Assembly (NCBI GenBank): GCA_035495795.1
Contig: DATJFF010000009.1
Span: 9,394 to 73,393 of the forward strand
Length of the DNA: 64,000 nt
Source: Vicinamibacterales bacterium
Lineage (GTDB): Bacteria; Acidobacteriota; Vicinamibacteria; Vicinamibacterales; UBA2999
Reading direction: 5' to 3'
Shown: positions 1-64,000 of the stretch, piece after piece
Layout: every line of letters begins with the position of its first letter
Position numbering within the stretch: position 1 is the stretch's first letter
Program-made: the position numbers and the translations under genes
Notes under the pieces: generated by a model
Databases searched by the model: none
Seen by the model: the letters and a program-made list of their open reading frames with translations, nothing else
What the model was told of the DNA's origin: nothing

Positions 1-87
1 AAACTGGAGAGCGCAAGCGCGCTCGAGGAGCGGCGCGCGCAGTGGCGCGCCGCGCTTGCCGTCCTCTCACGTCTGTTCATGGAGTGA
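1..87 (+). CDS. 3' end of an unidentified gene entering from the left edge (partial)
   Basis: Frame 1 is open from base 1 to TGA at 85-87 (KLESASALEERRAQWRAALAVLSRLFME*). 23 of 28 third positions are G/C, like confident genes here. It converges on the kinase gene that ends at 99. Too short to name. Confidence 0.3.
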   Translation, partial: KLESASALEERRAQWRAALAVLSRLFME

Positions 88-98
88 TTTCGGATCCT

Positions 99-2369
99 TC
101 AGGCGGCAGCGGCCAGGCCGAGCAGCCGCTCGCCGCCTTCGCTTCGGAACACCGCCACAGCTTCGGCGTGGCGCGCCTGCGCCAGGCGCACGATCTCGCC
201 GTAGCGCGCGTGATGACGCAACGGTGCCAGCCACGGGTCGTGCAGCAGCGTGTGCGGCACGTGGAAACCGCCGTCCACTGCCATCTGGAGCGCGCGTAGC
301 GCCAGTTCGTCGCTGCCGAGCCGGCTGAGGATCAGGCCGTTGGTCATGTAACCCTCGGGGTCCTTCCACATCGAGTGCGCCAACACGTGTTCGGCGAGCG
401 CGCGAGCCTCGCGTGCCTCTCTGAGGCAGGCCACAATCATCTCGCTCCACGCCTTCAGCATCGGGGTCGCGGCTGGGCCGGGCCCTTCCCAGACCGCCAG
501 CGCCTCCTCTCTGCGCCCGGCGCGATACAAGGCCATGCTTCGAGCGTCGGCATCGTGCAGGTCCGGGTCTCGCAGGATGCGCTCGTGATCGCCGAGCGCT
601 GCATAGGTGTTGAGCACGCTGGTCTGAATGTGCGGGTCGAGGCGCCGCGCTTCTTCGTGTGCGGCCACCGAAGCATCCAGCAGCCCGACGTAGCGGCACG
701 CGTGCACGAGTCCGGCAAACAGCTCGGGATCCGTGACGGCTCGCGCGCGGCGAAGCAGGCGCCGCGTGGCGTCCACGCCGCGGCCGGCGTCGCACTCGAG
801 CTGCGCGTAGTACTTGTGGAGCACGGGCAGCTCGGGATTGAGCGCGAGCGCCCGCTCGAAGGCGCGTTCCGCCAGCTCGGCGCCGTCGGCCACATCGAAG
901 TACTTGCCGATTACCCGGTGACACCGGCCGAGCCCGGCCCACGCCGGCGCAAAGCTCGGATCGAGTTCGGTGCAGCGCAGATACACGTCGCGGGCTTCGG
1001 CGAGGCGATCCCAGTCGCGGGCCAGCTCGTTGCCGCGTAAGTAGAGTTCGTAGGCGGCGCCATTCCGCGGCACGTCGAGCGGCGGGGCGGCGGCGCCGCT
1101 GCCGGGCTCGCCGATCGAGCGCGATAGCGAGCGGACGATGCCGCTGGATAGTTCATCCTGTAATGCGAACACATCGTGAAGCGCATGTTGGGAGGCATGC
1201 GACCACAGGACGGTGCCCGCGGGTGTCTCGACCAGCTGCGCGGTTACCCGGAGCTGCGGCCCGGCGCGCAGGATGGTGCCCATCAGCGCGACATCGACAT
1301 CGACGTCGGCAGCCAGCCGCCGCAGGTCGGGCGCTTGCGGATCGAAGCGCGCGGCCGCCGCACTCGACCGCACCAGCAGGTTGCGGGTCCCGGTGAGCGA
1401 CATCGTGATCGCATCGGGCAGGCTGAAGGCCAGGAAGTCGGTGTCAGCGTCGGGCCGCAGGACGCGGAAGGGCAGGGCGATGAACCGCGTCATCGCCCGG
1501 GCTGCGGTCAGAGTCATCTCGCTCGAGTCGCGATCGGTCGTGACGGCTCGTATCTGCTCGGCCATCGCCGCCGCGGACTGGTAGCGGTCGGCGGCGCGCT
1601 TCTGCAGGCCCTTGTGAATGACGCGGTCGAGGCCGGCCACCGCCCCGCCCCCCGCCAGCGCCGGAGGCTGCTCGTGCAGCACGGCATGCAGGACGTCCAC
1701 CATCGTCGCGCCCCCGAACGCCATCTCGCCGGTCAGCATCTCGAAGAGCAGCGCGGCCACGGCGAACAGGTCGGCCCGTCCGTCGAGCACTTCGCCGCGC
1801 GCCTGCTCCGGCGCCATGTAGTTCGGGGTTCCGACGAGTGCGCCGGCCGCAGTCAGTATCGTGCCGGTATGGCCGGTCTCGCGGTCGCTGGCCATCGGTC
1901 GCGCCAGGCCGAAGTCGAGCAGCTTCACCCCGTGCGGAGTGAGGAACAGGTTCGACGGCTTGAGGTCGCGATGGATGAGCCCGCGCGTGTGCAGGGCCTC
2001 GAGCGCCGCGAGGGTCTGTAGCGCGATCGCGGCTGAATCGGCGTTACTGAGCGCCCCGCGGTTCAGGCGGGCGTCGAGCGATTCGCCGGCCAGCAGCTCC
2101 ATCGCGATGAACAGCCCGCCCTCGGTCTCCTCCACCTCGAAGAGCTGGCAGATGTTCGGATGCGAGATGCCCGCCGCCGCTCGGGCTTCGCGCCACAACC
2201 GCTTGCGCGAGGTGTCGTCGCTTTCGCCGCGAATGGTCTTGAGCGCGACCGCACGGTCCAGGCGCTCGTCGTGGGCCGCGTAGACAACGCCCATCCCGCC
2301 TTCGCCGATCTTGCGCTCGATCCGGTAGCGCCCGATCCGATCGGGAACTGGTGGCGCCGGGAAGGACAT
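99..2369 (-). CDS. Ser/Thr protein kinase with C-terminal helical-repeat (TPR-like) region
   Basis: 756-aa ORF. Hanks-type motifs read directly: GEGGMGVVY glycine loop, AVALK lysine, HRDLKPSNLF catalytic loop, DFGLAR, PNYMAPE. The C-terminal half is helical-repeat-like. ATG at 2369-2367, only 6 nt after the stop of the upstream molybdoenzyme gene. Confidence 0.9.
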   Translation of the reverse strand: MSFPAPPVPDRIGRYRIERKIGEGGMGVVYAAHDERLDRAVALKTIRGESDDTSRKRLWREARAAAGISHPNICQLFEVEETEGGLFIAMELLAGESLDARLNRGALSNADSAAIALQTLAALEALHTRGLIHRDLKPSNLFLTPHGVKLLDFGLARPMASDRETGHTGTILTAAGALVGTPNYMAPEQARGEVLDGRADLFAVAALLFEMLTGEMAFGGATMVDVLHAVLHEQPPALAGGGAVAGLDRVIHKGLQKRAADRYQSAAAMAEQIRAVTTDRDSSEMTLTAARAMTRFIALPFRVLRPDADTDFLAFSLPDAITMSLTGTRNLLVRSSAAAARFDPQAPDLRRLAADVDVDVALMGTILRAGPQLRVTAQLVETPAGTVLWSHASQHALHDVFALQDELSSGIVRSLSRSIGEPGSGAAAPPLDVPRNGAAYELYLRGNELARDWDRLAEARDVYLRCTELDPSFAPAWAGLGRCHRVIGKYFDVADGAELAERAFERALALNPELPVLHKYYAQLECDAGRGVDATRRLLRRARAVTDPELFAGLVHACRYVGLLDASVAAHEEARRLDPHIQTSVLNTYAALGDHERILRDPDLHDADARSMALYRAGRREEALAVWEGPGPAATPMLKAWSEMIVACLREAREARALAEHVLAHSMWKDPEGYMTNGLILSRLGSDELALRALQMAVDGGFHVPHTLLHDPWLAPLRHHARYGEIVRLAQARHAEAVAVFRSEGGERLLGLAAAA

Positions 2370-2375
2370 CAGCTA

Positions 2376-4781
2376 TCACTCATTGGACTGGGCTGCGCCG
2401 AGGGCCGCGAGCACCCTGGCTGGAGTGAGCGGGACGCGGCGCAACCTCACTCCAGTGGCGTCGAACACGGCGTTGGCAACGGCGGCCAGCATCGGCTTGC
2501 AGATCGTCTCGCCAGCGCCGTAGTGCGGCAGGTCGGGCCGGTTCGGGTCGGGATCGCCATTGACCTGGACGATGTCGATCCGTTCCGGCACGTCGGCGTG
2601 GGTCAGGGTGGGCGAGGTCACCCAGTCCACGGTCGTCATCTTCTGGCCGTCGAACCTCGCCTCTTCGTGCAGCGCGCGGCTGAGCGCGTGGAGCAGCCCA
2701 CCCTCGAGCGTGCGCGTCAGCGCCTCGGGGTTGATGACCAGCCCGCAATCGTGGGCGCAGACGATTCGCTTCACCCAGACGCGGCCGGTCTTGCGGTTCA
2801 CTTCGACCTCGACGATCTCGGCGACGACGGTCTGACTGCGATAGGCGTAGGCGGCGCCGCGGCCGGTGAGGATCTCGCCGCTCGCGCGCGGGCCCGGTGC
2901 CGGGCGGGGTTGCCAGCCGAACTTCTCGGCTGCCGCCTTGATGCAGGCGATCGATCTGGCGCGCTTGAAACCGCTGTCGTCGCCCGTGCCGGCTTCGATC
3001 AACTTCAGCCGGAACGCAATCGGGTCCGCCTTGGCCGCGGCCGCGAGCTCGTCGATGAAGCTCTCCGACGCGAACGTGACCTGCGGGCCATCGGGATCGC
3101 GCAGGTTGCCGGTCCTGAGCGGCGTCTCCCACACCAGCGGCAGCGGAATCACGCTGCCGGCCATGCGGCGGTTCGGCACCGCATACATGTCGGAGGGATA
3201 CGACGCGCGTCCGGCCGCCGGCTCCTGTCTCCGTTGTCCCGTGAGCTGCGCGATCAACACCGTGTCGTGCTCGTTGTAGCCGAGGTGATTGTGGTCGGCG
3301 GCCTTGAGGTCGTAATCGAGGGCGACAACGGCCCCCTGCGCGTCGAGTGCGCCGCGCATCTTCGCGGCATAGGCCGGGCCCTTGGTGTCCCATGCGGTTT
3401 CTTCCTGCCGCATCCACTGCACTCGTACCGGCCGGTTCAGCTCCTTCGCCAGGAATGCCGCCTCAAACCCGGCATCGTCGGCGGCGGTGCGCCCGTAGGC
3501 CTGTGGCCCCTGCATCCACACCACGCGCACGCGATCGCGCGGCATACCGAGGAAGCGGGCAACGCCGGACCGCAGCCCGTAGGACTTCATGTCGTTCGAG
3601 TAGATGGTCAGCTGATCGTTCGACGGATCTGCCAGGGCGTGCGCGGGACCGAACGCGGTGTGCCCCTGGAACGGTACGTCGTATTCGGCTTCGACCACTG
3701 ACGCTGCCTTCGCGAACCCGGTCTCGACGTTGCCGACCACAACCGGACGGCCGGTCGAAGACGCCGCCGTGCTGCGCATGTACTTGAAGAGCTCGTCCGA
3801 CGGCGGAAACGCCGGAGTCGCCGGCAGCTTCCAGTTCACCTTGAGCTGTCGCGCCGCCAGCACCGCCTGCTCCTCGCGCTCGAACACGACCGCAACATAG
3901 TTGCCTTTCGTGACCACGCGCACGAATCCAGGGCGGCCGGTGACCGACGACTCGTCGACGCTGACCAGCGTCGCGCCGGCCACAGGCGGACGCACATTGC
4001 GAGCGTGGACCATACCCGGCACCTTCACGTCCACAGCCCACTTCTGCGTGCCGTCCACCTTTGGCGGGATGTCGTAGCGCTGCGGCGACTGCCCGACGTT
4101 TTTCATCTGCTGCACCGGCTTGAGCGGCGCCTGGCCGGTGGTGTCGTCGATGCTCTTGCCGGTCAGCGTGACGTTGAACTTCCTGCCGCCGATCAGTTCC
4201 CCGTAGGTGACGCTCTTCGCCGGCGTGCCCTGGCCGCCGCCGGCCGAGACGACGCCGTCGCTGACGGTGAGCGCGGAGACGGGTGCGCCGAGCCGCTCGG
4301 CAGCCATGTTCAACAGCACCCGGCGCGCTTCCGCCGCGACCCGACGCATCGGGTAGCCGTCGGTCTGGAGTGCGTCCGATCCGCCGGAGCCGCCCTGATC
4401 CACGGTGATGTCCGTGTTCCCCATCACGCACGTGGTCTTGTCGAACGCGATGTCGAGCTCGTCGGACATGATCTGGCGGAACGCAGTGCCGGTGCCTTGT
4501 CCGAGATCGGTCTTGCCGACGAAGAACGTGGCGGTGTTGTCGGGGCGGATGACGATCCACGAGTCGAGCTGATGGAAATCGGGATCGGGATACGGGCCAG
4601 AGCCCTGCGATGCCCGATCCAGGAACGCCTCGACGCCGTCGACCGAAATTGCCGCGACCGAGGCGACGAGAATCCCGGAGGTCTTGAGGAAGTCGCGCCG
4701 TGCCACTTGCCCCGCCGAAGCCGTCCTGGCACGTTGGCGGGCTGGTCTCGCCGAAGCCGTTTTCCTTCGAAGGCGGATCAT
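2376..4781 (-). CDS. Xanthine dehydrogenase-family molybdopterin-binding subunit (IorB / aldehyde dehydrogenase large-subunit type), Tat-exported
   Basis: The ORF track extends to 5351. The product most likely starts at the internal ATG 4781-4779 (MIRLRRK...), which forms an ATGA overlap with the stop of the 2Fe-2S gene. Twin-arginine signal ARRDFLKTSG. 801 aa, with length and sequence typical of IorB-like Moco subunits. Confidence 0.85.
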   Translation of the reverse strand: MIRLRRKTASARPARQRARTASAGQVARRDFLKTSGILVASVAAISVDGVEAFLDRASQGSGPYPDPDFHQLDSWIVIRPDNTATFFVGKTDLGQGTGTAFRQIMSDELDIAFDKTTCVMGNTDITVDQGGSGGSDALQTDGYPMRRVAAEARRVLLNMAAERLGAPVSALTVSDGVVSAGGGQGTPAKSVTYGELIGGRKFNVTLTGKSIDDTTGQAPLKPVQQMKNVGQSPQRYDIPPKVDGTQKWAVDVKVPGMVHARNVRPPVAGATLVSVDESSVTGRPGFVRVVTKGNYVAVVFEREEQAVLAARQLKVNWKLPATPAFPPSDELFKYMRSTAASSTGRPVVVGNVETGFAKAASVVEAEYDVPFQGHTAFGPAHALADPSNDQLTIYSNDMKSYGLRSGVARFLGMPRDRVRVVWMQGPQAYGRTAADDAGFEAAFLAKELNRPVRVQWMRQEETAWDTKGPAYAAKMRGALDAQGAVVALDYDLKAADHNHLGYNEHDTVLIAQLTGQRRQEPAAGRASYPSDMYAVPNRRMAGSVIPLPLVWETPLRTGNLRDPDGPQVTFASESFIDELAAAAKADPIAFRLKLIEAGTGDDSGFKRARSIACIKAAAEKFGWQPRPAPGPRASGEILTGRGAAYAYRSQTVVAEIVEVEVNRKTGRVWVKRIVCAHDCGLVINPEALTRTLEGGLLHALSRALHEEARFDGQKMTTVDWVTSPTLTHADVPERIDIVQVNGDPDPNRPDLPHYGAGETICKPMLAAVANAVFDATGVRLRRVPLTPARVLAALGAAQSNE

Positions 4782-5242
4782 GCCATCCTCCGCGCCGCCA
4801 GCTTCACCGCGGCGTTGATCCGGTAATAAGTCATGCACCGGCAGAGCGTGTTCTTCATCCCCTCGCGGATCTGCGCGTCGGTCGGGTTCGGCGTCTTGTC
4901 GAGCAGCGCCTTGGCCGTGAGGATCTGCCCGTTCTGGCAGAAGCCGCAGGCCGGCACCTGCTCGTCGATCCATGCCTGCTGAATCGGGTGGAGCTTCCCG
5001 CTCTGTGCCAACCCCTCGAGCGTGGTGATCTCGACGTTCTGCGCCTGCGACACCGGCCTCACGCATGAGCGCACCGCCTCGCCCTTGATGAGCACCGTGC
5101 ACGCCCCACATTGACCGAGACCGCAGCCGAAGCGTGGGCCGGAGAGGTCCAGGTCGTTGCGCAGCACGTAGAGGAGCGGTGTCGACGGCTCGACGTCTAC
5201 CGTATGCCGCTTGCCATTGACGATCAAAGTGATGGCGGCCAT
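4778..5242 (-). CDS. (2Fe-2S)-binding small subunit of the molybdoenzyme (IorA-like)
   Basis: 154 aa. Both cluster motifs are present: CGLGQCGACTV and CGFCQNG...CRC. Translationally coupled to the large subunit (ATGA). Confidence 0.92.
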   Translation of the reverse strand: MAAITLIVNGKRHTVDVEPSTPLLYVLRNDLDLSGPRFGCGLGQCGACTVLIKGEAVRSCVRPVSQAQNVEITTLEGLAQSGKLHPIQQAWIDEQVPACGFCQNGQILTAKALLDKTPNPTDAQIREGMKNTLCRCMTYYRINAAVKLAARRMA

Positions 5243-5408
5243 AGCCTGCCATCATAGACGAGGCGGCGACGGCCGTCAGCGCGGGGTCAACAAGGATGAG
5301 TTGACGATCGTCAAAACGCCAGTATCGTCTGGAGCATCGGCACCCAGCCACGCAGACCCGCTGTGTACGGAGTAAAGGCCCCGCCGTAAGGCGCGTTGTG
5401 GACTCGCA

Positions 5409-5849
5409 TCAGCTCGCCGGTGAGCCAGAAACGCTCGGTCGGAAGGAAGTACCGCTGCGGTTTTTCAACGGATGCTTGCGGCGGTAAAGCAGCGTCCGCG
5501 GCAGCCACCGGCAACGGAGAACTTCCTCGCTGGCCAACGACGCCCCGACGTCCGCCGCGGCCTCCCCTTGGTCTGCGAGTTGCGGCTGATCGCTGAATTG
5601 CACCGCCGGGATCGCGCCCTCGTCGAGCCGTCGCTGCAAGCGATCGACTTGTTCGAGCAGCGCCCTTTGCTGCTCCTCCATTTTGCGAAGGAGCTCTCGC
5701 ACGACGGCATTCTCTGCCTTCAGGGTGAGGACTTCGCCCTGGAGATCGTTCACCTGCGGGCCCTGCGCGAATGCGCGACCCGCCAACGAGGTCAGCAAGG
5801 TCAATACCAGTGCGGCACAGACGTTGATTCGCGCAGCGTATTTGGGCAT
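5409..5849 (-). CDS. Hypothetical exported coiled-coil protein (C-terminus uncertain)
   Basis: ATG 5849 is preceded by GGAG 8 nt upstream. Signal peptide ALVLTLLTSLAGRAFAQG, then a heptad-like segment (LQGEVLTLKAENAVVRELLRKMEEQQRALLEQVDRLQRRL). The last ~40 codons are Arg-rich and unconvincing, and another frame continues to 5311 (see findings). Confidence 0.5.
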   Translation of the reverse strand: MPKYAARINVCAALVLTLLTSLAGRAFAQGPQVNDLQGEVLTLKAENAVVRELLRKMEEQQRALLEQVDRLQRRLDEGAIPAVQFSDQPQLADQGEAAADVGASLASEEVLRCRWLPRTLLYRRKHPLKNRSGTSFRPSVSGSPAS

Positions 5850-5927
5850 GGAGAATCTCCGTTCGGGCCGGAGAAAGGCTGGTCCGTTCGAGCGATCGAT
5901 AAGGGCCCGTCGGGCCGGAGACGCGGT

Positions 5928-6176
5928 CTACTTGAAGATGCCGAGCGCCTTCAGGATCACGATGAGAATGGCGGCACCGACGATCGACACCAACCACTGC
6001 GCCACGGGGCCCGAAGCGCCCAGCCCGAGCATCCCGGCCAACCAGAAGCCGAGGCTCGAGCCGACAATGCCGACCAGCACATTGGCGATGAGGCCCATCT
6101 GCGCATTGGTCTTCATCACGATGCTGGCGAGCCAGCCGACGATGCCGCCGATCACGATAGTCACGAGCCAATTCAT
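5928..6176 (-). CDS. GlsB/YeaQ/YmgE-family stress-response membrane protein
   Basis: 82 aa. Gly-rich three-TM pattern typical of the family (MNWLVTIVIGGIVGWLASIVM...GIVGSSLGFWLAGMLG...). GGAGG Shine-Dalgarno just upstream. Confidence 0.88.
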   Translation of the reverse strand: MNWLVTIVIGGIVGWLASIVMKTNAQMGLIANVLVGIVGSSLGFWLAGMLGLGASGPVAQWLVSIVGAAILIVILKALGIFK

Positions 6177-6317
6177 CTGAGCCTCCGGATGTTGACTTCC
6201 TGCCGCCTGCGGGCCTCAGTCTACACCCCCAACCCGTTCAAACGGCTGATTCGCAAGCCATCCAGTTACCCCGAAAGTGCGGGGGCATGACACTCCGCGC
6301 TTCGGGGCCGCAATGGC

Positions 6318-6980
6318 TCAACCCCCGAGCGCGATCGTGAGGCCGACCAGGACCAGGCCGAGCGCCACCATGCCGACGCCGAAGAGCCACGCCCGATGGC
6401 CGCTCAGGCGGCCGAAGACATAGCCGGTGAGGAAGAGTGAGATCACCGCGACGGTGTTCGACAGCCGCATGGCCGGCCGCACGTCGGCCATCAGCACGAA
6501 AGGGAGGGCCACTGGAAAGGTGGACAGGAACACCAGCAGGAAAACGCCGAGCGCGCCAAGGTAATCGTCATGCGTCAGCCGGCCGGCGCCGTCGGGCTCC
6601 GGCATGCGCTGCAAGCGAGCCCGGATGTCATCGAGTTCTGCCTCGCCGAGCAGCGACGCGACGATTGGCGGCAACGCGTCGGCGACGATCCGGCGCGCGA
6701 CCCGCTCGTCGCGCGCGTCCTTCACCGCGCGGAACGTCGCCAGGTTGCGACCGTGCTCGGCAATGCATCCCATCAGGTAGAAGATCGCGTCGATCAGCCC
6801 CCAGGCCAGGTTGCAGCCCAGCGCCCCGACGAGCATCGTCTTCACGTCCTCGCGGCCGGCTTCGGCCACGCTGAGCGAGCCGGTGAACGTCAGGACCATG
6901 ATCAGTCCGAAGAGCACCTCGGAGATCCGGTCGATCGGCTCGAGGACGCGCGGCGACGAGGCCAGCGGAAGGCTGGCCAT
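6318..6980 (-). CDS. VIT1/CCC1-family (vacuolar iron transporter-like) membrane protein
   Basis: 220 aa. TM-rich N-terminal region, a soluble helical insert, and three C-terminal TM helices ending ...VLVGLTIALGG, as in VIT-family proteins. 1-nt gap from the upstream exchanger gene. Confidence 0.75.
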   Translation of the reverse strand: MASLPLASSPRVLEPIDRISEVLFGLIMVLTFTGSLSVAEAGREDVKTMLVGALGCNLAWGLIDAIFYLMGCIAEHGRNLATFRAVKDARDERVARRIVADALPPIVASLLGEAELDDIRARLQRMPEPDGAGRLTHDDYLGALGVFLLVFLSTFPVALPFVLMADVRPAMRLSNTVAVISLFLTGYVFGRLSGHRAWLFGVGMVALGLVLVGLTIALGG

Positions 6981-6981
6981 C

Positions 6982-8076
6982 TCACGCAGCCTTCGGCGGC
7001 ATCAGGTACAGCGTCATCGCGAAGATCGCGTAGACCATCAGCACCAGTACTCCGACGAACCACGCCGAGCGTCCGCTGTTCACCACCAGCGACGCGGTCA
7101 TCGTCGCGATCAGCATCATCGCGACCGCGCCGGGCCAGAACTGCAGATCCATCGGGGCCGGCCCGAGCGGGTAGCTGAGGAGCACGAGGATCGGCGCGAC
7201 GAACAGGGCAATCTGCGATGCGCTCCCGAGCGCGATGCCGACGCTCAGATCGAGCCGGTTCTTGCGCGCCCCCGAGAAGGCGGACGCCATCTCCGCCGCC
7301 GCGCCGACGATCGAGACGACGATGAAGCCGACGAACGCCTGGGTCATGCCGAAGGCGCTCGCTGCCTCCTGGACCGAGGCGACGAAGACTTCGCTGACCA
7401 GCGCCACCAGCACGGTGACGACCACCAGGATCGCGCCGGCGACACTGAGCGGCCATGGCGCCTCGTCCTCCTCACCATGAGCGGCGCTTCCGAACAGCTC
7501 TTTGTGAGTGCCAAGCGAGAAGAGCATTCCCAGTGCATAGGCGGCGATCAGCAGCACCGAGAGGCCGACGCTCAAGGTCTGGAGGAAACCGGAGCTGCGG
7601 GCTTCTTCGGCCGTCGCCACCGTCGACGGCACCAGCAGCGCGATGGTGGCCAGGAACAGCAGGCCGGACTGGAGGCGCGCGCTCGCCCGGTTGTACTCCT
7701 GCACGTGGTACTTGACCCCGCCGAGCAGGAATGACATGCCGAGCATGAACAGCGTGTTGGTGACGATTGCGCCCGCGATCGACGCCTTGACCAGCGTGTA
7801 CTCGCCAGCGCGAAGGGCGGCCAGCGCGATTACCAGCTCGGTGAGGTTGCCGAGAGTGGCGTTGAGCAGCCCGCCGGCGGCATCACCGGTCTTGGCTGCC
7901 ACCGACTCGGTCGCGTGGCTCAGCAGCGTGGCCAGCGGTACGATCGCGAGCACTGACAGCAGGAAAAGGAGCGTGTGCGACTCCGGCGCAAGCGATTCGC
8001 CCGCGAGAACCGCGGGCACGAAGATCAGCAGCCAGAGAATCGGGTTGTGCCGGATCTCGTGCCAGAGGAGCTGCAT
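6982..8076 (-). CDS. cax: Calcium/proton exchanger (CaCA family, ChaA/CAX type)
   Basis: 364 aa with about 11 TM segments. Paired alpha-repeat signatures LGNLTELVIAL and IVGAAAEMASAF...GIALGSASQIALFVAPILVL. Confidence 0.9.
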   Translation of the reverse strand: MQLLWHEIRHNPILWLLIFVPAVLAGESLAPESHTLLFLLSVLAIVPLATLLSHATESVAAKTGDAAGGLLNATLGNLTELVIALAALRAGEYTLVKASIAGAIVTNTLFMLGMSFLLGGVKYHVQEYNRASARLQSGLLFLATIALLVPSTVATAEEARSSGFLQTLSVGLSVLLIAAYALGMLFSLGTHKELFGSAAHGEEDEAPWPLSVAGAILVVVTVLVALVSEVFVASVQEAASAFGMTQAFVGFIVVSIVGAAAEMASAFSGARKNRLDLSVGIALGSASQIALFVAPILVLLSYPLGPAPMDLQFWPGAVAMMLIATMTASLVVNSGRSAWFVGVLVLMVYAIFAMTLYLMPPKAA

Positions 8077-8291
8077 GCGGCTAGTCTACGCACGAGGCGG
8101 CATCGTGGTACGATCTTTCGGATGGAATCCGCTGCCGAGCGGCGTACCCGGATGCAGGTCGCTGTTCCCGTCACTGGCTGCGCACCAGAAAGACGATCGT
8201 GCGTTCTGGGCGGCGGTTCCCGTGTCGACACGTGTGCTCGAAGTCTGGGCCTTGAGCGAGGAGCAGTGGCGTCTGAGAGGCGAGTTCCCCG

Positions 8292-8533
8292 ATGAACCCG
8301 GACTTTGTCGATCTGTTGCGCGTCTTTATCGGCCGTGATGTCCGCGGCGCATCGATGTGCTGACCGAATTGAGTGGCATCACGTGTGGCGAGGCATGGCC
8401 CACTCGCTTGCGGGCGCCGTTTGGACCGATTGAAGCCGACTACCTCGGACGAGAGGCCTTCATCCGAAACAAGCGGGTGACCGGCCGGACGAAAGACCTG
8501 GCCGACATCGAGGGAATCGAGGGGGAAGCCTGA
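8292..8533 (+). pseudogene. Remnant of a small nucleotidyltransferase-like (toxin-antitoxin-associated type) gene with an out-of-frame internal deletion
   Basis: ATG 8292 opens MNPDFVDLLRVFIGRDV and then hits a stop at 8361. From 8348, in another frame, RIDVLTELSGITCGEAWPTRLRAPFGPIEADYLGREAFIRNKRVTGRTKDLADIEGIEGEA* runs to TGA 8531-8533. These match the N- and C-terminal ends of a family I recall as about 140-150 aa. The catalytic middle is missing. Neither piece reaches 60 aa, so neither appears in the ORF track. Confidence 0.55.
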
Positions 8534-8545
8534 CGGAGCCCGGCG

Positions 8546-9508
8546 TCATGGCCGGAAAAACAGCCACTGCCAGCCGACCGCGAGTGTGTGGAAGTCGGTG
8601 CCGGTCCGCACGACGACGCCGGTGCTGTAGGAGATCTTGAACGACTGGCGCTGTCCGACTGGCAGCGAGAGGGTGGTGCCGAGACGTGAATTGCTGACGG
8701 CCCCCGCCGGCGCGCCTCCCTCCACCTGCGTGCTGCCACCGGAATACCAGGTGCCATCGGCCGCCAGCCAGAGCCGCGGCTTGAAGGTGTAGCTGACGTG
8801 GCCCTGGATCGCCACGACCGGATCCTGGGTGCGGCGCAGCCCGCCGGGATAGAAATCGCCGTTGGGCGTGAACAGCCAGACGCCGGCGTAGGCATCCACG
8901 TCCCACGGCCCGATCGGTACCGACACCCCGGCTTCGGGTTTGAACCCCCACCGGTGCGCGCCGAGGTTGATCAGTTTGCTGTCGTCGTACTGGCCGGTCG
9001 GTGCGATCACCGTCAGGCTGGCGCCGACGATGGTGCGGGACGGCGCCTTGATGAATTCGCGAAGGCGCATGGCGTCGTTGCCGCGCAGGTTCATCGACAG
9101 CTTGAATCGCGAATCGGCAAGGCCCTGACGTTCTATACGCCGCGCGTCTTCTCCCACGATGCCGGTCATCGTGCCCCACGCGACGGGCAGCACGGCGGAG
9201 GCCAGCGCCAGCTTTCCGAACAGTCCGAACGTCGTGCCGACACCGAATCCGACGCCGCCGATTCGCGCGTCGACGTCCCTTATCGGGAGCGTTGGATCGA
9301 ACACCACCGACCCCGTGTTCCGGGATCCGGCCACCACCACGAACGTGGTCCCGACCGGACTGGCGGAGTATGCCTTCGGCTCCATGTCCTGCGCGGACAC
9401 GGGGACCGCGACGATCAACAGGAGCGCCGGGAACGTGAAGCGCGAGAGGGGCAACAAGCTGGAGTGTAACTCGCGAGCGGCCGTTTTCCGTGTTGTGAGC
9501 GACGCCAT
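8546..9508 (-). CDS. Outer-membrane beta-barrel channel (MetA-pathway/phenol-degradation transporter-like)
   Basis: 320 aa. Signal peptide ...ALLLIVAVPVSAQD. Alternating beta-strand pattern, aromatic girdles, and a C-terminal ...LAVGWQWLFFRP. The family name comes from overall resemblance only. Confidence 0.7.
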   Translation of the reverse strand: MASLTTRKTAARELHSSLLPLSRFTFPALLLIVAVPVSAQDMEPKAYSASPVGTTFVVVAGSRNTGSVVFDPTLPIRDVDARIGGVGFGVGTTFGLFGKLALASAVLPVAWGTMTGIVGEDARRIERQGLADSRFKLSMNLRGNDAMRLREFIKAPSRTIVGASLTVIAPTGQYDDSKLINLGAHRWGFKPEAGVSVPIGPWDVDAYAGVWLFTPNGDFYPGGLRRTQDPVVAIQGHVSYTFKPRLWLAADGTWYSGGSTQVEGGAPAGAVSNSRLGTTLSLPVGQRQSFKISYSTGVVVRTGTDFHTLAVGWQWLFFRP

Positions 9509-9528
9509 CGAGTGTCGCCCCGGCGTGA

Positions 9529-10578
9529 TCAGACCCCGGCAAACTCCACGATGACCTTGATGTCGTCCGGATCCCGGTGCAGGGCAGGGAGGAACCGCTC
9601 CGGAGGTTCACGCCGCGTAATCAGCCGCGACAGCCAGGTGCGGTCGGCGCGGGCGAGCACCTCGCTGGCCCTGTACCAATGCCGCTTGTTGGCGTTCACG
9701 CTGCCGACGACGACGTTGTTCTGGAGCACCATGGTGGCCGCAACATCGGCGGTGGAGAATCCGGTCGTGCGGCCGCCGGTTCCGACTCCGGTCAGGCACA
9801 CTATCCCGCCGGCCCCAACCTTGCGGACCGAATCGGCGATCACCTGCCCGACGCCGGTGCACTCGACGATCACATCGGGCTCGAAGGGCAGCTCGGAGAC
9901 CGCGCCGCTGTGAAACGTCGCGCCAAGCGCGCGCACCAGCTCGGGTTTCAGTCCGGTTGAGACGCGGTCGAGCACATGGACCTCGAGGCCATGCTGCACG
10001 GCGACCAGCGCGGCGAGCAGCCCGATCGGCCCGGCACCCGTGACCAGGACGACATGCGGCTCCCAGAAGGCCCGCTGTCCGACCGCTGCCACCTGCTCCC
10101 AGGCCTTGGCGACGACCGTCGTCGGCTCGAGCAGCACTCCGAGAAGGCCCAGCGACCGGTCGACGCGGATCGCGTACTCCGGCTCGATACGCCAGCGCTC
10201 CGACATGAAGCCGTCGATCGCCTTGATGCCGCGTTCCGTGTACTGGCCGTTGCGGCACATGTCCCACTCGCCGACCGCGCAGTTCGGGCACGGTACGGGA
10301 TCAGGACGACGCACGATGCCGACGACCAGATCGCCGGCCCGAAGGCTGCGGCTGGAACCGGGGTCGATGACGCGCCCGAGTGATTCGTGACCGAGCACCA
10401 GGCGACTTCGACCGGGAGGCGCCCAGCCGTACTTGCCTTCGACCATCTCGACATCGGTACCGCAGACACCGACCGCAATGGCTTCGACCAGCACCGAGCC
10501 ATCGTGCGGATCCGGCTCTGGAATGTCTTCGAGGCGAGCGCTCCCGGCGGTGAGCGGTTCGACCGTGATTGCCTTCAT
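9529..10578 (-). CDS. Zn-dependent medium-chain dehydrogenase, glucose 1-dehydrogenase-like
   Basis: The ORF track extends to 11592. The real start is ATG 10578-10576 (MKAITVEP...), preceded by GGAGAGGG. 349 aa. Zn motif GVCGTD...GHE, structural-Zn cysteines CPNCAVGEWDMC, Rossmann GAGPIG. Confidence 0.85.
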   Translation of the reverse strand: MKAITVEPLTAGSARLEDIPEPDPHDGSVLVEAIAVGVCGTDVEMVEGKYGWAPPGRSRLVLGHESLGRVIDPGSSRSLRAGDLVVGIVRRPDPVPCPNCAVGEWDMCRNGQYTERGIKAIDGFMSERWRIEPEYAIRVDRSLGLLGVLLEPTTVVAKAWEQVAAVGQRAFWEPHVVLVTGAGPIGLLAALVAVQHGLEVHVLDRVSTGLKPELVRALGATFHSGAVSELPFEPDVIVECTGVGQVIADSVRKVGAGGIVCLTGVGTGGRTTGFSTADVAATMVLQNNVVVGSVNANKRHWYRASEVLARADRTWLSRLITRREPPERFLPALHRDPDDIKVIVEFAGV

Positions 10579-10634
10579 GTGGGGGTCCCTCTCCAGTTCA
10601 CCCGTGGATCCCGGTCGAACGCCTGAGCCTGGCG

Positions 10635-11924
10635 TTACTGAGCGCGGGCGCGCATCGCCGTGATCACACGATTGGTGACCTTCGCGCCGAGCAGCGTCTT
10701 GAGTCCGGCCGGCGAGAGATCGAAGCTCACGGCCTTGGCGCTGTTGATCGCGGCGATGAGGTTCTCCTCGTCCAGGCCAGCGGCGCGCAAATCGATTACG
10801 TCCTTGTTCGTCATCGTCACCGCGGATTCTGCGACCACCGGAGGCGCCGGAGGTGGTCCGGTCGGTGTTGCCGAGCGCTGCGAAACCGGACGCGCCGGCG
10901 TCATCATCTTGGCCTGCTGATAGAGCTCCGCCAGCCGCGCGTACGAGGCGACGCTCTGCTGAATGCGCGCGCCGGCGTCGACGACGTATTTCTCGTTCGG
11001 GTTCTGCTGGACGGCCTGCAGAACGAGGCGATGGGCGAGCGAGAGGCCCGTCGACTGATCCTCCACCTCGTTCGACTCGTAGGCGATGGCCTCGTGCGCG
11101 ACCGCGAGGTTGTGCAGGCGATATGAGTCCTTCTTCCGATCGCGATGCGGCTTGAGCGCCTCCAGCGCCGACAGCCACTCCTGCCAGCGCCGATTTCGCG
11201 CGATGTCGTTCAAGTCGTCCACCTCGTCGCTGCGCGCGAGCAGCACGCGCACTGGTTCGCGGCCCGGCGTCACGCGGCCCGCGGCCCGTCGGACCGCGTT
11301 GTCGATCAGTATGTCCTCGACCGCCGCACGCGACGGCGGACCAGCCTTCACCAGATGCTCTTCCTGCACCGTATAGCGCGCGCTCTCGTCGGCGAGCGGT
11401 GCGCCGCCAGCCCGGCGCTTCACCTCGATGCGGAGCCCTGCCGCGCCGTTGATCACGACCGAGGGCTCGTTGTGTCCGTATTCGTAGACGGGCTCCGTTT
11501 TGTAACGCCCGTCCTTGTCTCGCACTTGTTTGGTGCCGATCTGCCGCTGCTCTGACACGTATTTCGTGCTGCTGCGGCGCGACTCGTTCCATTCCGTCAC
11601 GGTTGCGGTCACGACGAAATCACCTGGGCTGGGCACCACGTCCAGGCGCGAATCGTTGTCAGTCAACTGACGGCCCAACAGCTCGCGCACACGGTCCACG
11701 ACGCGGGCCGGAGCCGGGCTCGTGTTCTGCACCTGCAGCTCCACGGTGCCCGGCGGCAGCAGCAAGGCCGGCGGCACGATTGGCGACAGCGTGATTTCGG
11801 CGGTCTCGGCAAAGATGCCGCGGCGGAACTGGGCGGAGGAAGGAGCCGCAAAGGCGAGCACCACGACGAGTGAGAGGAGCGCGCGTCGTTGAGTCACGAT
11901 CGAGCTGCGGACGGAGAATATCAT
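10635..11924 (-). CDS. Hypothetical exported protein
   Basis: The ORF track extends to 12890, but that part is antisense shadow of the divergent gene. ATG 11924-11922 gives 429 aa with signal peptide LSLVVVLAFAAPSSAQ. A Pro-rich linker (PTGPPPAPP) precedes a ~55-aa C-terminal helical module (DVIDLRAAGLDEENLIAAINSAKAVSFDLSPAGLKTLLGAKV). No family recognised. Confidence 0.7.
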   Translation of the reverse strand: MIFSVRSSIVTQRRALLSLVVVLAFAAPSSAQFRRGIFAETAEITLSPIVPPALLLPPGTVELQVQNTSPAPARVVDRVRELLGRQLTDNDSRLDVVPSPGDFVVTATVTEWNESRRSSTKYVSEQRQIGTKQVRDKDGRYKTEPVYEYGHNEPSVVINGAAGLRIEVKRRAGGAPLADESARYTVQEEHLVKAGPPSRAAVEDILIDNAVRRAAGRVTPGREPVRVLLARSDEVDDLNDIARNRRWQEWLSALEALKPHRDRKKDSYRLHNLAVAHEAIAYESNEVEDQSTGLSLAHRLVLQAVQQNPNEKYVVDAGARIQQSVASYARLAELYQQAKMMTPARPVSQRSATPTGPPPAPPVVAESAVTMTNKDVIDLRAAGLDEENLIAAINSAKAVSFDLSPAGLKTLLGAKVTNRVITAMRARAQ

Positions 11925-11984
11925 CGATGTCCGCGTGAAACGGTGTTCTGAACGATACTTCCAGGTCGTGCAATTAGGCATAAG

Positions 11985-12740
11985 GTGATGCCGATGAAGG
12001 CAATCCGCATTCTGGGTATCGCCCTGCTGGGCGGCACCGTCGGTATGGCGACAACTCTCAGCGCCGGGCGGCAGCTCGCGGCCGCTGCCGGGCAACCGGA
12101 TCCCGTGGCCGCTCTCAAGCAGTCGATTGGCGAGGGCACGAAGAAGCTCGCGCAGTACGAGTGGGTGGAAACCACCGTCATCAAGCTCAAGGGCGAGGAA
12201 AAGACTCGCAAGCAGAATCGCTGCTACTACGGCGCGGACGGCAAGGTGCAGAAGGTCGCGATCGGCGACGCGCCGAAGTCCGAGCAGGGCGCCGGCGGTG
12301 GCCGGCCCGGGAAGAGAGGCGGCGCGGTCAAGGCCAAAATCATCGAGAACAAGAAGGAGGACATGCAGGAGTACATGCAACAGGCCGCGGCGCTGATCCA
12401 CTCGTACGTGCCGCCGCAGCCGGAGCAGATTCAGGCCGTCAAGGATGGTGGCCGCCTCGCGGTGAACCCGCAGCCGGGTGGCAAGGCGCGCATCGAGATG
12501 AAGCAGTACCTCAAGCCGGGCGACAGCCTGACGATCGATCTCGATACCGCCGCCAACCGCTTGCTCGGCCTCGGAGTCAACAGTTACCTGGACAAGCCGG
12601 ACGAACCCGTCACGCTCGCCGTCGAGATGAACTCGCTGCCCGACGGCGCTCTCTACGCAGCGCAGACGACGCTCGACGCCAAGGCCAAGAACATCCAGGT
12701 CGTGATCACCAACTCGGGCCACAAGCCGGTGGCGCGCTGA
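11985..12740 (+). CDS. Hypothetical exported protein
   Basis: 251 aa. The listed start is GTG 11985. ATG 11988 or ATG 11994 (MKAIRIL..., AAGG 8 nt upstream) are at least as likely. Signal peptide, then a beta-rich mature part. Lies 52 nt upstream of the ADOP permease. Confidence 0.7.
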   Translation: MMPMKAIRILGIALLGGTVGMATTLSAGRQLAAAAGQPDPVAALKQSIGEGTKKLAQYEWVETTVIKLKGEEKTRKQNRCYYGADGKVQKVAIGDAPKSEQGAGGGRPGKRGGAVKAKIIENKKEDMQEYMQQAAALIHSYVPPQPEQIQAVKDGGRLAVNPQPGGKARIEMKQYLKPGDSLTIDLDTAANRLLGLGVNSYLDKPDEPVTLAVEMNSLPDGALYAAQTTLDAKAKNIQVVITNSGHKPVAR

Positions 12741-12792
12741 ACCGCGAGTCGGGCTTTCGAACGATCCGGGACCGTCCTCCGTCCAACTCCTG

Positions 12793-15219
12793 ATGCGAAA
12801 CATCCGATACGCTCTGCGCTCCTTCAGCCGGCAGCCGGTCTTCACCCTGGTCGCGGTCCTGACGCTTGCGATCGGCATCGGCGCGAACACGGCGATCTTC
12901 AGCCTGCTGTACCAGATTCTGCTGAAGCCGTTGCCTTACGCCGATCCGGATCGCCTGGTGTTCATCTGGAACAGCTACCCGAAGACGGGCCTGGGTCAGG
13001 CGAGCGTGTCGATCCCGGATTACCTGGACCGCAGGGAGCAGGCTCCAGCGCTGGCTGACGGAACACTCTTTACGCAGCGAAGCGTGAGCCTGGTCGAGGG
13101 TGGACCACCCGAGCAGGTCAGGGCCTTGCGGGTCACCCCCTCGTTCTTCTCGACGCTGGGCCGTGACCCGCTGCTGGGCCGGAGGTTTTCCGAGCAGGAC
13201 GCCCAACCCGGCGCCGATCAGTTCGCGATCCTCACCTACGGCCTGTGGAGCGCGCGTTTTGGCTCGGACCAGGGGATTGTCGGGCGCGACGTCCGCGTCG
13301 ACGGCACGCCCTACCGCGTTGTCGGCGTGCTTCCTGCTGACTTCGAGCTGCCCTCCCGCGATGTGTCCCTGCTGGTGCCCTTTGCCTTTTCCGACCGGGA
13401 TCGGTCCGACCAGAGCCGCGGCAACGAGTTCAGCGCCATGATTGGGCGCCTCGCACCAGGCGCGACGAGGGAGCAGCTGGACGCCCAGATGAAGGCCATC
13501 GTCGGGCGCGTGGCGGCGCGCCTGCCGGAGCGGCGCGGCTTCATCGAGACGAGCGGCTTCACGGGCTACACGGTGCCGATCCGCGATCAGCTCGTCGGCG
13601 ACATGCGGACCCCGCTCCTGGTGCTGCAGATCGGCGTCGCTCTCGTCCTCCTGATCGCCTGCGTGAACGTCGCGAACCTGATGTTGATGCGGGCCACCGG
13701 GCGGCAACGCGAGGTCGCGATCCGCACCGCAGTCGGCGCCGGCCGCGGCCACCTCGTCCGCCAGATGCTGACCGAAGGCCTGGTCCTTGCCGGCCTTGGC
13801 GCGGTGGGCGGGCTGCTCATCGGCTTCGCCGGCCTGCGTGCTCTGATTGCCCTGGTGTCGGCCCAGCTTCCGGTCGCGCCCGACGTTTCGCTGAATCTGC
13901 CGGTCCTGGCGTTCACCATCGTCGTCGCCGTCGCGACCGGATTGGTCTTCGGGCTCGTGCCCGCAGGGTCGGCTATCGGCACCGAGCTGGAAACCACCTT
14001 GAGGGACGAGAGCGGGCGCACATCGGCGGCACGGCACACCAGTGTGGCGCGCGCAGCGCTGGTCGTGTCCGAGGTAGCGTTTGCGGTGATGCTGCTCGTC
14101 GGCGCCGGCCTGATGGTCAAGAGTCTGGCGCGGCTGCAGGAGGTGAACCCGGGCTTCTCGGCGGAGAACGTGTTGACCGCCCAGCTCGCGTTGCCAGGGC
14201 CGCGCTATCCCGATCCCGCGGCGCGCAAGACGTTCTGGACCCGGCTCCTCGACGGGGTTGGCCGTCTCCCGGGTGTGACCGCCGTGGGTCTCACCACCAA
14301 CGTGCCGTTCAACGGCATGGTCGGCTCGGGCTCGTACGACATCGTCGGCTACACCCCGCCCGCCGGTCAGGCTTCCCCGCACGGCCGTCAGGAAATCGTC
14401 GGCGGTGACTACTTCCGGGCGATGCAGATCCCGCTGGTTCGAGGCCGCTTCTTCAGCGATGCCGACGATACCGACAGCCCGCCGGTCGTCGTCATCGACG
14501 AGTATCTGGTCAACCGCTACTTCAAGGACAAGGACCCGATCGGCCAGCAGATTCGCCGCGGAGGGCCGACCTCAACGGCGTTCACAATCATCGGCGTGGC
14601 CGGCACTATCAACACAATCGATCTCGGCCAACCGGTAGAGAAGGAGCGCATCTACTATCCGCTGCGCCAGCAGCCGTTCGCCAGCATGGGCCTGGTCGTC
14701 AAAACCGGCCTCGATCCCACGAGGCTGGTTTCGTCGGTTCGCGGGGCCGTCCGCGCGATCGATCCCGAGCAGCCGATCGCCGACGTACGGACGATGAACC
14801 AGTGGATCAGCCAGTCGCTGCAGACGCGTCAGGCGCCGGCGGTACTGCTGGCGCTCTTCGGTGGTGTCGCGCTGGTGCTGGCCGGCATCGGCATCTACGG
14901 CGTCCTGGCGTTCGGCGTCGCGCAGCGGACGCGCGAATTCGGCATCCGCCAGGCACTTGGCGCCAACCAGGACACGATCGTCGGGATGGTCCTGGCGCAA
15001 GGGGTGAAGACGGCCCTGGCTGGCATGGCCCTCGGGCTCGTCGGCGCGTTGGCGGTGACGCGCTTTCTCGAGAGCCAGCTCTTCGGGGTGGGGACACGCG
15101 ATCCAATCGTCTTTGCGGGAGCGGCTGGAGTTCTGCTTGCGGTCGCCCTCCTGGCCTGCTACCTGCCCGCCCGAGCCACGACCCGGATCGATCCTGTGAC
15201 GGCGTTGCGGGACTCCTGA
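12793..15219 (+). CDS. ADOP-family duplicated orphan permease (MacB/FtsX-like, no adjacent ATPase)
   Basis: 808 aa. The N-terminus MRNIRYALRSFSRQPVFTLVAVLTLAIGIGANTAIFS is the typical family signature. Two copies of TM + large periplasmic domain + FtsX 3-TM bundle. No ABC ATPase gene in the neighbourhood. Confidence 0.9.
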   Translation: MRNIRYALRSFSRQPVFTLVAVLTLAIGIGANTAIFSLLYQILLKPLPYADPDRLVFIWNSYPKTGLGQASVSIPDYLDRREQAPALADGTLFTQRSVSLVEGGPPEQVRALRVTPSFFSTLGRDPLLGRRFSEQDAQPGADQFAILTYGLWSARFGSDQGIVGRDVRVDGTPYRVVGVLPADFELPSRDVSLLVPFAFSDRDRSDQSRGNEFSAMIGRLAPGATREQLDAQMKAIVGRVAARLPERRGFIETSGFTGYTVPIRDQLVGDMRTPLLVLQIGVALVLLIACVNVANLMLMRATGRQREVAIRTAVGAGRGHLVRQMLTEGLVLAGLGAVGGLLIGFAGLRALIALVSAQLPVAPDVSLNLPVLAFTIVVAVATGLVFGLVPAGSAIGTELETTLRDESGRTSAARHTSVARAALVVSEVAFAVMLLVGAGLMVKSLARLQEVNPGFSAENVLTAQLALPGPRYPDPAARKTFWTRLLDGVGRLPGVTAVGLTTNVPFNGMVGSGSYDIVGYTPPAGQASPHGRQEIVGGDYFRAMQIPLVRGRFFSDADDTDSPPVVVIDEYLVNRYFKDKDPIGQQIRRGGPTSTAFTIIGVAGTINTIDLGQPVEKERIYYPLRQQPFASMGLVVKTGLDPTRLVSSVRGAVRAIDPEQPIADVRTMNQWISQSLQTRQAPAVLLALFGGVALVLAGIGIYGVLAFGVAQRTREFGIRQALGANQDTIVGMVLAQGVKTALAGMALGLVGALAVTRFLESQLFGVGTRDPIVFAGAAGVLLAVALLACYLPARATTRIDPVTALRDS

Positions 15220-15339
15220 ACTTGCTCGCGGCCTCTCTGGCTGCTTCTCGCCGCGCCCTAGTAGGCTCTGCGGCTCAGGCGTGGCATTGCATTTTCGTGG
15301 CGCAGTCTCATAAGCTCACTCACCGGCTAAACCCACGAT

Positions 15340-16626
15340 ATGAATGCACTGTTGAAGCTGTTCATGGTCGCCGCCGTGGCTGCAGGATCGGCAACGTCCG
15401 CAGCGGCACAGCCGTCAGAACCCCCTCCCCCTGCTCCAGCCGACACCACGATCGCGTCAGGGCTCGAGCAGTCCGCCGCCAACCCTGAGCAGTCGCCGCC
15501 GACGCGGCAGGCGGCGATCGAGGAGGAGCAGGCGGCGAAAGCGGCAAAGCCGGAGCCCTACACGCCGAGCAGGGCCGAGCTGATCTTTCGCCGGGTGGAC
15601 ACCATCCTGGAAGGCGGGACGCTGCGGTGGCACCCGTTCTTCGACAGTGCCTACAACGGCGGCGGGTTCACGCTCGGCGTCGGCCACGCCAGCTACGTGA
15701 GCGCGTACAACTACATCGACGTGCGCGGCAGCTACTCGATCCTGGGCTACAAGCGCGCCGAGGCGGAGTTCGTCGCGCCGCGGCTGTTCGACCGCCGGGC
15801 GCACTTGTCTGTGCTTGGCGGCTGGCGCGAGGCGACACAGGTCGGGTTCTTCGGCATTGGCACGAACACGTCGATTGACGACCGCACGAACTACCTGTTT
15901 CAGCAGCCGTACGGCTCGGCGCTCCTCACGGTTTTGCCGACCCGCAAGGTCCTGATGCTGCGCGGGGGTGTCGAGTTCACCCAGTGGTCCCAGCAGCCCG
16001 GTGAGGGTTCGTCCCCTTCAGTCGAGGAACGGTACACGCCCGAGACGCTCCCCGGACTGGGTGCGAAAGTGAACTACCTGCACACCCAGGGCACCGTCGG
16101 ACTCGACTGGCGCACCTCTCCAGAGTACAGCCGCCGCGGCGCCTTCCTCGGGGTAACCCTGCACGACTACAAGGATCGGGACAACGCATTCGGCTTTCAG
16201 ATGGTCCAATACGACGGGATTGCGCACGTCCCCATCCTGCGCGAGGCCTGGGTACTCTCGTTCCACGGCCGGGTCCAGACCGCAGTCGAGAAGGACGGTC
16301 AGCAGATCCCGTTCTTCATGCTGCCGTCGCTCGGCGGAGGGTCCAACCTGCGCGCCTACAGCAGCTGGCGGTTCCGCGACGACAACAGTCTGCTGCTCCA
16401 GGCGGAGTGGCGCATCATGGTCAATCGCTACCTCGACCTGGCCTTTTTCTACGATGCCGGCAAAGTCACCGCACACCGGTCGGATCTCGACTTCAACGGG
16501 CTGAAGGACGATTTCGGCGTCGGCGCGCGATTCCACGGGCCGTTCTCGACGCCCCTCCGCATCGAGGTGGCCAGCAGCCGCGAAACCCGATTCAATCTGA
16601 TCTTCGCGATGTCGGCCGCGTTCTGA
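15340..16626 (+). CDS. Omp85/D15-superfamily outer-membrane beta-barrel without room for POTRA repeats
   Basis: 428 aa. Signal peptide, Ala/Pro/Glu-rich linker, then barrel-like sequence with LPSLGGGSNLRAYSSWRFRDDN (the Omp85 LGG..LRGY-type motif) and an aromatic C-terminus ...LIFAMSAAF. Confidence 0.7.
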   Translation: MNALLKLFMVAAVAAGSATSAAAQPSEPPPPAPADTTIASGLEQSAANPEQSPPTRQAAIEEEQAAKAAKPEPYTPSRAELIFRRVDTILEGGTLRWHPFFDSAYNGGGFTLGVGHASYVSAYNYIDVRGSYSILGYKRAEAEFVAPRLFDRRAHLSVLGGWREATQVGFFGIGTNTSIDDRTNYLFQQPYGSALLTVLPTRKVLMLRGGVEFTQWSQQPGEGSSPSVEERYTPETLPGLGAKVNYLHTQGTVGLDWRTSPEYSRRGAFLGVTLHDYKDRDNAFGFQMVQYDGIAHVPILREAWVLSFHGRVQTAVEKDGQQIPFFMLPSLGGGSNLRAYSSWRFRDDNSLLLQAEWRIMVNRYLDLAFFYDAGKVTAHRSDLDFNGLKDDFGVGARFHGPFSTPLRIEVASSRETRFNLIFAMSAAF

Positions 16627-16636
16627 GGTCATTGCC

Positions 16637-18328
16637 ATGTTCATGTCGCATGTCTCGTCACGCGCACGCCGGGCCGGAATCCTGGCGCTGTCGGTTGCCG
16701 CGATTGGCGTGTTCGCTCCTGCCGCCTCGACCCAGAGCGTGCGCTTTTTTGCCGACGATCCGATCGCCCGCGAACCTGAATCGCAGGACGCCTCGAAGGT
16801 GTCCGTCTACGACCACTCGCAGATGTACGAGCTGATCTACAACCTGTTCAGCAACGCCGGCCACGAGCCGAGCGGCCTGCGGGCCAAGAACATCAACACG
16901 ATCGACGAGGTGCCCGACTCGAGCTGGTTCACCAACCGGATCGGGACCAGGACGCTCACGAATGAAGAGCTCGCCCGCGGCCCCAATGTCGGCGCGCCGC
17001 CCGACCCGTCGAAATGGGTGCTGATCCGGGAAAAGATCTCGGGCGTCCACCCGGGCTTCACAGCGACGGACGCCAGGGGCGAGACGTGGTTCCTGGAATT
17101 CGATCCGGATCACTACCCGGAAGGCGCCACGGCAGCCGTCCAGATCGCGACCAAGGTGTTCTGGGCGCTTGGCTACAACCAGGTGGAATCGTTCCTGACG
17201 ACGTTCGATCCCCGCAACGTCTCGGTCGACCCGAAGGCCACCATTCGCCGCCCGAACGGCAAGAGAACGCCGTTCACCCGAGACGACATGAACGCCGTCC
17301 TCGAGACCAGCGCCCGCAACCGGGACGGGAGCTATCGCGTGATCGCCGGCCGGCTGCTGCCCGGCAAGATACTCGGCCCCTACCGGTACGACGGCACGCG
17401 CGGCGACGATCCCAACGATCTCGTGCCGCACGAGCACCGGCGCGAGTTGCGGGGCCTGCGCGTCTTCGCGGCGTGGACGAACCTCACCGACTTCAAGGCC
17501 CAGAACACCCTCGACACCCTCGTCACCGAGAACGGTAAGGCGATCGTCAAGCACTACTTGCAGGACGTCGGCTCTACTTTCGGGATGTGCAACGACTATC
17601 ACGAGTGGGACCTCAGCTGGGAATACTTCTATGAGGGTGGTCCGTCCAAGAAGCGTCTCTTCACCCTCGGGTTCGGGCTGAGCCCGTGGCAGACCGTGCA
17701 CTATGAGGAGTACCCCTCTGTCGGCAAGTTCGAAGGCAAGGTCTTCGATCCGAGAAAATGGCGGCCACAGACGCCAACCCTGGCCTACATGGAGATGCGC
17801 GACGACGACGCGTTCTGGGCGGCGAGGCGGATCGCGGCCTTCACCGATGACATGATCAGGACCGCCGTCCACACCGGGCAGTTCAGCGATCCCGCGGCCG
17901 AGAAGTACCTTGCCGATACGCTGATCCAGCGTCGGGACACGATCAAGAAGATTTACCTGACGGCGGTGAATCCGATCGTCGCCCCGCGCCTCGACGCGAA
18001 GGGACTGACGTTCGAGAACGCGGCGGTCGCTGCCGGCGTTGCCCAGGGCGCCGTGGCGTACCGGGCCTCGTGGATGGTCTTCGACAACGCGACCGGGGCG
18101 ACCCGCCCGCTGGCCGAGACGAAGAGCGAGACGACGACAATCGCGGCGCCGAACGGCCTGCCGTCGACCGGCTTCGTGGCCGTGGACGTCGCCGCGGACA
18201 GTGACACGTACCCGACGTGGAAACAGCCGGTGCGCGCCTACTTCAGCCAGAACGGTGGCAACTGGAAACTGGTCGGCCTCGATCGGCTTCCGGAGAAACC
18301 GAGCGCGGCGCGCGACAAGACGCATTGA
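16637..18328 (+). CDS. Exported protein of unknown function with a protein-kinase-like catalytic-loop pattern
   Basis: 563 aa. Starts 10 nt after the barrel gene. Signal peptide ...VFAPAASTQS. Conserved-looking NTIDEVPDSSWFTNR. Segment AAWTNLTDFKAQNTLD...YLQDVGSTFG resembles D-x-K-x-x-N plus D-x-G. See findings. Confidence 0.75.
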   Translation: MFMSHVSSRARRAGILALSVAAIGVFAPAASTQSVRFFADDPIAREPESQDASKVSVYDHSQMYELIYNLFSNAGHEPSGLRAKNINTIDEVPDSSWFTNRIGTRTLTNEELARGPNVGAPPDPSKWVLIREKISGVHPGFTATDARGETWFLEFDPDHYPEGATAAVQIATKVFWALGYNQVESFLTTFDPRNVSVDPKATIRRPNGKRTPFTRDDMNAVLETSARNRDGSYRVIAGRLLPGKILGPYRYDGTRGDDPNDLVPHEHRRELRGLRVFAAWTNLTDFKAQNTLDTLVTENGKAIVKHYLQDVGSTFGMCNDYHEWDLSWEYFYEGGPSKKRLFTLGFGLSPWQTVHYEEYPSVGKFEGKVFDPRKWRPQTPTLAYMEMRDDDAFWAARRIAAFTDDMIRTAVHTGQFSDPAAEKYLADTLIQRRDTIKKIYLTAVNPIVAPRLDAKGLTFENAAVAAGVAQGAVAYRASWMVFDNATGATRPLAETKSETTTIAAPNGLPSTGFVAVDVAADSDTYPTWKQPVRAYFSQNGGNWKLVGLDRLPEKPSAARDKTH

Positions 18329-18402
18329 CGGAGTCGCGCCGCTGGTGCCCGAACCCGTCGGCGATGAGTAGCTGACGACACATCGATGTTTCCAGTCTAA
18401 CG

Positions 18403-18422
18403 AGCCCTTCGAGGAAGGGCTA
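18403..18422 (+). terminator. Possible stem-loop terminator after the 563-aa gene
   Basis: AGCCCTTC-GAGG-GAAGGGCT, an 8-bp perfect stem 75 nt after the stop. There is no following T tract, so this is weak. Confidence 0.3.
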
Positions 18423-18692
18423 TGCTCGTCGCGACGCTCTCCAGGCGACGCGCCGGCGCGACGGGCCTCCTGCGTCCTCTGTTGGCATGGGGGATGCCGG
18501 TGACGTCACACGGTGGTCGGTCTTCGGCCCTGGAGGGCGGCATCTTCCGCTACTTCGCGATACGGCAACCGGCGATCACTGAAAGAGTTGCGAGCAGCAC
18601 CGCGGCGTGGCGCTGCTCGAAGGTGCGGGAGGCGACCCCGGCCGGCCGGAGCGTCCCCCGGTTATTCGTGCGCAGTCCGAGGGGCAGCCATC

Positions 18693-21431
18693 ATGAAGAC
18701 GTCAAATCCGGCCATTTTCGACGATGTCAACGAACAGCGCCGCCTGAACGAAGCCCGCGAGAACGGTGTTCCCTGGAAGAAGTGGGGACCGTACCTGAGC
18801 GAGCGGCAGTGGGGAACCGTCCGCGAGGACTACAGCCGCGACGGCAACGCGTGGAACTACTTCTCGCACGACCAGTCCCGCTCGCGGACCTACCGCTGGG
18901 GCGAAGACGGGCTGGCCGGCGTCTCCGATGATGGCCAACGGCTGTGCTTCGGGCTCGCGCTCTGGAACGGCGAGGATCCGATTCTCAAAGAACGGCTGTT
19001 CGGCCTCACCAACAGCGAAGGCAATCACGGCGAAGACGTCAAGGAGTACTACTTTTACGTCGATTCGACGCCGACGCACTCGTACATGAAGTACCTGTAC
19101 AAGTATCCGCAGCGCGCCTTCCCATACGTCGATCTCATCGAGACGAACCGCCGGCGCACGCGCGAGGACTTCGAGTACGAGCTGATCGACACTGGTGTCT
19201 TCGCCGACAACCGCTACTTCGACGTCTTCGTCGAGTACGCCAAGGGCGGCCCCGACGACCTGCTGGTGCAGATCACGATCCACAACCGGGGACCCGAACC
19301 GGCGACGCTGCACCTCCTTCCGACGCTCTGGTTCCGGAACACCTGGTCCTGGGGCGACGATGTCGCCCGCCCCATCCTGCGCGAGGCCGACGGCGCCGTC
19401 GCCGTCGAGCACCAGGAGCTGGGGCCCTACACCCTGGCGTGCGACGGTTCGCCGGATCTGTTGTTCACGGAAAACGAATCGAATAGCGAGCGGCTGTGGG
19501 GAGAGGCCAACCGCACCCCTTACGTCAAGGACGCGTTCCACCGCTACGTGATCGACGGCGATGTCGGCGCCGTCAACCCGGAGCGGACCGGGACCAAGGC
19601 GGCTGCGCACTACATCCTCAGCGTGCCCGCGGAGGGAGCGCAGGTAGTACGGCTGCGGCTGGCGTCCGCCAAAGAGGAGACGCCGTTCGGCGCCTCGTTC
19701 GCGGAGATCTTCGGCAAGCGGCTCGCCGATGCCGACGAGTTCTACGACCGGATCACGCCGTCTTCTCTCAATGCCGATCAGCGCCGCGTCCACCGCCAGG
19801 CGCTGGCCGGCATGCTGTGGACGAAGCAGTACTACTACTACGACGTGGATCGCTGGCTGAAGGAGCGCGGCACCCACCCGCTCGCCGGCACGGGCCACCA
19901 GGCGCCACGGAACGCCGAGTGGTTCCACATGCTCAACGGGGACATCATCTCGATGCCCGACAAGTGGGAGTATCCGTGGTACGCGGCCTGGGACCTGGCG
20001 TTCCACACCCTGGCGTTGTCGCTCGTCGACTTCGACTTCGCCAAGGAGCAGCTGCTCCTGATGCTCCGCTCCCTCTACAGCCACCCCAACGGTCAGATTC
20101 CCGCGTACGAGTGGAACTTCAGCGACGTCAACCCGCCGGTGCACGCCTGGGCCACGCTGTTCCTTTTCACGATGGAGAAGGACCTCGGGCGCGAGGACAT
20201 CGATTTCCTCGAACGCTCGTTCCAGGGGCTGATGCTCAACTTCAACTGGTGGGTGAACCGCAAGGATCCCAATGGCCGCAACGTGTTCGCCGGCGGCTTC
20301 CTCGGCCTCGACAACATCGGCATCTTCGATCGCAGCGCGCGGCTGCCGACCGGCGGCTCGCTGGAGCAGGCGGACGGCACGGCGTGGATGGCGTTCTACT
20401 GCCAGAACATGCTCGAGATGGCGCTGATCCTCGCCGACAGGGACTCGGCCTACGAGGAATTAGCGTTCAAGTTCCTCGAGAACTTCATCTGGATCGCCTA
20501 CGCGATGGATCGGATCGGCGAGCACGGCGACGAGATGTGGGACGACGAAGACGGGTTCTATTACGACGTGCTGCGGCTCCCGAACGGCGACGCATTCAGG
20601 CTGAAAGTGCGCTCGATGGTCGGGCTGCTGCCGCTCTGCGCGAGCACGGTGATCGAGGGCAGCACGGCAGCGAGGCATCCGCGTCTGATGGAGTTGATTG
20701 CGTTGTTCCGGAAGCGGCACCCGCAGGTCGTGGCCAAGGTGGCGCCGACCACTGACGGGTTCGTCGGGGTCAACAACCGCCGCCTGCTGTCGCCGCTCTC
20801 GAAGGAGAAGCTGACCCGGATCCTTGGCTATCTCCTCGACGAGAACGAGTTCCTGAGCCCGTTCGGAATCCGATCGCTGTCACGCGTCCATCGCGATCAC
20901 CCGTTCGTCTTCCGCACCGGCGGCCAGGAGTACAGCGTCCATTACCTGCCGGCCGAGTCGAACACCGGGATGTTCGGCGGCAACTCGAACTGGCGCGGTC
21001 CAATCTGGATGCCGGTCAACGGGCTGATCGTCCGCGGCCTGCTGCACCTCTACTCGTTCTACGGAGACGATTTCACCGTCGAATGCCCGACCGGATCGGG
21101 GCACCGCCTGACGCTGTTCCAGGTGGCGGAGGAGATCACGCGGCGGCTGAGCTCGATGTTCCTGCGCGACGCGAGCGGCAAGCGGCCGGTATACGGCGGG
21201 ACGTCCGTGTTCCAGGACGACCCGCACTGGCGCGACTACATCCTCTTCTACGAGTATTTCCACGGCGACAACGGCGCCGGGCTCGGCGCGAGCCACCAGA
21301 CCGGCTGGACCGGGATCATCGCGCGGCTGATGGACGTCTTCGCGCGGATGAAGCCGGCCGACATCGTCGCCACGCCCATGCGCGAAGTCGCCGAGCGGCT
21401 GGTTCGCGAGCAGGTCGGGGGAAAGCGATAA
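18693..21431 (+). CDS. GH63-like glycoside hydrolase (MGH1-like glucosidase family)
   Basis: The ORF track starts at 18513. ATG 18693 (MKTSNPAIFDD...) is the likely start, giving 912 aa. The N-terminal block PWKKWGPYLSERQWGTVREDYS and the (alpha/alpha)6-type C-terminal half with ...YFHGDNGAGLGASHQTGWT are as I recall for this family. Confidence 0.8.
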   Translation: MKTSNPAIFDDVNEQRRLNEARENGVPWKKWGPYLSERQWGTVREDYSRDGNAWNYFSHDQSRSRTYRWGEDGLAGVSDDGQRLCFGLALWNGEDPILKERLFGLTNSEGNHGEDVKEYYFYVDSTPTHSYMKYLYKYPQRAFPYVDLIETNRRRTREDFEYELIDTGVFADNRYFDVFVEYAKGGPDDLLVQITIHNRGPEPATLHLLPTLWFRNTWSWGDDVARPILREADGAVAVEHQELGPYTLACDGSPDLLFTENESNSERLWGEANRTPYVKDAFHRYVIDGDVGAVNPERTGTKAAAHYILSVPAEGAQVVRLRLASAKEETPFGASFAEIFGKRLADADEFYDRITPSSLNADQRRVHRQALAGMLWTKQYYYYDVDRWLKERGTHPLAGTGHQAPRNAEWFHMLNGDIISMPDKWEYPWYAAWDLAFHTLALSLVDFDFAKEQLLLMLRSLYSHPNGQIPAYEWNFSDVNPPVHAWATLFLFTMEKDLGREDIDFLERSFQGLMLNFNWWVNRKDPNGRNVFAGGFLGLDNIGIFDRSARLPTGGSLEQADGTAWMAFYCQNMLEMALILADRDSAYEELAFKFLENFIWIAYAMDRIGEHGDEMWDDEDGFYYDVLRLPNGDAFRLKVRSMVGLLPLCASTVIEGSTAARHPRLMELIALFRKRHPQVVAKVAPTTDGFVGVNNRRLLSPLSKEKLTRILGYLLDENEFLSPFGIRSLSRVHRDHPFVFRTGGQEYSVHYLPAESNTGMFGGNSNWRGPIWMPVNGLIVRGLLHLYSFYGDDFTVECPTGSGHRLTLFQVAEEITRRLSSMFLRDASGKRPVYGGTSVFQDDPHWRDYILFYEYFHGDNGAGLGASHQTGWTGIIARLMDVFARMKPADIVATPMREVAERLVREQVGGKR

Positions 21432-21572
21432 GACGGGGGTTCAAAGCACGGGGGTTCAAAGCACGACGGGTTCAAAGCACGACGGGTTCAAAGCACGACG
21501 GGTTCAAAGGTACGTACGTTCAAGGCACGAAGTTCGAAGGCGCGAGCGTTCAAGGCCACGAAGGTTCTGCGT
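21432..21572 (+). repeat. Tandem array of about 9 units of a 15-16 bp repeat (GGGTTCAAAGCACGAC), sense to the GH63-like gene
   Basis: GTTCAA cores at 21439, 21454, 21470, 21486, 21502, 21518, 21532 (GTTCGA), 21548 and 21564 (GTTCTG). The array starts 1 nt after the TAA stop, and units decay with distance. Confidence 0.9.
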
Positions 21573-21642
21573 CGGGGGTGAGCTCAAAAGAGCGCTCTTC
21601 AGAATAGGGCAGCGCGAAGTGTCTCCGCGGCCGTCGCGCAGC

Positions 21643-21770
21643 TCTCAACGAACCCTCGCGTTGAACCTCCGTGCTTTTGAACTCCCGTGATTTGAACCTC
21701 CGTGATTTGAACCTCCGTGATTTGAACCCCTGTGATTTGAACCACCGTGATTTGAACCTACGTGAAAAGA
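21643..21770 (-). repeat. Tandem array of about 7 units (minus-strand GGTTCAAATCACGGA), sense to the FAD-oxidase gene and reverse complement of the 21432-21572 array
   Basis: The plus strand reads CCGTGATTTGAACCT repeated with a 15-bp period. The last unit overlaps the stop and last codons of gene 21758-23335. Confidence 0.9.
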
Positions 21771-23335
21771 ACGCCTGGCGCGAGTTTGCCCGTGGGGTCG
21801 AGCGCGCGCTTGACGGCTCGCATCTCCTCGATGCCTTGCTCGCCGTAGAGCTCTCTTAGCAGCTGCTGCTTGAGCCGGCTGCGGCCGACGCCGTGCTCGG
21901 CGAGCGGCGCGCCGCCCATCGCGATCACGCCGCGGGCGATGTCGTGGATCGCCTGCCGGCCGGCCTCGACGTCCGCGAGCGACCGCGGGATCAGGTTGGG
22001 GTGCAGGTTGCCGTCGGAGAAGTGGCCCCAGATGGCGCAGTCGAGACCCCGCCGGGTGAATGCCTCGCGGTAGAGCCGCAGCGAATCGGCGAGCCGATCG
22101 AACGGCACCACCGGATCGGCAGCCGTCTTCTGGATCTCGGGGTGGACGCGTGCTTTCGCGGCGCCGACCAGCGCGTTGACGCTCGCCGGCACCGCCTCGC
22201 GCAGTCCGAACAGCCGCTCGGCGCCGCGGTCATCGTCGGGGAGTGCCACGATCGGATCGTCGGCGACGCCGGCGCGCGCGAGCCGCGACGCTAACGTCTC
22301 GAGCGTGGTGTCTTCGCCGCCGGGCACCTCGATCTGGATCAGGAGCAGTACCGAACCCGCGCCCGGACGCGGAGTCTGGGCCCGCGCGAACGCCTCGTCG
22401 GGAACGGCAGCCAGCGAGCGCGCATCCATGTACTCGACGGCAGACACGTCGAGCGCTCCTGTTCCCCGGCTACCGGTGCCGACACGGGTTTGGGCCGCTG
22501 CCGCAAGATGGCGTCGTCCGATCGACTCCGAGCACAGCGCGGCTGTGAGCGCGATTGCCTGTTCATCCCCAGCACAGCGGACCAACGCCACCAGCCGCCG
22601 CGGCCGCGGCACGACGCGCAGTCGCGCGGCGGTGATCACGCCCAGCGTTCCCTCCGAGCCGATGAACAGGTCGATGAGATCCATCCCCGGCGCCGCGAAG
22701 TAGCCGGCGGAGAGCTTGGCGACCTCCGGCATGCGAACGGCCGGGACCCGAACCCGCACCGCCGCTCCGTCGCTCGCCTCGATCGTGAATCCGCGTTCTG
22801 AATCCGCGAAAATCTTGCCGCGTTCGAGATCCAGCACATCGCCGCTGGCGAGCACGACCGCGATCGCCTCCACCCAGTTGCGCGTCGAGCCGTACTTGAA
22901 CGTGGCTGCGCCGGCGGCGTTGGTCGCAATCGTGCCGCCGACAAAGGCGCCGTCGTAGGTCGGAACGGGCGGGTAGTACAGGCCCGACGCCGTCAGCGCC
23001 TGTTGCAGCACCGCCAGCGGAACACCGGCGCCAACGTGCACGCAGCCATCCGCGGGTGTGCCGATCGCCGAGAGCGCGCGGGTGCTGACGAGCACCTCGC
23101 CGCGTGGCGTGGCGCCCCCGGTCAGCGAGGACTGCGCGCCGATCGCAAGCACCCGACCGGATGCGGCAACGATGGCGGCGACTTCGGCTTCGTCGTGAGG
23201 GAACACGATGCCCGGCGATCTCCCGCCCGGCACATGTGCAGCGTCGCTCAGGAATGAGGCGAGGATGGCGGGATCACGTTCAATCGGAGGCACCGCCGCC
23301 GGCCGCGGCCGTCTCGCACGCAGGCGCGAAGTCAC
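21758..23335 (-). CDS. FAD-linked oxidase (GlcD / D-lactate dehydrogenase-like)
   Basis: 525 aa. N-terminal FAD-binding PCMH-type region (...VFPHDEAEVAAIVAASGRVLAIGAQSSLTGGATP...). C-terminal oxidase domain ending ...HGVGRSRLKQQLLRELYGEQGIEEMRAVKRALDPTGKLAPGVLF. Confidence 0.85.
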   Translation of the reverse strand: MTSRLRARRPRPAAVPPIERDPAILASFLSDAAHVPGGRSPGIVFPHDEAEVAAIVAASGRVLAIGAQSSLTGGATPRGEVLVSTRALSAIGTPADGCVHVGAGVPLAVLQQALTASGLYYPPVPTYDGAFVGGTIATNAAGAATFKYGSTRNWVEAIAVVLASGDVLDLERGKIFADSERGFTIEASDGAAVRVRVPAVRMPEVAKLSAGYFAAPGMDLIDLFIGSEGTLGVITAARLRVVPRPRRLVALVRCAGDEQAIALTAALCSESIGRRHLAAAAQTRVGTGSRGTGALDVSAVEYMDARSLAAVPDEAFARAQTPRPGAGSVLLLIQIEVPGGEDTTLETLASRLARAGVADDPIVALPDDDRGAERLFGLREAVPASVNALVGAAKARVHPEIQKTAADPVVPFDRLADSLRLYREAFTRRGLDCAIWGHFSDGNLHPNLIPRSLADVEAGRQAIHDIARGVIAMGGAPLAEHGVGRSRLKQQLLRELYGEQGIEEMRAVKRALDPTGKLAPGVLFT

Positions 23336-23357
23336 CAGCCGATTCTGTCGCAGTTCG

Positions 23358-23420
23358 GACGAACGCCCGTACGTTGAAGCCTCGGGCCTTGAAGCCGTGG
23401 GCTTTGAACCTCGATGAGAA
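23358..23420 (-). repeat. Degenerate third array of the GGTTCAA(A/G)G family, sense to the histidine kinase gene
   Basis: The minus strand reads ...GAGGTTCAAAGCCCACGGCTTCAAGGCCCGAGGCTTCAACGTACGGGCGTTCGTCCGAAC..., beginning about 8 nt after the kinase stop (23429). Confidence 0.7.
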
Positions 23421-23428
23421 CGGTCGCG

Positions 23429-25099
23429 TTAGCGGGTGGCCCCGCGCACTGCGAGCGCCGCTTCGAGCGCCTCCGGGCTGACGGGCTTCACGAGATGCTG
23501 GTCGAATCCGGCCGCGCGCGACGCGTCGATATCGGCCTGGCTGCCGTAACCGGACACGGCGAGGATGAGCGCCCCGGACGTCTCCGGCCGCGAGCGAAGG
23601 ATCGCGACCAGCTCGCGCCCGCTCATGTCGGGCAATCCGATGTCCAGCAGCATCGCATCGGGGTGGAACTGGGCGGCCGCGGTCAGCGCCGACCCCGCGT
23701 CGTAGCTGACCTGGGCCTCGTGCCCGTGAAGCTCCAGCAACATGCGCAGCGTTTCCGCGGCATCGACGTTGTCTTCGACGATCAGGACGCGGCGGCTCGG
23801 GCTCGCCTCGAGACGGGGCCGATCCGGAGCCGCGGCCGGCTCGTGCTCCGATGAGCACGGCAAGCGCATCTCGAACTCGGATCCCAGACCGGGGCCCGAG
23901 CTGCGCGCCAGTACCTGCCCGCCGTGGAGTTCGATCAGCCGCTTGACCAGGGCGAGGCCGATCCCGAGGCCGCCCTGGGTGCGGTGCAGCGAGTGATCCC
24001 CCTGGGTGAAGGGGTCGAACACGCGCGGCAGCAGCTCGGGGTCGATTCCCTGGCCGCTGTCACGCACCACGAGCGTCGCATCGCTGCCGTGGCGCTCCAG
24101 CTCGATGCCGATCGTGCCGCCCGGCTCCATGTACTTCGAGGCGTTGTTGAGCAGGTTCGCCACCGCCTGGGCGAGACGCTCGAGATCCGCATCGACGAAG
24201 AGCGGCTCGGGCCACTGCCGCCGTTCGACGCGATGATGGCGGGAGGCGATCAGCGGCGCGCTCATCTCGAGTGCGCGATCCACGGCCTCTTCCAGCCGCA
24301 TCGGCCGTCGTTGCAGCACGATCTTCCCGCGGGATATCCGCGAGAGATCGAGCAGGTCATCGACCAGCCGGCGCAGGTGCTCGACCTGCCGTTCGATCAC
24401 CGACTGGGCCCAGATGCGCGTCGCGGGTTCGAGCTCGTCCTGGCGCATCACCTCGAGGGCGTTGCGAATCGGGGCGAGCGGGTTGCGGAGCTCGTGGGCG
24501 AGGAGCGCGAGAAACTCATCCTTGGCGCGATCGGCGTCGTCGAGCTCCTGCATCCGGTGGCGCAGCTCGAGCTCGAGCACACCGCATTCGTCGATCTTGC
24601 TCCTCAACCGGTCGTTGGTCTGGGCCAGCTCACGGTTGCGCTCGCGGACGCGCAACTCGAGCTGTTCGCGCAATTTCGACAGGCGCTGCTCGGCGTTGCG
24701 GAGCTCCCGCAAGTCCTCGATCGCGAGCAGTACTAACACCTCGTCATTGTTCCGGACGAGGTCGGGCATCAAGCGGGCTTCGATCGCACTCTCGCGTGGG
24801 CGAAGCGTTACCAGAAATGACGTGCGTTCGTAGCGCAAACACCGCAGCCACTGTCCAAAGGCCTGCCCGTCCTGCGTAGACAGGAGGGCAATGAGCGGCA
24901 GTCGCGGTACGGCGACGATCTCTTCTCCGAGCAGCTCGACGGCGGCGTTGTTGGCGTTGAGGATTGCGCCATTCAACGACAGGATGAGGTAAGGGAACGG
25001 AGCCCGATTCAGCAGCTCGAACGCGAACTCGAGCAGCTCCGGCTTACGGTGGCCCGTTGCAACCTCGGGCCTGCGGTTAGGGAAGGCCGCGTCGAACAT
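23429..25099 (-). CDS. Hybrid sensor histidine kinase / response regulator
   Basis: 556 aa. PAS-like N-terminus and coiled coil. H-box FLALLAHELRNPLAPI. N box NLLNNASKY. G boxes DSGQGI and GGLGIGL. C-terminal receiver with LLDIGLPDMSG. Lies 24 nt downstream of the CheB-CheR gene. Confidence 0.9.
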   Translation of the reverse strand: MFDAAFPNRRPEVATGHRKPELLEFAFELLNRAPFPYLILSLNGAILNANNAAVELLGEEIVAVPRLPLIALLSTQDGQAFGQWLRCLRYERTSFLVTLRPRESAIEARLMPDLVRNNDEVLVLLAIEDLRELRNAEQRLSKLREQLELRVRERNRELAQTNDRLRSKIDECGVLELELRHRMQELDDADRAKDEFLALLAHELRNPLAPIRNALEVMRQDELEPATRIWAQSVIERQVEHLRRLVDDLLDLSRISRGKIVLQRRPMRLEEAVDRALEMSAPLIASRHHRVERRQWPEPLFVDADLERLAQAVANLLNNASKYMEPGGTIGIELERHGSDATLVVRDSGQGIDPELLPRVFDPFTQGDHSLHRTQGGLGIGLALVKRLIELHGGQVLARSSGPGLGSEFEMRLPCSSEHEPAAAPDRPRLEASPSRRVLIVEDNVDAAETLRMLLELHGHEAQVSYDAGSALTAAAQFHPDAMLLDIGLPDMSGRELVAILRSRPETSGALILAVSGYGSQADIDASRAAGFDQHLVKPVSPEALEAALAVRGATR

Positions 25100-25123
25100 T
25101 TGCCTGGCCGCGCAGGGGCAGCA

Positions 25124-28036
<2,913 letters not shown>

Positions 28037-28057
28037 CGGTTCCGGTTCACCCCGGCC

Positions 28058-28068
28058 GGGGGGGGGGG
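28058..28068 (-). repeat. Homopolymer tract, G11 on the plus strand (C11 on the coding strand of the CheB-CheR gene)
   Basis: Read directly: ccgg ccggggggggggg ttgttcat. It lies between an SD-preceded ATG (28076-28074) and the long ORF. Confidence 0.95.
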
Positions 28069-28280
28069 TTGTTCATGACGCCTCCGCCCCGAGCGTATCG
28101 CTCGAGGGCTTGTCGATTGCACCGGATCGTACACGGAAAATCATGCGACCAGACGTGGTGGCAATCGGTGTTCGAGCCGTCCTCTTGCATCCGGTCCTGG
28201 CCACTGCATCCGAGGACGAGGCCGCTGAACCGGCCGCGGACCGCGCCCTGAGCTGATGGGCTGGCCGCGCGTGCCACCGG

Positions 28281-30155
28281 CTAGCGCTTGCGGCAGCGAT
28301 CCTTTACCAGCGCCATCACCGACGCGATGGCTGTCTCGATCGACCAGGAGTCGGTATCGATCGTCAGGTCGGCGTGCTCGGGAGGTTCGTACGCCGTCAG
28401 CCCCGATAGCGTGGATTCCCGCGCGTACAAGCCCTTTACGTCACGAGCGCGCAGCGTGGACACGGAGGCCTTGACGTAGATCTCGGCGAACCGGCCCGGC
28501 GGAAAGAGCCCTCGCACCGCGTCTCGATCGCGCGCGAACGGCGACACGAACGTGCAGAGCACAATGTGGCCGGCCTCGAAGAACAGCCGCGCCACTTCGC
28601 CCGCCCGCCGGACGTTCTCGGCGCGGTCGCTCGGGCTGAACCCGAGATCGCCGTTGAGCCCGTGCCGGAGCTGATCGCCGTCGAGGAGCATCGTTCGATA
28701 CCCCTCCGAGAACAGCTGCCGCTCGACCGCGCGCGCGATCGTGCTCTTGCCCGCGCCCGACAGGCCAGTCAGCCAGATCACGCCGGCGGCATGGCCCTGT
28801 GCCTGCTCGCGCTCGGGACGGGGGACGTTCCAGTGATCCCACGTGACGTTCGGTGACCGGCGCGGCTCGGGCCGGACCTCGTGCCTGGTCTCGCCGCGGA
28901 TCATTCCCGCCGCGACGGTCACGTTGGTCCGCGGGTCGACCACCACGAAGCTGCCGGTCGCGCTGTTAACGCGGTAGCTGTCGAAGCAGAGCGGGTTGGC
29001 CGTCACCAGCTGGACGCGGCCGATCTCGTTCAACCCGAGCCGTTCGGCCGGCTCGCGGTGCATCGTATCCACGTCGACGCGGTACTCGATCCGATCGATG
29101 TAGGCCTGCACCTCACGCGAGGTGTGGAGCACGACGTAGCCGCGCCCCACTTCCAGCGCCTGGTCGTTCATCCAGCAGAGAAATGCGTCGAAGCGATCCG
29201 CGACGGTCGGCTGGTTCTTCCTGCGCGCCAGCATGTCGCCCCGCGCGACGTCGATCTCCGTGTCGAGGGTGATGGTGACGGCGTCACCGGCGACGGCCTC
29301 CTCGCGCACGCCGTCGAAGGTGGTAATCGCCCGAACCTTCGCGGCAACGCCGGAGGGGAGGCAGGTCAGCTCGTCGCCGACTCGGACCGAGCCCGACGCG
29401 ACCGTCCCGGCGTAGCCCCGGAACGACTGATTCGGGCGCACGACGTACTGGACAGGGAACCGGAAGTCGATCGTGTTCCGGCGCCGTCCGGGGATGATGC
29501 TTTCGAGCAGGTGCAGCAGCGGGCCGCCCTGGTACCACGGGGTGCGTGGAGAGGCGGCGACCACGTTGTCGCCGTCCAGCGCGGAGATCGGGACGAAGGT
29601 GATGTCGGCAACCGTCAGCTTGTCGGCGAAGGCGGTGTAATCCGCGACGATCGTCCGGAACACCGCTTCGGAGAAGCCGACGAGGTCCATCTTGTTGACG
29701 GCGACGATCACGTGGGGGATGCCGAGCAGCGAGGCGATGAACGAATGGCGGCGCGACTGGGTCAGGACGCCCTTCTGCGCATCCACGAGGACGATGGCAA
29801 CGTCGGCGGTGGAGGCGCCGGTCACCATGTTGCGCGTGTACTGGACGTGGCCGGGCGTGTCGGCGAGGATGAACTTGCGCCGGGGCGTCGCGAAATATCG
29901 GTAGGCGACGTCGATCGTGATCTTCTGCTCGCGCTCGGCGCGGAGCCCGTCGGTGAGTAGCGCCAGGTTCACCGACGACTCGCCGAGCCGCCGGCTGGCG
30001 CCCTCGATCTGCGCCAGCTGATCCTCGAAGATCGACTTGGTGTCGTAGAGCAGTCTCCCGATCAGCGTGCTCTTGCCATCGTCAACGCTGCCGGCAGTCG
30101 CGATGCGGAGCAGATCCATGCCGGCGTAGGCGGGCTGGTCCGGCGGCGGCGCCAT
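28281..30155 (-). CDS. cysNC: Bifunctional sulfate adenylyltransferase subunit 1 / adenylylsulfate kinase (CysN-CysC fusion)
   Basis: The ORF track extends to 30590. ATG 30155-30153 (MAPPPDQ...) shares one base with the cysD TAA (TAATG). 624 aa. GTPase motifs GSVDDGKST and DTPGH. C-terminal APS kinase with P-loop GLSGAGKST. Confidence 0.92.
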   Translation of the reverse strand: MAPPPDQPAYAGMDLLRIATAGSVDDGKSTLIGRLLYDTKSIFEDQLAQIEGASRRLGESSVNLALLTDGLRAEREQKITIDVAYRYFATPRRKFILADTPGHVQYTRNMVTGASTADVAIVLVDAQKGVLTQSRRHSFIASLLGIPHVIVAVNKMDLVGFSEAVFRTIVADYTAFADKLTVADITFVPISALDGDNVVAASPRTPWYQGGPLLHLLESIIPGRRRNTIDFRFPVQYVVRPNQSFRGYAGTVASGSVRVGDELTCLPSGVAAKVRAITTFDGVREEAVAGDAVTITLDTEIDVARGDMLARRKNQPTVADRFDAFLCWMNDQALEVGRGYVVLHTSREVQAYIDRIEYRVDVDTMHREPAERLGLNEIGRVQLVTANPLCFDSYRVNSATGSFVVVDPRTNVTVAAGMIRGETRHEVRPEPRRSPNVTWDHWNVPRPEREQAQGHAAGVIWLTGLSGAGKSTIARAVERQLFSEGYRTMLLDGDQLRHGLNGDLGFSPSDRAENVRRAGEVARLFFEAGHIVLCTFVSPFARDRDAVRGLFPPGRFAEIYVKASVSTLRARDVKGLYARESTLSGLTAYEPPEHADLTIDTDSWSIETAIASVMALVKDRCRKR

Positions 30156-31060
30156 TAGAAGTACCCGGCCTTCTTGCGGTCTTCCATCGCTGTTTCGGAG
30201 CGCTTGTCGTCGCTCCGCCCGCCGCGTTCCGTGACCCGCGCGGCAGCCGTCTCGAGGATGATCTCGCCGACGGTGGCGGCGCTGGACAGCACCGCGCCGG
30301 TGCAGGTTGCGTCGCCGATGGTGCGGAAGCGGACGAGGCGCCGCTCGATCGCTTCGCCCTCGATCAGCGGGATGAACTCGGAGGCCGCCAGGTAGATGCC
30401 GTCGCGGACGAAGACGTCGCGCTGGTGCGCGAAGTAGAGCGGGGGCATCGGGATCTGCTCGATCGCGATGTACTGCCAGACGTCCATCTCGGTCCAATTC
30501 GAGATCGGGAAGACGCGGAAGTGCTCGCCGGGATGCTTGCGCCCGTTGTACAGGTTCCACGGCTCGGGCCGCTGGTTCCTCGGATCCCACTGGCCGAACC
30601 GATCCCGGTGCGAGAAGATCCGCTCCTTGGCGCGGGCCTTTTCCTCGTCGCGGCGCGCGCCTCCAATCGCGGCGTCGGCCTTCAGATCCCTGAGCGCATC
30701 GAGCAGGGTCACCGTCTGCAGCACGTTGCGGCTGGCGGTCGGACCGGTTTCCTCCTTCACGCGTCCCTTGTCGATCGAGTCCTGGACGTAGGCGACCCTC
30801 AGATCCACGCCGAGCGACTTCGCGTATTCGTCACGGTAGACAATCGTCTCGGGAAAGTTGTGGCCGGTGTCGATGTGGAGGAGCGGGAAGGGAATCGACG
30901 CCGGATGGAACGCCTTGCGGGCCAGCCAGGCGACGACGATTGAGTCCTTTCCGCCGGAGAAGAGCAGCACTGGCCGTTCGAACTGAGCCCCGACCTCGCG
31001 CAGCACGTGAATCGATTCGTTCTCGAGGGCGGACAGGTGCCCTCGCACCTCGGTTTTCAT
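30155..31060 (-). CDS. cysD: Sulfate adenylyltransferase subunit 2
   Basis: 301 aa. PP-loop LFSGGKDS. Conserved HIDTGHNFPE and ...ISNWTEMDVWQYI. ATGA overlap with the cysQ stop. Confidence 0.93.
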   Translation of the reverse strand: MKTEVRGHLSALENESIHVLREVGAQFERPVLLFSGGKDSIVVAWLARKAFHPASIPFPLLHIDTGHNFPETIVYRDEYAKSLGVDLRVAYVQDSIDKGRVKEETGPTASRNVLQTVTLLDALRDLKADAAIGGARRDEEKARAKERIFSHRDRFGQWDPRNQRPEPWNLYNGRKHPGEHFRVFPISNWTEMDVWQYIAIEQIPMPPLYFAHQRDVFVRDGIYLAASEFIPLIEGEAIERRLVRFRTIGDATCTGAVLSSAATVGEIILETAAARVTERGGRSDDKRSETAMEDRKKAGYF

Positions 31061-31860
31061 GCGATCCCGGCGGCGCTGAAGAGCGGTGCCCAGCGGAACG
31101 CGCGGTCTCCGAGGGCGACGAAGTGCGGATTGAGCTGGCGCGGCACGAGGTAGCGGAGCGGCGCGCCCTCGAGATCGAACACTTCGCCTCCCGCGGCGCG
31201 CAGCACGCCGTGCGCCGCCGCGATGTCCCAGGGCATGGTCGGGCCATCGCGGAAATAGAGGTCGGCGCGCCCTTCAGCCAGCATGCAGAACTTGAGCGAG
31301 CTGCCCATGCTGACCGTCCGTGCGCCTGGCAGCTGCGCCAGCAGCGCTGCGACCTGCGGCCCGGCGTGATCGCGGCTGGCGACGATTCGCAGGGCCTCGG
31401 GCCGGGCCGGCGCGCAGACGTGAATCGGCGAGCGGCCGTTGTAATCCCATCGCTCGGCGCCGGCGTTGCTCGCTACCCACGACGCGCCGAGCGCTGGCGC
31501 GTGCACCACCGCCGCGACCGGCACGCCGTCGCACACGCGCGCGATGTTCACGGTGAACTCACCGGTGCGCTTGAGAAACTCCTTGGTGCCGTCGAGCGGA
31601 TCGACGAGCCAGTAATTCCCGGCCAGGAGCGCCGACCGGTCACCATCGAAGCCATCCTCTTCGGAGACGACCGGAATCTCCGGCGTCAGCCGTGCCAGGC
31701 TCTCGACGATGGCCGCATGCGCGGCGCGGTCGGCTTCGGTGAGCGGGGAGGCGTCGGGTTTGTACTCCACCGCCACCGCGCCGGCGCGGTGGTAGACGGC
31801 GAGAATCGCGGCGCCGGCCTCAACGGCGACTGCGTGCAGCTGGTCGGGGCTGACCTGCAT
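31057..31860 (-). CDS. cysQ: 3'(2'),5'-bisphosphate nucleotidase
   Basis: The ORF track extends to 31944. ATG 31860-31858 (MQVSPDQ...) overlaps the upstream TGA (TGATG). 267 aa. Inositol-monophosphatase-fold motifs VVSEEDG, WLVDPLDGTKEF and ...PWDIAAAHGVL. Confidence 0.88.
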   Translation of the reverse strand: MQVSPDQLHAVAVEAGAAILAVYHRAGAVAVEYKPDASPLTEADRAAHAAIVESLARLTPEIPVVSEEDGFDGDRSALLAGNYWLVDPLDGTKEFLKRTGEFTVNIARVCDGVPVAAVVHAPALGASWVASNAGAERWDYNGRSPIHVCAPARPEALRIVASRDHAGPQVAALLAQLPGARTVSMGSSLKFCMLAEGRADLYFRDGPTMPWDIAAAHGVLRAAGGEVFDLEGAPLRYLVPRQLNPHFVALGDRAFRWAPLFSAAGIA

Positions 31861-32960
31861 CAGCGCGGCTTGCGAGCCGCCTCCGCCTCCTGCGCGCGGG
31901 CGCCGCGCAGCACTCCCTCGAGCCCGTAGTTCGCCTCGTGACACGCGTACTCGTAGACCTGCTCACCCGGCGCCATGGCGCTGAAGACCAGCTCACCGGT
32001 GAACGGTGTCGCGAACGTCGTCGGATCCTCGACCGTGAAGCGGTAGTTGATGGTGTTCGCGTCGCGTCGATTCAGCCGCTCGACGACCTTCAGGTTCTCC
32101 CACGAGTTGCGGAACCCGTGCTGCTGGTAGAAGTTCGTCGTCTCGATCACCAGCGTGTCACCCTCCCAGCGCCCGATCGAATCGCCGAACCACTTGCGCA
32201 CGCTCGGGGGCGGGTGCGTGCCGCTCATCCGGACGACGCGCGCGTCGTGGACCATCTCGGTGAGGATGATGATGGCGTCCTTCGACTGCACGATCTGGTA
32301 GTTGTTGTTGTAGAAGTAGTTCGGCAGCATCGGCGGCCCGGCGTTGTTGCCGAACGAGGTGATGCAGCGCTCGCCGAGCGGGCGCAGTTCCGGGTGATCG
32401 AATTCGCCGCCGGCCGCCTTGCGCGCCGCCTGCACCGCCGCGATCCGCTCCCGGGCCGCCGCGGTGTACGCGGGGACGCGGCCGTCGGGCGGGTCGATGA
32501 TGATCGAGCTGCGCGGCTGGCCGTCCACCCGCAGCACCGACTCACCGGGAGCGATCCAGAACGCGTTGTAGCCGCCGACCACGCCGGCGCCAACCTGCCA
32601 GACGCGCTCCAGATACGTCGGCTCGGCGTTCGGGCTCTTGCGCGCCTCGCCGCCGACCGGCGGCGCGCTGCGATTCGGGTCGCTGTCCTGCTCGCGGGCG
32701 TCGATTGCGGCCTTGGTCTTCGTCTCGTCGTCGCGGGCCTGTTCCTCGGTGAGCACCAGAGGGCGGCCCTGGCCGAGCCGCTCGAACGGCGTGATCGTGG
32801 CGTTGGTCCAGTTGCCCTGCAGATCCGGTTTGCCGTCGGCGGTGCGAGGGACGGCGCCGGCGCGTGGTGCGGGCTTCTGCCCCGGCGCGGCAGGGGCCTG
32901 GGCGCCGGCGGCGGCGAGCGCGAGAACGGCGGCGGCGACGGTGGCTCCGATGACCCTCAT
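31860..32960 (-). CDS. Exported protein of unknown function, paralogue B
   Basis: The ORF track extends to 33431. ATG 32960-32958 (MRVIGATV...) forms an ATGA overlap with the upstream gene. 366 aa. Signal peptide AAVLALAAAGAQA. Shares GKPDLQGNW, GDSIGRWEGDTLVIETTNF and TVEDPTTFATPF blocks with the upstream paralogue. Confidence 0.8.
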   Translation of the reverse strand: MRVIGATVAAAVLALAAAGAQAPAAPGQKPAPRAGAVPRTADGKPDLQGNWTNATITPFERLGQGRPLVLTEEQARDDETKTKAAIDAREQDSDPNRSAPPVGGEARKSPNAEPTYLERVWQVGAGVVGGYNAFWIAPGESVLRVDGQPRSSIIIDPPDGRVPAYTAAARERIAAVQAARKAAGGEFDHPELRPLGERCITSFGNNAGPPMLPNYFYNNNYQIVQSKDAIIILTEMVHDARVVRMSGTHPPPSVRKWFGDSIGRWEGDTLVIETTNFYQQHGFRNSWENLKVVERLNRRDANTINYRFTVEDPTTFATPFTGELVFSAMAPGEQVYEYACHEANYGLEGVLRGARAQEAEAARKPR

Positions 32961-33811
32961 TTGATCGGCTCCTTCCGCAGGTGACCGTACATCAGCTCGG
33001 TCACGAACTCGACGCACTTGAACTGGCCGAGCTGCGCGTTCTTCTCGATCCGCCGGTAGAGCGGCATGCTCATCTTCCACGGTCGCGTGAACGTCTCCGG
33101 ATCGTCGATCGTCGCCTCGTACTGGATGTGATCCGCATCCACCATCGTATAGCGCTCGGTCACCTTCATGCTCGCGCTGTGATGGTTGCCGGCCCGATCG
33201 AACCAGCTCTGATCGTTGAAGCCGCGGACCTCGACGATGAAGATGTCGCCTTCCCAGCGGCCTACTGACTGGCCCATCCAGCTGTCGACCTGCGGCTCGC
33301 CGGGATCCTTGTAGAACACGTTGCGGACCGCGCCGGCGAATTCGTAGCTGATGAAGAACGCCTTGTCGCTCTGGACGATCTGAAATGGAAACGGCATGTA
33401 GGTGGCCCGCGGGACGCCGGGCAGGTAGCACTTGATTTCCGGATCCCGCGCCAGCCAGTTCTCCTGGTTCTCCTGCTTTGTCTTCAGTGCGTCCGGTTTG
33501 TAGGGGAGCTCGTCGCCCTCGACCACGCCGAGGCCGGCGGGGACGGCGCCGATGGCGCCGAACGCGAGCACTTCTTTCGCCGGCACCGGGACTACCGGCC
33601 CTTGCCGCATCGCGAGCGCAGCCTTCGCGCTGTGCGCCTGGATGTCCCAGTTGGCGGTAGTGAGCGTCTGCCAGATGCCGTTCAGATCGGGCTTGCCGTT
33701 CAACCGCGGAATCGCCGCGGCCCGCGATTGCCCGGTGAGCGATGGCAGGAAGGCCAGCCCGAGGATCAGGGTGGCGGCGGCGAGCGCGATCGTCTTGACG
33801 GCCGGGCGCAT
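32957..33811 (-). CDS. Exported protein of unknown function, paralogue A
   Basis: 284 aa. Signal peptide. Blocks GKPDLNGIW, GQSVGRWEGDIFIVEVRGF and TIDDPETFTRPW match paralogue B. First gene of the five-gene coupled operon. Confidence 0.8.
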   Translation of the reverse strand: MRPAVKTIALAAATLILGLAFLPSLTGQSRAAAIPRLNGKPDLNGIWQTLTTANWDIQAHSAKAALAMRQGPVVPVPAKEVLAFGAIGAVPAGLGVVEGDELPYKPDALKTKQENQENWLARDPEIKCYLPGVPRATYMPFPFQIVQSDKAFFISYEFAGAVRNVFYKDPGEPQVDSWMGQSVGRWEGDIFIVEVRGFNDQSWFDRAGNHHSASMKVTERYTMVDADHIQYEATIDDPETFTRPWKMSMPLYRRIEKNAQLGQFKCVEFVTELMYGHLRKEPIK

Positions 33812-34007
33812 GCGGTTACCCCTCAGGTCGCGGATTATACCTAGCGAGGCTTCGCCTTAGACCGGCCAAGCATGCAGAGCCGGCGCGGCTCCGCCTCGCC
33901 AGGGGCAGTGTTGTTTGGCCGCGCATCCGCGCGGCGGGGTCCCGGCCGATGTATGCTGGCGCCGCGGCGTGTGGTCTCTCGCCGCACCTTCATCACAGGA
34001 GCTCCCC

Positions 34008-35369
34008 ATGGCAGACATCAAGGCTGCGGCTGATGCGCTCCGCGGCAATTTTTCCGGTGACGTGCTCGTCGCGGCCGACCCGGCGTTCGACGCCTGCCGC
34101 CGTGTCCACAACGGCATGATCGACCGCCGGCCGGCCCTTATCGCCCGCTGCCGCGGCGTAGGTGACGTGCAAGCGGCGGTCCGGCTCGCCCGCGACCACC
34201 AGCTGGAGATCGCGGTCCGCGGCGGCGGTCACAACGTCGCCGGCAACGCCGTGTGCGAGGGCGGTCTGATGATCGACCTGGCGGGAATGCGCGGAGTGCA
34301 TGTCGATCCCGCGGCGCGCCGCGCTCGCGCCCAGGGCGGGGCCACCTGGGCCGACTACAACCGCGAGACGCAGCTGTTCGGCCTGGCCAGCACCGGGGGT
34401 GTCGTCTCGACAACCGGCGTCGCGGGGCTGACGCTCGGAGGCGGGCTCGGGCACCTGATGGGCAAGCACGGGATGGCTGTCGACTGCCTTCGTGGGGCCA
34501 CCATGGTCACGGCGTCGGGCGACGTGGTCCGCGCCGGCGCCGACGAGCACCCGGATCTCTTCTGGGCGATTCGGGGTGGCGGCGGCAACTTCGGCGTGGC
34601 GGCGTGGCTCGACTTCGAAGTGGCGCCGGTCGGACCGGTCGTGACCGGCGGACTGGTCGCCCATCCATTCGCCGCGGCCCGCGACGTGCTTCGTTTCTAC
34701 CGCGATCTCACGGCCAACCTGCCCGACGAGCTCATCGCGTTTGGCGGGCTCCTGCACGGCCCGGACGGCACCAGGTTGGCGGCCATCGCGGTCTGCCACT
34801 GCGGCGACCTGGAGAGCGGCCGCGCCGCGACCGATCCCGTCAAGCGCTTCGGGTCGCCGGCGATGGATGCGATCGGGCCAATGCCGTACTCGGTCGTCAA
34901 CACACTATTCGATCCCGGGTTCCCGCGCGGCGCGCTCAATTACTGGAAGTCCAACTTCCTCGCGGCCCTGACCGACCAGGCCATCGACGGCATCATCGCC
35001 CAGTTCGAGTCCTGTCCGTCGCCAATGAGCGCGCTGCTCCTCGAGCACTTCCACGGCGCAGCCACGCGCGTCGCGCCGACCGCCACCGCGTTTCCGCACC
35101 GCAGCGTCGGCTACAACTGCCTGATCATCAGCGAGTGGATGGATCCGGCCGCGACCGATGTCAACGTGAAGTGGGCGCGCGACACGTACACGGCGATGTC
35201 GCCGCACTTTGCCAGCGGGCGGTATGCCAACTACCTCAACGCCGATGAAGTCGGGCAGGCCGATGCCGTGTCCGCGGCCTTCGGCCCGAACGCGGCGCGC
35301 CTGCGCGAGGTGAAGCGCAAGTACGATCCGGACAACGTGTTTCACTTGAACCAGAACATCCGGCCGTGA
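34008..35369 (+). CDS. FAD-binding oxidoreductase with BBE (berberine-bridge-like) C-terminal domain
   Basis: The ORF track starts at 33915. ATG 34008 is preceded by AGGAG. 453 aa. FAD_binding_4-type region (IAVRGGGHNVAG...). C-terminal YANYLNAD...LREVKRKYDPDNVFHLNQNIRP. Confidence 0.88.
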   Translation: MADIKAAADALRGNFSGDVLVAADPAFDACRRVHNGMIDRRPALIARCRGVGDVQAAVRLARDHQLEIAVRGGGHNVAGNAVCEGGLMIDLAGMRGVHVDPAARRARAQGGATWADYNRETQLFGLASTGGVVSTTGVAGLTLGGGLGHLMGKHGMAVDCLRGATMVTASGDVVRAGADEHPDLFWAIRGGGGNFGVAAWLDFEVAPVGPVVTGGLVAHPFAAARDVLRFYRDLTANLPDELIAFGGLLHGPDGTRLAAIAVCHCGDLESGRAATDPVKRFGSPAMDAIGPMPYSVVNTLFDPGFPRGALNYWKSNFLAALTDQAIDGIIAQFESCPSPMSALLLEHFHGAATRVAPTATAFPHRSVGYNCLIISEWMDPAATDVNVKWARDTYTAMSPHFASGRYANYLNADEVGQADAVSAAFGPNAARLREVKRKYDPDNVFHLNQNIRP

Positions 35370-38300
35370 TCCGGCGAGATCGAACCATGTCGATGCAGAA
35401 GATCGGAAACGGCCGGAGTGCGCTCGGCCGGACGCTACTCGGGTTGGTTGTCATTGCTGCCTGCGGTGCCCTGCTCCGGGGCCAGGCGCAGGGGCGCGAG
35501 GTCCGGCTGGCCATCCGCGAGGGCACCTCGATGGCCGCCGCAGTGTCGCCGGACGGCAAGACCATCGTGCTCGATCTGCTCGGCGCCCTCTGGACGACGA
35601 GCGGGGACGGCGGCCCGGCGCGGCGAATCCTCGAGGACGGGTACGACGCGCATCTGCCGGCGTGGTCGCCGGACGGACGGCGGCTCGCGTTCCAGGCCTA
35701 CCTCCGCGACACGTGGCACATCTGGGTGATGAACCCTGACGGCAGCGGGCTGCAGGAGGTGACCACCGGTCCGTTCGACGATCGGGAGCCGTACTGGTCG
35801 CCGGACGGCACCCGCCTGGCGTTCTCCTCCGATCGCAGCGGCAACTACGACATCTGGACGTTGACGCTCGCCTCCGGCGAAGTGAAGCGCCTCACCAACA
35901 GCGGCGCCAACGACAGCATGCCGGCATGGTCGCCGGACGGCCGCGAGATCGCGTTCGTCTCCGATCGCCAGGAGCGGGGCATCTACGCCCGCACCGTGGA
36001 CTCGGACGCCGAGCGGCTGCTCGTCCGCGACGCGACCACTGTCTGGTCGCCGATGTGGACCCCTGACGGCAAGGCGGTGGCCTACGTGTCGGTCAGCGGC
36101 GCGACCAGCAAGCTGGTGATGGGCGGCACGACGATCAGCGACTCGGGAGAGGATGTGTTCCCGTTCCGGCCGACATGGGTCGGCGCGGACATGGTCTATA
36201 CCGCCGACGGCGTGATCAAACGCCGGCCGCAGAGCGGCGGTGCCGCTCGGCCGGTACCGTTTGCGGCCGACGTCGCATTCACTCGCGCGGCGTTCACGCC
36301 GAAGGCGCCGGTCTTCGCGCCGGACGGCCCGCAGAAGGTCCGCGGCCTGATGCATCCGGTCGTTTCACCGGATGGCGCGCGGGTGGCATTTGCCGCGCTC
36401 GGCGATCTCTGGGTGCTGTCCACCTCCGGCGGCGAGGCGACGCCCGAGCGCTTGACCAATGACGTCTTCGTCGAGATGCACCCGATGTGGTCGCCCGACG
36501 GCAACCTGCTCGCCTATTCGTCGGACCGCGGCGGTGAGATGGCCGTATGGGTGCGCGACATGCGGACCGGCCAGGATCGGAAGATCATCGGCGGTGGCGG
36601 CACCGCGTCGTTCTCGCCGGACGGAGGGCGCCTGGCGTACCTCGACTCCGCTTCGCAGCTCCGCGTCGTGGACGTCAAGACCCTCGAAGGACGAAAGGTG
36701 CACGAGCGGCTGATGGAGCCGGGCCGACCGAGCTGGTCGCCGGACGGGCGCGCGGTGGTGATGTCGGCGCTCCACCCGTACTCGACGCGCTTTCGAGAGG
36801 GCACCAACGAAGTGCTGTGGGTGCAGGTCGAGCCGAACCCGTCGGCGACCGGGCGGGACGCGTTCGCGCCGGACCGCTGGTTCGATCCGCTGCCGCACAA
36901 GTCGATCGGGATGCGCGAGAACCTCGGTCCGGTCTGGTCGCCGGATGGGACGCAAATGGCCGCGATCATCGACGGCTATCTCGCCACGTTCCCGGTCGCG
37001 CGCGATGGCACGCCGGCCGGCCCGCCCCGGCGCGTCTCGTCCGACATGGCGAGCTCGCCGTCATGGGCCGGCGACTCACGCCGCGTGCTCTACCAGGCGC
37101 TCGATCGGTTCCGGCTCGTCGATCTTGCCGACGGCAGCGTCCGCGACATCGTCCCGCGCATGACGTGGGAGGCGCGAAAGACAACCGGCGCCGTGACGGT
37201 GCACGCCGGCCGCCTGTTCGACGGGCGCGGCACCGAGACGCGCAGCGGCGTGGACATCGTCATCGATGGAAACCGGATCCGGCAGGTGGAGCCGCACCGC
37301 GACGATCTGCACCGCGGCACCGTGGTCGATGCGCAATCCGGAACGGTGGTGCCGGGGATTATCGAAAGCCACACCCACCTCTCGAAGGAGTACGGCCAGG
37401 TTCTCGGGCGGATCTGGCTGTCGTTCGGCATCACGACGGTGCGCAACCCGGCGACCAATCCGTTCGAAGCCAACGAGGAGCGGGAGTCGCTCGCCTCCGG
37501 CGTCAGGATCGGTCCGCGGGTCGTCACCACCGGCGAGCCGCTCGATGGCACGCGCATCTACTACCCGGGCGGCGTGGCGCTCGACGGCGGCGCGATGGTG
37601 GACAACTACATGAGCCGGGCCCAGGCCCTCGGCTTCGACTTCGTCAAGACCTACGTGCGCCTGCCCGACCTGCTCCAGAAGCGGATCATCGCCGCCGCCC
37701 ATCAGGCCGGGATGCCGGTCACCTCGCACGAGATTTATCCGGCGGTGGCCTATGGCGCCGACGGCGTCGAGCACATTCGTGGCACCAGCCGGCGCGGCTT
37801 CACGCCGAAGAACAGCGAGACCCGTCACACCTACCACGATGTGATCGATCTGCTCGCGGCAAGCGGCATGACGCTGACGCCGACGATCGGCATCCAGGGC
37901 GGGCACCAGCTGCTGACGCTCAAGGACGGCTCGTGGCTGGACGACGCGCGGATCAAGACGCTGTTTCCGGCGACGGCATCCGAGCCCTCGCGCGCGCTGC
38001 GTGCGAAGCCGTCGACGCCGGCCGACATCGCCGCGCGGGAAGCGCTGGTCGCGCCGCAGGAGCGGCTGGTCAGCGCGCTGCACAAGGCGGGCGGCCGGAT
38101 CATCGCCGGGACCGACTCGCCGATCAATCCGTACGGGTTGTCGCTGCTGCTCGAGATCGAGCACTACGTCCGCGGCGGGCTGACGCCGGCCGAGGCGCTG
38201 CTCACGGTGACCGCGGTCCCGGCGCAGGCGATGGGCCTCGGCGCGGAGCTCGGCACGATCGAGCCGGGCAAGCTCGCGGACCTCGTCGTCGTGGACGGGA

Positions 38301-38395
38301 ACCCGCTGGAGAACATCGCCGACATCCGCAAGACCCGGACGGTCGTGAAGGACGGCGTCGTGTATCAGCTCGACGCGTTGCTGAAGCGGCCTTAG
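35366..38395 (+). CDS. PD40/TolB-type beta-propeller fused to a metal-dependent amidohydrolase domain
   Basis: About 1000 aa. The listed start GTG 35366 overlaps the upstream stop (GTGA). ATG 35387 is an alternative. Signal peptide. Many PD40-like repeats (AWSPDGRRLAF, YWSPDGTRLAFSS, AWSPDGREIAFVS...). C-terminal amidohydrolase with PGIIESHTHL. Confidence 0.88.
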   Translation: MIRRDRTMSMQKIGNGRSALGRTLLGLVVIAACGALLRGQAQGREVRLAIREGTSMAAAVSPDGKTIVLDLLGALWTTSGDGGPARRILEDGYDAHLPAWSPDGRRLAFQAYLRDTWHIWVMNPDGSGLQEVTTGPFDDREPYWSPDGTRLAFSSDRSGNYDIWTLTLASGEVKRLTNSGANDSMPAWSPDGREIAFVSDRQERGIYARTVDSDAERLLVRDATTVWSPMWTPDGKAVAYVSVSGATSKLVMGGTTISDSGEDVFPFRPTWVGADMVYTADGVIKRRPQSGGAARPVPFAADVAFTRAAFTPKAPVFAPDGPQKVRGLMHPVVSPDGARVAFAALGDLWVLSTSGGEATPERLTNDVFVEMHPMWSPDGNLLAYSSDRGGEMAVWVRDMRTGQDRKIIGGGGTASFSPDGGRLAYLDSASQLRVVDVKTLEGRKVHERLMEPGRPSWSPDGRAVVMSALHPYSTRFREGTNEVLWVQVEPNPSATGRDAFAPDRWFDPLPHKSIGMRENLGPVWSPDGTQMAAIIDGYLATFPVARDGTPAGPPRRVSSDMASSPSWAGDSRRVLYQALDRFRLVDLADGSVRDIVPRMTWEARKTTGAVTVHAGRLFDGRGTETRSGVDIVIDGNRIRQVEPHRDDLHRGTVVDAQSGTVVPGIIESHTHLSKEYGQVLGRIWLSFGITTVRNPATNPFEANEERESLASGVRIGPRVVTTGEPLDGTRIYYPGGVALDGGAMVDNYMSRAQALGFDFVKTYVRLPDLLQKRIIAAAHQAGMPVTSHEIYPAVAYGADGVEHIRGTSRRGFTPKNSETRHTYHDVIDLLAASGMTLTPTIGIQGGHQLLTLKDGSWLDDARIKTLFPATASEPSRALRAKPSTPADIAAREALVAPQERLVSALHKAGGRIIAGTDSPINPYGLSLLLEIEHYVRGGLTPAEALLTVTAVPAQAMGLGAELGTIEPGKLADLVVVDGNPLENIADIRKTRTVVKDGVVYQLDALLKRP

Positions 38396-38679
38396 GCTTC
38401 GCTGGAGGGCCGTTTCCCGGGCCTCGCGGCTTCCGCCGCTCGGCAGGCGCCCGCTTCGCGGGCGTAGGCTGCGCTTCGCGCATCGGGCGCGGCTTCGCCG
38501 CGTTACACGCCTCGCGGAGTGCGCCGCTCGGTAGGCGCCCGCTTCGCGGGCGTAGGCTGCGCTTCGCGCATCGGGCGCGGCTTTGCCGCGTTACACGCCT
38601 CGCGGAGTGCGCCGCTCGGCAGGCGCCTGCTTCGCGGGCGTAGGCTGCGCTTCGCGCATCGGGCGCGGCTTCGCCGCGT
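38396..38679 (+). repeat. 88-bp tandem repeat, about 3.2 copies, built from GCTTCGC/GCGAAGC mini-palindromes (hairpin module of composite element, copy 1)
   Basis: GCCGCTCGG anchors at 38435, 38523 and 38611 give a period of exactly 88 bp. Each unit contains CGCCCGCTTCGCGGGCG, GCGCTTCGCGC and CGCGGCTTCGCCGCG. The array begins right after the TAG at 38393-38395. Confidence 0.92.
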
Positions 38680-38806
38680 AGGGATTGGTGATTGGAAATT
38701 GAGGATTGTCGAGGCGCCAGGAGCGGCAATCCCGAGGGCCGCGAGCCTCTCCCGATCGACGCAACGTCCTCCCGAAGCAGCGCAAGCGTCCTCCCGGCGC
38801 AGACGC
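38680..38806 (+). repeat. GATTGG module and phased CTCCCG module of composite element, copy 1
   Basis: GGGATTGGTGATTGGAAATTGAGGATTG, then CTCCCG boxes at 38749, 38769 and 38791 (20- and 22-bp spacing). The module abuts the stop of the convergent gene at 38810. Confidence 0.8.
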
Positions 38807-38809
38807 CGC

Positions 38810-40306
38810 TCACGGTACCGTCAACACGATTTCGGGGGAAACACCGCTGGTCGCGCAGCTTCCCGCCGCGGCGACACGCAGGAAGTAGAAACCCGGCGGT
38901 ACGCCTGCGAGGGGGAAGGAGATCCGTGGCTGCGCGCCGACATTTCCATTGAAAGCGTTGCTCAGGCCGGTCGCGGTTCCTGCCTGGAGCACGTACGACG
39001 CCGCGCCGAAGGAGCGGCTCCACGAGATCGTGAGCACGCCGTTGATCTTCGTGAACGTGAGATCGGCCGGCACCGCCGGTGCGGTGCATCCGACGGAGAA
39101 CGACACCTCGTTGGAAGCGGCTCCGATACCGCACGCGTTCACGCCGCGAATCCGGGTTACGTAGTTCCCGCCCGGCGCCGCGGCCGTCAACTGCATTCGC
39201 CCGCCGACGTTCTGGTTGAACAGGTTGGCAAGTCCGCTCGCGCTGCCCGCTTCGACGATGTAGGAGGTGGCGCCGGCCGTGCCGTCCCAGTCGAGCGTGG
39301 CGCTGAGACCGATCGAGCGTACGGTGTGGGCATTCGGCGCTGCCGGAGCCGCCGTGCAGCCAGGATTGCCCACCGCGAAGGTTCGCTCGATTGAAACCGG
39401 GCCGATTGCGGCGCCCTGGCGGCTTCGCAGGCGCACGTAGTAGATGCCAGCAGGCACCGGCGATTGCAGCGCAGTCGTGTTGCCGATGTCGGCATTGAAG
39501 ATGTTCGTCGCACCCGGGGTCGAGCCGGCCTCGAGCACGTAGGACGTCGCGTCGACGGACGCGTCCCACGTAACAGCGGCCGACAGGCCGGTCGTGACGA
39601 TCTGGAGGTTGGTCGGCGGCAGCGGTTTGCGGAGCACGAGCCGCACGTGGCCGGATGCCGCGGCGGCCCCGGCCTGATCCACGTCGCGATCAGAGGATTC
39701 GAGCTCGTAGTTGAACTCGTAGGTGCCCGGTGGCAGCACGCCGCGCCGGGTGCCGAGCTGGTTGAAGGATCCGTACACGCCATCGTTCGACAGGTTGACG
39801 TAGAGCCAGCGCGCCAACCCGAAGGCGGTCTCGTCCTCGAGATACGCCGTCGTGAAAGGCGAGAGGAACTGGCGGAGGAAGGTCCGCTGGTGATAGGCGT
39901 CGCCGGCATCGGTGCTCGAACCGAACAGGTGCCCGCTCAGCTCGTAGACGTACGGTTCATCGAGCGTGATCTGAATGAAGCCTTCCGCGAGGTTGCCGTT
40001 CGACCCGACGCTGTAACTCTGCTCGGTCTGTATGTCGAACACCGCGGTGGTGCCGGTCAGGCTGATCTCGTAGGTGGCGCTGGTTGTCGCCGTCGCCGCG
40101 GTGCCGATCTCGGTATCGGTAATGCTGTCGCCGAACGTACCCGGGCCGAATACCGGCACGATGTCGTGCGAATCGACGACGCCGAAGTGATTGTCGGCGC
40201 GAACCCGGATGAGCGACGTCGGAGCGATGACCGGCGGCCCCGCTTCCACCGCGGATGGCAGGCAAGCCAGGAACGCACCGAACGCGAGCACGCGAATCCG
40301 CTTCAT
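38810..40306 (-). CDS. Exported protein with unknown N-terminal domain and three FN3-like repeats
   Basis: 498 aa. Signal peptide AFLACLPSAVEA. Three ~85-aa repeats each contain ...SYVLEAGS/T..G..N.F... and ...YYVRLR / YVTRIRG / YFLRVAA.... Confidence 0.8.
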   Translation of the reverse strand: MKRIRVLAFGAFLACLPSAVEAGPPVIAPTSLIRVRADNHFGVVDSHDIVPVFGPGTFGDSITDTEIGTAATATTSATYEISLTGTTAVFDIQTEQSYSVGSNGNLAEGFIQITLDEPYVYELSGHLFGSSTDAGDAYHQRTFLRQFLSPFTTAYLEDETAFGLARWLYVNLSNDGVYGSFNQLGTRRGVLPPGTYEFNYELESSDRDVDQAGAAAASGHVRLVLRKPLPPTNLQIVTTGLSAAVTWDASVDATSYVLEAGSTPGATNIFNADIGNTTALQSPVPAGIYYVRLRSRQGAAIGPVSIERTFAVGNPGCTAAPAAPNAHTVRSIGLSATLDWDGTAGATSYIVEAGSASGLANLFNQNVGGRMQLTAAAPGGNYVTRIRGVNACGIGAASNEVSFSVGCTAPAVPADLTFTKINGVLTISWSRSFGAASYVLQAGTATGLSNAFNGNVGAQPRISFPLAGVPPGFYFLRVAAAGSCATSGVSPEIVLTVP

Positions 40307-40345
40307 CGACAGTCCTCCGTATTCAACGACCGGGACGGCATGCTA

Positions 40346-41407
40346 TCACCGGTTCCGGTGGCGGCTGGCAAACACAGCCAGGCTCGTCGCCACCGCGCGC
40401 CCGCCGGGCGTGTTATCGGACGTCGTGTTCACGAGTTCGGCATCTCCGGTTGCGGGATTCTGCCAGGCCATGGTGGTCGAGCCGCCGCCGTCCAGGTTGA
40501 GCGCATCCCAGACGCCGTACTCACGCACCAGCAACGCCGCGATCTCACCGAGCGTCATCCCCTGGCTGCCGCCGCGCACGTCCACGGTGAAGAAGGTCAC
40601 GATGCGCCGGTCCTTCGAGAGCCCGATCGCCGTCCGAGCCGTCGCGACGTCGTTCCACGACTTGTCGTTCGAGTAGTTCGACGGTCCCCCGGCGGTCAGC
40701 GTGCCGCGTGGGTGCTCCGCGTCGCGGTAGGCAGGCATCGTCACCGCACCGCTGGTCGCGATCTGCGACGATCCTGCGACGGTGTTCCAGAGCCGCACGC
40801 GCTCGCGAACGTGAATCGCATCGGGTTTCAACGGGTCGCGGTGCACGAGCCTGGCCCGCTGACTGCGATCGAAGTTGATCGCCGGCGCGTCGGCCACCAG
40901 CGCGAAGCTCTGCTCGGGTGACTCGAAGGCCGAGAAGACGCGCCCCTCCGATGCGCCGAGGCCGATGATCCACGCTTCGCTGTCGGGCGACGGAAACGGC
41001 AGGAAGAAGTGCGCGTTGATCGCGAGCTGCGCACCGACTGCACGCAGAAACTCCAGCGTCTGCTGCCGCGGCACCTCGCGGCTGCCGCCCGGCGCCGAGA
41101 CCATGAAGCGGATTCCCGGTGCCTTGGTATCGATCTGCGCGATGTGCATGCGAACCGGGCGAGGTCTCTGCTCCGATCGATCGACGAGCGTGATCCCGAC
41201 ATAGGGCGAAGGAGCGCTGGACTGGGCTCGCGACGGAATCTGTCCCGCGAGCAGCAGGGCGAGCACCGCCGCAATCGAGAGGACTCGGCAACGTCGAGAA
41301 CCGGCAATCACGCGCCGCAGAATACGCCACCGCGCGTTCGTGCTCCTGCCGGGGCTCGGCGCCACGGATACCATCGCCACACCCATTCGGCGGCGATTTG
41401 CGCTCAC
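40346..41407 (-). CDS. Phosphodiester glycosidase-family (DUF2233/NAGPA-like) exported protein
   Basis: 353 aa. Signal region ...IAAVLALLLAGQIPSRAQS. C-terminal hallmark ALNLDGGGSTTMAW. Confidence 0.75.
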   Translation of the reverse strand: MSANRRRMGVAMVSVAPSPGRSTNARWRILRRVIAGSRRCRVLSIAAVLALLLAGQIPSRAQSSAPSPYVGITLVDRSEQRPRPVRMHIAQIDTKAPGIRFMVSAPGGSREVPRQQTLEFLRAVGAQLAINAHFFLPFPSPDSEAWIIGLGASEGRVFSAFESPEQSFALVADAPAINFDRSQRARLVHRDPLKPDAIHVRERVRLWNTVAGSSQIATSGAVTMPAYRDAEHPRGTLTAGGPSNYSNDKSWNDVATARTAIGLSKDRRIVTFFTVDVRGGSQGMTLGEIAALLVREYGVWDALNLDGGGSTTMAWQNPATGDAELVNTTSDNTPGGRAVATSLAVFASRHRNR

Positions 41408-41432
41408 GCCCGGCGAGCGGTTCGCTTAGCCG

Positions 41433-42389
41433 TCACCCCCGTGACTCCAGCGGGAACAGTTTCTCGAAGTTGCCGCTGAAGATCTGCGTCTGCTGCGCGT
41501 CGGACACGCCCAGATCGACCAGCGCGGCGCGCTGCACGTTGTAGATGGCGCGGTGCCAGCCGCGCGGGAAGAACGAGGAGTCGCTGCCGAAGAGCAGCCG
41601 ATCGACGCCGGCGACGGCCAGCGCGGTCTCGAAGACCTGTTCGAGCGTCAACCCCGGCTGGTATTTCATCCACGCATTCGAGCTCGAGGTGTCGAAGCAG
41701 ACGTTCGGGCACTGGTCGGCCAGGATCAGCGCCTCTCGGAACAAACCGGCACCGAAGTGCGGAACCACGATCGGCATCCGCGCATGGCGCATCGCGATCG
41801 TCCCGACGTCGAGCGGGTTGCCGAAGCGGATGTCGAACGGACTTGGCAGCCCGAGCTTCTGCCGCGCGCCGACCGACAAGACGCCGCAATGCACGAAGAG
41901 GACGGCGCGGTGGTGAGCGGCGACGATCTCGGCGAGGTGCAACACGCGCGGGTCGTGCAGCGAATAGCCCTGCATCGCCGGGAACAGGCAGACGCCGCGG
42001 AGCCCGCGTTCGAGTGCCGACCGGACCCGGTTCTCGGCATCTTCGTTCGTCGGATCGACCATGAAATAGCCGATGAAGCGCGATGGATGCCGCTCCCGAG
42101 CCGTCGCCACCGAGGCTTCGTCGCCGGGCACGCTGGCGATGAGGGCGACGCGCGACACGCCCTGGGCGTCGAGCTCGGCGATCCACCGATCGGCGAGCGC
42201 CTCGGCGGACAAGGGGTCGTCCCACCCCAGGTGCCGGATCGCATCAGCCGTCGCCACGTGGCGCTGCCCCGCCAGGGTGGCGAAGAAGGCCGGCGAGAAG
42301 AAGTGGACGTGGGCGTCGCAGATCACCGCGCCATTGTAGGCGCTCGCTGCGTCCGCGTCGCGCCAGGCCGGGAGGGCGGCTCCCTGCAT
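41433..42389 (-). CDS. Amidohydrolase-2 family metal-dependent hydrolase
   Basis: 318 aa from ATG 42389 (GAGG 6 nt upstream). An alternative GTG at 42326 would give MICDAHVHFF..., with the HxH motif at the extreme N-terminus, as is usual for this family. Later motifs ...VLFVHCG... and ...FGSDSSFFP. Confidence 0.82.
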   Translation of the reverse strand: MQGAALPAWRDADAASAYNGAVICDAHVHFFSPAFFATLAGQRHVATADAIRHLGWDDPLSAEALADRWIAELDAQGVSRVALIASVPGDEASVATARERHPSRFIGYFMVDPTNEDAENRVRSALERGLRGVCLFPAMQGYSLHDPRVLHLAEIVAAHHRAVLFVHCGVLSVGARQKLGLPSPFDIRFGNPLDVGTIAMRHARMPIVVPHFGAGLFREALILADQCPNVCFDTSSSNAWMKYQPGLTLEQVFETALAVAGVDRLLFGSDSSFFPRGWHRAIYNVQRAALVDLGVSDAQQTQIFSGNFEKLFPLESRG

Positions 42390-42394
42390 TCTTG

Positions 42395-42598
42395 CCTCGC
42401 CTATCTCGGGAAGAGGCTGGCGCCCGATCGGGAGGGTCTTACGGCTTTCGGGAGCGTCCCGCCCTCAACCGTTCCGATCCATCACTCTTAGATCATCAGA
42501 TCCCTGCGCGGCTGCCTGTCCGCCGTAGCCTTTGGCGAAGGCGGAAAGCCGCGCCTGACGCGCGTAGCGCGGCCTGCGGTCGCGAAGCGACCGCCTAC
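42395..42598 (-). repeat. Composite element, copy 2 (inverted): CGGGAG boxes, weak GATTGG-like part, hairpin module
   Basis: Plus-strand CGGGAA/CGGGAG at 42407, 42429 and 42449. Segment 42502-42600 is the reverse complement of 44191-44289 with about 92% identity by hand alignment. Confidence 0.85.
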
Positions 42599-42741
42599 CG
42601 AGCGCGAAGCGCGACGCCCGCGAAGCGAGGCCTATCGAGCGCGCAGCGTGAGGCCCGCGAAGCGAGGCCTATCGAGCGCGTAGCGCGACGCCCGCGAAGC
42701 GAGGCCTATCGGGCGCGCAGCGCCCGCCCGGCAAAGCGGCC
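42599..42741 (-). repeat. 37-bp tandem repeat, 3 full copies plus a fourth diverged copy inside the MATE gene 3' end
   Basis: Units CGAGCGCG(A/C/T)AGCG(C/T)GA(C/G)GCCCGCGAAGCGAGGCCTAT at 42599, 42636 and 42673. The next unit, CGGGCGCGCAGCGCCCGCCCGGCAAAGCGGCC, encodes the last 11 codons (GRFAGRALRAR) of the MATE gene. Confidence 0.9.
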
Positions 42742-44100
42742 CCACACCGTCGTGAGCACGACGCCGGCGACGATGAGCCCGAGCGACAGTCCCCACCACA
42801 GTCCGCGCGCGCCCCAGCCGGCCGAAAAACACAGCCAGTAGCCCACCGGGAGTCCGACCAGCCAATGCGCGGCGAGATTCGTGACCATCGGGGTACGCGT
42901 GTCCCCGAGGCCGCGGAGGGTTCCCGTGACCACGCCTTGCAGCCCGTCGAAGAGCTGGAACACCGCCGCGATGAAGAGCAGCGACGCGCCGAGCTCGAGC
43001 ACCGCGGCGTCCCTGGTGAAGAGCCCGATCAGCGTCCGCGGGATCGCGATGAACGCCGCGCCAGAACAGAGCATGAACACGACGCCCATGGCGATGACCG
43101 TCCATCCCGCGGCCGCGGCGCCGCGCGGGTTCCTGGCACCGATCGCATTGCCGACCCGAACCGCCCCCGCGGAGGCAAGCCCCAGCGGGATCATGAACGC
43201 GACCGCCGCGATGTTGAGCGCGATCTGGTGCGAAGCGGTGGCCACCGGCTCGAGCTTTCCCGCCAGTGCTGTTGCGACCGCGAACACGCCGACTTCCGCA
43301 GTGACGGTGGCCGCTGCCGGCAGACCCAGCTCGACGAGTCGCCGTATCGACGGATCCGATCGATCGGCGGAGCTGAGGGCCATGACACTCCCGTGTCCCT
43401 CCCGTAATTCCCTCCCGACGTCCTGCGCCAAAGGCGCAGAAGCTCCCGACCCCGCGTCGTCCGACGTCCACCACACTGCGATGCCGAGAATCGCGCTCAT
43501 GTAGATCCGGGCCGCGAGCGTCGCCAGCGCCGACCCCGGGACACCCAGCGCCGGAATGCCAAGCCGGCCGTAGATGAACACCCAGTTGAAGAACGCGTTG
43601 ATCGCGTTGGCGCTCACCAGGGCGAACATCACCGGCGCCACGTGGTGCGTGCTCTGGAGGTAGCGTCGAAGCGCCGCGTAGAGCAGCAGGAAGGGAGTAC
43701 TCAGGACCAGGATGGCGAAGTAGCCGCGGAGCAGGACCAGCGTGTCGTGGTGGAAGCCGAGCGCCGGCACGGCCGCCCAGACCGCAGCCAGGACCAGCAG
43801 GAGAGGGATGGCGCTGATCAGGGCGAGCTGGATGCCGCGCCGGAGCCATGACCGGCAGAGCCGCAGGTCGCCGGCGCCATACGCTTGCGACACGAGCGTG
43901 TCGAGGCCGAGCAGCAGGCCCATGCCGAAGATGACGAAGCCGAGGTGCAGCGAATTGGCGACGCCGGACGCGGCAATGGCCGCCGGGCCGAGCGGGCCCA
44001 CCATGATGGTGTCCACGATGCCCATGCCCATCCAGCCGAGCTCCGCCAGTATCACGGGGCCCGCCAGCCGCAGCGTTGGTTTGAGCTCTCGGCGCAGCAC
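42706..44100 (-). CDS. MATE-family efflux transporter
   Basis: 464 aa with 12 predicted TM helices. Family-typical N-terminus ...RLAGPVILAELGWMGMGIVDTIMVGPLG. Confidence 0.9.
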   Translation of the reverse strand: MLRRELKPTLRLAGPVILAELGWMGMGIVDTIMVGPLGPAAIAASGVANSLHLGFVIFGMGLLLGLDTLVSQAYGAGDLRLCRSWLRRGIQLALISAIPLLLVLAAVWAAVPALGFHHDTLVLLRGYFAILVLSTPFLLLYAALRRYLQSTHHVAPVMFALVSANAINAFFNWVFIYGRLGIPALGVPGSALATLAARIYMSAILGIAVWWTSDDAGSGASAPLAQDVGRELREGHGSVMALSSADRSDPSIRRLVELGLPAAATVTAEVGVFAVATALAGKLEPVATASHQIALNIAAVAFMIPLGLASAGAVRVGNAIGARNPRGAAAAGWTVIAMGVVFMLCSGAAFIAIPRTLIGLFTRDAAVLELGASLLFIAAVFQLFDGLQGVVTGTLRGLGDTRTPMVTNLAAHWLVGLPVGYWLCFSAGWGARGLWWGLSLGLIVAGVVLTTVWGRFAGRALRAR

Positions 44101-44111
44101 TGAACTGTCAA

Positions 44112-44446
44112 TGGTACTCGCGCTTCGCGGGCCTCGCCGCTACGCCGCTCGGGAGGCGCCCGCTTTCGCGGGCCTCGCGGCTACGCGGCTCGGGAGGCGC
44201 CCGCTTCGCGGGCGTAGGCCGCGCTCCGCGCGTCAGGCGCGGCTTTCCGCCTTCGCCAAAGGCTACGGCGGACAGGCAGCCGCGTAGGGGCGGACGATTG
44301 CGGATTCGCGATTGGGATTTGGCGATTGGGATCGGGCGAGTGAGGGACTGAGGGACGGACACTCCCGCTCGGCGAAGCCGCTCCCGATCAGGCGCCAGCC
44401 GCCTCCCGAGAGACGCGAGACAAGAATGTAGCGAGCGCCGCTCCCG
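44112..44446 (+). repeat. Composite element, copy 3: hairpin module, GATTGG module, phased CTCCCG boxes
   Basis: Two ~42-bp units (CGCTTCGCGGGCCTCGC(C/G)GCTACGC(C/G)GCTCGGGAGGCGCC), then the 88-bp-type unit. GATTGCGGATTCGCGATTGGGATTTGGCGATTGGGATCGGG follows. CTCCCG boxes at 44362, 44381, 44403 and 44441. Confidence 0.85.
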
Positions 44447-44490
44447 GACAAGGTGTTGGGGGAATACCGGATTGGTGATTCACTATCCCT

Positions 44491-45039
44491 ATGTGCGGTG
44501 ATGTCGCGGCGGGAGGCAAGGCGCGGCTGACGTGTACCGTCAACGGGGAGCCGGTCGAGGTCCTCGTCGACGGCTACAAGACCTTGCTCGAGATGCTGCG
44601 CGAGGACCTGCAGCTCACCGGCACCAAGCACGGGTGTGAGCTGGGCGAGTGCGGTGCCTGTGCGGTGCTCGTCGACGGCGAGCCGGTGCTGTCGTGCCTG
44701 ACGCTGGCCGTGGAGTGCGATACGCGCCAGGTCACCACCGTCGAGGGGCTTGCCAGCGGCGGCGCACTGCATCCGCTGCAGGAGACGTTTGCCGATCTCG
44801 GGGCCGCGCAGTGCGGCTATTGCACGCCAGGGATCCTGGTCACGGCCAAGGCGCTCCTCGATCGCAATTCGAACCCGACCCGCGCGGAGATCAAGGAGGC
44901 GCTTGCCGGCAACCTGTGCCGATGCACGGGATACCTGCAGATTGTTGAAGCGGTGGAAAAGGCGAGTGCGATGAGGGGCGCTACGACTACGGGTGCGACA
45001 GGTGTGTCGGGTGCGACGGGTGCGGAGGAACTGGCGTGA
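44491..45039 (+). CDS. (2Fe-2S)-binding small subunit, CoxS/HcrC-like
   Basis: 182 aa. Motifs CELGECGACAV and CGYCTPG...CRCTGY. The C-terminal tail GATTTGATGVSGATGAEE is encoded by a 9-bp repeat (44989-45024). Confidence 0.9.
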   Translation: MCGDVAAGGKARLTCTVNGEPVEVLVDGYKTLLEMLREDLQLTGTKHGCELGECGACAVLVDGEPVLSCLTLAVECDTRQVTTVEGLASGGALHPLQETFADLGAAQCGYCTPGILVTAKALLDRNSNPTRAEIKEALAGNLCRCTGYLQIVEAVEKASAMRGATTTGATGVSGATGAEELA

Positions 45040-47504
45040 GCGTGATTGGCAAGGCGCGGCGCCGCGTGGACGGGCGTGCGAAGGTCACGGGGCAGACGCG
45101 GTTTGCCGATGATGTGGCGCTTCCGCGGATGGCGCACTGCAAGCTGCTGCGCGCCAGCGTGCCGCACGCGCGAATCGTTCGCGTCGATACCTCGCGCGCG
45201 GCCTCGCAGCCCGGCGTGTACCTCGTACTCACCGGCGACAGCTTTCCGGTGCCCTACGGCGTGCTGCCGGTGAGCCACGACGAGCACGCGCTCTGCCGCG
45301 ACAAGGTGCGCTTCGTCGGCGACCCGGTGGCCGCCGTGATCGCGCGCGACGAGGCCACAGCCGCCGAAGCCGTGCACCTGATCGACGTCGAATACGAGCC
45401 GCTCCGGACCTTCGCCGGTCCGGCGGACAGCCTCGCCCACTCCGAGCCGCGGATTCACGATTACGGCGACGGCGGCAACGTCCACAAGGCGGTGTCACTC
45501 CAGTTCGGCGACGTGGACGCGGCAATCGCCGGCGCCGACCATGTGTTCGACGACGTGTTCTTCTTCGAGGGGAGCACGCACCTGCCGATCGAGCAGCACG
45601 CCGCGGTCGCCGTGAAAGATCCCGACGGCAAGCTCGTCGTCTGGTCCAGCACCCAGACTCCGCATTACCTGCACCGCGCGCTCGCCAAGGCGCTGCAGAT
45701 GCCGGCGGCGCACATCCGCGTCATCGCCACGCCAAACGGGGGCGGCTTCGGCGGCAAGAGCGATCCGTTCAATCACGAGATCGTCGTGGCGAGCGCGGCG
45801 CTGACACTGGATCGTCCGGTGAAGATCTGCCTGACCCGCGAGGAGGTCTTCTACTGCCACCGCGGCCGGCATCCGGTGCTGATGCGTTTCCGCACCGGCG
45901 TGAACAGGGATGGCCGCATCACTGGCGTCGATCTGCAGACGCTGCTGGATGGGGGCGCGTACGGCTCCTACGGAGTGGCGAGCACCTTCTACACCGGCGC
46001 CTTGCAGACGGTAACCTACGAGATTCCCTCTTACCGGTTCCGCGGCGCGCGGGTGTTCACGAACAAGCCGCCATGCGGGCCGAAGCGCGGGCATGGTACG
46101 CCGCAGGGACGATTCGGACAGGAAGTACAGCTGGACAAGATCGCCGAACGGCTCCACCTCGATCCGGCCGACCTTCGGCTGAAGATCCTCGCCCGGCCCG
46201 ACTCGCTCACCGCGAACTACCTCCGCATCAGAACCATCGGCCTCGGCGAATGCCTCCGGCGCGTCGTCGCCAGCTCCGGTTGGTCAGGGAAGTTTCGCAA
46301 GCTCCCGCACGGCCGAGGCGTCGGGCTCGCCTGCTCGTCCTACCTGTCGGGCGCGGGACTGCCGATCAACTGGAACGACCTGCCGCACTCCGGCGTGCAA
46401 CTGAAGCTGGATCGCAGCGGCGGCGTCACGGCGTTCTGCGGCGCTACGGAAATAGGCCAGGGATCGGACGACGTGCTGGTGGCGTCGATCGCCGAGGTGC
46501 TCGGCGTCGATCCGTTCGACATCCGGGCGGTCACCGGAGACACCGACCTGACGCCCGTGGACCTCGGGTCGTATTCGAGCCGCGTGACGTTGATGATGGG
46601 GAACGCGGCGATCGAGGCGGCGACCCGGGCCCGCGACCTGCTCGCCAAGGCGGTCGCGCGGACGCTGGAGGTTCCCGTTGAGCGCGTGTCGTTCGGCGAA
46701 CGGCGGGTGTTCGATGCCGAAGCGCCCGAGCGCGGTGTCACGTTCCAGGAGGCGGTCTGCATCGCGGAGGCGCAGTTCGGGACGATCGGTACCACCGGTT
46801 CGTACACGCCGCCGAAATCCGCGGCGAAGTTCAAGGGCGGCGGCGTCGGGCCGTCGCCGACCTACTCGTACACCGCCGCCGTCGTCGAGGTGGAGGTGGA
46901 CCCGGAGACCGGCTGGATTGCGGTGCCGAGCGTGTGGATTGCCCACGACATCGGGCGATCGCTGAATCCGACGCTGGTGCGCGGGCAGGTCGAAGGCAGC
47001 GTCTACATGGGGCTGGGCGAGGCGCTGATGGAGGAGCAGGCATTCCGGCGGCTGCCGCCGCGTTTGTCGCAGGCGCTGGTCCACAAGTTTCCGTCGATGC
47101 TCGAGTACAAGAGCCCGACCTTCCTCGAGATGCCTGACGTCCATACCGATCTGGTCGAGTCGATGGATCCGGCCGGACCGTTTGGCGCGAAGGAAGTGGG
47201 GCAAGGACCGCTCCTGCCGATCATGCCGGCTGTCGCCAACGCGGTGTACGACGCCGTGGGTGTACGGATCGACGAAGTGCCGATAACGCCGGAGAAAATC
47301 GTCAAGGCGTTGCAGGCAAAGGCGGCCGGCAAGCCGCCGCGGGTCGGACCGCCGGCGTTTCCAGACGACGTGCCGTGGCCCGAGACGCTTCTGGTGGCGC
47401 CGCCGTGGGAAGGCGGCGATGGGAGGGCTTCGAACGAGCCGGCGAAGAAGTCGGCACGCAAGGCGGACGCCGGCGTCGAGGCGACTGCGGGTCTGCGCCG
47501 ATGA
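45036..47504 (+). CDS. Xanthine dehydrogenase-family molybdopterin-binding large subunit, CoxL/HcrA-like
   Basis: 822 aa. GTG start overlaps the upstream stop. N-terminal ...RVDGRAKVTGQTRFADD... and typical Moco-subunit blocks (GGGFGGK, ...EVGQGS...). Confidence 0.9.
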   Translation: MSVIGKARRRVDGRAKVTGQTRFADDVALPRMAHCKLLRASVPHARIVRVDTSRAASQPGVYLVLTGDSFPVPYGVLPVSHDEHALCRDKVRFVGDPVAAVIARDEATAAEAVHLIDVEYEPLRTFAGPADSLAHSEPRIHDYGDGGNVHKAVSLQFGDVDAAIAGADHVFDDVFFFEGSTHLPIEQHAAVAVKDPDGKLVVWSSTQTPHYLHRALAKALQMPAAHIRVIATPNGGGFGGKSDPFNHEIVVASAALTLDRPVKICLTREEVFYCHRGRHPVLMRFRTGVNRDGRITGVDLQTLLDGGAYGSYGVASTFYTGALQTVTYEIPSYRFRGARVFTNKPPCGPKRGHGTPQGRFGQEVQLDKIAERLHLDPADLRLKILARPDSLTANYLRIRTIGLGECLRRVVASSGWSGKFRKLPHGRGVGLACSSYLSGAGLPINWNDLPHSGVQLKLDRSGGVTAFCGATEIGQGSDDVLVASIAEVLGVDPFDIRAVTGDTDLTPVDLGSYSSRVTLMMGNAAIEAATRARDLLAKAVARTLEVPVERVSFGERRVFDAEAPERGVTFQEAVCIAEAQFGTIGTTGSYTPPKSAAKFKGGGVGPSPTYSYTAAVVEVEVDPETGWIAVPSVWIAHDIGRSLNPTLVRGQVEGSVYMGLGEALMEEQAFRRLPPRLSQALVHKFPSMLEYKSPTFLEMPDVHTDLVESMDPAGPFGAKEVGQGPLLPIMPAVANAVYDAVGVRIDEVPITPEKIVKALQAKAAGKPPRVGPPAFPDDVPWPETLLVAPPWEGGDGRASNEPAKKSARKADAGVEATAGLRR

Positions 47505-48571
47505 TGCGACTGCCGACGTTCCGGTATCGCGCGCCGCGCACCCTGGCGGAAGCGTCGGCGTGGCTGGCCGAATCTCCCGACGACACGATGCTCGTCGCGG
47601 GCGGGACCGACGTGCTGCCGAACATGAAGCGCCGGCAGCAAGTGCCGGGAACGCTGATCGCGCTTCGCTCGCTGGGCGAGCTCAGCGCGATCGCAACGGG
47701 TGAGGCTGGCGCCAGTTCGGGACGACACGCCTCGCTTCGCTCGGCGGCAGGGGGGACAGTCATTGGCGCAGGCGTGACTCTTGCCACCCTGGTGCGTGAC
47801 GAACACATTCGAACGACGATCCCCGGGCTGTGTCAGGCGGCCATCCAGGTGGCGACGCCGCACTTGCGCAACATGGGGACGCTTGGCGGCAATCTCTGCC
47901 TCGACACGCGCTGCACGTATTACGACCAGACTTACGAGTGGCGGAAAGCAATCGACTTCTGCCTCAAGAAGGACGGGACAATCTGCTGGGTGGCGACGTC
48001 GAGCCCGCGATGCCTGGCGGTGTCGTCCACCGATACCGCGCCGATGCTGCAGGCGCTCGGCGCACGTGTGCGGCTCGTCTCGGCGCAGGGCGCGCGCGAA
48101 TTGTCAGTGGCGGATCTCTACCAGAACGATGGCATGCACTACCTCGCTCGCCGTCGCGACGAGATCCTGGCCGACGTGACCGTGCCGGATCAGACCGGGT
48201 GGCGCAGCACCTACTGGAAGTTGCGCCGGCGCGGCTCGTTCGACTTCCCGGTTGCCGCCGTGGCCGCGGCGGCGCGCCTGGACGCGGGCGGACTGGTCGA
48301 AGAGGTTCGCCTCGTCGCGGGCGCCGTGGCTTCGCGCCCGCTCGGCGCGCCGAAGGCCGAGGCGCTCCTGCTCGGCCAGTCCCTGACCGACGAGCGCATT
48401 GCCGCTGCCGCGCACGCGGTGTACGACATCGCCAAGCCGATGGACAACACCGACTTCGAGCTCGTCTGGCGCAAGCGGATGATCACCACCCTCGCCACCT
48501 GCGCGTTGCGGGAGATCCGCGGTGACGACATGCGTGCGGCGAGACAACGTCTCGCGCGCCAGCTTGTCTAA
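47501..48571 (+). CDS. FAD-binding medium subunit, CoxM/HcrB-like, with a Cys-rich insertion
   Basis: The ORF track starts at 47375. ATG 47501 overlaps the large-subunit TGA (ATGA). 356 aa. FAD motif LVAGGTDVLPNMK and GTLGGNL. About 40 aa are inserted, with Cys codons at 47897, 47912, 47960, 47984 and 48011. Confidence 0.88.
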   Translation: MMRLPTFRYRAPRTLAEASAWLAESPDDTMLVAGGTDVLPNMKRRQQVPGTLIALRSLGELSAIATGEAGASSGRHASLRSAAGGTVIGAGVTLATLVRDEHIRTTIPGLCQAAIQVATPHLRNMGTLGGNLCLDTRCTYYDQTYEWRKAIDFCLKKDGTICWVATSSPRCLAVSSTDTAPMLQALGARVRLVSAQGARELSVADLYQNDGMHYLARRRDEILADVTVPDQTGWRSTYWKLRRRGSFDFPVAAVAAAARLDAGGLVEEVRLVAGAVASRPLGAPKAEALLLGQSLTDERIAAAAHAVYDIAKPMDNTDFELVWRKRMITTLATCALREIRGDDMRAARQRLARQLV

Positions 48572-48718
48572 AGGAAACCACGAAGGCACGAAGGACACGA
48601 AGGAAACCACGAAGCTATTCTTGGGAAGCACGCGGGATCCAAGTCACGACACACGCGTGACACCCCCAAGAATCTTCGTGTCTTCCTTCGCGCTCTTCGT
48701 GCCTTCGTGGTTTCTTTT
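48570..48718. repeat. 149-bp composite palindrome whose arms are tandem CACGAAGG-type decamers (probable bidirectional terminator)
   Basis: The left arm 48570-48625 and the reverse complement of the right arm 48665-48718 align at about 85% identity. The 39-nt centre contains a sub-palindrome GTCACG...CGTGAC (48643-48661). The arms touch the stop codons of both convergent genes. Confidence 0.85.
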
Positions 48719-50729
48719 ACTTCGCCGGGAGGCGGTACGCGACCAGCTCCCCCGAGTAGGTGCCGCCGCTGATGGCCACGACGAGATACTGACGGCCGTT
48801 CAGCATGTAGGTCATCGGCGAGCCAGTCTGGGGCGCGGGCATGTACACGGCGCCGACCTCCTGGCCGGTCGCCTTGTCGTAGGCGCGCAGCATTGCGCCG
48901 CGGACGCCGGAGGGCGTCGGTCCGAAGCTGCCCTCGCCGGCTATCACCAGCGTCTTCGTGACCAGCGTTCCGACGCTGCCGGTTCGCCCGGTGCGCGGGA
49001 TCTGCAGGCCCTTGAGCGCGGGGTGGTTGCGAATCACGTCCGGCGTCTCGCCGTGCGGGACCTGCCAGAGGAACTCTCCCCGTTTGAGATCGATGGCGGA
49101 GATTTGCCCGTACGGCGGCTTGATCAGCGGCAGTCCCTGGACCGTGAGGGTCGTGACCGCACTGCCGCCGTCGCTGCCTGCCGATCCGGAACCGCCGCTC
49201 CGCCGCACGCCAGTGGCCACGGTGCCCTGGTGATAACGAAAGTCCGTGATCTCGGGCGGTGGGGGCATCAGGCCCAGCGCGCTGACTTGTGCCTGTGACG
49301 AGACGTACAGCACCTGGGTTTCGGGATCGTACGAACCGCCCTGCCAGTTCGTGGCGGCGCCCTGGGCGGCCAGCGTGAGGGTCGCGATCGGCCCCTCGGC
49401 GCGGCTCACCGACGGCGGCGTGAACATCGGGCCGATGCGGTAGTGGGCGATCAGCCGTTCGGCCTCGCCACGCAGCTCCGGCGTGAAGTCGATCAGGAAG
49501 TCCTTCGAAAAACCCTGCCGCTCGTAAGCCGGGGGCTTCGTCGGAAACGGCTGCGTCGGCGAGTACCACTCGCCGGGTGTGTCGCCGCCCGGCGCCGGCC
49601 TCTCCTCGATCGGCCAGACCGGTTCGCCCGTCTCGCGGTTGAACACGTACACGAAGCCCTGTTTGGTGAGCTGGGCCAGCGCCTTGATCGGCCGGCCGTT
49701 GACGACGATGTCGGCGAGGATCGGCGCGCACGGAATGTCCATGTCCCAGATCCCGTGGTGCACGAGCTGGTAGTGCCATTTCCGCCGGCCAGTCCGGATG
49801 TCCACTGCGACAATGCTCTCGGCGAAGAGGTTCGCGCCGGGGCGGTGCCCGCCGTAGTAGTCGCCGGTCGGAAGCTCCACCGGCAGGTACGCAAGTCCGA
49901 GCGATTCATCGGCCGAGATCTGCGCCCAGACGCCGGTGTTGCCGGAATAGGCGTTCGAGCCGTCGAGCCACGTGTCGGCGCCGAACTCGCTCGGCCGCGG
50001 AATGGTGTGAAAGGTCCACAGCCGCTTGCCGGTGCGCACGTCGTAGCCGCGGACGTACCCCTTCACGTTGGTCTTGCTCTTGGGGTTCGCGCCGGTCTGG
50101 AACGCGGCGCCAACGATGATCACGTCGCGCGTGACGAGCGGAGTGGCGTGCAGGCCTACCGCGCCGCTCAGGGGATCGACGTCCTGATCGAAATCGCGCA
50201 TCAGATCGACCTGTCCGTCCAGGCCGAATCCGCCGAGCCGCGCGCCGGTCTGCGCGTCGAGCGCAACCAGGCGATAGCCCGGCGTGACGTAGTAGATGCG
50301 CGCGTCTCGACCGTCGGTCCAGTACGACAAGCCGCGCCCCGAGAACTGCCGCGGCGCGACGCTGCCGCGCTCGCCTTCGTCGAGGCTGTGCACCCACTTC
50401 AGCTCGCCGGTTGCAGCATTGAGCGCCACCACCGCCCGGCGCGTCCCGGCGGTGGAGTAGAGCATGCCATTCACCATCAGCGGCGTGGACTGGAAGACGT
50501 ACTCGGGCCGCGGTCCCAGGTTGTCGGTCTTGAAGCGCCACGCGACTTCGAGCCGGCCGAAGTTCGAGGCGTCGATTTCAGACAGGGGCGCGTAGCGCGT
50601 GTGGCCGAGATCGCCTCCGTACGATCGCCACTCCTGGCCGCTCGTGCCCGATTGAGCGCGCGGCGCGGCGGTGAGCGCCACTGCCGTCAGCGCGATCGCA
50701 ACGATTCGGGACAGTGGTAGACGCTTCAC
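48717..50729 (-). CDS. PQQ-dependent dehydrogenase (quinoprotein, glucose/sorbosone dehydrogenase-like beta-propeller), exported
   Basis: 670 aa. Signal peptide. N-terminal WRSYGGDLGHTRYAPL...VAWRF...STPLMVNGMLY and repeated W-motif propeller blades. Confidence 0.85.
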   Translation of the reverse strand: MKRLPLSRIVAIALTAVALTAAPRAQSGTSGQEWRSYGGDLGHTRYAPLSEIDASNFGRLEVAWRFKTDNLGPRPEYVFQSTPLMVNGMLYSTAGTRRAVVALNAATGELKWVHSLDEGERGSVAPRQFSGRGLSYWTDGRDARIYYVTPGYRLVALDAQTGARLGGFGLDGQVDLMRDFDQDVDPLSGAVGLHATPLVTRDVIIVGAAFQTGANPKSKTNVKGYVRGYDVRTGKRLWTFHTIPRPSEFGADTWLDGSNAYSGNTGVWAQISADESLGLAYLPVELPTGDYYGGHRPGANLFAESIVAVDIRTGRRKWHYQLVHHGIWDMDIPCAPILADIVVNGRPIKALAQLTKQGFVYVFNRETGEPVWPIEERPAPGGDTPGEWYSPTQPFPTKPPAYERQGFSKDFLIDFTPELRGEAERLIAHYRIGPMFTPPSVSRAEGPIATLTLAAQGAATNWQGGSYDPETQVLYVSSQAQVSALGLMPPPPEITDFRYHQGTVATGVRRSGGSGSAGSDGGSAVTTLTVQGLPLIKPPYGQISAIDLKRGEFLWQVPHGETPDVIRNHPALKGLQIPRTGRTGSVGTLVTKTLVIAGEGSFGPTPSGVRGAMLRAYDKATGQEVGAVYMPAPQTGSPMTYMLNGRQYLVVAISGGTYSGELVAYRLPAK

Positions 50730-50760
50730 GGCGTCATCCTACACCCCGGCGGTGGTGGGG

Positions 50761-50829
50761 GAAGGCAAACACGGAAGGCAAAAGGCAAAAGGCAAAAGGC
50801 AGAAGGCAGAAGGCAGAAGGCAGAAGGCA
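50761..50829 (-). repeat. Heptamer array, 9 units of (A/G)AAGGCA on the plus strand (TGCCTT(C/T) on the minus strand)
   Basis: GAAGGCA aacacg GAAGGCA AAAGGCA AAAGGCA AAAGGCA GAAGGCA GAAGGCA GAAGGCA GAAGGCA, read directly. Confidence 0.92.
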
Positions 50830-50943
50830 ACGCCCCGGTTGCTGACCACACGGGGCGTCGATCGAACCAGAGCGAAAAGAACCTGCGGAAGACAGCGACT
50901 GCGGGCCGGAAGGACCGCGTTCGGGACTGCTCAGTCCCGCCCG

Positions 50944-51022
50944 TGGTCCCCTCCCGATCAGCGAAGTCCCTCCCGGCCAGCGAGGCCCCTCCCGATTTGC
51001 GAAGCCAACCTCCCGGCTGGCG
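50944..51022 (+). repeat. Phased CTCCCG-box module (fourth occurrence)
   Basis: CTCCCG at 50951, 50970, 50989 and 51010 (spacings 19, 19, 21), each followed by a ..GCGAAG-like segment. It abuts the stop of gene 51027-52190. Confidence 0.8.
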
Positions 51023-51026
51023 CGCG

Positions 51027-52190
51027 TCAGCGTGAAGTGCGGGCGCGAACGTTGAGCGTCACGTTGAACTCCCCGCGGTTATCGGGAAGGTGGTCGTCGT
51101 TCACGCCAAGGTAGATCCTGCCGCTCACCGGCGCTGTCACCGTCGTGCGGTTGCCGATGAAGATCGGCGGGTACTCGTCGATCTTCGCAATCAGACCCCC
51201 GGCGAGCTGTCCCTGGATGGGCGCATCCGGCGCGGTCCGGCCGCGTCGCGATCCGGCCGGCGTCGCCGTGTCTCCGGCATCGTCGCTCATCTGGATTTCG
51301 CCCGAGGCGTTGATGGTGACGACCTCGCCGGCGCGGACGGTGACGCCGGTGTCGGTCCAGCGCTGCTGGGCGTTGACGCGGACCTGCTGCGGCCCATAGG
51401 ACTGCTCACCGCTCGTGCCCGTCACGCCAGCGGCCGAGAACTCACGTCGCGAGATCACGCCGTTCCGGTCGGCGTCGATCTCGGCAAAGCTCGGTCGCGA
51501 CCAGTGCCACTCGTTGCGCTCGAGGCTTCCGTTCCGGTTGTAGTCGAGGGTCTGGAACTCGTCGTAGTTCTCGAAACTGGGCTGCTGCCCGACTACTTCG
51601 TAGCGGCTCAACACCCCGTCGTTGTTGCGATCGAGCCAGCGGAAGTCGTCGAGGCTGCCATGCCATTCGTTGCGCGTCACCCGGCCGTCGTTGTTGGAGT
51701 CCAGGTCGTCAAATCGGTCGTCGCGATCATCGTCTCGATTCGCGCCCAGGAACTCGCCGACCGAGATCGCGTTGTCGCGATTGCGGTCGATCCGGCGGAA
51801 CGTCTCGAGATCGAAGTGCCACTCGTTAGCGGTCAGGCGGCCGTCGCGATTGTGATCGAGATCGTGAAACCCCTGCTCGGTCCAGCTGATCTCCCCCTCG
51901 TAACGGTTGGGCGGATGATCCGCCGTTCCGTAGTCGGTGGTGCGCTGGCCGCCAATGCGCAGTTCGTCGCCGCTCAGCACGCCATCGCCGTTCCAGTCGT
52001 GGTTGACGAAGGACTGGTTGGAGCCCGTCCACTCGTCGCGGGTAATACGACCGTCGTGGTTGGTGTCCATCGCTTCGAAGCGCATGCGCGAGGACTGTTG
52101 CCCTTCTGCGGAGGCAATCGGCCCTGCGGCCATGCCCACGGTCAGCAGAGTGGCGATCGAGCACGTCAGCACCAAAGGACGAGCACGCAT
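51027..52190 (-). CDS. Exported protein with eight EF-hand Ca2+-binding loops and a C-terminal PA-IL/LecA-like lectin-type domain
   Basis: The ORF track extends to 52241. ATG 52190 is preceded by GGGAGGAA. 387 aa. Loops DTNHDGRITRDE, DWNGDGVLSGDE, DHNRDGRLTANE, DRNRDNAISVGE, DSNNDGRVTRNE, DRNNDGVLSRYE, DYNRNGSLERNE and DADRNGVISRRE. The C-terminal ~110 aa (...VTVRAGEVVTINASGEIQMS...GRIYLGVNDDHLPDNRGEFNVTL) look lectin-like. Confidence 0.85.
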   Translation of the reverse strand: MRARPLVLTCSIATLLTVGMAAGPIASAEGQQSSRMRFEAMDTNHDGRITRDEWTGSNQSFVNHDWNGDGVLSGDELRIGGQRTTDYGTADHPPNRYEGEISWTEQGFHDLDHNRDGRLTANEWHFDLETFRRIDRNRDNAISVGEFLGANRDDDRDDRFDDLDSNNDGRVTRNEWHGSLDDFRWLDRNNDGVLSRYEVVGQQPSFENYDEFQTLDYNRNGSLERNEWHWSRPSFAEIDADRNGVISRREFSAAGVTGTSGEQSYGPQQVRVNAQQRWTDTGVTVRAGEVVTINASGEIQMSDDAGDTATPAGSRRGRTAPDAPIQGQLAGGLIAKIDEYPPIFIGNRTTVTAPVSGRIYLGVNDDHLPDNRGEFNVTLNVRARTSR

Positions 52191-52294
52191 GAGTTCGTTC
52201 CTCCCAGTTGGGACGATGCACAGTTCGTACCTGCATGGCACAGCCGAAGGGCTTCGCAGTTGACGAGCCGGGTCGATCGCCGCCAGACTTTCGC

Positions 52295-52930
52295 ATGCGC
52301 CAGATGTTCCGTTTCCTGTCTCTCGTTGCCGGACTCGCGGTTACGGCCGCGCCGGCATTCGCACAACAGTTCGAAGGCGTGGTGACGCTCAAGTTGGGCG
52401 GCGCAGCTGCCGCCGCTACCGTCTACGCAAAAGGCAACCGTGCTCGATACGAGATGGCCGCCGGCCCCAGGCAGATGGTGATGCTCGTCGATGGCACCGG
52501 CACGATGACCATGCTGATGCCGGAACAGAAGATGTACATGGTGATGAACCTCGCCGAGCAGGCGAAGAAACAGGCGGCAACCGGCACGATGGAGTTCAAG
52601 AAGACCGGCAAGCAGGGGAACTACGCCGGCTACGCGTGCGAGATGTACACGATGACTCACCCTCGCGGGGAGTACCAGTCGTGCATCACGAGCCAACTCG
52701 GCTTCCTCGGCGCCGACCTGACCGCTGGCTCCGGCTCCGGCCTGATCTCACCGGACGACGTGAAGCGGCTGCGCGCGCAGTTTCCGAACGGGTATTTCCT
52801 GCTGTGGATGTCGAGCGCCGACGGGAAAGTGCTCTTCGAAGTGACGAAGGTGGAGAAGACCCCGGTCGCCGACGACCGCCTGGCCGTTCCCGCCGGTTTC
52901 ACGGAGATGAAACGCCCCGGCCAGCACTGA
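52295..52930 (+). CDS. Exported hypothetical protein (DUF4412-like)
   Basis: The ORF track starts at 52208. ATG 52295 (MRQMFRFLSLVAGLAVTAAPAFAQ) gives 211 aa. Met-rich beta-type sequence with GNYAGYACEMY. The family name is from memory and tentative. Confidence 0.7.
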   Translation: MRQMFRFLSLVAGLAVTAAPAFAQQFEGVVTLKLGGAAAAATVYAKGNRARYEMAAGPRQMVMLVDGTGTMTMLMPEQKMYMVMNLAEQAKKQAATGTMEFKKTGKQGNYAGYACEMYTMTHPRGEYQSCITSQLGFLGADLTAGSGSGLISPDDVKRLRAQFPNGYFLLWMSSADGKVLFEVTKVEKTPVADDRLAVPAGFTEMKRPGQH

Positions 52931-52988
52931 TCCTGAATCCCATCACATCGCTGGTCACCGGCCCACGCCGGCGCTCCGCCGCCGACGC

Positions 52989-52994
52989 TAGAAT
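52989..52994 (+). promoter_or_regulatory. Candidate -10 box TAGAAT 6 nt upstream of the pepF ATG (possible leaderless transcript)
   Basis: gacgcTAGAATcgggggATG. No convincing -35 box and no Shine-Dalgarno at a usable distance. Confidence 0.25.
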
Positions 52995-53000
52995 CGGGGG

Positions 53001-54893
53001 ATGCTGACCACAGATGGGTTGATCCCCTCCCTCGCCCTGGCTGGACTGGCGCTGACCGCCGTGTCGCTCACCGCCGTGGCCCAGGAGCGCGACCGGACGA
53101 AGATCGAAGACAAGTACAAGTGGAACCTCGCCGACGTCTATGCGAGCGAAGCGGCGTGGCGCGCGGCCAAGGAGAAGCTCGCGGCCGAGATCCCGTCCCT
53201 CGACCAGTTCCGCGGCAAACTGACCTCGTCGGCGACGACCCTGGCCGATGCGCTGGACCGCCTCTACGCGCTCGACAAGGGACTGTCACGGCTGTCCGTC
53301 TACGCCGGCTCGCTTGCCGACCAGGACACCCGCGACCAGTCACACCAGGGGATGCAGCAGGAGATCGTTCAGCTCGGCGCCGCGTTCGGCGCCGCCGCGT
53401 CCTACGTCGAGCCCGAGATCCTCCAGGCCGACAAGACGAAGATCGAGTCGTTCATCTCGAGCGAGCCGCGCCTGAAGACCTACGCCTTCTACCTGCAGGA
53501 CGTGCTCCGCCGCGCCGCGCACACGCTCAGCCAGTCCGAGGAGAAGCTGCTCGCCGATGCCGGCCCCGCGATTGGCACGGCCGACAACGCCTACAACATC
53601 CTGTCGAACGCCGATTTTCCGTACCCGTCGGTGACGCTGAGCGACGGCAAGACCGTCAAGCTCGATCAGGCCAGCTTCACGGCGCTTCGCGCGCTCCCGC
53701 AGCGGGCCGATCGCGAAAAGGTGATGTCGTCATTCTTCACCGCGATCGGATCGTTCAGCCGTACCTACGGCACGACGATGAACGGGGAGGTGCAGAAGGT
53801 CCAGTTCCTCACCAAGGCCCGCAAGTACGCCTCGCCGCTGGAGTTCGCTCTCAACGGAGCGAATATCCCGACCGCGGTCTATACCCGGCTGATTGAAGGG
53901 GTGAACCGGAACCTGCCGGCCTTCCATCGCTACCTCAATCTGCGCAAGCGGATGATGGGGCTGAAGGACCTGCACTACTACGACCTGTACGCCCCGCTGG
54001 TCGGCTCCGTGAACTTGAAGTACACGCCTGACGAGGCTCAGGCGCACATCCTCGCGGCTGTCGCTCCGCTCGGTGAGGACTACCAGTCAACGATCAGGAA
54101 GGCGTTCAACGAACGGTGGATCGACCTGTATCCGAACGAGGGGAAGCGCTCCGGCGCCTACTCCAACGGCGGCGCGTATGACGTCCACCCCTACATGCTC
54201 ATCAACTACAACGGCCAGTACTCGGATGTCAGCACGCTGGCCCACGAGCTCGGCCACACGATGCAGAGCTACTACTCGAACAAGACGCAGCCCTACGCGC
54301 TTGCGAACTACCCGATCTTCGTCGCGGAGGTGGCCTCCACGTTCAACGAGTCGTTGCTGATCGATCACATGCTCAAGGCGATCAAAGACGACGACACCCG
54401 ACTGTCGATCCTCGGCAACTACCTGGAGAACATCAAGGGCACGGTGTTCCGCCAGACCCAGTTCGCCGAGTTCGAGCTGCGCATGCACGAGATGGGGCAG
54501 AAAGGCGAGCCAGTCACCGGAGACGCGCTGTCGGCCCTCTACATGGAGATCACGAAGCGCTACTACGGCCACGACCAGGGCGTGTGCATCGTGGACGACT
54601 ACATCCGCCACGAGTGGAGCTACGTCCCGCACTTCTACCGCGACTTTTACGTCTTCCAGTACGCCACGTCGTTCACCGCATCTGAAGCGCTGGCCCAGAA
54701 GGTGAAAGCCGGGAGCGCCGAGGCGACGAAGAAGTATCTGGCGTTCCTTTCCGCCGGCGGCTCGAAATACCCGATCGACCTGCTGAAGGACGCCGGCGTG
54801 GACATGACCACTGACGAACCGCTCGACCTCACCGTGAAGGAGATGAACCGGGTAATGGACGAAATGGAGCAGATCCTGTCGCGGCGGAAATAG
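53001..54893 (+). CDS. pepF: M3B oligoendopeptidase F, with signal peptide
   Basis: 630 aa. Zinc site [11 protein letters not shown] with a downstream E (...[11 protein letters not shown]). Family-typical N-terminal [10 protein letters not shown]. Confidence 0.9.
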
Positions 54894-54895
54894 CC

Positions 54896-57463
54896 ATGGT
54901 CGATGCGGTCGTCGTCGGCGCCGGTTTCGCGGGCCTGTACCTGCTCCATCGCCTGCGGGAGATCGGATGCACGGCGGTTGCCCTGGAGAGCGCGGATGAT
55001 GTCGGCGGCACTTGGTACTGGAACCGGTACCCGGGCGCGCGCTGCGACATCATGACCGTGGACTACTCGTACAGCTGGGATCCCGACCTCGAAGCCGAGT
55101 GGCAGTGGTCCGAGAAATACGCGACCCAACCCGAGATTCTCCGATACCTGCAGCACGTCGCCGACAAGCACGATCTGCGGCGTGACATCCGGTTCTCGAC
55201 ACGTCTCGAGCGCGCCGAGTGGCGTGACGACACCCAGTCGTGGACGGTGCGCACCAGCCACGGCGACGACATCACATGCCGCTTTCTCGTCATGGCCAGC
55301 GGATGCCTGTCGGTGCCAAAGGCCGCGGACGTCCCAGGCGTCGAACGGTTTGGCGGCGCCGTGTACTACACGTCGCGCTGGCCGCACGACGGCGTGGATT
55401 TCACCGGCCGCCGTGTTGCCGTGATCGGCACGGGATCGTCAGGGATCCAGTCGATTCCAATCATCGCGAAACAGGCCGCTGCGCTGACGGTGTTCCAGCG
55501 CACGCCGAACTTCTCGCGGCCGGCCAGGAACGGCCCGGTTCCGGAGGCGAAGATCGAAGCCTACCGCCGCGATCCCGCCGCCTACCGCGAGGCGGCGCGG
55601 TGGACCCGGCTGGGCGTGACGGTCCCGTCGATCGAAAAGAACACCCTCCAGGCGTCGGAAGCCGAGCGGCTCGCGGTTTACGAGGCGATGTGGGAATCCG
55701 GCGACCTGCTGCCGCCGCTCTTCCCGGACGTGCTGCTGAACGAGGCCGCCAACGAGACGCTGTGCGAGTTCCTGCGCGGCAAGATCCGATCGATCGTCAA
55801 GGATCCGGTGACGGCCGACACGTTGTGTCCGAAGGACCACTATTACGGCACCAAGCGGCCCTGCCTCGACTCCGGGTACTACGAGACGTTCAACCTTCCG
55901 CACGTCAGGCTCGTCGATCTGCGGACTACGCCGATCGTCACGATCACCGACGCCGGCATCGACACCACTGCGGGCTCGATCCCGTTCGACGCGATCGTGT
56001 TTGCGACCGGCTTCGATGCGATGACCGGGGCGGTCGTGTCGGCCGACGTCCGCGGCCGGAACGGCATGTCGCTGGCAGCGAAGTGGGCGGACGGGCCGCG
56101 GAATTACCTCGGACTGATGTCGGAGGGTTTCCCGAACTTCTTCACGATCACCGGACCTGGAAGTCCCTCTGTGCTCTCCAACATGGTGGTCTCGATCGAA
56201 CAGCACGTGGACTGGGTGATCGACTGCGTGCGTCACATGCGCGACCAGGGCGTGGTGATGGTCGAGCCCACCACCGCAGCCGAAGACGGCTGGGTGCAGC
56301 ACGTCAACGACTTCGGCGACCTGACGCTGTACCCGCGGGCGCGATCGTGGTACACGGGCGCCAACGTTCCCGGAAAGCCGCGAGTGTTTCTTCCATATGT
56401 CGGCGGCGTCGATGGCTATCGGCGCGTCTGCGGGGAGGTGAGCAGGCGCGGCTACCTGGGCCTGGCCTTCGACGGGCCGGGTGGGAAACGCTGCAACGAC
56501 GGCGTCATCTGCCGGTTGAAGCCCGACGTGCAGCTGATGCTGACGATGATCCAACGGCTGGGACTTCCGTCGTACGAGACGCTTCCCGTCGATGCCGCAC
56601 GCGCGCAGGCGAGAGCCGTTGCCGCGGCGCGTCCACCCGGACCAGAAGTCGGTGCGATCGCGGACGGGACGTTTCCGGGCGCAGCTGGCCAGCTGAGCTA
56701 TCGCGCCTATCGGCCTCCCACGCCCGGACCGCACCCGATCGTGGCGTACTTCCACGGTGGTGGGTGGGTGCTCGGTAGCGCCGAGTCCGACGCCCCTTTC
56801 TGCCGCGATCTGTGCGTGCGCAGCGACGCGATCGTGATGTCGATGAACTACCGCCATGCGCCAGAAGCGCGCTTCCCGGCGGCGGTGGAGGACGCGTGGG
56901 CTGCGGTCCGATGGATTGCCGCGCATGCGGAATCGCTCGGCGGCGCACCGGGGCGCCTCGCAGTGTGCGGATGGAGCGCCGGCGCAAATCTCGCCGCCGT
57001 CGTCTGCCAGCTCGCGCGCGACGCCGGAGCGCCGCGGATTGACGGGCAGGTGCTGGTCGCGCCGGTGATCGACGCCGATTTCTCGCGTCAATCCTGTACG
57101 GTCAACGGCGACGGTTACGGCCTCACGTCGGCGTTGCTGCGCTGGTTCTGGGATCAGTATGCCGACGAGCCCGACCGCACCGATCCGCGCGCCTCACCGC
57201 TGCAGGCGGCGGAGCTCGGCGGCCTGCCGCCCGCGCTCGTCGTAACTTGCGAGTTCGATCCGCTCCGCGACGGGGGCGCGGCCTATGCCGAGGCGATGAT
57301 TGCCGCCGGCGGCGACGTGCGGCACCTCGATTGCGCCGGGCAGATTCACTCGTCACTGCTGGCCGTCGGCGCGCTCCCCTCCGGCGCCCCGGCCCGGGAG
57401 GAGATGGCAACCGTACTCCGCCGCTTCCTTCGCGACACGATGGTCGCGTCGACCGCCAGCTGA
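54896..57463 (+). CDS. Fusion of a type I Baeyer-Villiger (flavin) monooxygenase and an HSL-family (family IV) esterase
   Basis: 855 aa, starting 2 nt after the pepF stop. BVMO part (about aa 1-530): [21 protein letters not shown], fingerprint [12 protein letters not shown], second Rossmann GTGSSG. Esterase part (about aa 545-855): HGGGW oxyanion motif, GWSAG nucleophile elbow, DPLRD, GQIH. Confidence 0.88.
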
Positions 57464-57470
57464 ATCCGCG

Positions 57471-57505
57471 TTTCTGCCTTCCGCCTTCTGCCTTTTGCCT
57501 TGCCT
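57471..57505 (+). repeat. Heptamer array TGCCTT(C/T), about 5 units, sense to the BVMO-esterase gene
   Basis: tttcTGCCTTCCGCCTTCTGCCTTTTGCCTTGCCtcc starts 8 nt after the stop. It is the reverse complement of the array at 50761-50829. Confidence 0.85.
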
Positions 57506-57537
57506 CCAGGTTGCTGGTTTTCCAGCAACCTGTTCGT

Positions 57538-58671
57538 TCATCGGGTCGCCGTGGCCGGCTCGCCGACGACTGGGTGCGACTGCGTGCCGATGCCTTCGAT
57601 GGCGCAGACCGCGGTGTCGCCGGCGCGCATCCAGCGCGGCTCGGCGCGCTCGATGTTGGTGCCCGCCGGGCTGCCGCCCGAGATGACGTCACCCGGCGAC
57701 AGGGTCAGGATGTTCGACGCGAACTCGAGCAGCTCGAAGATGTTGTGGCTCATCCGGCTGGTGTTCGAGTCCTGCATCACCTGGCCGTTCAGCGTGAACG
57801 TGTGGCGCACGTTCATCGGGTCCTTGACGAACTCCTTGGGCACGATGAACGGACCGAGCGGCCCGAAGGTGTCGTGGTTCTTCCCGACCAGCCAGTCCGA
57901 TCCGCCCATCTTCCGATCGCCGCGACCGCCGCGGTCCGAGACGTCGATCTGCACGGTGTAGCCGAAGATGTGATCGAGGGCGCGATCGGCGGACACGTAC
58001 TTCGCCGTCTTGCCGATCACCACGTCGAACTCGCATTCGAAATCGATGTTGGTGCGGCCGCGCGGCATCACGATTGGATCGTTGGCGCCGATCACCACCG
58101 TGGGTGATTTCTGGAACAGATACGGATTGTCGCGCTTGTCGCCGGCCTTGCGCTCCCAGATGCCTGGCGCTGAGGCCGCCGCAGACGCCGGCGTCGGCGC
58201 GGCGCCGGCGCGCTGCTGCTGAGCGGCGATGCCGTCGGAGTGTTCGACGTAGTTGCCGCCGGCATTGAGGATCAGCGTCGGCCGCACCGGCGGAAGAACC
58301 TTCAGAGTGTCGAGAGCGAAGACGTACGGCGGCGCGGTCTTCGCCGTGGAAACGTCTCGCGCGATTGCGCCAAGCCGATCCTTCCACCCCGTCTCATAGG
58401 CCGCGATGAGCAGCTTCATGTCGCCCGGGGCCGCCATCTTCGGCGCCGATGCATTGGCCGACTCGAACGCGGCATTGGCCGGTCCGATGTCCGCGATCTG
58501 GCTGTCCTTCAGCACGAGTCCGACAAACGCCTGCCCGCTGCGCTCGAAGGTGCCGAGCTTGAACGGCACCGGCGGCCCACCCGACTGGGCGTCGGTGTCG
58601 GCGCTGCAGGCCGCGGCCGCGGCTAAGGCAAGCGCGGCAAGGGAGACATTGAAGATTCGGGTCCTGGTCAT
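57538..58671 (-). CDS. Fumarylacetoacetate hydrolase (FAH)-family protein with an N-terminal export/lipoprotein-like signal
   Basis: 377 aa. Signal LAALALAAAAACS. FAH-family C-terminal domain (...IDFECEFDVVIGK...DVSDR...GKNHDTFGPLGP...LSPGDVISGGSPAG). Confidence 0.8.
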   Translation of the reverse strand: MTRTRIFNVSLAALALAAAAACSADTDAQSGGPPVPFKLGTFERSGQAFVGLVLKDSQIADIGPANAAFESANASAPKMAAPGDMKLLIAAYETGWKDRLGAIARDVSTAKTAPPYVFALDTLKVLPPVRPTLILNAGGNYVEHSDGIAAQQQRAGAAPTPASAAASAPGIWERKAGDKRDNPYLFQKSPTVVIGANDPIVMPRGRTNIDFECEFDVVIGKTAKYVSADRALDHIFGYTVQIDVSDRGGRGDRKMGGSDWLVGKNHDTFGPLGPFIVPKEFVKDPMNVRHTFTLNGQVMQDSNTSRMSHNIFELLEFASNILTLSPGDVISGGSPAGTNIERAEPRWMRAGDTAVCAIEGIGTQSHPVVGEPATATR

Positions 58672-58692
58672 CCTGAGTTCTCCGTTCCTGGT

Positions 58693-59793
58693 TCAACGCG
58701 TGCTGTGATTCAGGAACGTGGCGACCTGGTCGTTGATGAACTGGTTGTCGACCGGATTGCCACCGCTCCCCGCCGAGTGACCCCACAGCGAAGGAACCGG
58801 CGTGAAAGTGACGCCCTTGATGAACTGAGCCTCGTAACGGAAGTCGCCGATCGGGAAGTACAGATCGGTTTCGCACGGCATCGACAGGACACGGGCCTTG
58901 ATCGACGCGAGTGCCTTTTCGTGATCGCCGGCAAAGCCGGGCGAGTCGCCGACGTTGTGGCGCTGCCAGGTCCTGGCCTGCGAGATCAGGTTGTTGGGAT
59001 CGCGCCCGGCGTCGCGCGCGGTGCGGTTCGCCAGGACCTCGTCCACCGTCTTGAACTGCGGCTTGAACAGCTCACGCCGCCACCACTCCTGCGACCAGAC
59101 CCACCCGGCCCAGTGCCGCGACCAGGCCGCGAGCCCTTTCAGCGGCGGCGACGTGTAATTCCCGTCGTTGAAGGCCGCGTCGGCGGTCAGCGCGCTGATC
59201 GCGCCTTCGAGGCGGACGATACCGTGCGGATATGTTTTCGCCGTGCCGCAGTAGCCGACGATGGCGTCCACGAAGGTGGGATGTGAGACGGCCCACTGGA
59301 ACGCCTGCTGTGCGCCCATCGAGAATCCGACGATGGCGCGAAGATGCGTGACCTTGAACTCGTCGGCGAGCAGCCGGCGCGCCGCCTCGACGTTGTCGCG
59401 GATGGCGATGGCCGGGAACCGGGGTCGGTCGAACGGCGGCGGAGTGTTGCTCGGCGACGACGAGAAGCCGTTGGCGAACATCTCGGTTGCGATGATGAAG
59501 TCGCGGGCCGGGTCGAGGGCCTTGCCCGGCCCGATCATGAAGTCGTAGCCGTGATGGTCCGAGCCGTACCAGGACGGGATCAGGACGGCGTTGTCGCGCC
59601 GCTCGTTGAGTGTGCCGAAGGTCGCGTAGGCGAGCTTCGCATTCGGCAGCGTGCCGCCGCTCTCGAGCCGGAAGTCGCCGAGAACGAAGAAGCGGCGATG
59701 TTCGTCGGGAGTCGCCTGTGCCGCGGCGAGGACGCCGGCCACGACCAGCAGGCCGGTGAGCGTGATCAGGCTGGAAGCGTTCGGCATCAGCAT
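58693..59793 (-). CDS. Alpha/beta hydrolase, homoserine O-acetyltransferase (MetX)-like, with signal peptide
   Basis: 366 aa. Signal LTGLLVVAGVLAAAQA. Nucleophile elbow GFSMGAQQA. MetX-like N-terminal LESGGTLPNAKLAYATFG. Confidence 0.8.
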   Translation of the reverse strand: MLMPNASSLITLTGLLVVAGVLAAAQATPDEHRRFFVLGDFRLESGGTLPNAKLAYATFGTLNERRDNAVLIPSWYGSDHHGYDFMIGPGKALDPARDFIIATEMFANGFSSSPSNTPPPFDRPRFPAIAIRDNVEAARRLLADEFKVTHLRAIVGFSMGAQQAFQWAVSHPTFVDAIVGYCGTAKTYPHGIVRLEGAISALTADAAFNDGNYTSPPLKGLAAWSRHWAGWVWSQEWWRRELFKPQFKTVDEVLANRTARDAGRDPNNLISQARTWQRHNVGDSPGFAGDHEKALASIKARVLSMPCETDLYFPIGDFRYEAQFIKGVTFTPVPSLWGHSAGSGGNPVDNQFINDQVATFLNHSTR

Positions 59794-59805
59794 CGGATCG
59801 CGGGC

Positions 59806-59811
59806 ATTATA
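59806..59811 (-). promoter_or_regulatory. Perfect -10 hexamer TATAAT, 12 nt upstream of the hydrolase ATG
   Basis: The minus strand reads ggtgcaTATAATgcccgcgatccgATG. A perfect TATAAT is conspicuous in this GC-rich DNA. No clear -35 box. Confidence 0.35.
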
Positions 59812-59847
59812 TGCACCAGCCGTCCGACGCGATCGGCCGAACGCGTC

Positions 59848-60966
59848 CTACCGTGAGGCGGTCCCCGCCTCGGCGGCCGAGACGATGACGAACGTGCCGT
59901 ACATCATGTCGGCGTCGAGCGCGAGGGTGCGGAGCTTCTTCGACGCGTCGGCGCTGTACATCTCGATCAGGCGCCCCGCTTCGTAGACGTAGAGCATCTG
60001 GCCGCTCGAGCTCGCCCGCACCTGCATGCGGGGCCGCGACGGTATCGGGACGCGGCTCACCACCCGGTGCGTGGCCATGTCGATGGTCCAGAGCTCGTGG
60101 CGGCCGATCTGCTCGTGCAGCACGTGCGCCAGCTTGCGGTCGGGTGAGATGGTGAAGCTCACGTCGCCGCCGACCGGTGCGGGCCCGAGCGGGAACGTCT
60201 CCACCGTCTTGGCCATCAGGTTGACCTGCCCGATGACCAGCAGGGCGCGATGCTGCACCGCGTCGTGCATGACGAACACGCCAGTCAGGAACCCAGGCTT
60301 GTCCGTCGATTCGTCGAGCGAGCTCGGATCGAGCCGCCCCATCCCCGATTCCACCGGCACCGACAAGTCCCAGCTGTCCACCTGCTGCATCGTCGCCGCG
60401 TCGAAGATCAGGATTTGATGGCCGAACACGTAGAGGAACTTGCCGTCCGGCGAGTAGCGCAGCGCCGTGCTGTAGTACGACGGCTCGAATTCGGCCGCCC
60501 ACGGGATCGTCCGGGTGACCTTGTGCTCGGCGAGATCGTACTGGATGAACTCCGGATTGCTGATCTCCCACCGATCGATCAGCCGGGTGGCCGTCCGGGC
60601 GACGAACATGATCGTCTTGTGCTGCGGATCGGCCTCGAACGCATACGGCCGGACGTGCTTGCGAGCGTCGCTCAGCGTGAAGCTGTCGAGGCTCTGGCGC
60701 TTCCGGAGGTCGACAATCTCGAAGTGCTCCTGGTTCGCGCTCTGGACGTAGAACCGCGAGCGATCCGGCGAGAGGCGGACGACGAACGGCGCGCCCGTCT
60801 TGAGCGGGATCTTCGAGACCTTCTCGGTGGCCTCTTCAACGGCGGTGATGTGCCCGCTGTAGGAGCCCATGAAGATCGTTCCGGTGCCGGCCGACGGCTG
60901 CTGGGCGATCAGCCGGGGCGCGGAGAGCGCGAGGACGACGAACAGCGGGGGCAGGATGCGGGGCAT
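59848..60966 (-). CDS. Exported beta-propeller protein (YVTN/YncE-like repeats)
   Basis: 372 aa. Signal PLFVVLALSAPRLIAQQ. Repeated ...SPDRSRFYV..., ...SPDGKFLYV..., ...SPDRKLAHV... and ...SSGQMLYV... blade motifs. Confidence 0.75.
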   Translation of the reverse strand: MPRILPPLFVVLALSAPRLIAQQPSAGTGTIFMGSYSGHITAVEEATEKVSKIPLKTGAPFVVRLSPDRSRFYVQSANQEHFEIVDLRKRQSLDSFTLSDARKHVRPYAFEADPQHKTIMFVARTATRLIDRWEISNPEFIQYDLAEHKVTRTIPWAAEFEPSYYSTALRYSPDGKFLYVFGHQILIFDAATMQQVDSWDLSVPVESGMGRLDPSSLDESTDKPGFLTGVFVMHDAVQHRALLVIGQVNLMAKTVETFPLGPAPVGGDVSFTISPDRKLAHVLHEQIGRHELWTIDMATHRVVSRVPIPSRPRMQVRASSSGQMLYVYEAGRLIEMYSADASKKLRTLALDADMMYGTFVIVSAAEAGTASR

Positions 60967-61051
60967 GGATGGACAACCTTTCCGCGAATTGTCCCATGGA
61001 TCGGCGATCGCGCGGCGCGATCGGCGATGATGACGAAGAAAGGGTATTTAC

Positions 61052-62020
61052 GTGAAGCAGATCCTCGTCGCAGAGCCCGGTGGTCCCGAACGGATGGCGG
61101 TATCGGAGGTCCCCACCCCCGCTCCCGGACCCGGACACGCGCTCGTTGCCATTCATGTCGCGGGCGTCAACTTCCTCGACGTCTACTTCCGGACCGGACT
61201 GTACAAGAGCGACCGGCCGATCGCGATTGGCAGTGAGGCCGCCGGCGTGGTCGAAGCGGTTGGCGACGGCGTCACCGATGTGGCGGCCGGAGATCGGGTT
61301 GCCTACGCGATGGTCCGCGGCACCTACGCCGAGTACGCGGTCGTGCCGGCCGTGAACCTCGTGAAGATCCCGGACGCGATCAGCTTCGAGATCGCGGCCG
61401 CGGTGTGCCTTCAGGGGGCGACCGCGCATTACCTGACGCGGACCACGTTTCCGCTGAACGCCACTCACACCTGTCTGGTTCACGCCGCCGCCGGCGGCGC
61501 CGGAGGCCTGGTGGTGCAGATGGCCAAGGCGGCCGGGGCAATCGTCATCGGGACCGCGGGGAGCGCCGAGAAAGCGCGAGAAGCGACGGCGCTCGGGGCC
61601 GATCACGCCATCGTCTATACGGAACAGGATTTCGAAGCCGAAGTGAAGCGGATCACGGACGGGCGCGGCGTACACGTCGTTTACGACTCGGTGGGGAAGA
61701 CGACATTCGACAAGGGGCTGCGGCTGCTGCGGCCCCGCGGGATGATGGCCCTGTTCGGCCAGGCGAGCGGCCCGGTGCCCCCGGTCGATCCCCTGACGCT
61801 GAATGCCGCGTCGTTGTTCCTGACGCGCCCCAGCCTGGGTCATTACCTCCAGCCGCCGGACGAGCTTCGCTGGCGTGTTGGAGAAGTCTTCGAGATGGTG
61901 ACGCGAGGCGCGCTGCGCGTGCGCATCTCGGGCAGCTACCCGCTGGCCGATGCGGCGCAAGCCCATCGCGATCTCGAGGGCCGCAAGACCCACGGAAAAC
62001 TGCTCCTCGCCGTCCGCTAA
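61052..62020 (+). CDS. qor: NADPH:quinone oxidoreductase (zeta-crystallin type MDR)
   Basis: 322 aa. GTG start with AAAGGG 7 nt upstream. GVNFLDVYFRTGLY, AAGGAGGLVVQMAK, and C-terminal ...AHRDLEGRKTHGKLLL. Confidence 0.88.
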   Translation: MKQILVAEPGGPERMAVSEVPTPAPGPGHALVAIHVAGVNFLDVYFRTGLYKSDRPIAIGSEAAGVVEAVGDGVTDVAAGDRVAYAMVRGTYAEYAVVPAVNLVKIPDAISFEIAAAVCLQGATAHYLTRTTFPLNATHTCLVHAAAGGAGGLVVQMAKAAGAIVIGTAGSAEKAREATALGADHAIVYTEQDFEAEVKRITDGRGVHVVYDSVGKTTFDKGLRLLRPRGMMALFGQASGPVPPVDPLTLNAASLFLTRPSLGHYLQPPDELRWRVGEVFEMVTRGALRVRISGSYPLADAAQAHRDLEGRKTHGKLLLAVR

Positions 62021-62030
62021 CCCGGCCCAG

Positions 62031-62078
62031 CTTCGAGAACCCCGAGAACCCCGAGAACTTCGAGAACCCCGAGAACCC
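62031..62078 (+). repeat. 9-bp tandem repeat C(T/C)(T/C)CGAGAA, 5 units
   Basis: CTTCGAGAA CCCCGAGAA CCCCGAGAA CTTCGAGAA CCCCGAGAA ccc, starting 10 nt after the qor stop. Confidence 0.92.
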
Positions 62079-62102
62079 GTATACTGGCCCCGGCTCACGC
62101 AG

Positions 62103-64000
62103 ATGGCCACCTGCTCGCGCCGCGCCCGCGCTGCCCTGTTCGCAGTCGGCGTGTGCGGATCGGTGGCGGTGGCGCTGACCGGCGCCCAGACCCCATCCCC
62201 GCCTCCGGCGCCTCAGGCGGCTGTCGCGGCTGTCACGCCGCGAGCGATGCTGGACACGTACTGCGTCGGCTGCCACAACCAGCGGTTGAAGACCGGCGGC
62301 CTCGCGCTCGACGCCATCGACGCCACGGCGCCTGAGGCGAATCCCGAGGTGTGGGAACGTGTCATCACCCGACTGCGTGCGGGATCGATGCCCCCAGCCG
62401 GAAGGTCTCGGCCGGAACCGGCGGTCTACGACGCCGTTGCCGGCACGCTCGAAGCGCGCCTCGATCGCGCCTGGAGCGCGAACCCGTCGCCAGGCCGCGT
62501 GAACGCGGTCCACCGTCTGAATCGCACGCAATACGCCAACGCGGTCCGAGATCTTTTCGCGCTCGACCCGCAGGCCTTCGACGTGATGTCGCTGCTGCCG
62601 GGCGACGAGACCGCCGACGGCAGCTTCGACAACTTTGCCGACGTGCTGACGATCTCGACCGCTCACCTCGAACGGTATCTGTCGGCGGCGCGGCAGGTGA
62701 CGCGGCTGGCGACTGGCCTGGCGCCGTCCCGCCCGTCGCTCGACACCTTCGAGATTCCACTCCATGTTGTCCAGGACGATCGCCAGAGCGACGATCTCCC
62801 GTTCGGCTCCCGCGGCGGCGTGGCGGTCCACCACGAGTTTCCAGTCGACGGCGAATACCTGATCAAGGTGCGGCTGCGGCGGCAGTATCAGGACTACCTG
62901 ATGGGCATGGGCTGGCCGCAGCAACTCGACGTGCGGCTCGATGGCAAGCTCCTGAAGCGGTTCAGCGTCGGCGGCCAGGCGCCAGGCACGCCCGCCGCGT
63001 CCAGTTACGCCGGCGACGGCGAGCCCGGCTTTGCCGGCGCTCCCGAGTGGGAAACCTACATGCAGTTGACGGGCGACGCCGGCCTCGAAGTGCGCGTGCC
63101 GGTGAAGGCAGGCCCTCGCGTCGTTGGCGTGTCGTTCGTGCGCGAGCTGTGGGAACCGGAAGGCCTGCCGCAGCCGCTGCAGCGCGGACGCGTGCTCACC
63201 GACGATCAGATCTACATGGGTAATGCGGCGGTCGGCGCGGTTCAGATCGGCGGGCCGTATCGAATCGAGAGTACGGCGGCGAACATGCCGAGTCGCCGCG
63301 CCATCTTTACCTGCCAGGCGTCCCCCGACTGCGCCTCGAAGATCCTGTCGAGGCTGGCGCGACGGGCCTACCGCCGGCCGATCACGAAGGCCGACGTCGA
63401 CACGCTGCTCGAGTTCTATGAGAAGGGCCGGGGTGACGGCGGCAGCTTCGAAGCCGGCATCCAGTTCGCGCTCGAGCGCATGCTCGTGGATCCGGATTTC
63501 CTGTTGCGCGTGCAACGCGATCCTCGAGAACCTCGAGAACCCCGAGAACCTCGAGCCCACCGCCTCACCGATGTCGAGCTCGCATCGCGGCTGTCGTTTT
63601 TCCTGTGGAGCAGCCTGCCAGACGAGGCGCTGCTGGACCTGGCCGAGCGTGGGGAGCTGTCGAAGCCGGCGGTGCTCGACCAGCAGGTGCGGCGCATGCT
63701 GGCGGATCCGCGCGCGACCGCGAACCTGGTGGACGATTTCGCGGCTCAGTGGCTCAACCTGCGCCGCGTCGGCGAAGTCACCGCGCATCCTGACGTCTAC
63801 CCGGACTTCGACGACAACCTGCTGGACGCGTTCAGGAAGGAGACCGCGCTGTTCATCGCCAGTACGCTCGACGAAGACCGCAGCGTCTCGGACCTGCTCC
63901 GCGCCGACTATACGTTCGTCAACGAGCGGCTGGCGCGCCACTACGGTATTCAAGGCATCTACGGGCCCCGCTTCCGCCGCGTCACGCTCCCGAACCCGGA
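62103..64000 (+). CDS. DUF1592/DUF1595/DUF1587-type protein with an N-terminal cytochrome c motif (partial, runs off the right edge)
   Basis: Absent from the ORF track because no stop is reached. ATG 62103 (MATCSRRARAALFAVGV...). Heme motif CVGCH. Family blocks LRAGSMPP, HRLNRTQYANAVRDLF, LASRLSFFLWSSLPDE, FAAQWLNLR. The large minus-strand ORF 61653-63953 is its antisense shadow. Confidence 0.85.
   Translation, partial: MATCSRRARAALFAVGVCGSVAVALTGAQTPSPPPAPQAAVAAVTPRAMLDTYCVGCHNQRLKTGGLALDAIDATAPEANPEVWERVITRLRAGSMPPAGRSRPEPAVYDAVAGTLEARLDRAWSANPSPGRVNAVHRLNRTQYANAVRDLFALDPQAFDVMSLLPGDETADGSFDNFADVLTISTAHLERYLSAARQVTRLATGLAPSRPSLDTFEIPLHVVQDDRQSDDLPFGSRGGVAVHHEFPVDGEYLIKVRLRRQYQDYLMGMGWPQQLDVRLDGKLLKRFSVGGQAPGTPAASSYAGDGEPGFAGAPEWETYMQLTGDAGLEVRVPVKAGPRVVGVSFVRELWEPEGLPQPLQRGRVLTDDQIYMGNAAVGAVQIGGPYRIESTAANMPSRRAIFTCQASPDCASKILSRLARRAYRRPITKADVDTLLEFYEKGRGDGGSFEAGIQFALERMLVDPDFLLRVQRDPREPREPREPRAHRLTDVELASRLSFFLWSSLPDEALLDLAERGELSKPAVLDQQVRRMLADPRATANLVDDFAAQWLNLRRVGEVTAHPDVYPDFDDNLLDAFRKETALFIASTLDEDRSVSDLLRADYTFVNERLARHYGIQGIYGPRFRRVTLPNP

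Follow-up and report, generated by a model that had tools for sequence, protein, structure and literature searches.

A low-copy mosaic of hairpin, heptamer and box repeats in gene spacers of an uncultured soil acidobacterium

Mycobacterial MIRUs and intergenic VNTRs are tandem spacer units of 40–100 nt in high-GC genomes; their number varies between strains and their ends overlap the stop codons of flanking genes. GTAG REPs are built from stems of 5–13 bp and loops of 2–20 nt, admit G-T pairs, cluster through tandem reiteration and are mostly found downstream of genes (PMC3733652). Enterobacterial BIMEs combine palindromic units with short motifs (PMC2817692), and in Streptococcus pneumoniae BOX elements are built as A-B(n)-C, with a number of boxB modules that differs between strains (PMC3049150). 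The heptamer d(GCGAAGC) is known from studies of oligonucleotide structure, phage origins and primase or N4 polymerase sites (PMC13037366). Acidobacteria are abundant in soil and their non-coding DNA is almost unstudied; in the literature we found no description of extragenic repeats in Vicinamibacterales.

In an uncultured soil acidobacterium of this order, three spacers between ordinary metabolic genes carry one non-coding mosaic of short repeats; the affiliation is taken from homologues of MatE and of OmpA, whose sources are named as Vicinamibacterales or Acidobacteriota. Its copies c1, c2 and c3 (1205 bp together) and a partial relative, c4, lie in the 64-kb stretch of DNA that we analysed, hereafter the window. 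Within each copy the order is fixed, with a hairpin array first, a G-rich heptamer stretch next and phased CTCCCG boxes last. The same order is found twice at L122, a locus from another genome (300-kb contig). Units of the first module, about 20 nt long and arranged head-to-tail, consist of a (G/A)TAGGC-type head and a palindrome of 5–8 bp with a 3-nt TTC loop; the second module is G-rich and C-poor with a repeat period of about 7 nt, and the third has three or four boxes at a spacing of 19–22 nt.

Copy c1 (38396–38806, plus strand) follows a PD40-amidohydrolase gene (35366–38395; an ORF with Pfam PD40 and Amidohydro_1 domains), whose TAG stop (38393–38395, plus strand) doubles as the TAG of a TAGGC head motif (TAGGCTTCGC...). 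A partial lead-in unit (38396–38420) lies outside the array delimited by Tandem Repeats Finder (TRF), which begins 25 nt past the stop codon. This array, the hairpin module proper (38421–38679; TRF, repeat search, palindrome census and covariance model), has a period of 88 nt, 2.9 copies, 95% matches and no indels. Repeat search places three units in register at 38421, 38509 and 38597, with 90–100% identity, and covariance-model matches fall at 38434–38493, 38522–38581 and 38610–38669. Every 88-nt unit is made of four sub-units of ∼22 nt, one mini-palindrome apiece: GTAGGC-GCCCGC-TTC-GCGGGC, GTAGGC-TGCGC-TTC-GCGCA, CGCGGC-TTC-GCCGCG and GCGG-AGTGCG-CCGC. The middle module, recognised by sequence (38681–38724), holds GATTGG-type heptamers (GGGATTGG TGATTGG AAATTGA GGATTG), with the GATTGG part at 38681–38708, a GC content of 55% and a G-C skew of +0.58. 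In the box module (38725–38806), defined by a box census, CTCCCG occurs at 38749, 38769 and 38791, and the module ends at the stop codon of a convergent fn3-domain gene (38810–40306, minus strand).

Most of this had been anticipated by the original prediction, made from sequence alone. The 88-bp tandem unit, the GATTGG module and the three boxes 20 and 22 nt apart are all present, its count of 3.2 units is slightly generous, and the three TTC palindromes are exact (CGCCCGC-TTC-GCGGGCG, TGCGC-TTC-GCGCA, CGCGGC-TTC-GCCGCG). The GCGAAGC DNA mini-hairpin that it invoked is a genuine item of the literature (PMC13037366). The element is non-coding, as had been proposed: none of its unit lengths (88, 37 and 41 nt) is a multiple of 3, and GC is flat over codon positions (0.72–0.74) as against 0.68/0.52/0.90 in the neighbouring gene.

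Copy c2 (42345–42745) lies on the minus strand. Its hairpin module (42503–42745; TRF, direct and inverted repeat search, covariance model) contains 4.2 copies of a 37-nt unit (42581–42738), each ATAGGC-CTCGC-TTC-GCGGG plus GCGC-TNC-GCGC, and an h1–h2 core at 42548–42607; the loop of hairpin h3 carries a 32-nt insertion. The first ATAGGC head supplies, with its TAG, the stop codon of MatE (42706–42708). The middle module (42461–42502, by sequence; GC 50%, skew +0.52 on the forward strand of the element) consists of GAT-type short repeats, rich in G and poor in C. The box module (42345–42460, by box census) has boxes at 42449–42454, 42429–42434, 42407–42412 (TTCCCG) and 42369–42374, and encloses the ATG (42389) with which the longest Amidohydro_2 ORF begins. 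Copy c3 (44101–44446, plus strand) has a hairpin module (44101–44289; TRF, inverted repeat search, covariance model) with 2.3 units of 41 nt (44121–44213), an h1–h2 core at 44184–44243 and the same 32-nt insertion in the h3 loop. It continues with GATTGG/GATTCG repeats and two TGAGGGAC units (44290–44361; TRF and sequence) and with CTCCCG at 44362, 44381, 44403 and 44441 (box module 44362–44446, by box census); the CoxS start codon, at 44491, is beyond it. Positions 44188–44289 of c3 and 42502–42603 of c2 form an inverted repeat of 92% identity, and the homology of the two copies extends through the fourth box. Recurrence in the same order was thus rightly foreseen, while the span given earlier for the inverted copy, 42395–42600, was too short.

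The partial relative c4 (50775–51015, plus strand; TRF, sequence and box census) is without the GCTTCGC hairpin array. Here (AAGGCAR)x8 replaces GATTGG and is followed by a hairpin (50831–50858) and four CTCCCG boxes (50951–51015). It is located between PQQ dehydrogenase and EF-hand genes, both on the minus strand; in L129, a syntenic sister genome (4.6-Mb contig), a GSDH gene is found at this position. Three sites lie in convergent or divergent spacers; c2 reads in the same direction as its genes, c4 in the opposite one. We considered gene orientation as a clue to the functional strand and rejected it, since the geometry of convergent and divergent spacers forces such an arrangement. Many further short-repeat arrays are seen at gene ends in the window.

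Ten perfect TTC/GAA palindromes with stems of at least 5 bp occur in the window and nine of them are inside c1–c3, while the same census on block shuffles counted 1.8 on average and never more than 4. Of the 41 GCTTCGC/GCGAAGC heptamers of the window, 17 fall in the 1205 bp of the copies. Pairs of CTCCCG 12–17 nt apart number eight in the window versus 0.27 expected, and phased runs of at least three boxes are restricted to the window and its relatives (0 of 118 GC-rich control loci), the conserved core of a box being just 6–8 nt. In nine distinct, related h1–h2 cores 99.1% of cells pair, compared with just 13–60% in slid controls; three pairs are changed on both sides (CG/GC/AU at one, CG/UA at two), and none of 500 shuffles matches either the observed covariation score or the percentage paired. 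Compensatory substitutions keep the palindromes complementary.

Folded as a whole, the element does not exceed dinucleotide shuffles in stability (z = –0.7 and –0.5), values that are uninformative at its GC content of 75%. Rfam gave no match at gathering score in the whole window and none at E ≤ 1 over 38200–44700. U-tract terminators are absent from c1–c3, and the four such sites in 38000–45000 lie elsewhere, in a number equal to the shuffle expectation; canonical intrinsic terminators do exist in the clade (L122, L132, L146). The three copies are not intrinsic terminators. CRISPR, retron and riboswitch readings were rejected (no Rfam match, no associated genes), and so was a replication origin or iteron (no GC-skew switch).

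The mosaic is real, and comparison with strains of the window organism (loci L120, L121 and L124) shows that it changes fast. Flanks are 97–99.9% identical, yet unit number differs: 2.9 units of the 88-nt array in the window versus 1.9 in L120, 2.3 units of the 41-nt array versus one in L121 and L124, and 0, 2, 4.2 and 6.2 units of the 37-nt array among strains. The window and L121 each have the 32-nt insertion in the h3 loop in c2 as well as in c3, and on L124, a single contig, both of these copies lack it; the loop of c1 is of the short form. The inverted copies flanking MatE share derived changes, which means that they evolve in concert. Exact protein matches to MatE, Amidohydro_2 and CoxS come only from contigs of 1–5 kb of the same organism. 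In L129, whose MatE protein is 93% identical, the flanking genes are intact and syntenic, and the three spacers measure 74, 33 and 211 nt as against 414, 316 and 390 nt in the window. Each L129 site retains about one hairpin unit and one or two boxes; the size difference fits expansion here or reduction in L129, in either direction. It should be noted that not all modules change equally fast. The box module of c3 is 96.2% identical to that of L124 with no indels, and the middle module of c3 is 27 nt shorter there. Identity to L124 is 96–97% for the box and hairpin modules of c3 and 97.7% for the CoxS gene, and 80% at third codon positions of MatE.

The distribution of the element appears narrow. 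The original prediction spoke of a dispersed element, which is not supported: c1, c2 and c3 are all within 6 kb, and elsewhere the core was found only at the L122/L132 site. A covariance model of the hairpin core found no further match in the other 58 kb of the window, and its one match in ∼130 kb of DNA sampled from seven related genomes is L132, orthologous to the L122 site, so that in ∼196 kb of Vicinamibacterales DNA, representing parts of genomes, it detects just c1–c3, L122 and this orthologue. When JGI metagenomes were scanned with a 24-base core pattern, c1–c3 were recovered from strains of the window organism, together with L122 and a single chance match; the soil metagenomes that contain this organism yielded no site beyond these. 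A 19-base pattern proved too loose: a contig scan with it gave 118 single matches in unrelated GC-rich genomes. Each one that we inspected was due to chance, and most of the acidobacterial ones lay within coding sequence. Six-frame translation of c1 and of the c4 boxes has no match in the protein database at E ≤ 0.001, and the plasmid collection has no match to the element. The OmpA site shows the same dynamics as the window. At L132, one GTAGGC hairpin and a canonical terminator stand downstream of an OmpA-family gene; at L122, whose OmpA-family protein is 97% identical, the expanded composite is present twice. A repeated modular composite with conserved order, as originally predicted, is found in c1, c2, c3 and twice in L122. 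Modules also occur independently, which is part of what the original prediction had named as speaking against it: boxes without a hairpin array in c4 and at L144 (3′ of an OmpA-family gene, boxes only), GATTGG heptamers alone at L132:1357–1400 and a single hairpin alone at L132:10681–10699. The 11-mer CCGCCTTCGCC, shared by the h3 insertion and an L132 inverted repeat, was considered as a nested mobile hairpin and rejected, as it is also found in coding DNA.

How does this element relate to the described families? With MIRUs it shares tandem spacer units of strain-variable number, ends that overlap stop codons and a high-GC genome, whereas MIRUs as generally described have neither the mini-palindrome build nor the two modules that follow. 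The REP and BIME likeness noted in the original prediction is borne out, except that the units here are head-to-tail. Like GTAG REPs, the element has short extragenic palindromes (stems here span 5–8 bp and loops 3 nt), in some units an unpaired GTAG-type head that may have two extra bases, compensatory stem variants, G-T pairs and tandem clustering beside gene 3′ ends (PMC3733652). Unlike them, it is low-copy and local in the parts searched, strictly head-to-tail and degenerate in its head, its hairpins are joined to two unrelated repeat modules, and no RAYT is known for it. With enterobacterial BIMEs it has in common palindromic units and short motifs in a fixed order, an extragenic location and a unit number that varies by site (PMC2817692); the REPs of BIMEs, however, alternate in orientation and occur in hundreds per genome, while all units here are direct and only 3–4 sites were found. 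BOX is similarly a modular composite with a strain-variable internal tandem module, with modules missing or recombined and with predicted stem-loops if transcribed (PMC3049150). In contrast to our element, BOX is AT-rich, has terminal inverted repeats and more than 100 copies and is thought to be MITE-like; there is no sequence relationship between the two. Most units have the heptamer d(GCGAAGC) at their centre when read on the complementary strand, but stems of the element extend 5–8 bp beyond the 2-bp mini-hairpin, and the literature on the heptamer draws no link to chromosomal repeat arrays.

In our best reading the mosaic, local and low in copy number, is related to known bacterial mosaic repeats and is not a widespread mobile element. 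On balance we lean towards a lineage-specific low-copy mosaic intergenic repeat with REP-like GTAGGC-headed hairpins, growing by slippage and spreading by gene conversion. Very stable mini-hairpins (GCGAAGC on the complementary strand) would provoke replication slippage and unequal recombination, and arrays would expand and contract as a result; ectopic recombination or gene conversion between hairpin-bearing sites would then copy neighbouring modules from spacer to spacer. The element would be dispensable filler, because L129 keeps short spacers with its flanking genes intact. Contrary to this expectation, conservation of the c3 box and hairpin modules as high as that of CoxS gives a hint of constraint. 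If transcription of the upstream gene (PD40-amidohydrolase or MatE, and OmpA in the other genome) runs on into the hairpin array, the array would form a row of short stem-loops at the end of the transcript, and these, judged by analogy, would probably act like the 3′-end barriers of REPs and BIMEs rather than as intrinsic terminators. The boxes are given no specific role in this reading.

Other explanations deserve consideration. A genuine REP family, in which GTAGGC hairpins are RAYT substrates and clusters arise by transposase-mediated amplification, seems fairly unlikely to us. Seven hairpins, all in c1–c3, are directly preceded by GTAGG(C) (offset 0–1 nt, stem 5–7 bp, 3-nt loop), the stems covary, wobble pairs in them are all G-T on one strand, and the units cluster in tandem beside gene 3′ ends as GTAG REPs do (PMC3733652). 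Yet the apparent copy number is low (no new site in 196 kb, three loci per organism in the metagenome scan), and the head is degenerate, with GTAG, ATAG, GCAG, TCAG and GGAG all in use, the last four heading the other units. A loose search for TAGG plus hairpin showed no enrichment (10 observed, 14.7 expected from shuffles), and no Y1 transposase is encoded among the 18 window ORFs scanned with Pfam. Moreover, head-to-tail arrangement is under-represented in REP families, and GTAG REPs were not reported in Acidobacteria (PMC3733652). A MITE or other non-autonomous transposon inserted at three sites is extremely improbable, and this reading, along with the MITE logic of the original prediction, is largely refuted. 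Similar length and module order at the three sites and the far shorter spacers of the sister species would suit it, but individual copies lack terminal inverted repeats and target-site duplications, their edges are gene ends, sharp boundaries relative to the short L129 sites are missing, and those sites are not clean empty ones, retaining hairpin and box fragments in the same order. The plasmid collection offers no match either, and no transposase was found among the window ORFs scanned.

One functional reading holds that the CTCCCG boxes, about two helical turns apart, are a binding array of a regulator for the CoxSLM and Amidohydro_2-NAGPA-fn3 operons, the rest being spacer. Boxes of c2 and c3 do lie within ∼130 nt upstream of operon starts, with strict 19–22 nt phasing; the promoter-proximal fourth box is retained in L129 at both sites, and the c3 boxes are conserved in L124 (96% identity, no indels) next to a heptamer module that changes freely. 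Still, we regard it as unlikely: boxes of c1, c4 and L144 directly adjoin convergent or opposed genes at their 3′ ends, a place where one would not look for a promoter, the gap between the last box and a −10-like element ranges from 20 to 34 nt, only a 6–8 nt core is conserved, one or two boxes suffice in L129 and no regulator gene is adjacent. It is decidedly improbable, from sequence patterns, that the element is a Rho-dependent terminator or insulator, where the C-rich, almost G-free complement of the middle module (CAATCCTCAATTTCCAATCACCAATCCC) would be a rut-like site followed by pausing hairpins on opposite-strand transcripts. The G-C skew of the middle modules (+0.41 to +0.58) leaves the other strand poor in G, that strand is the sense strand past a stop codon in c1 (fn3 operon), c4, 57472–57501 and L131:16627–16691, and c1–c3 have no U-tract terminators. 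Against it, the sense strand of c2 is the G-rich one, the modules are merely 40–70 nt long, G-rich CGGGAGG boxes would precede the proposed rut site on that strand, and the reasoning stays at the level of sequence patterns and general rut properties. Very unlikely, finally, is a small RNA gene whose repeated CCUCCC (anti-Shine-Dalgarno-like) or GGGAGG motifs would bind ribosome-binding sites or an RNA-binding protein. C-rich/GGA motifs indeed repeat at ∼20-nt spacing and a canonical intrinsic terminator is present inside the L122 composite, although this terminator comes before the boxes; promoter- or terminator-like sites do not bracket the box modules of the window, Rfam has no match even at E ≤ 1, orientation is inconsistent and no conserved fold was established.

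A broader view, which we find quite unlikely, is that GTAGGC hairpins, G-rich heptamers and CTCCCG arrays form a shared vocabulary of functional spacer modules across Vicinamibacterales, reassorted between spacers as interchangeable parts and not mere junk repeats. They could, for instance, bind a protein with affinity for DNA or RNA, or they could load Rho and pause transcription and so insulate adjacent operons. We keep this view because of the unusual conservation of the box module beside CoxS, the reappearance of these modules at unrelated sites in different genomes and the many other short-repeat arrays at gene ends in the window.

As it stands, the finding extends the known range of bacterial mosaic repeats modestly and at a descriptive level. 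It shows that this clade possesses REP-like hairpin units, arranged head-to-tail and joined to two other repeat types, which turn over between strains. Such arrays break metagenome assemblies (L122 ends within a copy) and displace the start and stop codons that gene calling assigns: two genes terminate at the TAG of a TAGGC head, and the Amidohydro_2 ORF is lengthened by an ATG that lies within the element. They could also be used as strain markers. If the modules are functional, they would open a way to study transcription termination or the insulation of operons in this uncultured phylum.

The composite element is real, and the original prediction described it accurately: the 88-nt array, the palindromes centred on TTC, the GATTGG stretch and the CTCCCG boxes were all recovered by computation. 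In the first copy (c1), Tandem Repeats Finder places the 88-nt array at 38421-38679 (2.9 copies, 95% matches, zero indels), and a repeat search of the window finds three units of it in register, at 38421, 38509 and 38597. Each unit consists of four sub-units of ~22 nt, three of which are perfect palindromes (CGCCCGC-TTC-GCGGGCG, TGCGC-TTC-GCGCA and CGCGGC-TTC-GCCGCG). The GATTGG stretch (38681-38708) lies 3' of the array and is followed by three CTCCCG boxes at 38749, 38769 and 38791. The same module order returns at 44101-44446 on the forward strand (c3) and inverted at 42345-42745 (c2); both recurrences had been foreseen, with too short an extent for the inverted copy. The 64-kb window holds ten perfect TTC/GAA palindromes with stems of at least 5 bp (shuffle mean 1.8), nine of them inside c1-c3, and 17 of its 41 GCTTCGC/GCGAAGC heptamers are concentrated within the 1205 bp of these copies. 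Phased CTCCCG pairs number 8 against 0.27 expected, and three or more phased boxes in a row occur nowhere in ~0.9 Mb of GC-rich control loci. The predicted lack of coding capacity holds as well: none of the unit lengths (88, 37 and 41 nt) is divisible by three, and GC content is ~0.73 at each codon position, versus 0.68/0.52/0.90 for the neighbouring gene. Rfam returned zero family matches with either threshold (gathering score; E ≤ 1).

The hairpin module is built of ~20-nt units arranged head-to-tail, in which a head (GTAGGC; also ATAGGC, GCAGGC, TCAGGC and GGAGGC) directly precedes a palindrome of 5-8 bp that encloses a 3-nt loop; the super-units of 88 nt (c1), 37 nt (c2) and 41 nt (c3) each comprise two to four of these units. 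GC content is 50-61% in the middle module, where the G-C skew is close to +0.5. The box module shows a mild excess of C and strong conservation of (C)CTCCCG alone, the box flanks being weakly conserved. The best-conserved two-hairpin core is available in nine distinct versions, in which 99.1% of cells are paired; at three pairs both partners have changed (CG/GC/AU at one, CG/UA at two). None of 500 shuffles came up to this covariation or to this pairing, and sliding the partner columns lowered pairing to 13-60%. These observations argue that the palindromic character of the core is maintained, within a small and related sample of nine sequences, a property that holds equally for REP DNA hairpins and RNA hairpins. 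Wobble cells in the core are all G-T on the element's forward strand, just two independent events and not significant. Folding of the whole element showed no extra stability over dinucleotide shuffles (z = –0.7 and –0.5), and no U-tract terminators were found within the copies.

The most informative evidence is the evolutionary behaviour. Scanning JGI metagenomes with a 24-base core pattern yielded seven contigs: five represent the three c1-c3 loci in strains that share 89-99.9% identity with the window, another matched by chance in coding DNA, and the last (L122) is a true relative from another genome. Among strains the 88-nt array has 2.9 or 1.9 units, the 37-nt array 0, 2, 4.2 or 6.2, and the 41-nt array 2.3 or 1; strain L124 lacks 27 nt of the GATTGG stretch. 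Copies c2 and c3, on either side of the MatE gene, hold a 102-nt inverted repeat (92% complementary). They evolve in concert, since the third hairpin has a 32-nt loop insertion in both of them and in neither copy of L124; c1 has the short form. In the sister species L129 (a syntenic 4.6-Mb contig, MatE 93% identical) the spacers at the three sites are only 74, 33 and 211 nt long, each retaining roughly one hairpin unit and one or two boxes, in unchanged order. In L131, which is more distantly related (77%), there are none. With a covariance model of the core, a search of 196 kb (the window and eight Vicinamibacterales loci) returned the training copies, L132:10662-10709 (E = 4e–5) and, more weakly, the 37-nt and 41-nt units, and nothing else; in sample Ga0310810 the JGI scan recovered all three sites and no fourth. 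As far as can be seen from these searches, the hairpin family thus appears local and low-copy.

Like behaviour is apparent at a site not related to c1-c3, downstream of an OmpA-family lipoprotein gene. In L122 hairpin units are followed by AAGGCA repeats, a canonical intrinsic terminator and four boxes, after which the composite restarts and the contig stops within the second copy. L132 (OmpA 97% identical) has only one GTAGGC hairpin and a terminator, L144 (96%) lacks the hairpin and has an 11-bp inverted box pair (CGGGAGGGA/TCCCTCCCG) with two more boxes, and L134, L145 and L146 have ordinary terminators. The spacer following this highly conserved OmpA/Pal-like gene is hypervariable among these close relatives. 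Elsewhere in L132 (1273-1478), a near-perfect ~50-nt inverted repeat (GCCGATTGCCGATTGCCAAATCGGGCGATTCATCGGGCGAAGGCGGAATG...) between convergent genes carries in its loop three GTGATTGG and one GAGGATTG, a GATTGG heptamer stretch on its own that is much like the c1 middle module. From the differing states at the OmpA-family site and this lone GATTGG stretch, the modules prove separable, with constant order whenever they occur together.

All three copies occupy whole spacers between ordinary chromosomal genes, with no transposase found nearby: c1 between convergent PD40-amidohydrolase and fn3-domain genes, c2 from the MatE stop to the start of an Amidohydro_2-NAGPA-fn3 string (all genes on the minus strand), and c3 between MatE and CoxS, which diverge. 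The organism belongs to Vicinamibacterales, Acidobacteriota, judging by the source names of MatE and OmpA homologues. MatE (window 42345-44446) is flanked by inverted c2 and c3 with hairpins gene-side and boxes outside; single inverted boxes likewise flank MatE of L129, and no inversion of the gene was found among the strains seen. Both PD40-amidohydrolase (38393-38395) and MatE (42706-42708) take their stop codon from the TAG of a TAGGC repeat head, so that MatE differs in its C-terminal residues from strain to strain as the arrays change; MatE of L129 (L129:11296 region) also terminates in CAGTAGGCC. In the stretch 42324-42389, the ATG at 42389 that starts the longest Amidohydro_2 ORF falls within the element. 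Conservation with L119 and L129 does not set in before CCTACAATGGCGCGGTG, and residue 24 is the first of the Pfam domain; the GTG at 42326 is therefore the probable true start. The hexamer TACAAT lies 6 nt before this GTG, suggesting a leaderless arrangement. In CoxS a CACTAT stands 4 nt ahead of the ATG.

A partial relative, c4 (50775-51015), has four CTCCCG boxes and AAGGCAR heptamers in place of GATTGG, without GCTTCGC hairpins. Its spacer (50730-51026), between PQQ-dehydrogenase and EF-hand genes, corresponds to L129:1722-3535, where an additional GSDH (glucose/sorbosone dehydrogenase) gene stands with spacers of 65 and 378 nt; this repeat is located at a gene presence/absence breakpoint. 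The (AAGGCAR)x8 run at 50775-50830 is 97% complementary over 30 nt to (TTCTGCC)x4 at 57472-57501, 6.6 kb away; the latter presents its C/T-rich strand after a stop codon and before a bidirectional-looking hairpin (AGGTTGCTGG-TTTT-CCAGCAACCT), and in L122 the AAGGCA repeats are likewise ahead of a terminator.

About half of the stronger tandem arrays of the window lie in its small intergenic fraction. At 21433-21780, between convergent genes, ~8 copies of a 16-nt unit (GGGTTCAAAGCACGAC) and ~7 of a 15-nt unit (TTTGAACCTCCGTGA), ~90 nt apart and partly mutual reverse complements, form a long repeat-built inverted structure, with a trio of related units at 23373-23417. Inverted arrays of CACGAAGG and CCTTCGTG at 48569-48719 (66-nt arms, 77% complementary), between convergent CoxM-like and PQQ-dehydrogenase genes, are 89% conserved in L129 (5546-5696), in contrast to c1-c3, and may represent a repeat-based terminator. 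Two nonamer arrays lie 1.5 kb apart: CGAGAACCC x5 at 62034-62078, apparently intergenic and immediately upstream of TATACT and an ATG, and CCTCGAGAA x3.8 at 63522-63555. In L131 (16627-16691), (GGGATCA)x5 and then (AGGTTCTG)x4 separate two minus-strand genes, the sense strand being C-rich and G-poor. G-rich arrays of 7-8 nt repeats seem to be a feature of Vicinamibacterales spacers in general. An 11-G run at 28058-28068, in a spacer directly before CAT (a minus-strand ATG), may either be prone to slippage or reflect an artefact of sequencing or assembly.

The best-supported reading is a lineage-specific mosaic extragenic repeat, comparable with BIMEs and pneumococcal BOX elements. BOX elements have an A-B(n)-C architecture with a strain-variable number of boxB (PMC3049150), which the composite resembles in modular build and variable unit number, and its palindromic units resemble GTAG-tagged REPs in format (PMC3733652). 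The tests run do not place it in REP/BIME: neither high copy number, in the 196 kb and the JGI metagenomes searched, nor alternating orientation was found. Clean empty sites, terminal inverted repeats and target-site duplications were not found at the three sites, which largely refutes a MITE, and to read these local, low-copy sites as a dispersed mobile element overstates the case. A regulatory reading has a low probability; it stays alive because the box and hairpin modules of c3 are 96-97% identical to L124 with indel-free boxes, above CoxS third-codon positions (94%) and far above those of MatE (80%), and because the promoter-proximal box is retained in L129 at both sites. Such identity argues against pure junk. 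Rho loading on the G-poor complementary strand is less probable still, as is a small RNA.

For the mosaic extragenic repeat, sequence comparison shows that pairing is conserved, that units are gained and lost from strain to strain, that c2 and c3 evolve in concert, that the element is dispensable in the sister species and that its modules are separable. Slippage would be promoted by the stable hairpins, whose complementary strand carries GCGAAGC, the classic DNA mini-hairpin (PMC13037366); ectopic recombination seeded on hairpin units already present may account for spread between spacers; and a transcribed array could serve as a REP-like barrier at 3' ends. Our literature search on Acidobacteriota found no earlier descriptions of mosaic palindromic extragenic repeats. 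Such repeats are a known kind, and we rate the composite as adding a variant in a phylum previously without described examples.

Follow-up and report, generated by a model that had tools for sequence, protein, structure and literature searches.

In the window (the whole stretch of 64,000 nucleotides that was analysed), the gene of a MATE (NorM-like) efflux transporter is flanked by two of three paralogous intergenic hairpin blocks, which were designated E1, E2 and E3. With moderate confidence, these blocks are considered to be lineage-specific and to lie around a MATE gene that was already resident, with the inverted arms of E1 and E2 kept alike by gene conversion and with the stem-loops acting as REP/BIME-like RNA hairpins, and not as a switch or a vehicle for the gene. 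The repeated element is a locally duplicated block with REP/BIME-like behaviour. A pump gene between inverted repeats invites the reading of mobile resistance cargo or of a phase-variable switch, and this tempting misreading is removed here: the MATE pump has long been resident, and it is the repeats that arrived later.

Composite blocks on both sides of the MATE gene

The inverted repeat was located by a repeat search of the window at 42502-42603 and 44188-44289, with a length of 102 nt, 8 mismatches (92% complementary) and a spacing of 1584 nt. The earlier note had placed it at 42502-42600 and 44191-44289, with about 8 mismatches in about 100 nt and a long identical run; the repeat is real, the mismatch count holds and the run extends over 58 nt, while the inner ends of the arms had been set 3 nt short. 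The mismatches between the arms are at arm positions 7, 13, 14, 24, 25, 28, 39 and 98. Exact matches to the 37-nt core of the arm numbered 2 in the window and none across 100 dinucleotide shuffles. An additional, outer inverted repeat was found at 42368-42440 and 44375-44447 (82%). That the arms are parts of larger composite elements on both sides of the gene, as had been proposed, was borne out by the alignment with indels of approximately 42340-42760 (minus strand) with 44090-44500 (plus strand). The two arms are the best-conserved portions of the paralogous blocks E1 and E2 and form the core of these composites of 330-370 nt (Table 1).

Table 1. Coordinates of the blocks, of their parts and of the adjacent genes in the window
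Feature	Coordinates	Strand	Description and basis
E1 composite block	42368..42740	-	MATE stop to amidohydrolase start; alignment with E2, blastn-short self-matches
E1 tandem array	42581..42738	-	37-nt units, 4.2 copies; TRF and repeat search
Left arm	42502..42603	-	Stem-loops HP1 42576-42594, HP2 42559-42571, HP3 42506-42554; covariance model R1 86.8 bits
E1 inner hairpin, 34 nt	42512..42545	-	Nested in the HP3 loop
E1 distal part	42368..42501	-	GAT-rich stretch, then TCCCG spaced 20, 22, 38 nt
E2 composite block	44121..44450	+	MATE start to Fer2 gene start; inverted relative to E1
E2 tandem array	44121..44213	+	41-nt units, 2.3 copies; TRF and repeat search
Right arm	44188..44289	+	Stem-loops HP1 44197-44215, HP2 44220-44232, HP3 44237-44285; covariance model R1 80.3 bits
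E2 inner hairpin, 34 nt	44246..44279	+	Identical to the E1 inner hairpin
E2 distal part	44290..44450	+	GATTGG repeats, then TCCCG spaced 19, 22, 38 nt
E3 third paralogous block	38421..38805	+	88-nt units x2.9 (38421-38679), then GATTGG repeats and TCCCG motifs
Partial fourth copy	50941..51030	+	TCCCG array only, spacing 19, 19, 21
MATE (NorM-like) efflux transporter gene, 464 aa	42706..44100	-	Pfam MatE 4.7e-53, TIGR00797 3.7e-74
Amidohydro_2 gene	41433..42389	-	Conserved downstream partner of MATE; domain search and synteny
2Fe-2S subunit (XdhC/CoxS-like) of molybdopterin oxidoreductase operon	44491..45039	+	Divergent from MATE

The blocks consist of stem-loops rich in GC and arranged in tandem, with TTC loops, 5-8 bp in the stem and units of 37, 41 or 88 nt; these are followed by a GATTGG-rich stretch and then by TCCCG motifs at spacings of 19-22 nt. 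The hairpin end lies next to MATE or next to the stop codon of the upstream gene, and E1 and E3 start at, or just past, a stop codon. The E1 unit contains a GC stem with a bulge, closed by a TTC loop, and the translation places the MATE stop codon TAG (42706-42708) inside the first unit. The distal part of E1 takes in one arm of the outer repeat together with the amidohydrolase ATG at 42389, and the distal part of E2 takes in the other outer arm, with an ATG-TAG start-stop. E3 is located between two convergent genes, 4 kb from E1 and E2. A CRISPR-like array was considered and rejected, the units being contiguous and without spacers. An in-frame repeat insertion in the TM6-TM7 loop of MATE (43350-43460) was also set aside; the motif resemblance there may be incidental, because the loop length varies across the whole family.

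All three copies are within 6 kb, and no further copy was detected with the covariance model R1 in the remaining 58 kb of the window. A pattern scan of metagenomes recovered 5 contigs only, all orthologous to E1, E2 or E3, with each site recovered 2-3 times. The genome scan with a 20-base HP1 pattern yielded 57 single matches; these lay mostly within coding sequence or belonged to an unrelated repeat of Gaiellaceae and were of no use for building the family. No representative genome had multiple copies by the genome pattern scan; the genome-wide copy number was derived from these pattern scans, of which the patterns were strict. No plasmid or phage matches to the blocks were obtained by BLAST. 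Rfam gave 0 matches at gathering thresholds over the whole window, and an E-value search of 38300-44600 gave one chance-level match (E = 1), outside the blocks; no tRNA or tmRNA was detected by the scan. Judged from these sequences, the block appears to be confined to a narrow Vicinamibacterales lineage, and no earlier description of such repeats in this uncultured soil Acidobacteria lineage was found. Clusters of 'stop codon + AGGCG + hairpin' that resemble the blocks occur in other Acidobacteriota.

Synteny of the MATE gene and variation of the blocks among strains

The identification of the gene between the arms as a MATE transporter was upheld by the domain searches (Table 1). Among 8000 scored candidates, 7720 were MATE homologues with E<=1e-30, and the exact-protein look-up returned no record identical to the protein of the window. 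The order Fer2(-)/MATE(+)/Amidohydro_2(+) is kept in L001, L004 and L067-L070. In the relatives that are without the blocks or have short remnants of them, namely L001 (protein 93%), L068/L069 (81%) and L004 and L070 (77%), the place and orientation of MATE are unchanged. The called MATE and amidohydrolase genes are separated by 33 nt in L001 and by 40 nt in L004, with a 4-nt overlap in L068/L069, in which the two genes appear to be translationally coupled; one homologue (P0114) is a MATE-amidohydrolase fusion. L001 has ~110-nt remnants of both blocks, against 362 and 400 nt in the window. Since MATE is syntenic in these relatives, the repeats arose around a MATE-amidohydrolase pair that was already resident.

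Block length among the strains is 278-474 nt for E1 and 247-362 nt for E2. In L064, of which the MATE gene is 100% identical to that of the window, there are 5 extra 37-nt units in E1 (3 in the window), and E2 is shorter by one 41-nt unit. In E3, two units were counted in L003 and three in the window. Turnover of the blocks is very rapid: the number of units changes, and entire hairpins are gained or lost. Short reads are poorly suited to assembling short tandem units; the counts of units may therefore be unreliable, and the differences in unit number between strains could partly be assembly errors. This difficulty would also favour an artefact in the form of a chimeric or mis-joined repeat, which is nevertheless scarcely credible: an equal architecture is present in independent assemblies of several metagenomes (L003, L062, L064, L065, L067 and JGI 3300045391), and by this recurrence an artefact origin of the inverted repeat itself was ruled out.

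The 34-nt inner hairpin of E1 is present in the window, L064, L003 and L062 and absent in L065, and that of E2 is present only in the window and L064 and absent in L003 and L065. Accordingly, neither arm of L065 has the hairpin, L003 has it in E1 alone, and the window and L064 have identical copies of it in the two arms. HP1-HP2 of E2 is nearer to E3 (91.5%), yet HP3 of E2 is identical to HP3 of E1. The distal part of E1 is E2-like in the window, L003 and L064, and L062 retains an L001-like amidohydrolase N-terminus. Such mosaic tracts in E1 and E2, including the identical 58 nt, are hard to explain without copying between the arms, and gene conversion from one inverted arm to the other is the best explanation of the mosaicism. 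Of the recombination between the arms that the earlier note had envisaged, the exchange is supported, as non-reciprocal copying, and the inversion is not.

Base pairing and RNA sense of the hairpins

HP1 has a stem of 8 bp with a 3-nt loop, and the stems of HP2 and HP3 have 5 bp and 7-8 bp, respectively. The compensatory hairpin that had been pointed out between the arms, GGTCGC-TTC-GCGACC (42578-42592, minus strand) against GCCCGC-TTC-GCGGGC (44199-44213), was confirmed, with HP1 positions 13/25 and 14/24 as two adjacent compensatory pairs in the 8-bp stem. The differences between the arms are structure-compatible in 8/8 cases (P ~0.01 by simulation), and the stem substitutions preserve base pairing. 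The covariation survived the addition of more copies: in the alignment of 13 distinct copies, with 30 pairs and 95.6% of cells paired, 4 pairs were changed on both sides (two in HP1 and one each in HP2 and HP3). The covariation score was reached by 0 of 500 shuffles, and the slid controls were 19-56% paired. The covariation represents ~3-4 independent events among closely related paralogues, and template switching in palindromes could yield the same result without selection on RNA (PMC8794818).

G-U wobbles are almost confined to the element-sense strand, and E2, which has no broken pair when read in the sense direction, has 2 in the antisense direction. Whole-block RNA folds were not more stable than shuffles of the 67-70% GC background (z = -0.09, -2.25 and -0.48), and the z values of the single arms reached only -2.6 for E1 and -0.7 for E2. 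No U-tract was found after the hairpins, and HP1-HP3 are without a terminator-like site; across 38200-44700, 4 terminator-like sites were counted (2.7 expected by chance), none of them in the hairpin arrays. Because no U-tract follows them, the hairpins do not qualify as classical intrinsic terminators. E2 does not follow any plus-strand gene, and its RNA sense would fit only if the Fer2 operon has a long leader. The strand bias hints at a role of the hairpins at the RNA level, which is conjectured from the sequence.

Readings of the blocks and comparison with known systems

According to the preferred reading, non-reciprocal homologous recombination (gene conversion) would keep the arms similar, and the stem-loops would act as hairpins in the element-sense RNA, possibly as REP/BIME-like 3'-end, stabiliser or insulator structures by which the transcription of MATE may be isolated from its neighbours. 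The inverted geometry would be a by-product, with the hairpin ends facing MATE and the TCCCG ends facing the outward-directed genes, and the blocks would neither switch the pump gene nor carry it. The locus documents the evolution of intergenic hairpin repeats in an uncultured soil lineage of Acidobacteria, in which a composite block was duplicated locally, its units changed very rapidly in number, inverted copies probably underwent gene conversion and substitutions preserved the stems. It also brings a conserved 20-nt periodic TCCCG array to notice; specialists in bacterial repeats would not be greatly surprised by any of these observations.

The hairpin model does not account for that array. 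A duplicated regulatory region is a possible, though rather unlikely, alternative: the blocks would be copies of the divergent Fer2-MATE control region, and TCCCG and GATTGG would be putative regulator sites or promoter elements for the outward operons. In E1 as in E2, the start of the outward gene is adjoined, in the same orientation, by the TCCCG end. All copies, and those of the diverged species L067 as well, keep the TCCCG spacing of 19-22 or 38 nt, and the short ancestral spacers between Fer2 and MATE in L068 and L001 already contain CCAATC/GATTGG and CGGGAG motifs. The aligned parts are ~75% identical between the window and L067, for which the MATE third codon positions are 66%, and RNAalifold on the distal part gave no convincing conserved structure (-9.2 kcal/mol, covariation term unfavourable). 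However, E3 and the partial copy at 50.9 kb are not upstream of a co-oriented gene, no sigma-70-like promoter was found by the promoter consensus scan, close relatives live without the blocks and the binding protein is hypothetical. Under this regulatory reading, the amidohydrolase operon would be controlled independently of MATE through E1. A long-range RNA stem, in which co-transcribed arms would pair as a ~100-bp dsRNA duplex around the MATE ORF, be maintained by gene conversion and serve as an RNase III-type processing or stability element, is very unlikely, and it depends on an assumed start of the MATE mRNA upstream of 44289. The predicted arm-arm duplex has -219.5 kcal/mol, against -109 for both local hairpin sets, in the MFE fold of the 2081-nt sense RNA the 3' arm is the partner of 72 of the 102 positions in the 5' arm, and gene conversion would keep the arms alike; but local hairpins fold first in transcription, and the compensatory changes keep the local hairpins and reduce the arm-to-arm complementarity, which is not consistently maintained, since the arms of L003 differ by the 34-nt hairpin and those of L067 are far more diverged. 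If such a stem were formed, RNase III-type cleavage would control the expression of the pump and its separation from the amidohydrolase operon.

The idea of a recombination cassette or switch, by which the arms would invert or excise the MATE segment or would mark MATE as imported cargo, had been raised in the earlier note and is now highly improbable. The 58-nt identical tract is sufficient for RecA-dependent exchange and there are clear signs of sequence exchange between the arms; however, a single orientation was found in every contig with both arms (the window, L003, L064, L065, L067 and JGI 3300045391), MATE is absent from none of them and the window yielded no recombinase or transposase domain. 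The delivery of MATE as a cassette between element copies is contradicted by its same place, orientation and neighbours in relatives without blocks or with short remnants, and by its coupling to the amidohydrolase in L068/L069; the conserved gene order and the constant orientation thus leave both the cassette and the inversion unsupported. The statement that no transposase is present, with the locus not called mobile, stands: Pfam scans of the 39 likely coding ORFs across the window found no transposase, integrase or recombinase domain, and the ends of the blocks are without terminal inverted repeats or target-site duplications. A MITE or composite transposon was rejected on the same grounds, the boundaries against L001 being ragged with shared remnants. 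The spread of a mobile REP/REPIN- or MITE-type family by a RAYT or other transposase encoded elsewhere, with the three copies as a sample, is unlikely. The units are short palindromes, some after GTAG (CTCGGTAGGCG...), and are clustered, in tandem and mostly downstream of ORFs, like GTAG REPs (PMC3733652); the blocks are missing or reduced in close relatives, and comparable post-stop hairpin clusters exist in other Acidobacteriota. Against such a family, 0 copies are in the other 58 kb, no additional site came from the metagenome scan, no representative genome had multiple matches, the tag is variable (GTAG, GCAG, GGAG, ATAG) and the block ends lack the marks of transposition named above.

GTAG REPs/BIMEs of Proteobacteria are imperfect palindromes, short and GC-rich, whose stems have 5-13 bp and whose loops have 2-20 nt; they lie mostly just downstream of ORFs, are clustered and reiterated in tandem with flanking DNA, vary in copy number between strains and are thought to form RNA hairpins (PMC3733652). 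The palindromes of the blocks are likewise short, imperfect and outside genes, with E1 and E3 at or past stop codons, and their clusters are tandem, with units of 37, 41 and 88 nt in strain-variable number. The blocks differ in their occupancy of three neighbouring sites, as far as the strict scan patterns detect, whereas REPs have tens to thousands of dispersed copies. REPs carry a conserved, unpaired GTAG (or CGTC) tetranucleotide at one end. In the blocks, the 5' flank is GTAG in E1 and in one E3 unit and GCAG, GGAG or ATAG elsewhere, and the 3' CGTAGGC of the unit overlaps the stem. No RAYT (IS200/IS605-like Y1 transposase) was found within the window, and the hairpins belong to a 300-nt composite in which GATTGG and TCCCG modules recur periodically. 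Template switching in quasipalindromes changes several adjacent bases in one step and restores perfect pairing of the DNA hairpin (PMC8794818; PMC7202029), and the change of both adjacent HP1 pairs from GT..AC to CC..GG is consistent with it; template switching is, however, a mutational mechanism and not an element, and it leaves the G-U excess of the sense strand unexplained.

Invertons also have inverted repeats around a segment, but here the segment is a whole 1.4-kb resident gene in a single orientation, with no recombinase. MITEs and composite transposons share a repeated non-coding element on both flanks of a gene and no transposase inside, and differ in that the present blocks have no terminal inverted repeats or target-site duplications, surround a gene older than the repeats and occur in one neighbourhood. 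Processing stems bracket the 16S and 23S rRNAs as the proposed arm duplex would bracket the MATE ORF. Inverted duplicates in concerted evolution by gene conversion are represented by tufA/tufB in Salmonella and by the plastid inverted repeats. The MATE-flanking blocks differ from such duplicates in being non-coding and 300 nt long, with high identity over ~100 nt only and conversion tracts of tens of nt, and resemble them in having inverted copies a few kb or less apart, identical tracts, strain mosaics and an intervening segment that is not inverted.

Anatomy of the inverted repeat

The inverted repeat claimed around the MATE gene in the earlier note was confirmed by a repeat search of the window, with arms of 102 nt (42502-42603 and 44188-44289) that are 92% complementary and 1584 nt apart. 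A 37-nt core has two exact matches in the window and none in 100 dinucleotide-preserving shuffles, a run of 58 nt is identical in both arms, and the eight differences between the arms lie at positions 7, 13, 14, 24, 25, 28, 39 and 98. The arms were rightly regarded there as part of larger composite elements, of which they are merely the best-conserved portion: 42340-42760 (minus strand) can be aligned, with indels, to 44090-44500 (plus strand), and an outer, second inverted repeat (82%) is formed by 42368-42440 and 44375-44447. The inverted repeat consists of two paralogous intergenic repeat blocks, E1 and E2, around a resident gene, and E3 is a third copy.

Coordinates of the repeat blocks and the neighbouring genes in the window
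Feature	Position	Strand	Tandem units of part A
Tricorn-like gene, before E3	ends 38395	plus	
E3, third copy	38421-38805	plus	88 nt x2.9
fn3, NAGPA and Amidohydro_2 genes, between E3 and E1	38810-42389	minus	
E1	42368-42740	minus	37 nt x4.2
MATE transporter, between the arms	42706-44100	minus	
E2	44121-44450	plus	41 nt x2.3
Fer2/molybdopterin oxidoreductase operon, after E2	starts 44491	plus	

Each block, read in its own sense, contains three parts. Part A is composed of GC-rich stem-loops with TTC loops, tandemly reiterated in units that terminate in the triple hairpin HP1-HP2-HP3 (the reported arm), part B is enriched in GATTGG or GATC, and part C carries TCCCG motifs at a spacing of 19-22 nt or of 38 nt. 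In both E1 and E2 the hairpins face MATE, and the TCCCG motifs adjoin the beginning of the gene that points outward. The first repeat unit of E1 includes the MATE stop codon, and the amidohydrolase ATG (42389) is contained in the outer inverted repeat. The latter (window 42389 and 44425-44430; about 2181 in strain L003) carries GAGGCAAGAATG, the ATG of which opens the amidohydrolase ORF in the E1 of the window, whereas the same position is an ATG-TAG start-stop in E2 and in the E1 of L003, and thus the annotated amidohydrolase N-terminus differs among strains. The TM6-TM7 loop of MATE (43350-43460) differs strongly between homologues, both in length and in sequence, and its plus strand contains CCTCCCG-like motifs and a GCGCCAAAGGCGC hairpin resembling parts of the repeat blocks, a resemblance that could be incidental.

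Base pairing within the arms

The hairpin pair with compensatory changes noticed earlier was correct: GGTCGC-TTC-GCGACC (42578-42592, minus strand) and GCCCGC-TTC-GCGGGC (44199-44213) differ at two neighbouring, compensatory base pairs of an 8-bp stem. All eight arm differences leave the 30 pairs intact (P ~0.01 by simulation of eight random substitutions). Among 13 distinct copies, which are close paralogues, standard pairs occupied 95.6% of the cells, and four of the 30 pairs had both partners changed (HP1 columns 16/28 and 17/27, HP2 38/50 and HP3 60/98). The observed covariation score and number of doubly changed cells were matched by 0 of 500 shuffles and the number of doubly changed pairs by 21 of 500, and pairing fell to 19-56% when the 3' partners were slid. 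On this larger set the covariation holds within limits, as about 3-4 events from close paralogues, and quasipalindrome replication template switching alters two neighbouring pairs in a single step in just this way, without RNA selection (PMC8794818). G-U wobbles were located almost exclusively on the element-sense strand, a bias that may point to RNA of the element sense, and the broken pairs of E2 numbered zero on the sense strand and two on the antisense strand. The stability of whole-block folds was not above that of shuffled sequence.

Residence of the MATE gene and variation of the blocks

The named MATE homologues belong to Vicinamibacterales (Acidobacteriota), and, judged from their sequence contexts, the arrangement Fer2(-) / MATE(+) Amidohydro_2(+) is old. 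In L001 (a 4.6-Mb contig, MATE protein 93%), the called MATE and amidohydrolase genes are separated by a 33-nt gap, and remnants of about 110 nt stand in place of the 362 and 400 nt of the window. In L068/L069 (81%), the two genes overlap by 4 nt and the Fer2-MATE spacer is 45 nt; a TetR gene lies beside MATE in L004 and L070 (77%), and the homologue P0114 (62%) is a MATE-amidohydrolase fusion protein. The pump gene is accordingly resident, with the repeats having grown around it, and the earlier suggestion of a delivered cassette is not supported. Inversion or excision of the segment, also envisaged in the earlier note, was not supported and an inverton was rejected, since MATE was inverted or missing in none of the contigs examined. 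Diverged E1 and E2 are both present in L067 (92% identical in MATE protein and only 66% at third codon positions), which indicates that the blocks predate the species and have shrunk in L001.

Block lengths (nt) in the window and in related strains
Block	L062	L003	Window	L064	L065
E1	278	291	400	474	incomplete
E2	not on contig	247	362	321	262

The blocks are highly variable, with mosaic tracts common to the copies and stems kept paired. Length differences among closely related strains are mostly whole 37- or 41-nt units, although unit-number differences are possibly exaggerated by short-read assembly; E3 has two units in L003 and three in the window. The MATE gene of L064 is 100% identical to that of the window, yet the unit numbers differ (two more 37-nt units in E1, one 41-nt unit fewer in E2); either units are gained and lost faster than point substitutions accrue, or short-read assembly cannot be relied upon in this region. 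A 34-nt hairpin lying within the HP3 loop is more robust evidence, since its length is below that of a sequencing read; it is found in neither arm of L065, only in E1 of L003, identically in both arms of the window and L064, and in a diverged version in E1 of L067. E2 is mosaic: its HP1-HP2 is closer to E3 (91.5%), and it shares an identical HP3 with E1. The window, L003 and L064 have a distal E1 that matches E2, and L062 keeps in this part an L001-like amidohydrolase N-terminus. Repeated, probably bidirectional gene conversion between the inverted copies is the best explanation of the mosaics, with the arms recombining non-reciprocally.

Gene-content differences coincide with repeats at two sites. 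An intergenic stretch of 280 nt (50741-51030), with AAGGCAA x8 (50775-50830) and a TCCCG array of 19-21-nt spacing (50941-51030), takes the exact place of a complete GSDH gene of L001 (1787-3157), so repeats mark a gene presence/absence difference; E3 (38421-38809) occupies the place of an extra 448-aa fn3-like gene of L001 (14947-16293). A long imperfect palindrome between convergent genes (48569-48719; 66-nt arms, 77%, 19-nt spacer), with CACGAAGG-type repeats and 89% conserved in L001, has the appearance of another 3'-end hairpin family. One intergenic region contains two tandem arrays of opposite orientation (21433-21567 and 21661-21765), with 15-16-nt units GGGTTCAAAGCACGAC and TTGAACCTCCGTGAT.

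Distribution and comparison with known repeats

Short-word BLAST and R1, a covariance model trained on the 13 copies, detected E1, E2 and E3 but no further copies in the other 58 kb of the window; 50941-51030 is a partial copy, limited to part C. A 29-base pattern with stem positions left free, run against 241 million metagenome records, recovered five contigs, all orthologous to E1/E2 or E3 (each site 2-3 times), and no other site. A looser 20-base pattern gave 57 single matches in 185,579 representative genomes, most of them belonging to coding sequence or to a Gaiellaceae repeat that is unrelated, and no multi-copy genome. Many MAG contigs of Gaiellaceae and other Actinomycetes (L005, L007, L009, L016, L018, L025, L034-L036, L038, L041, L052, L053 and L058) carry a longer conserved repeat, ...GATCCGC-N-GCGCGGATC...CGCGAAGATCCCTGA-AGGCGTCCGCTTCGCGGCCGCAGGC, in several copies per MAG, which appears to be a separate dispersed REP-like family unrelated to the window. 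R1 also found, at two loci of other Acidobacteriota, L011 (7439-7556) and L039 (1424-1491), clusters of stop codon, AGGCG, hairpin (6-bp stem, TTC loop) and TAGGC (E ~3e-4 to 6e-4), those of L011 forming an adjacent inverted pair; a post-stop hairpin style may thus be common across the phylum.

The absence of a transposase, stated earlier, was borne out by a domain scan of 39 likely coding ORFs from the window, which also revealed no integrase or RAYT domains, and no plasmid or phage matches were obtained. A MITE was rejected because neither terminal inverted repeats nor target-site duplications occur at the ends of the blocks, an intrinsic terminator because no U-tract follows the hairpins, and an Rfam family because there were no matches.

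In the most likely reading, the hairpin arrays would act in RNA as REP/BIME-like 3'-end, stabiliser or insulator structures, uncoupling MATE both from its ancestral partner, the amidohydrolase operon, and from the Fer2 operon that diverges from it, and the inverted geometry would be a by-product. The main complementary rival is that the TCCCG/GATTGG part may be a duplicated regulatory region: this part is conserved, periodic and unexplained by hairpins, and RNAalifold gave no good structure in it. Were the MATE mRNA to include both arms, these would form a stem of about 100 bp (predicted -219.5 kcal/mol for the arm-arm duplex versus -109 kcal/mol for local hairpins; 72 of 102 positions paired arm to arm in the full-length MFE fold), a reading considered very improbable.

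The blocks represent a variant of a known bacterial intergenic repeat type in an uncultured Vicinamibacterales lineage. REP/BIME are defined by dispersed high copy number, a conserved GTAG tag and a cognate RAYT, and dispersed high copy number is not seen for the blocks of the window in the data at hand. The flanking tetranucleotide is GTAG in E1 and in one unit of E3, and GCAG, GGAG or ATAG in other units. The element behaves like REP/BIME clusters (PMC3733652), a likeness rather than an established membership: its palindromes are short, extragenic and located downstream of ORFs, and they form tandem clusters that vary between strains.
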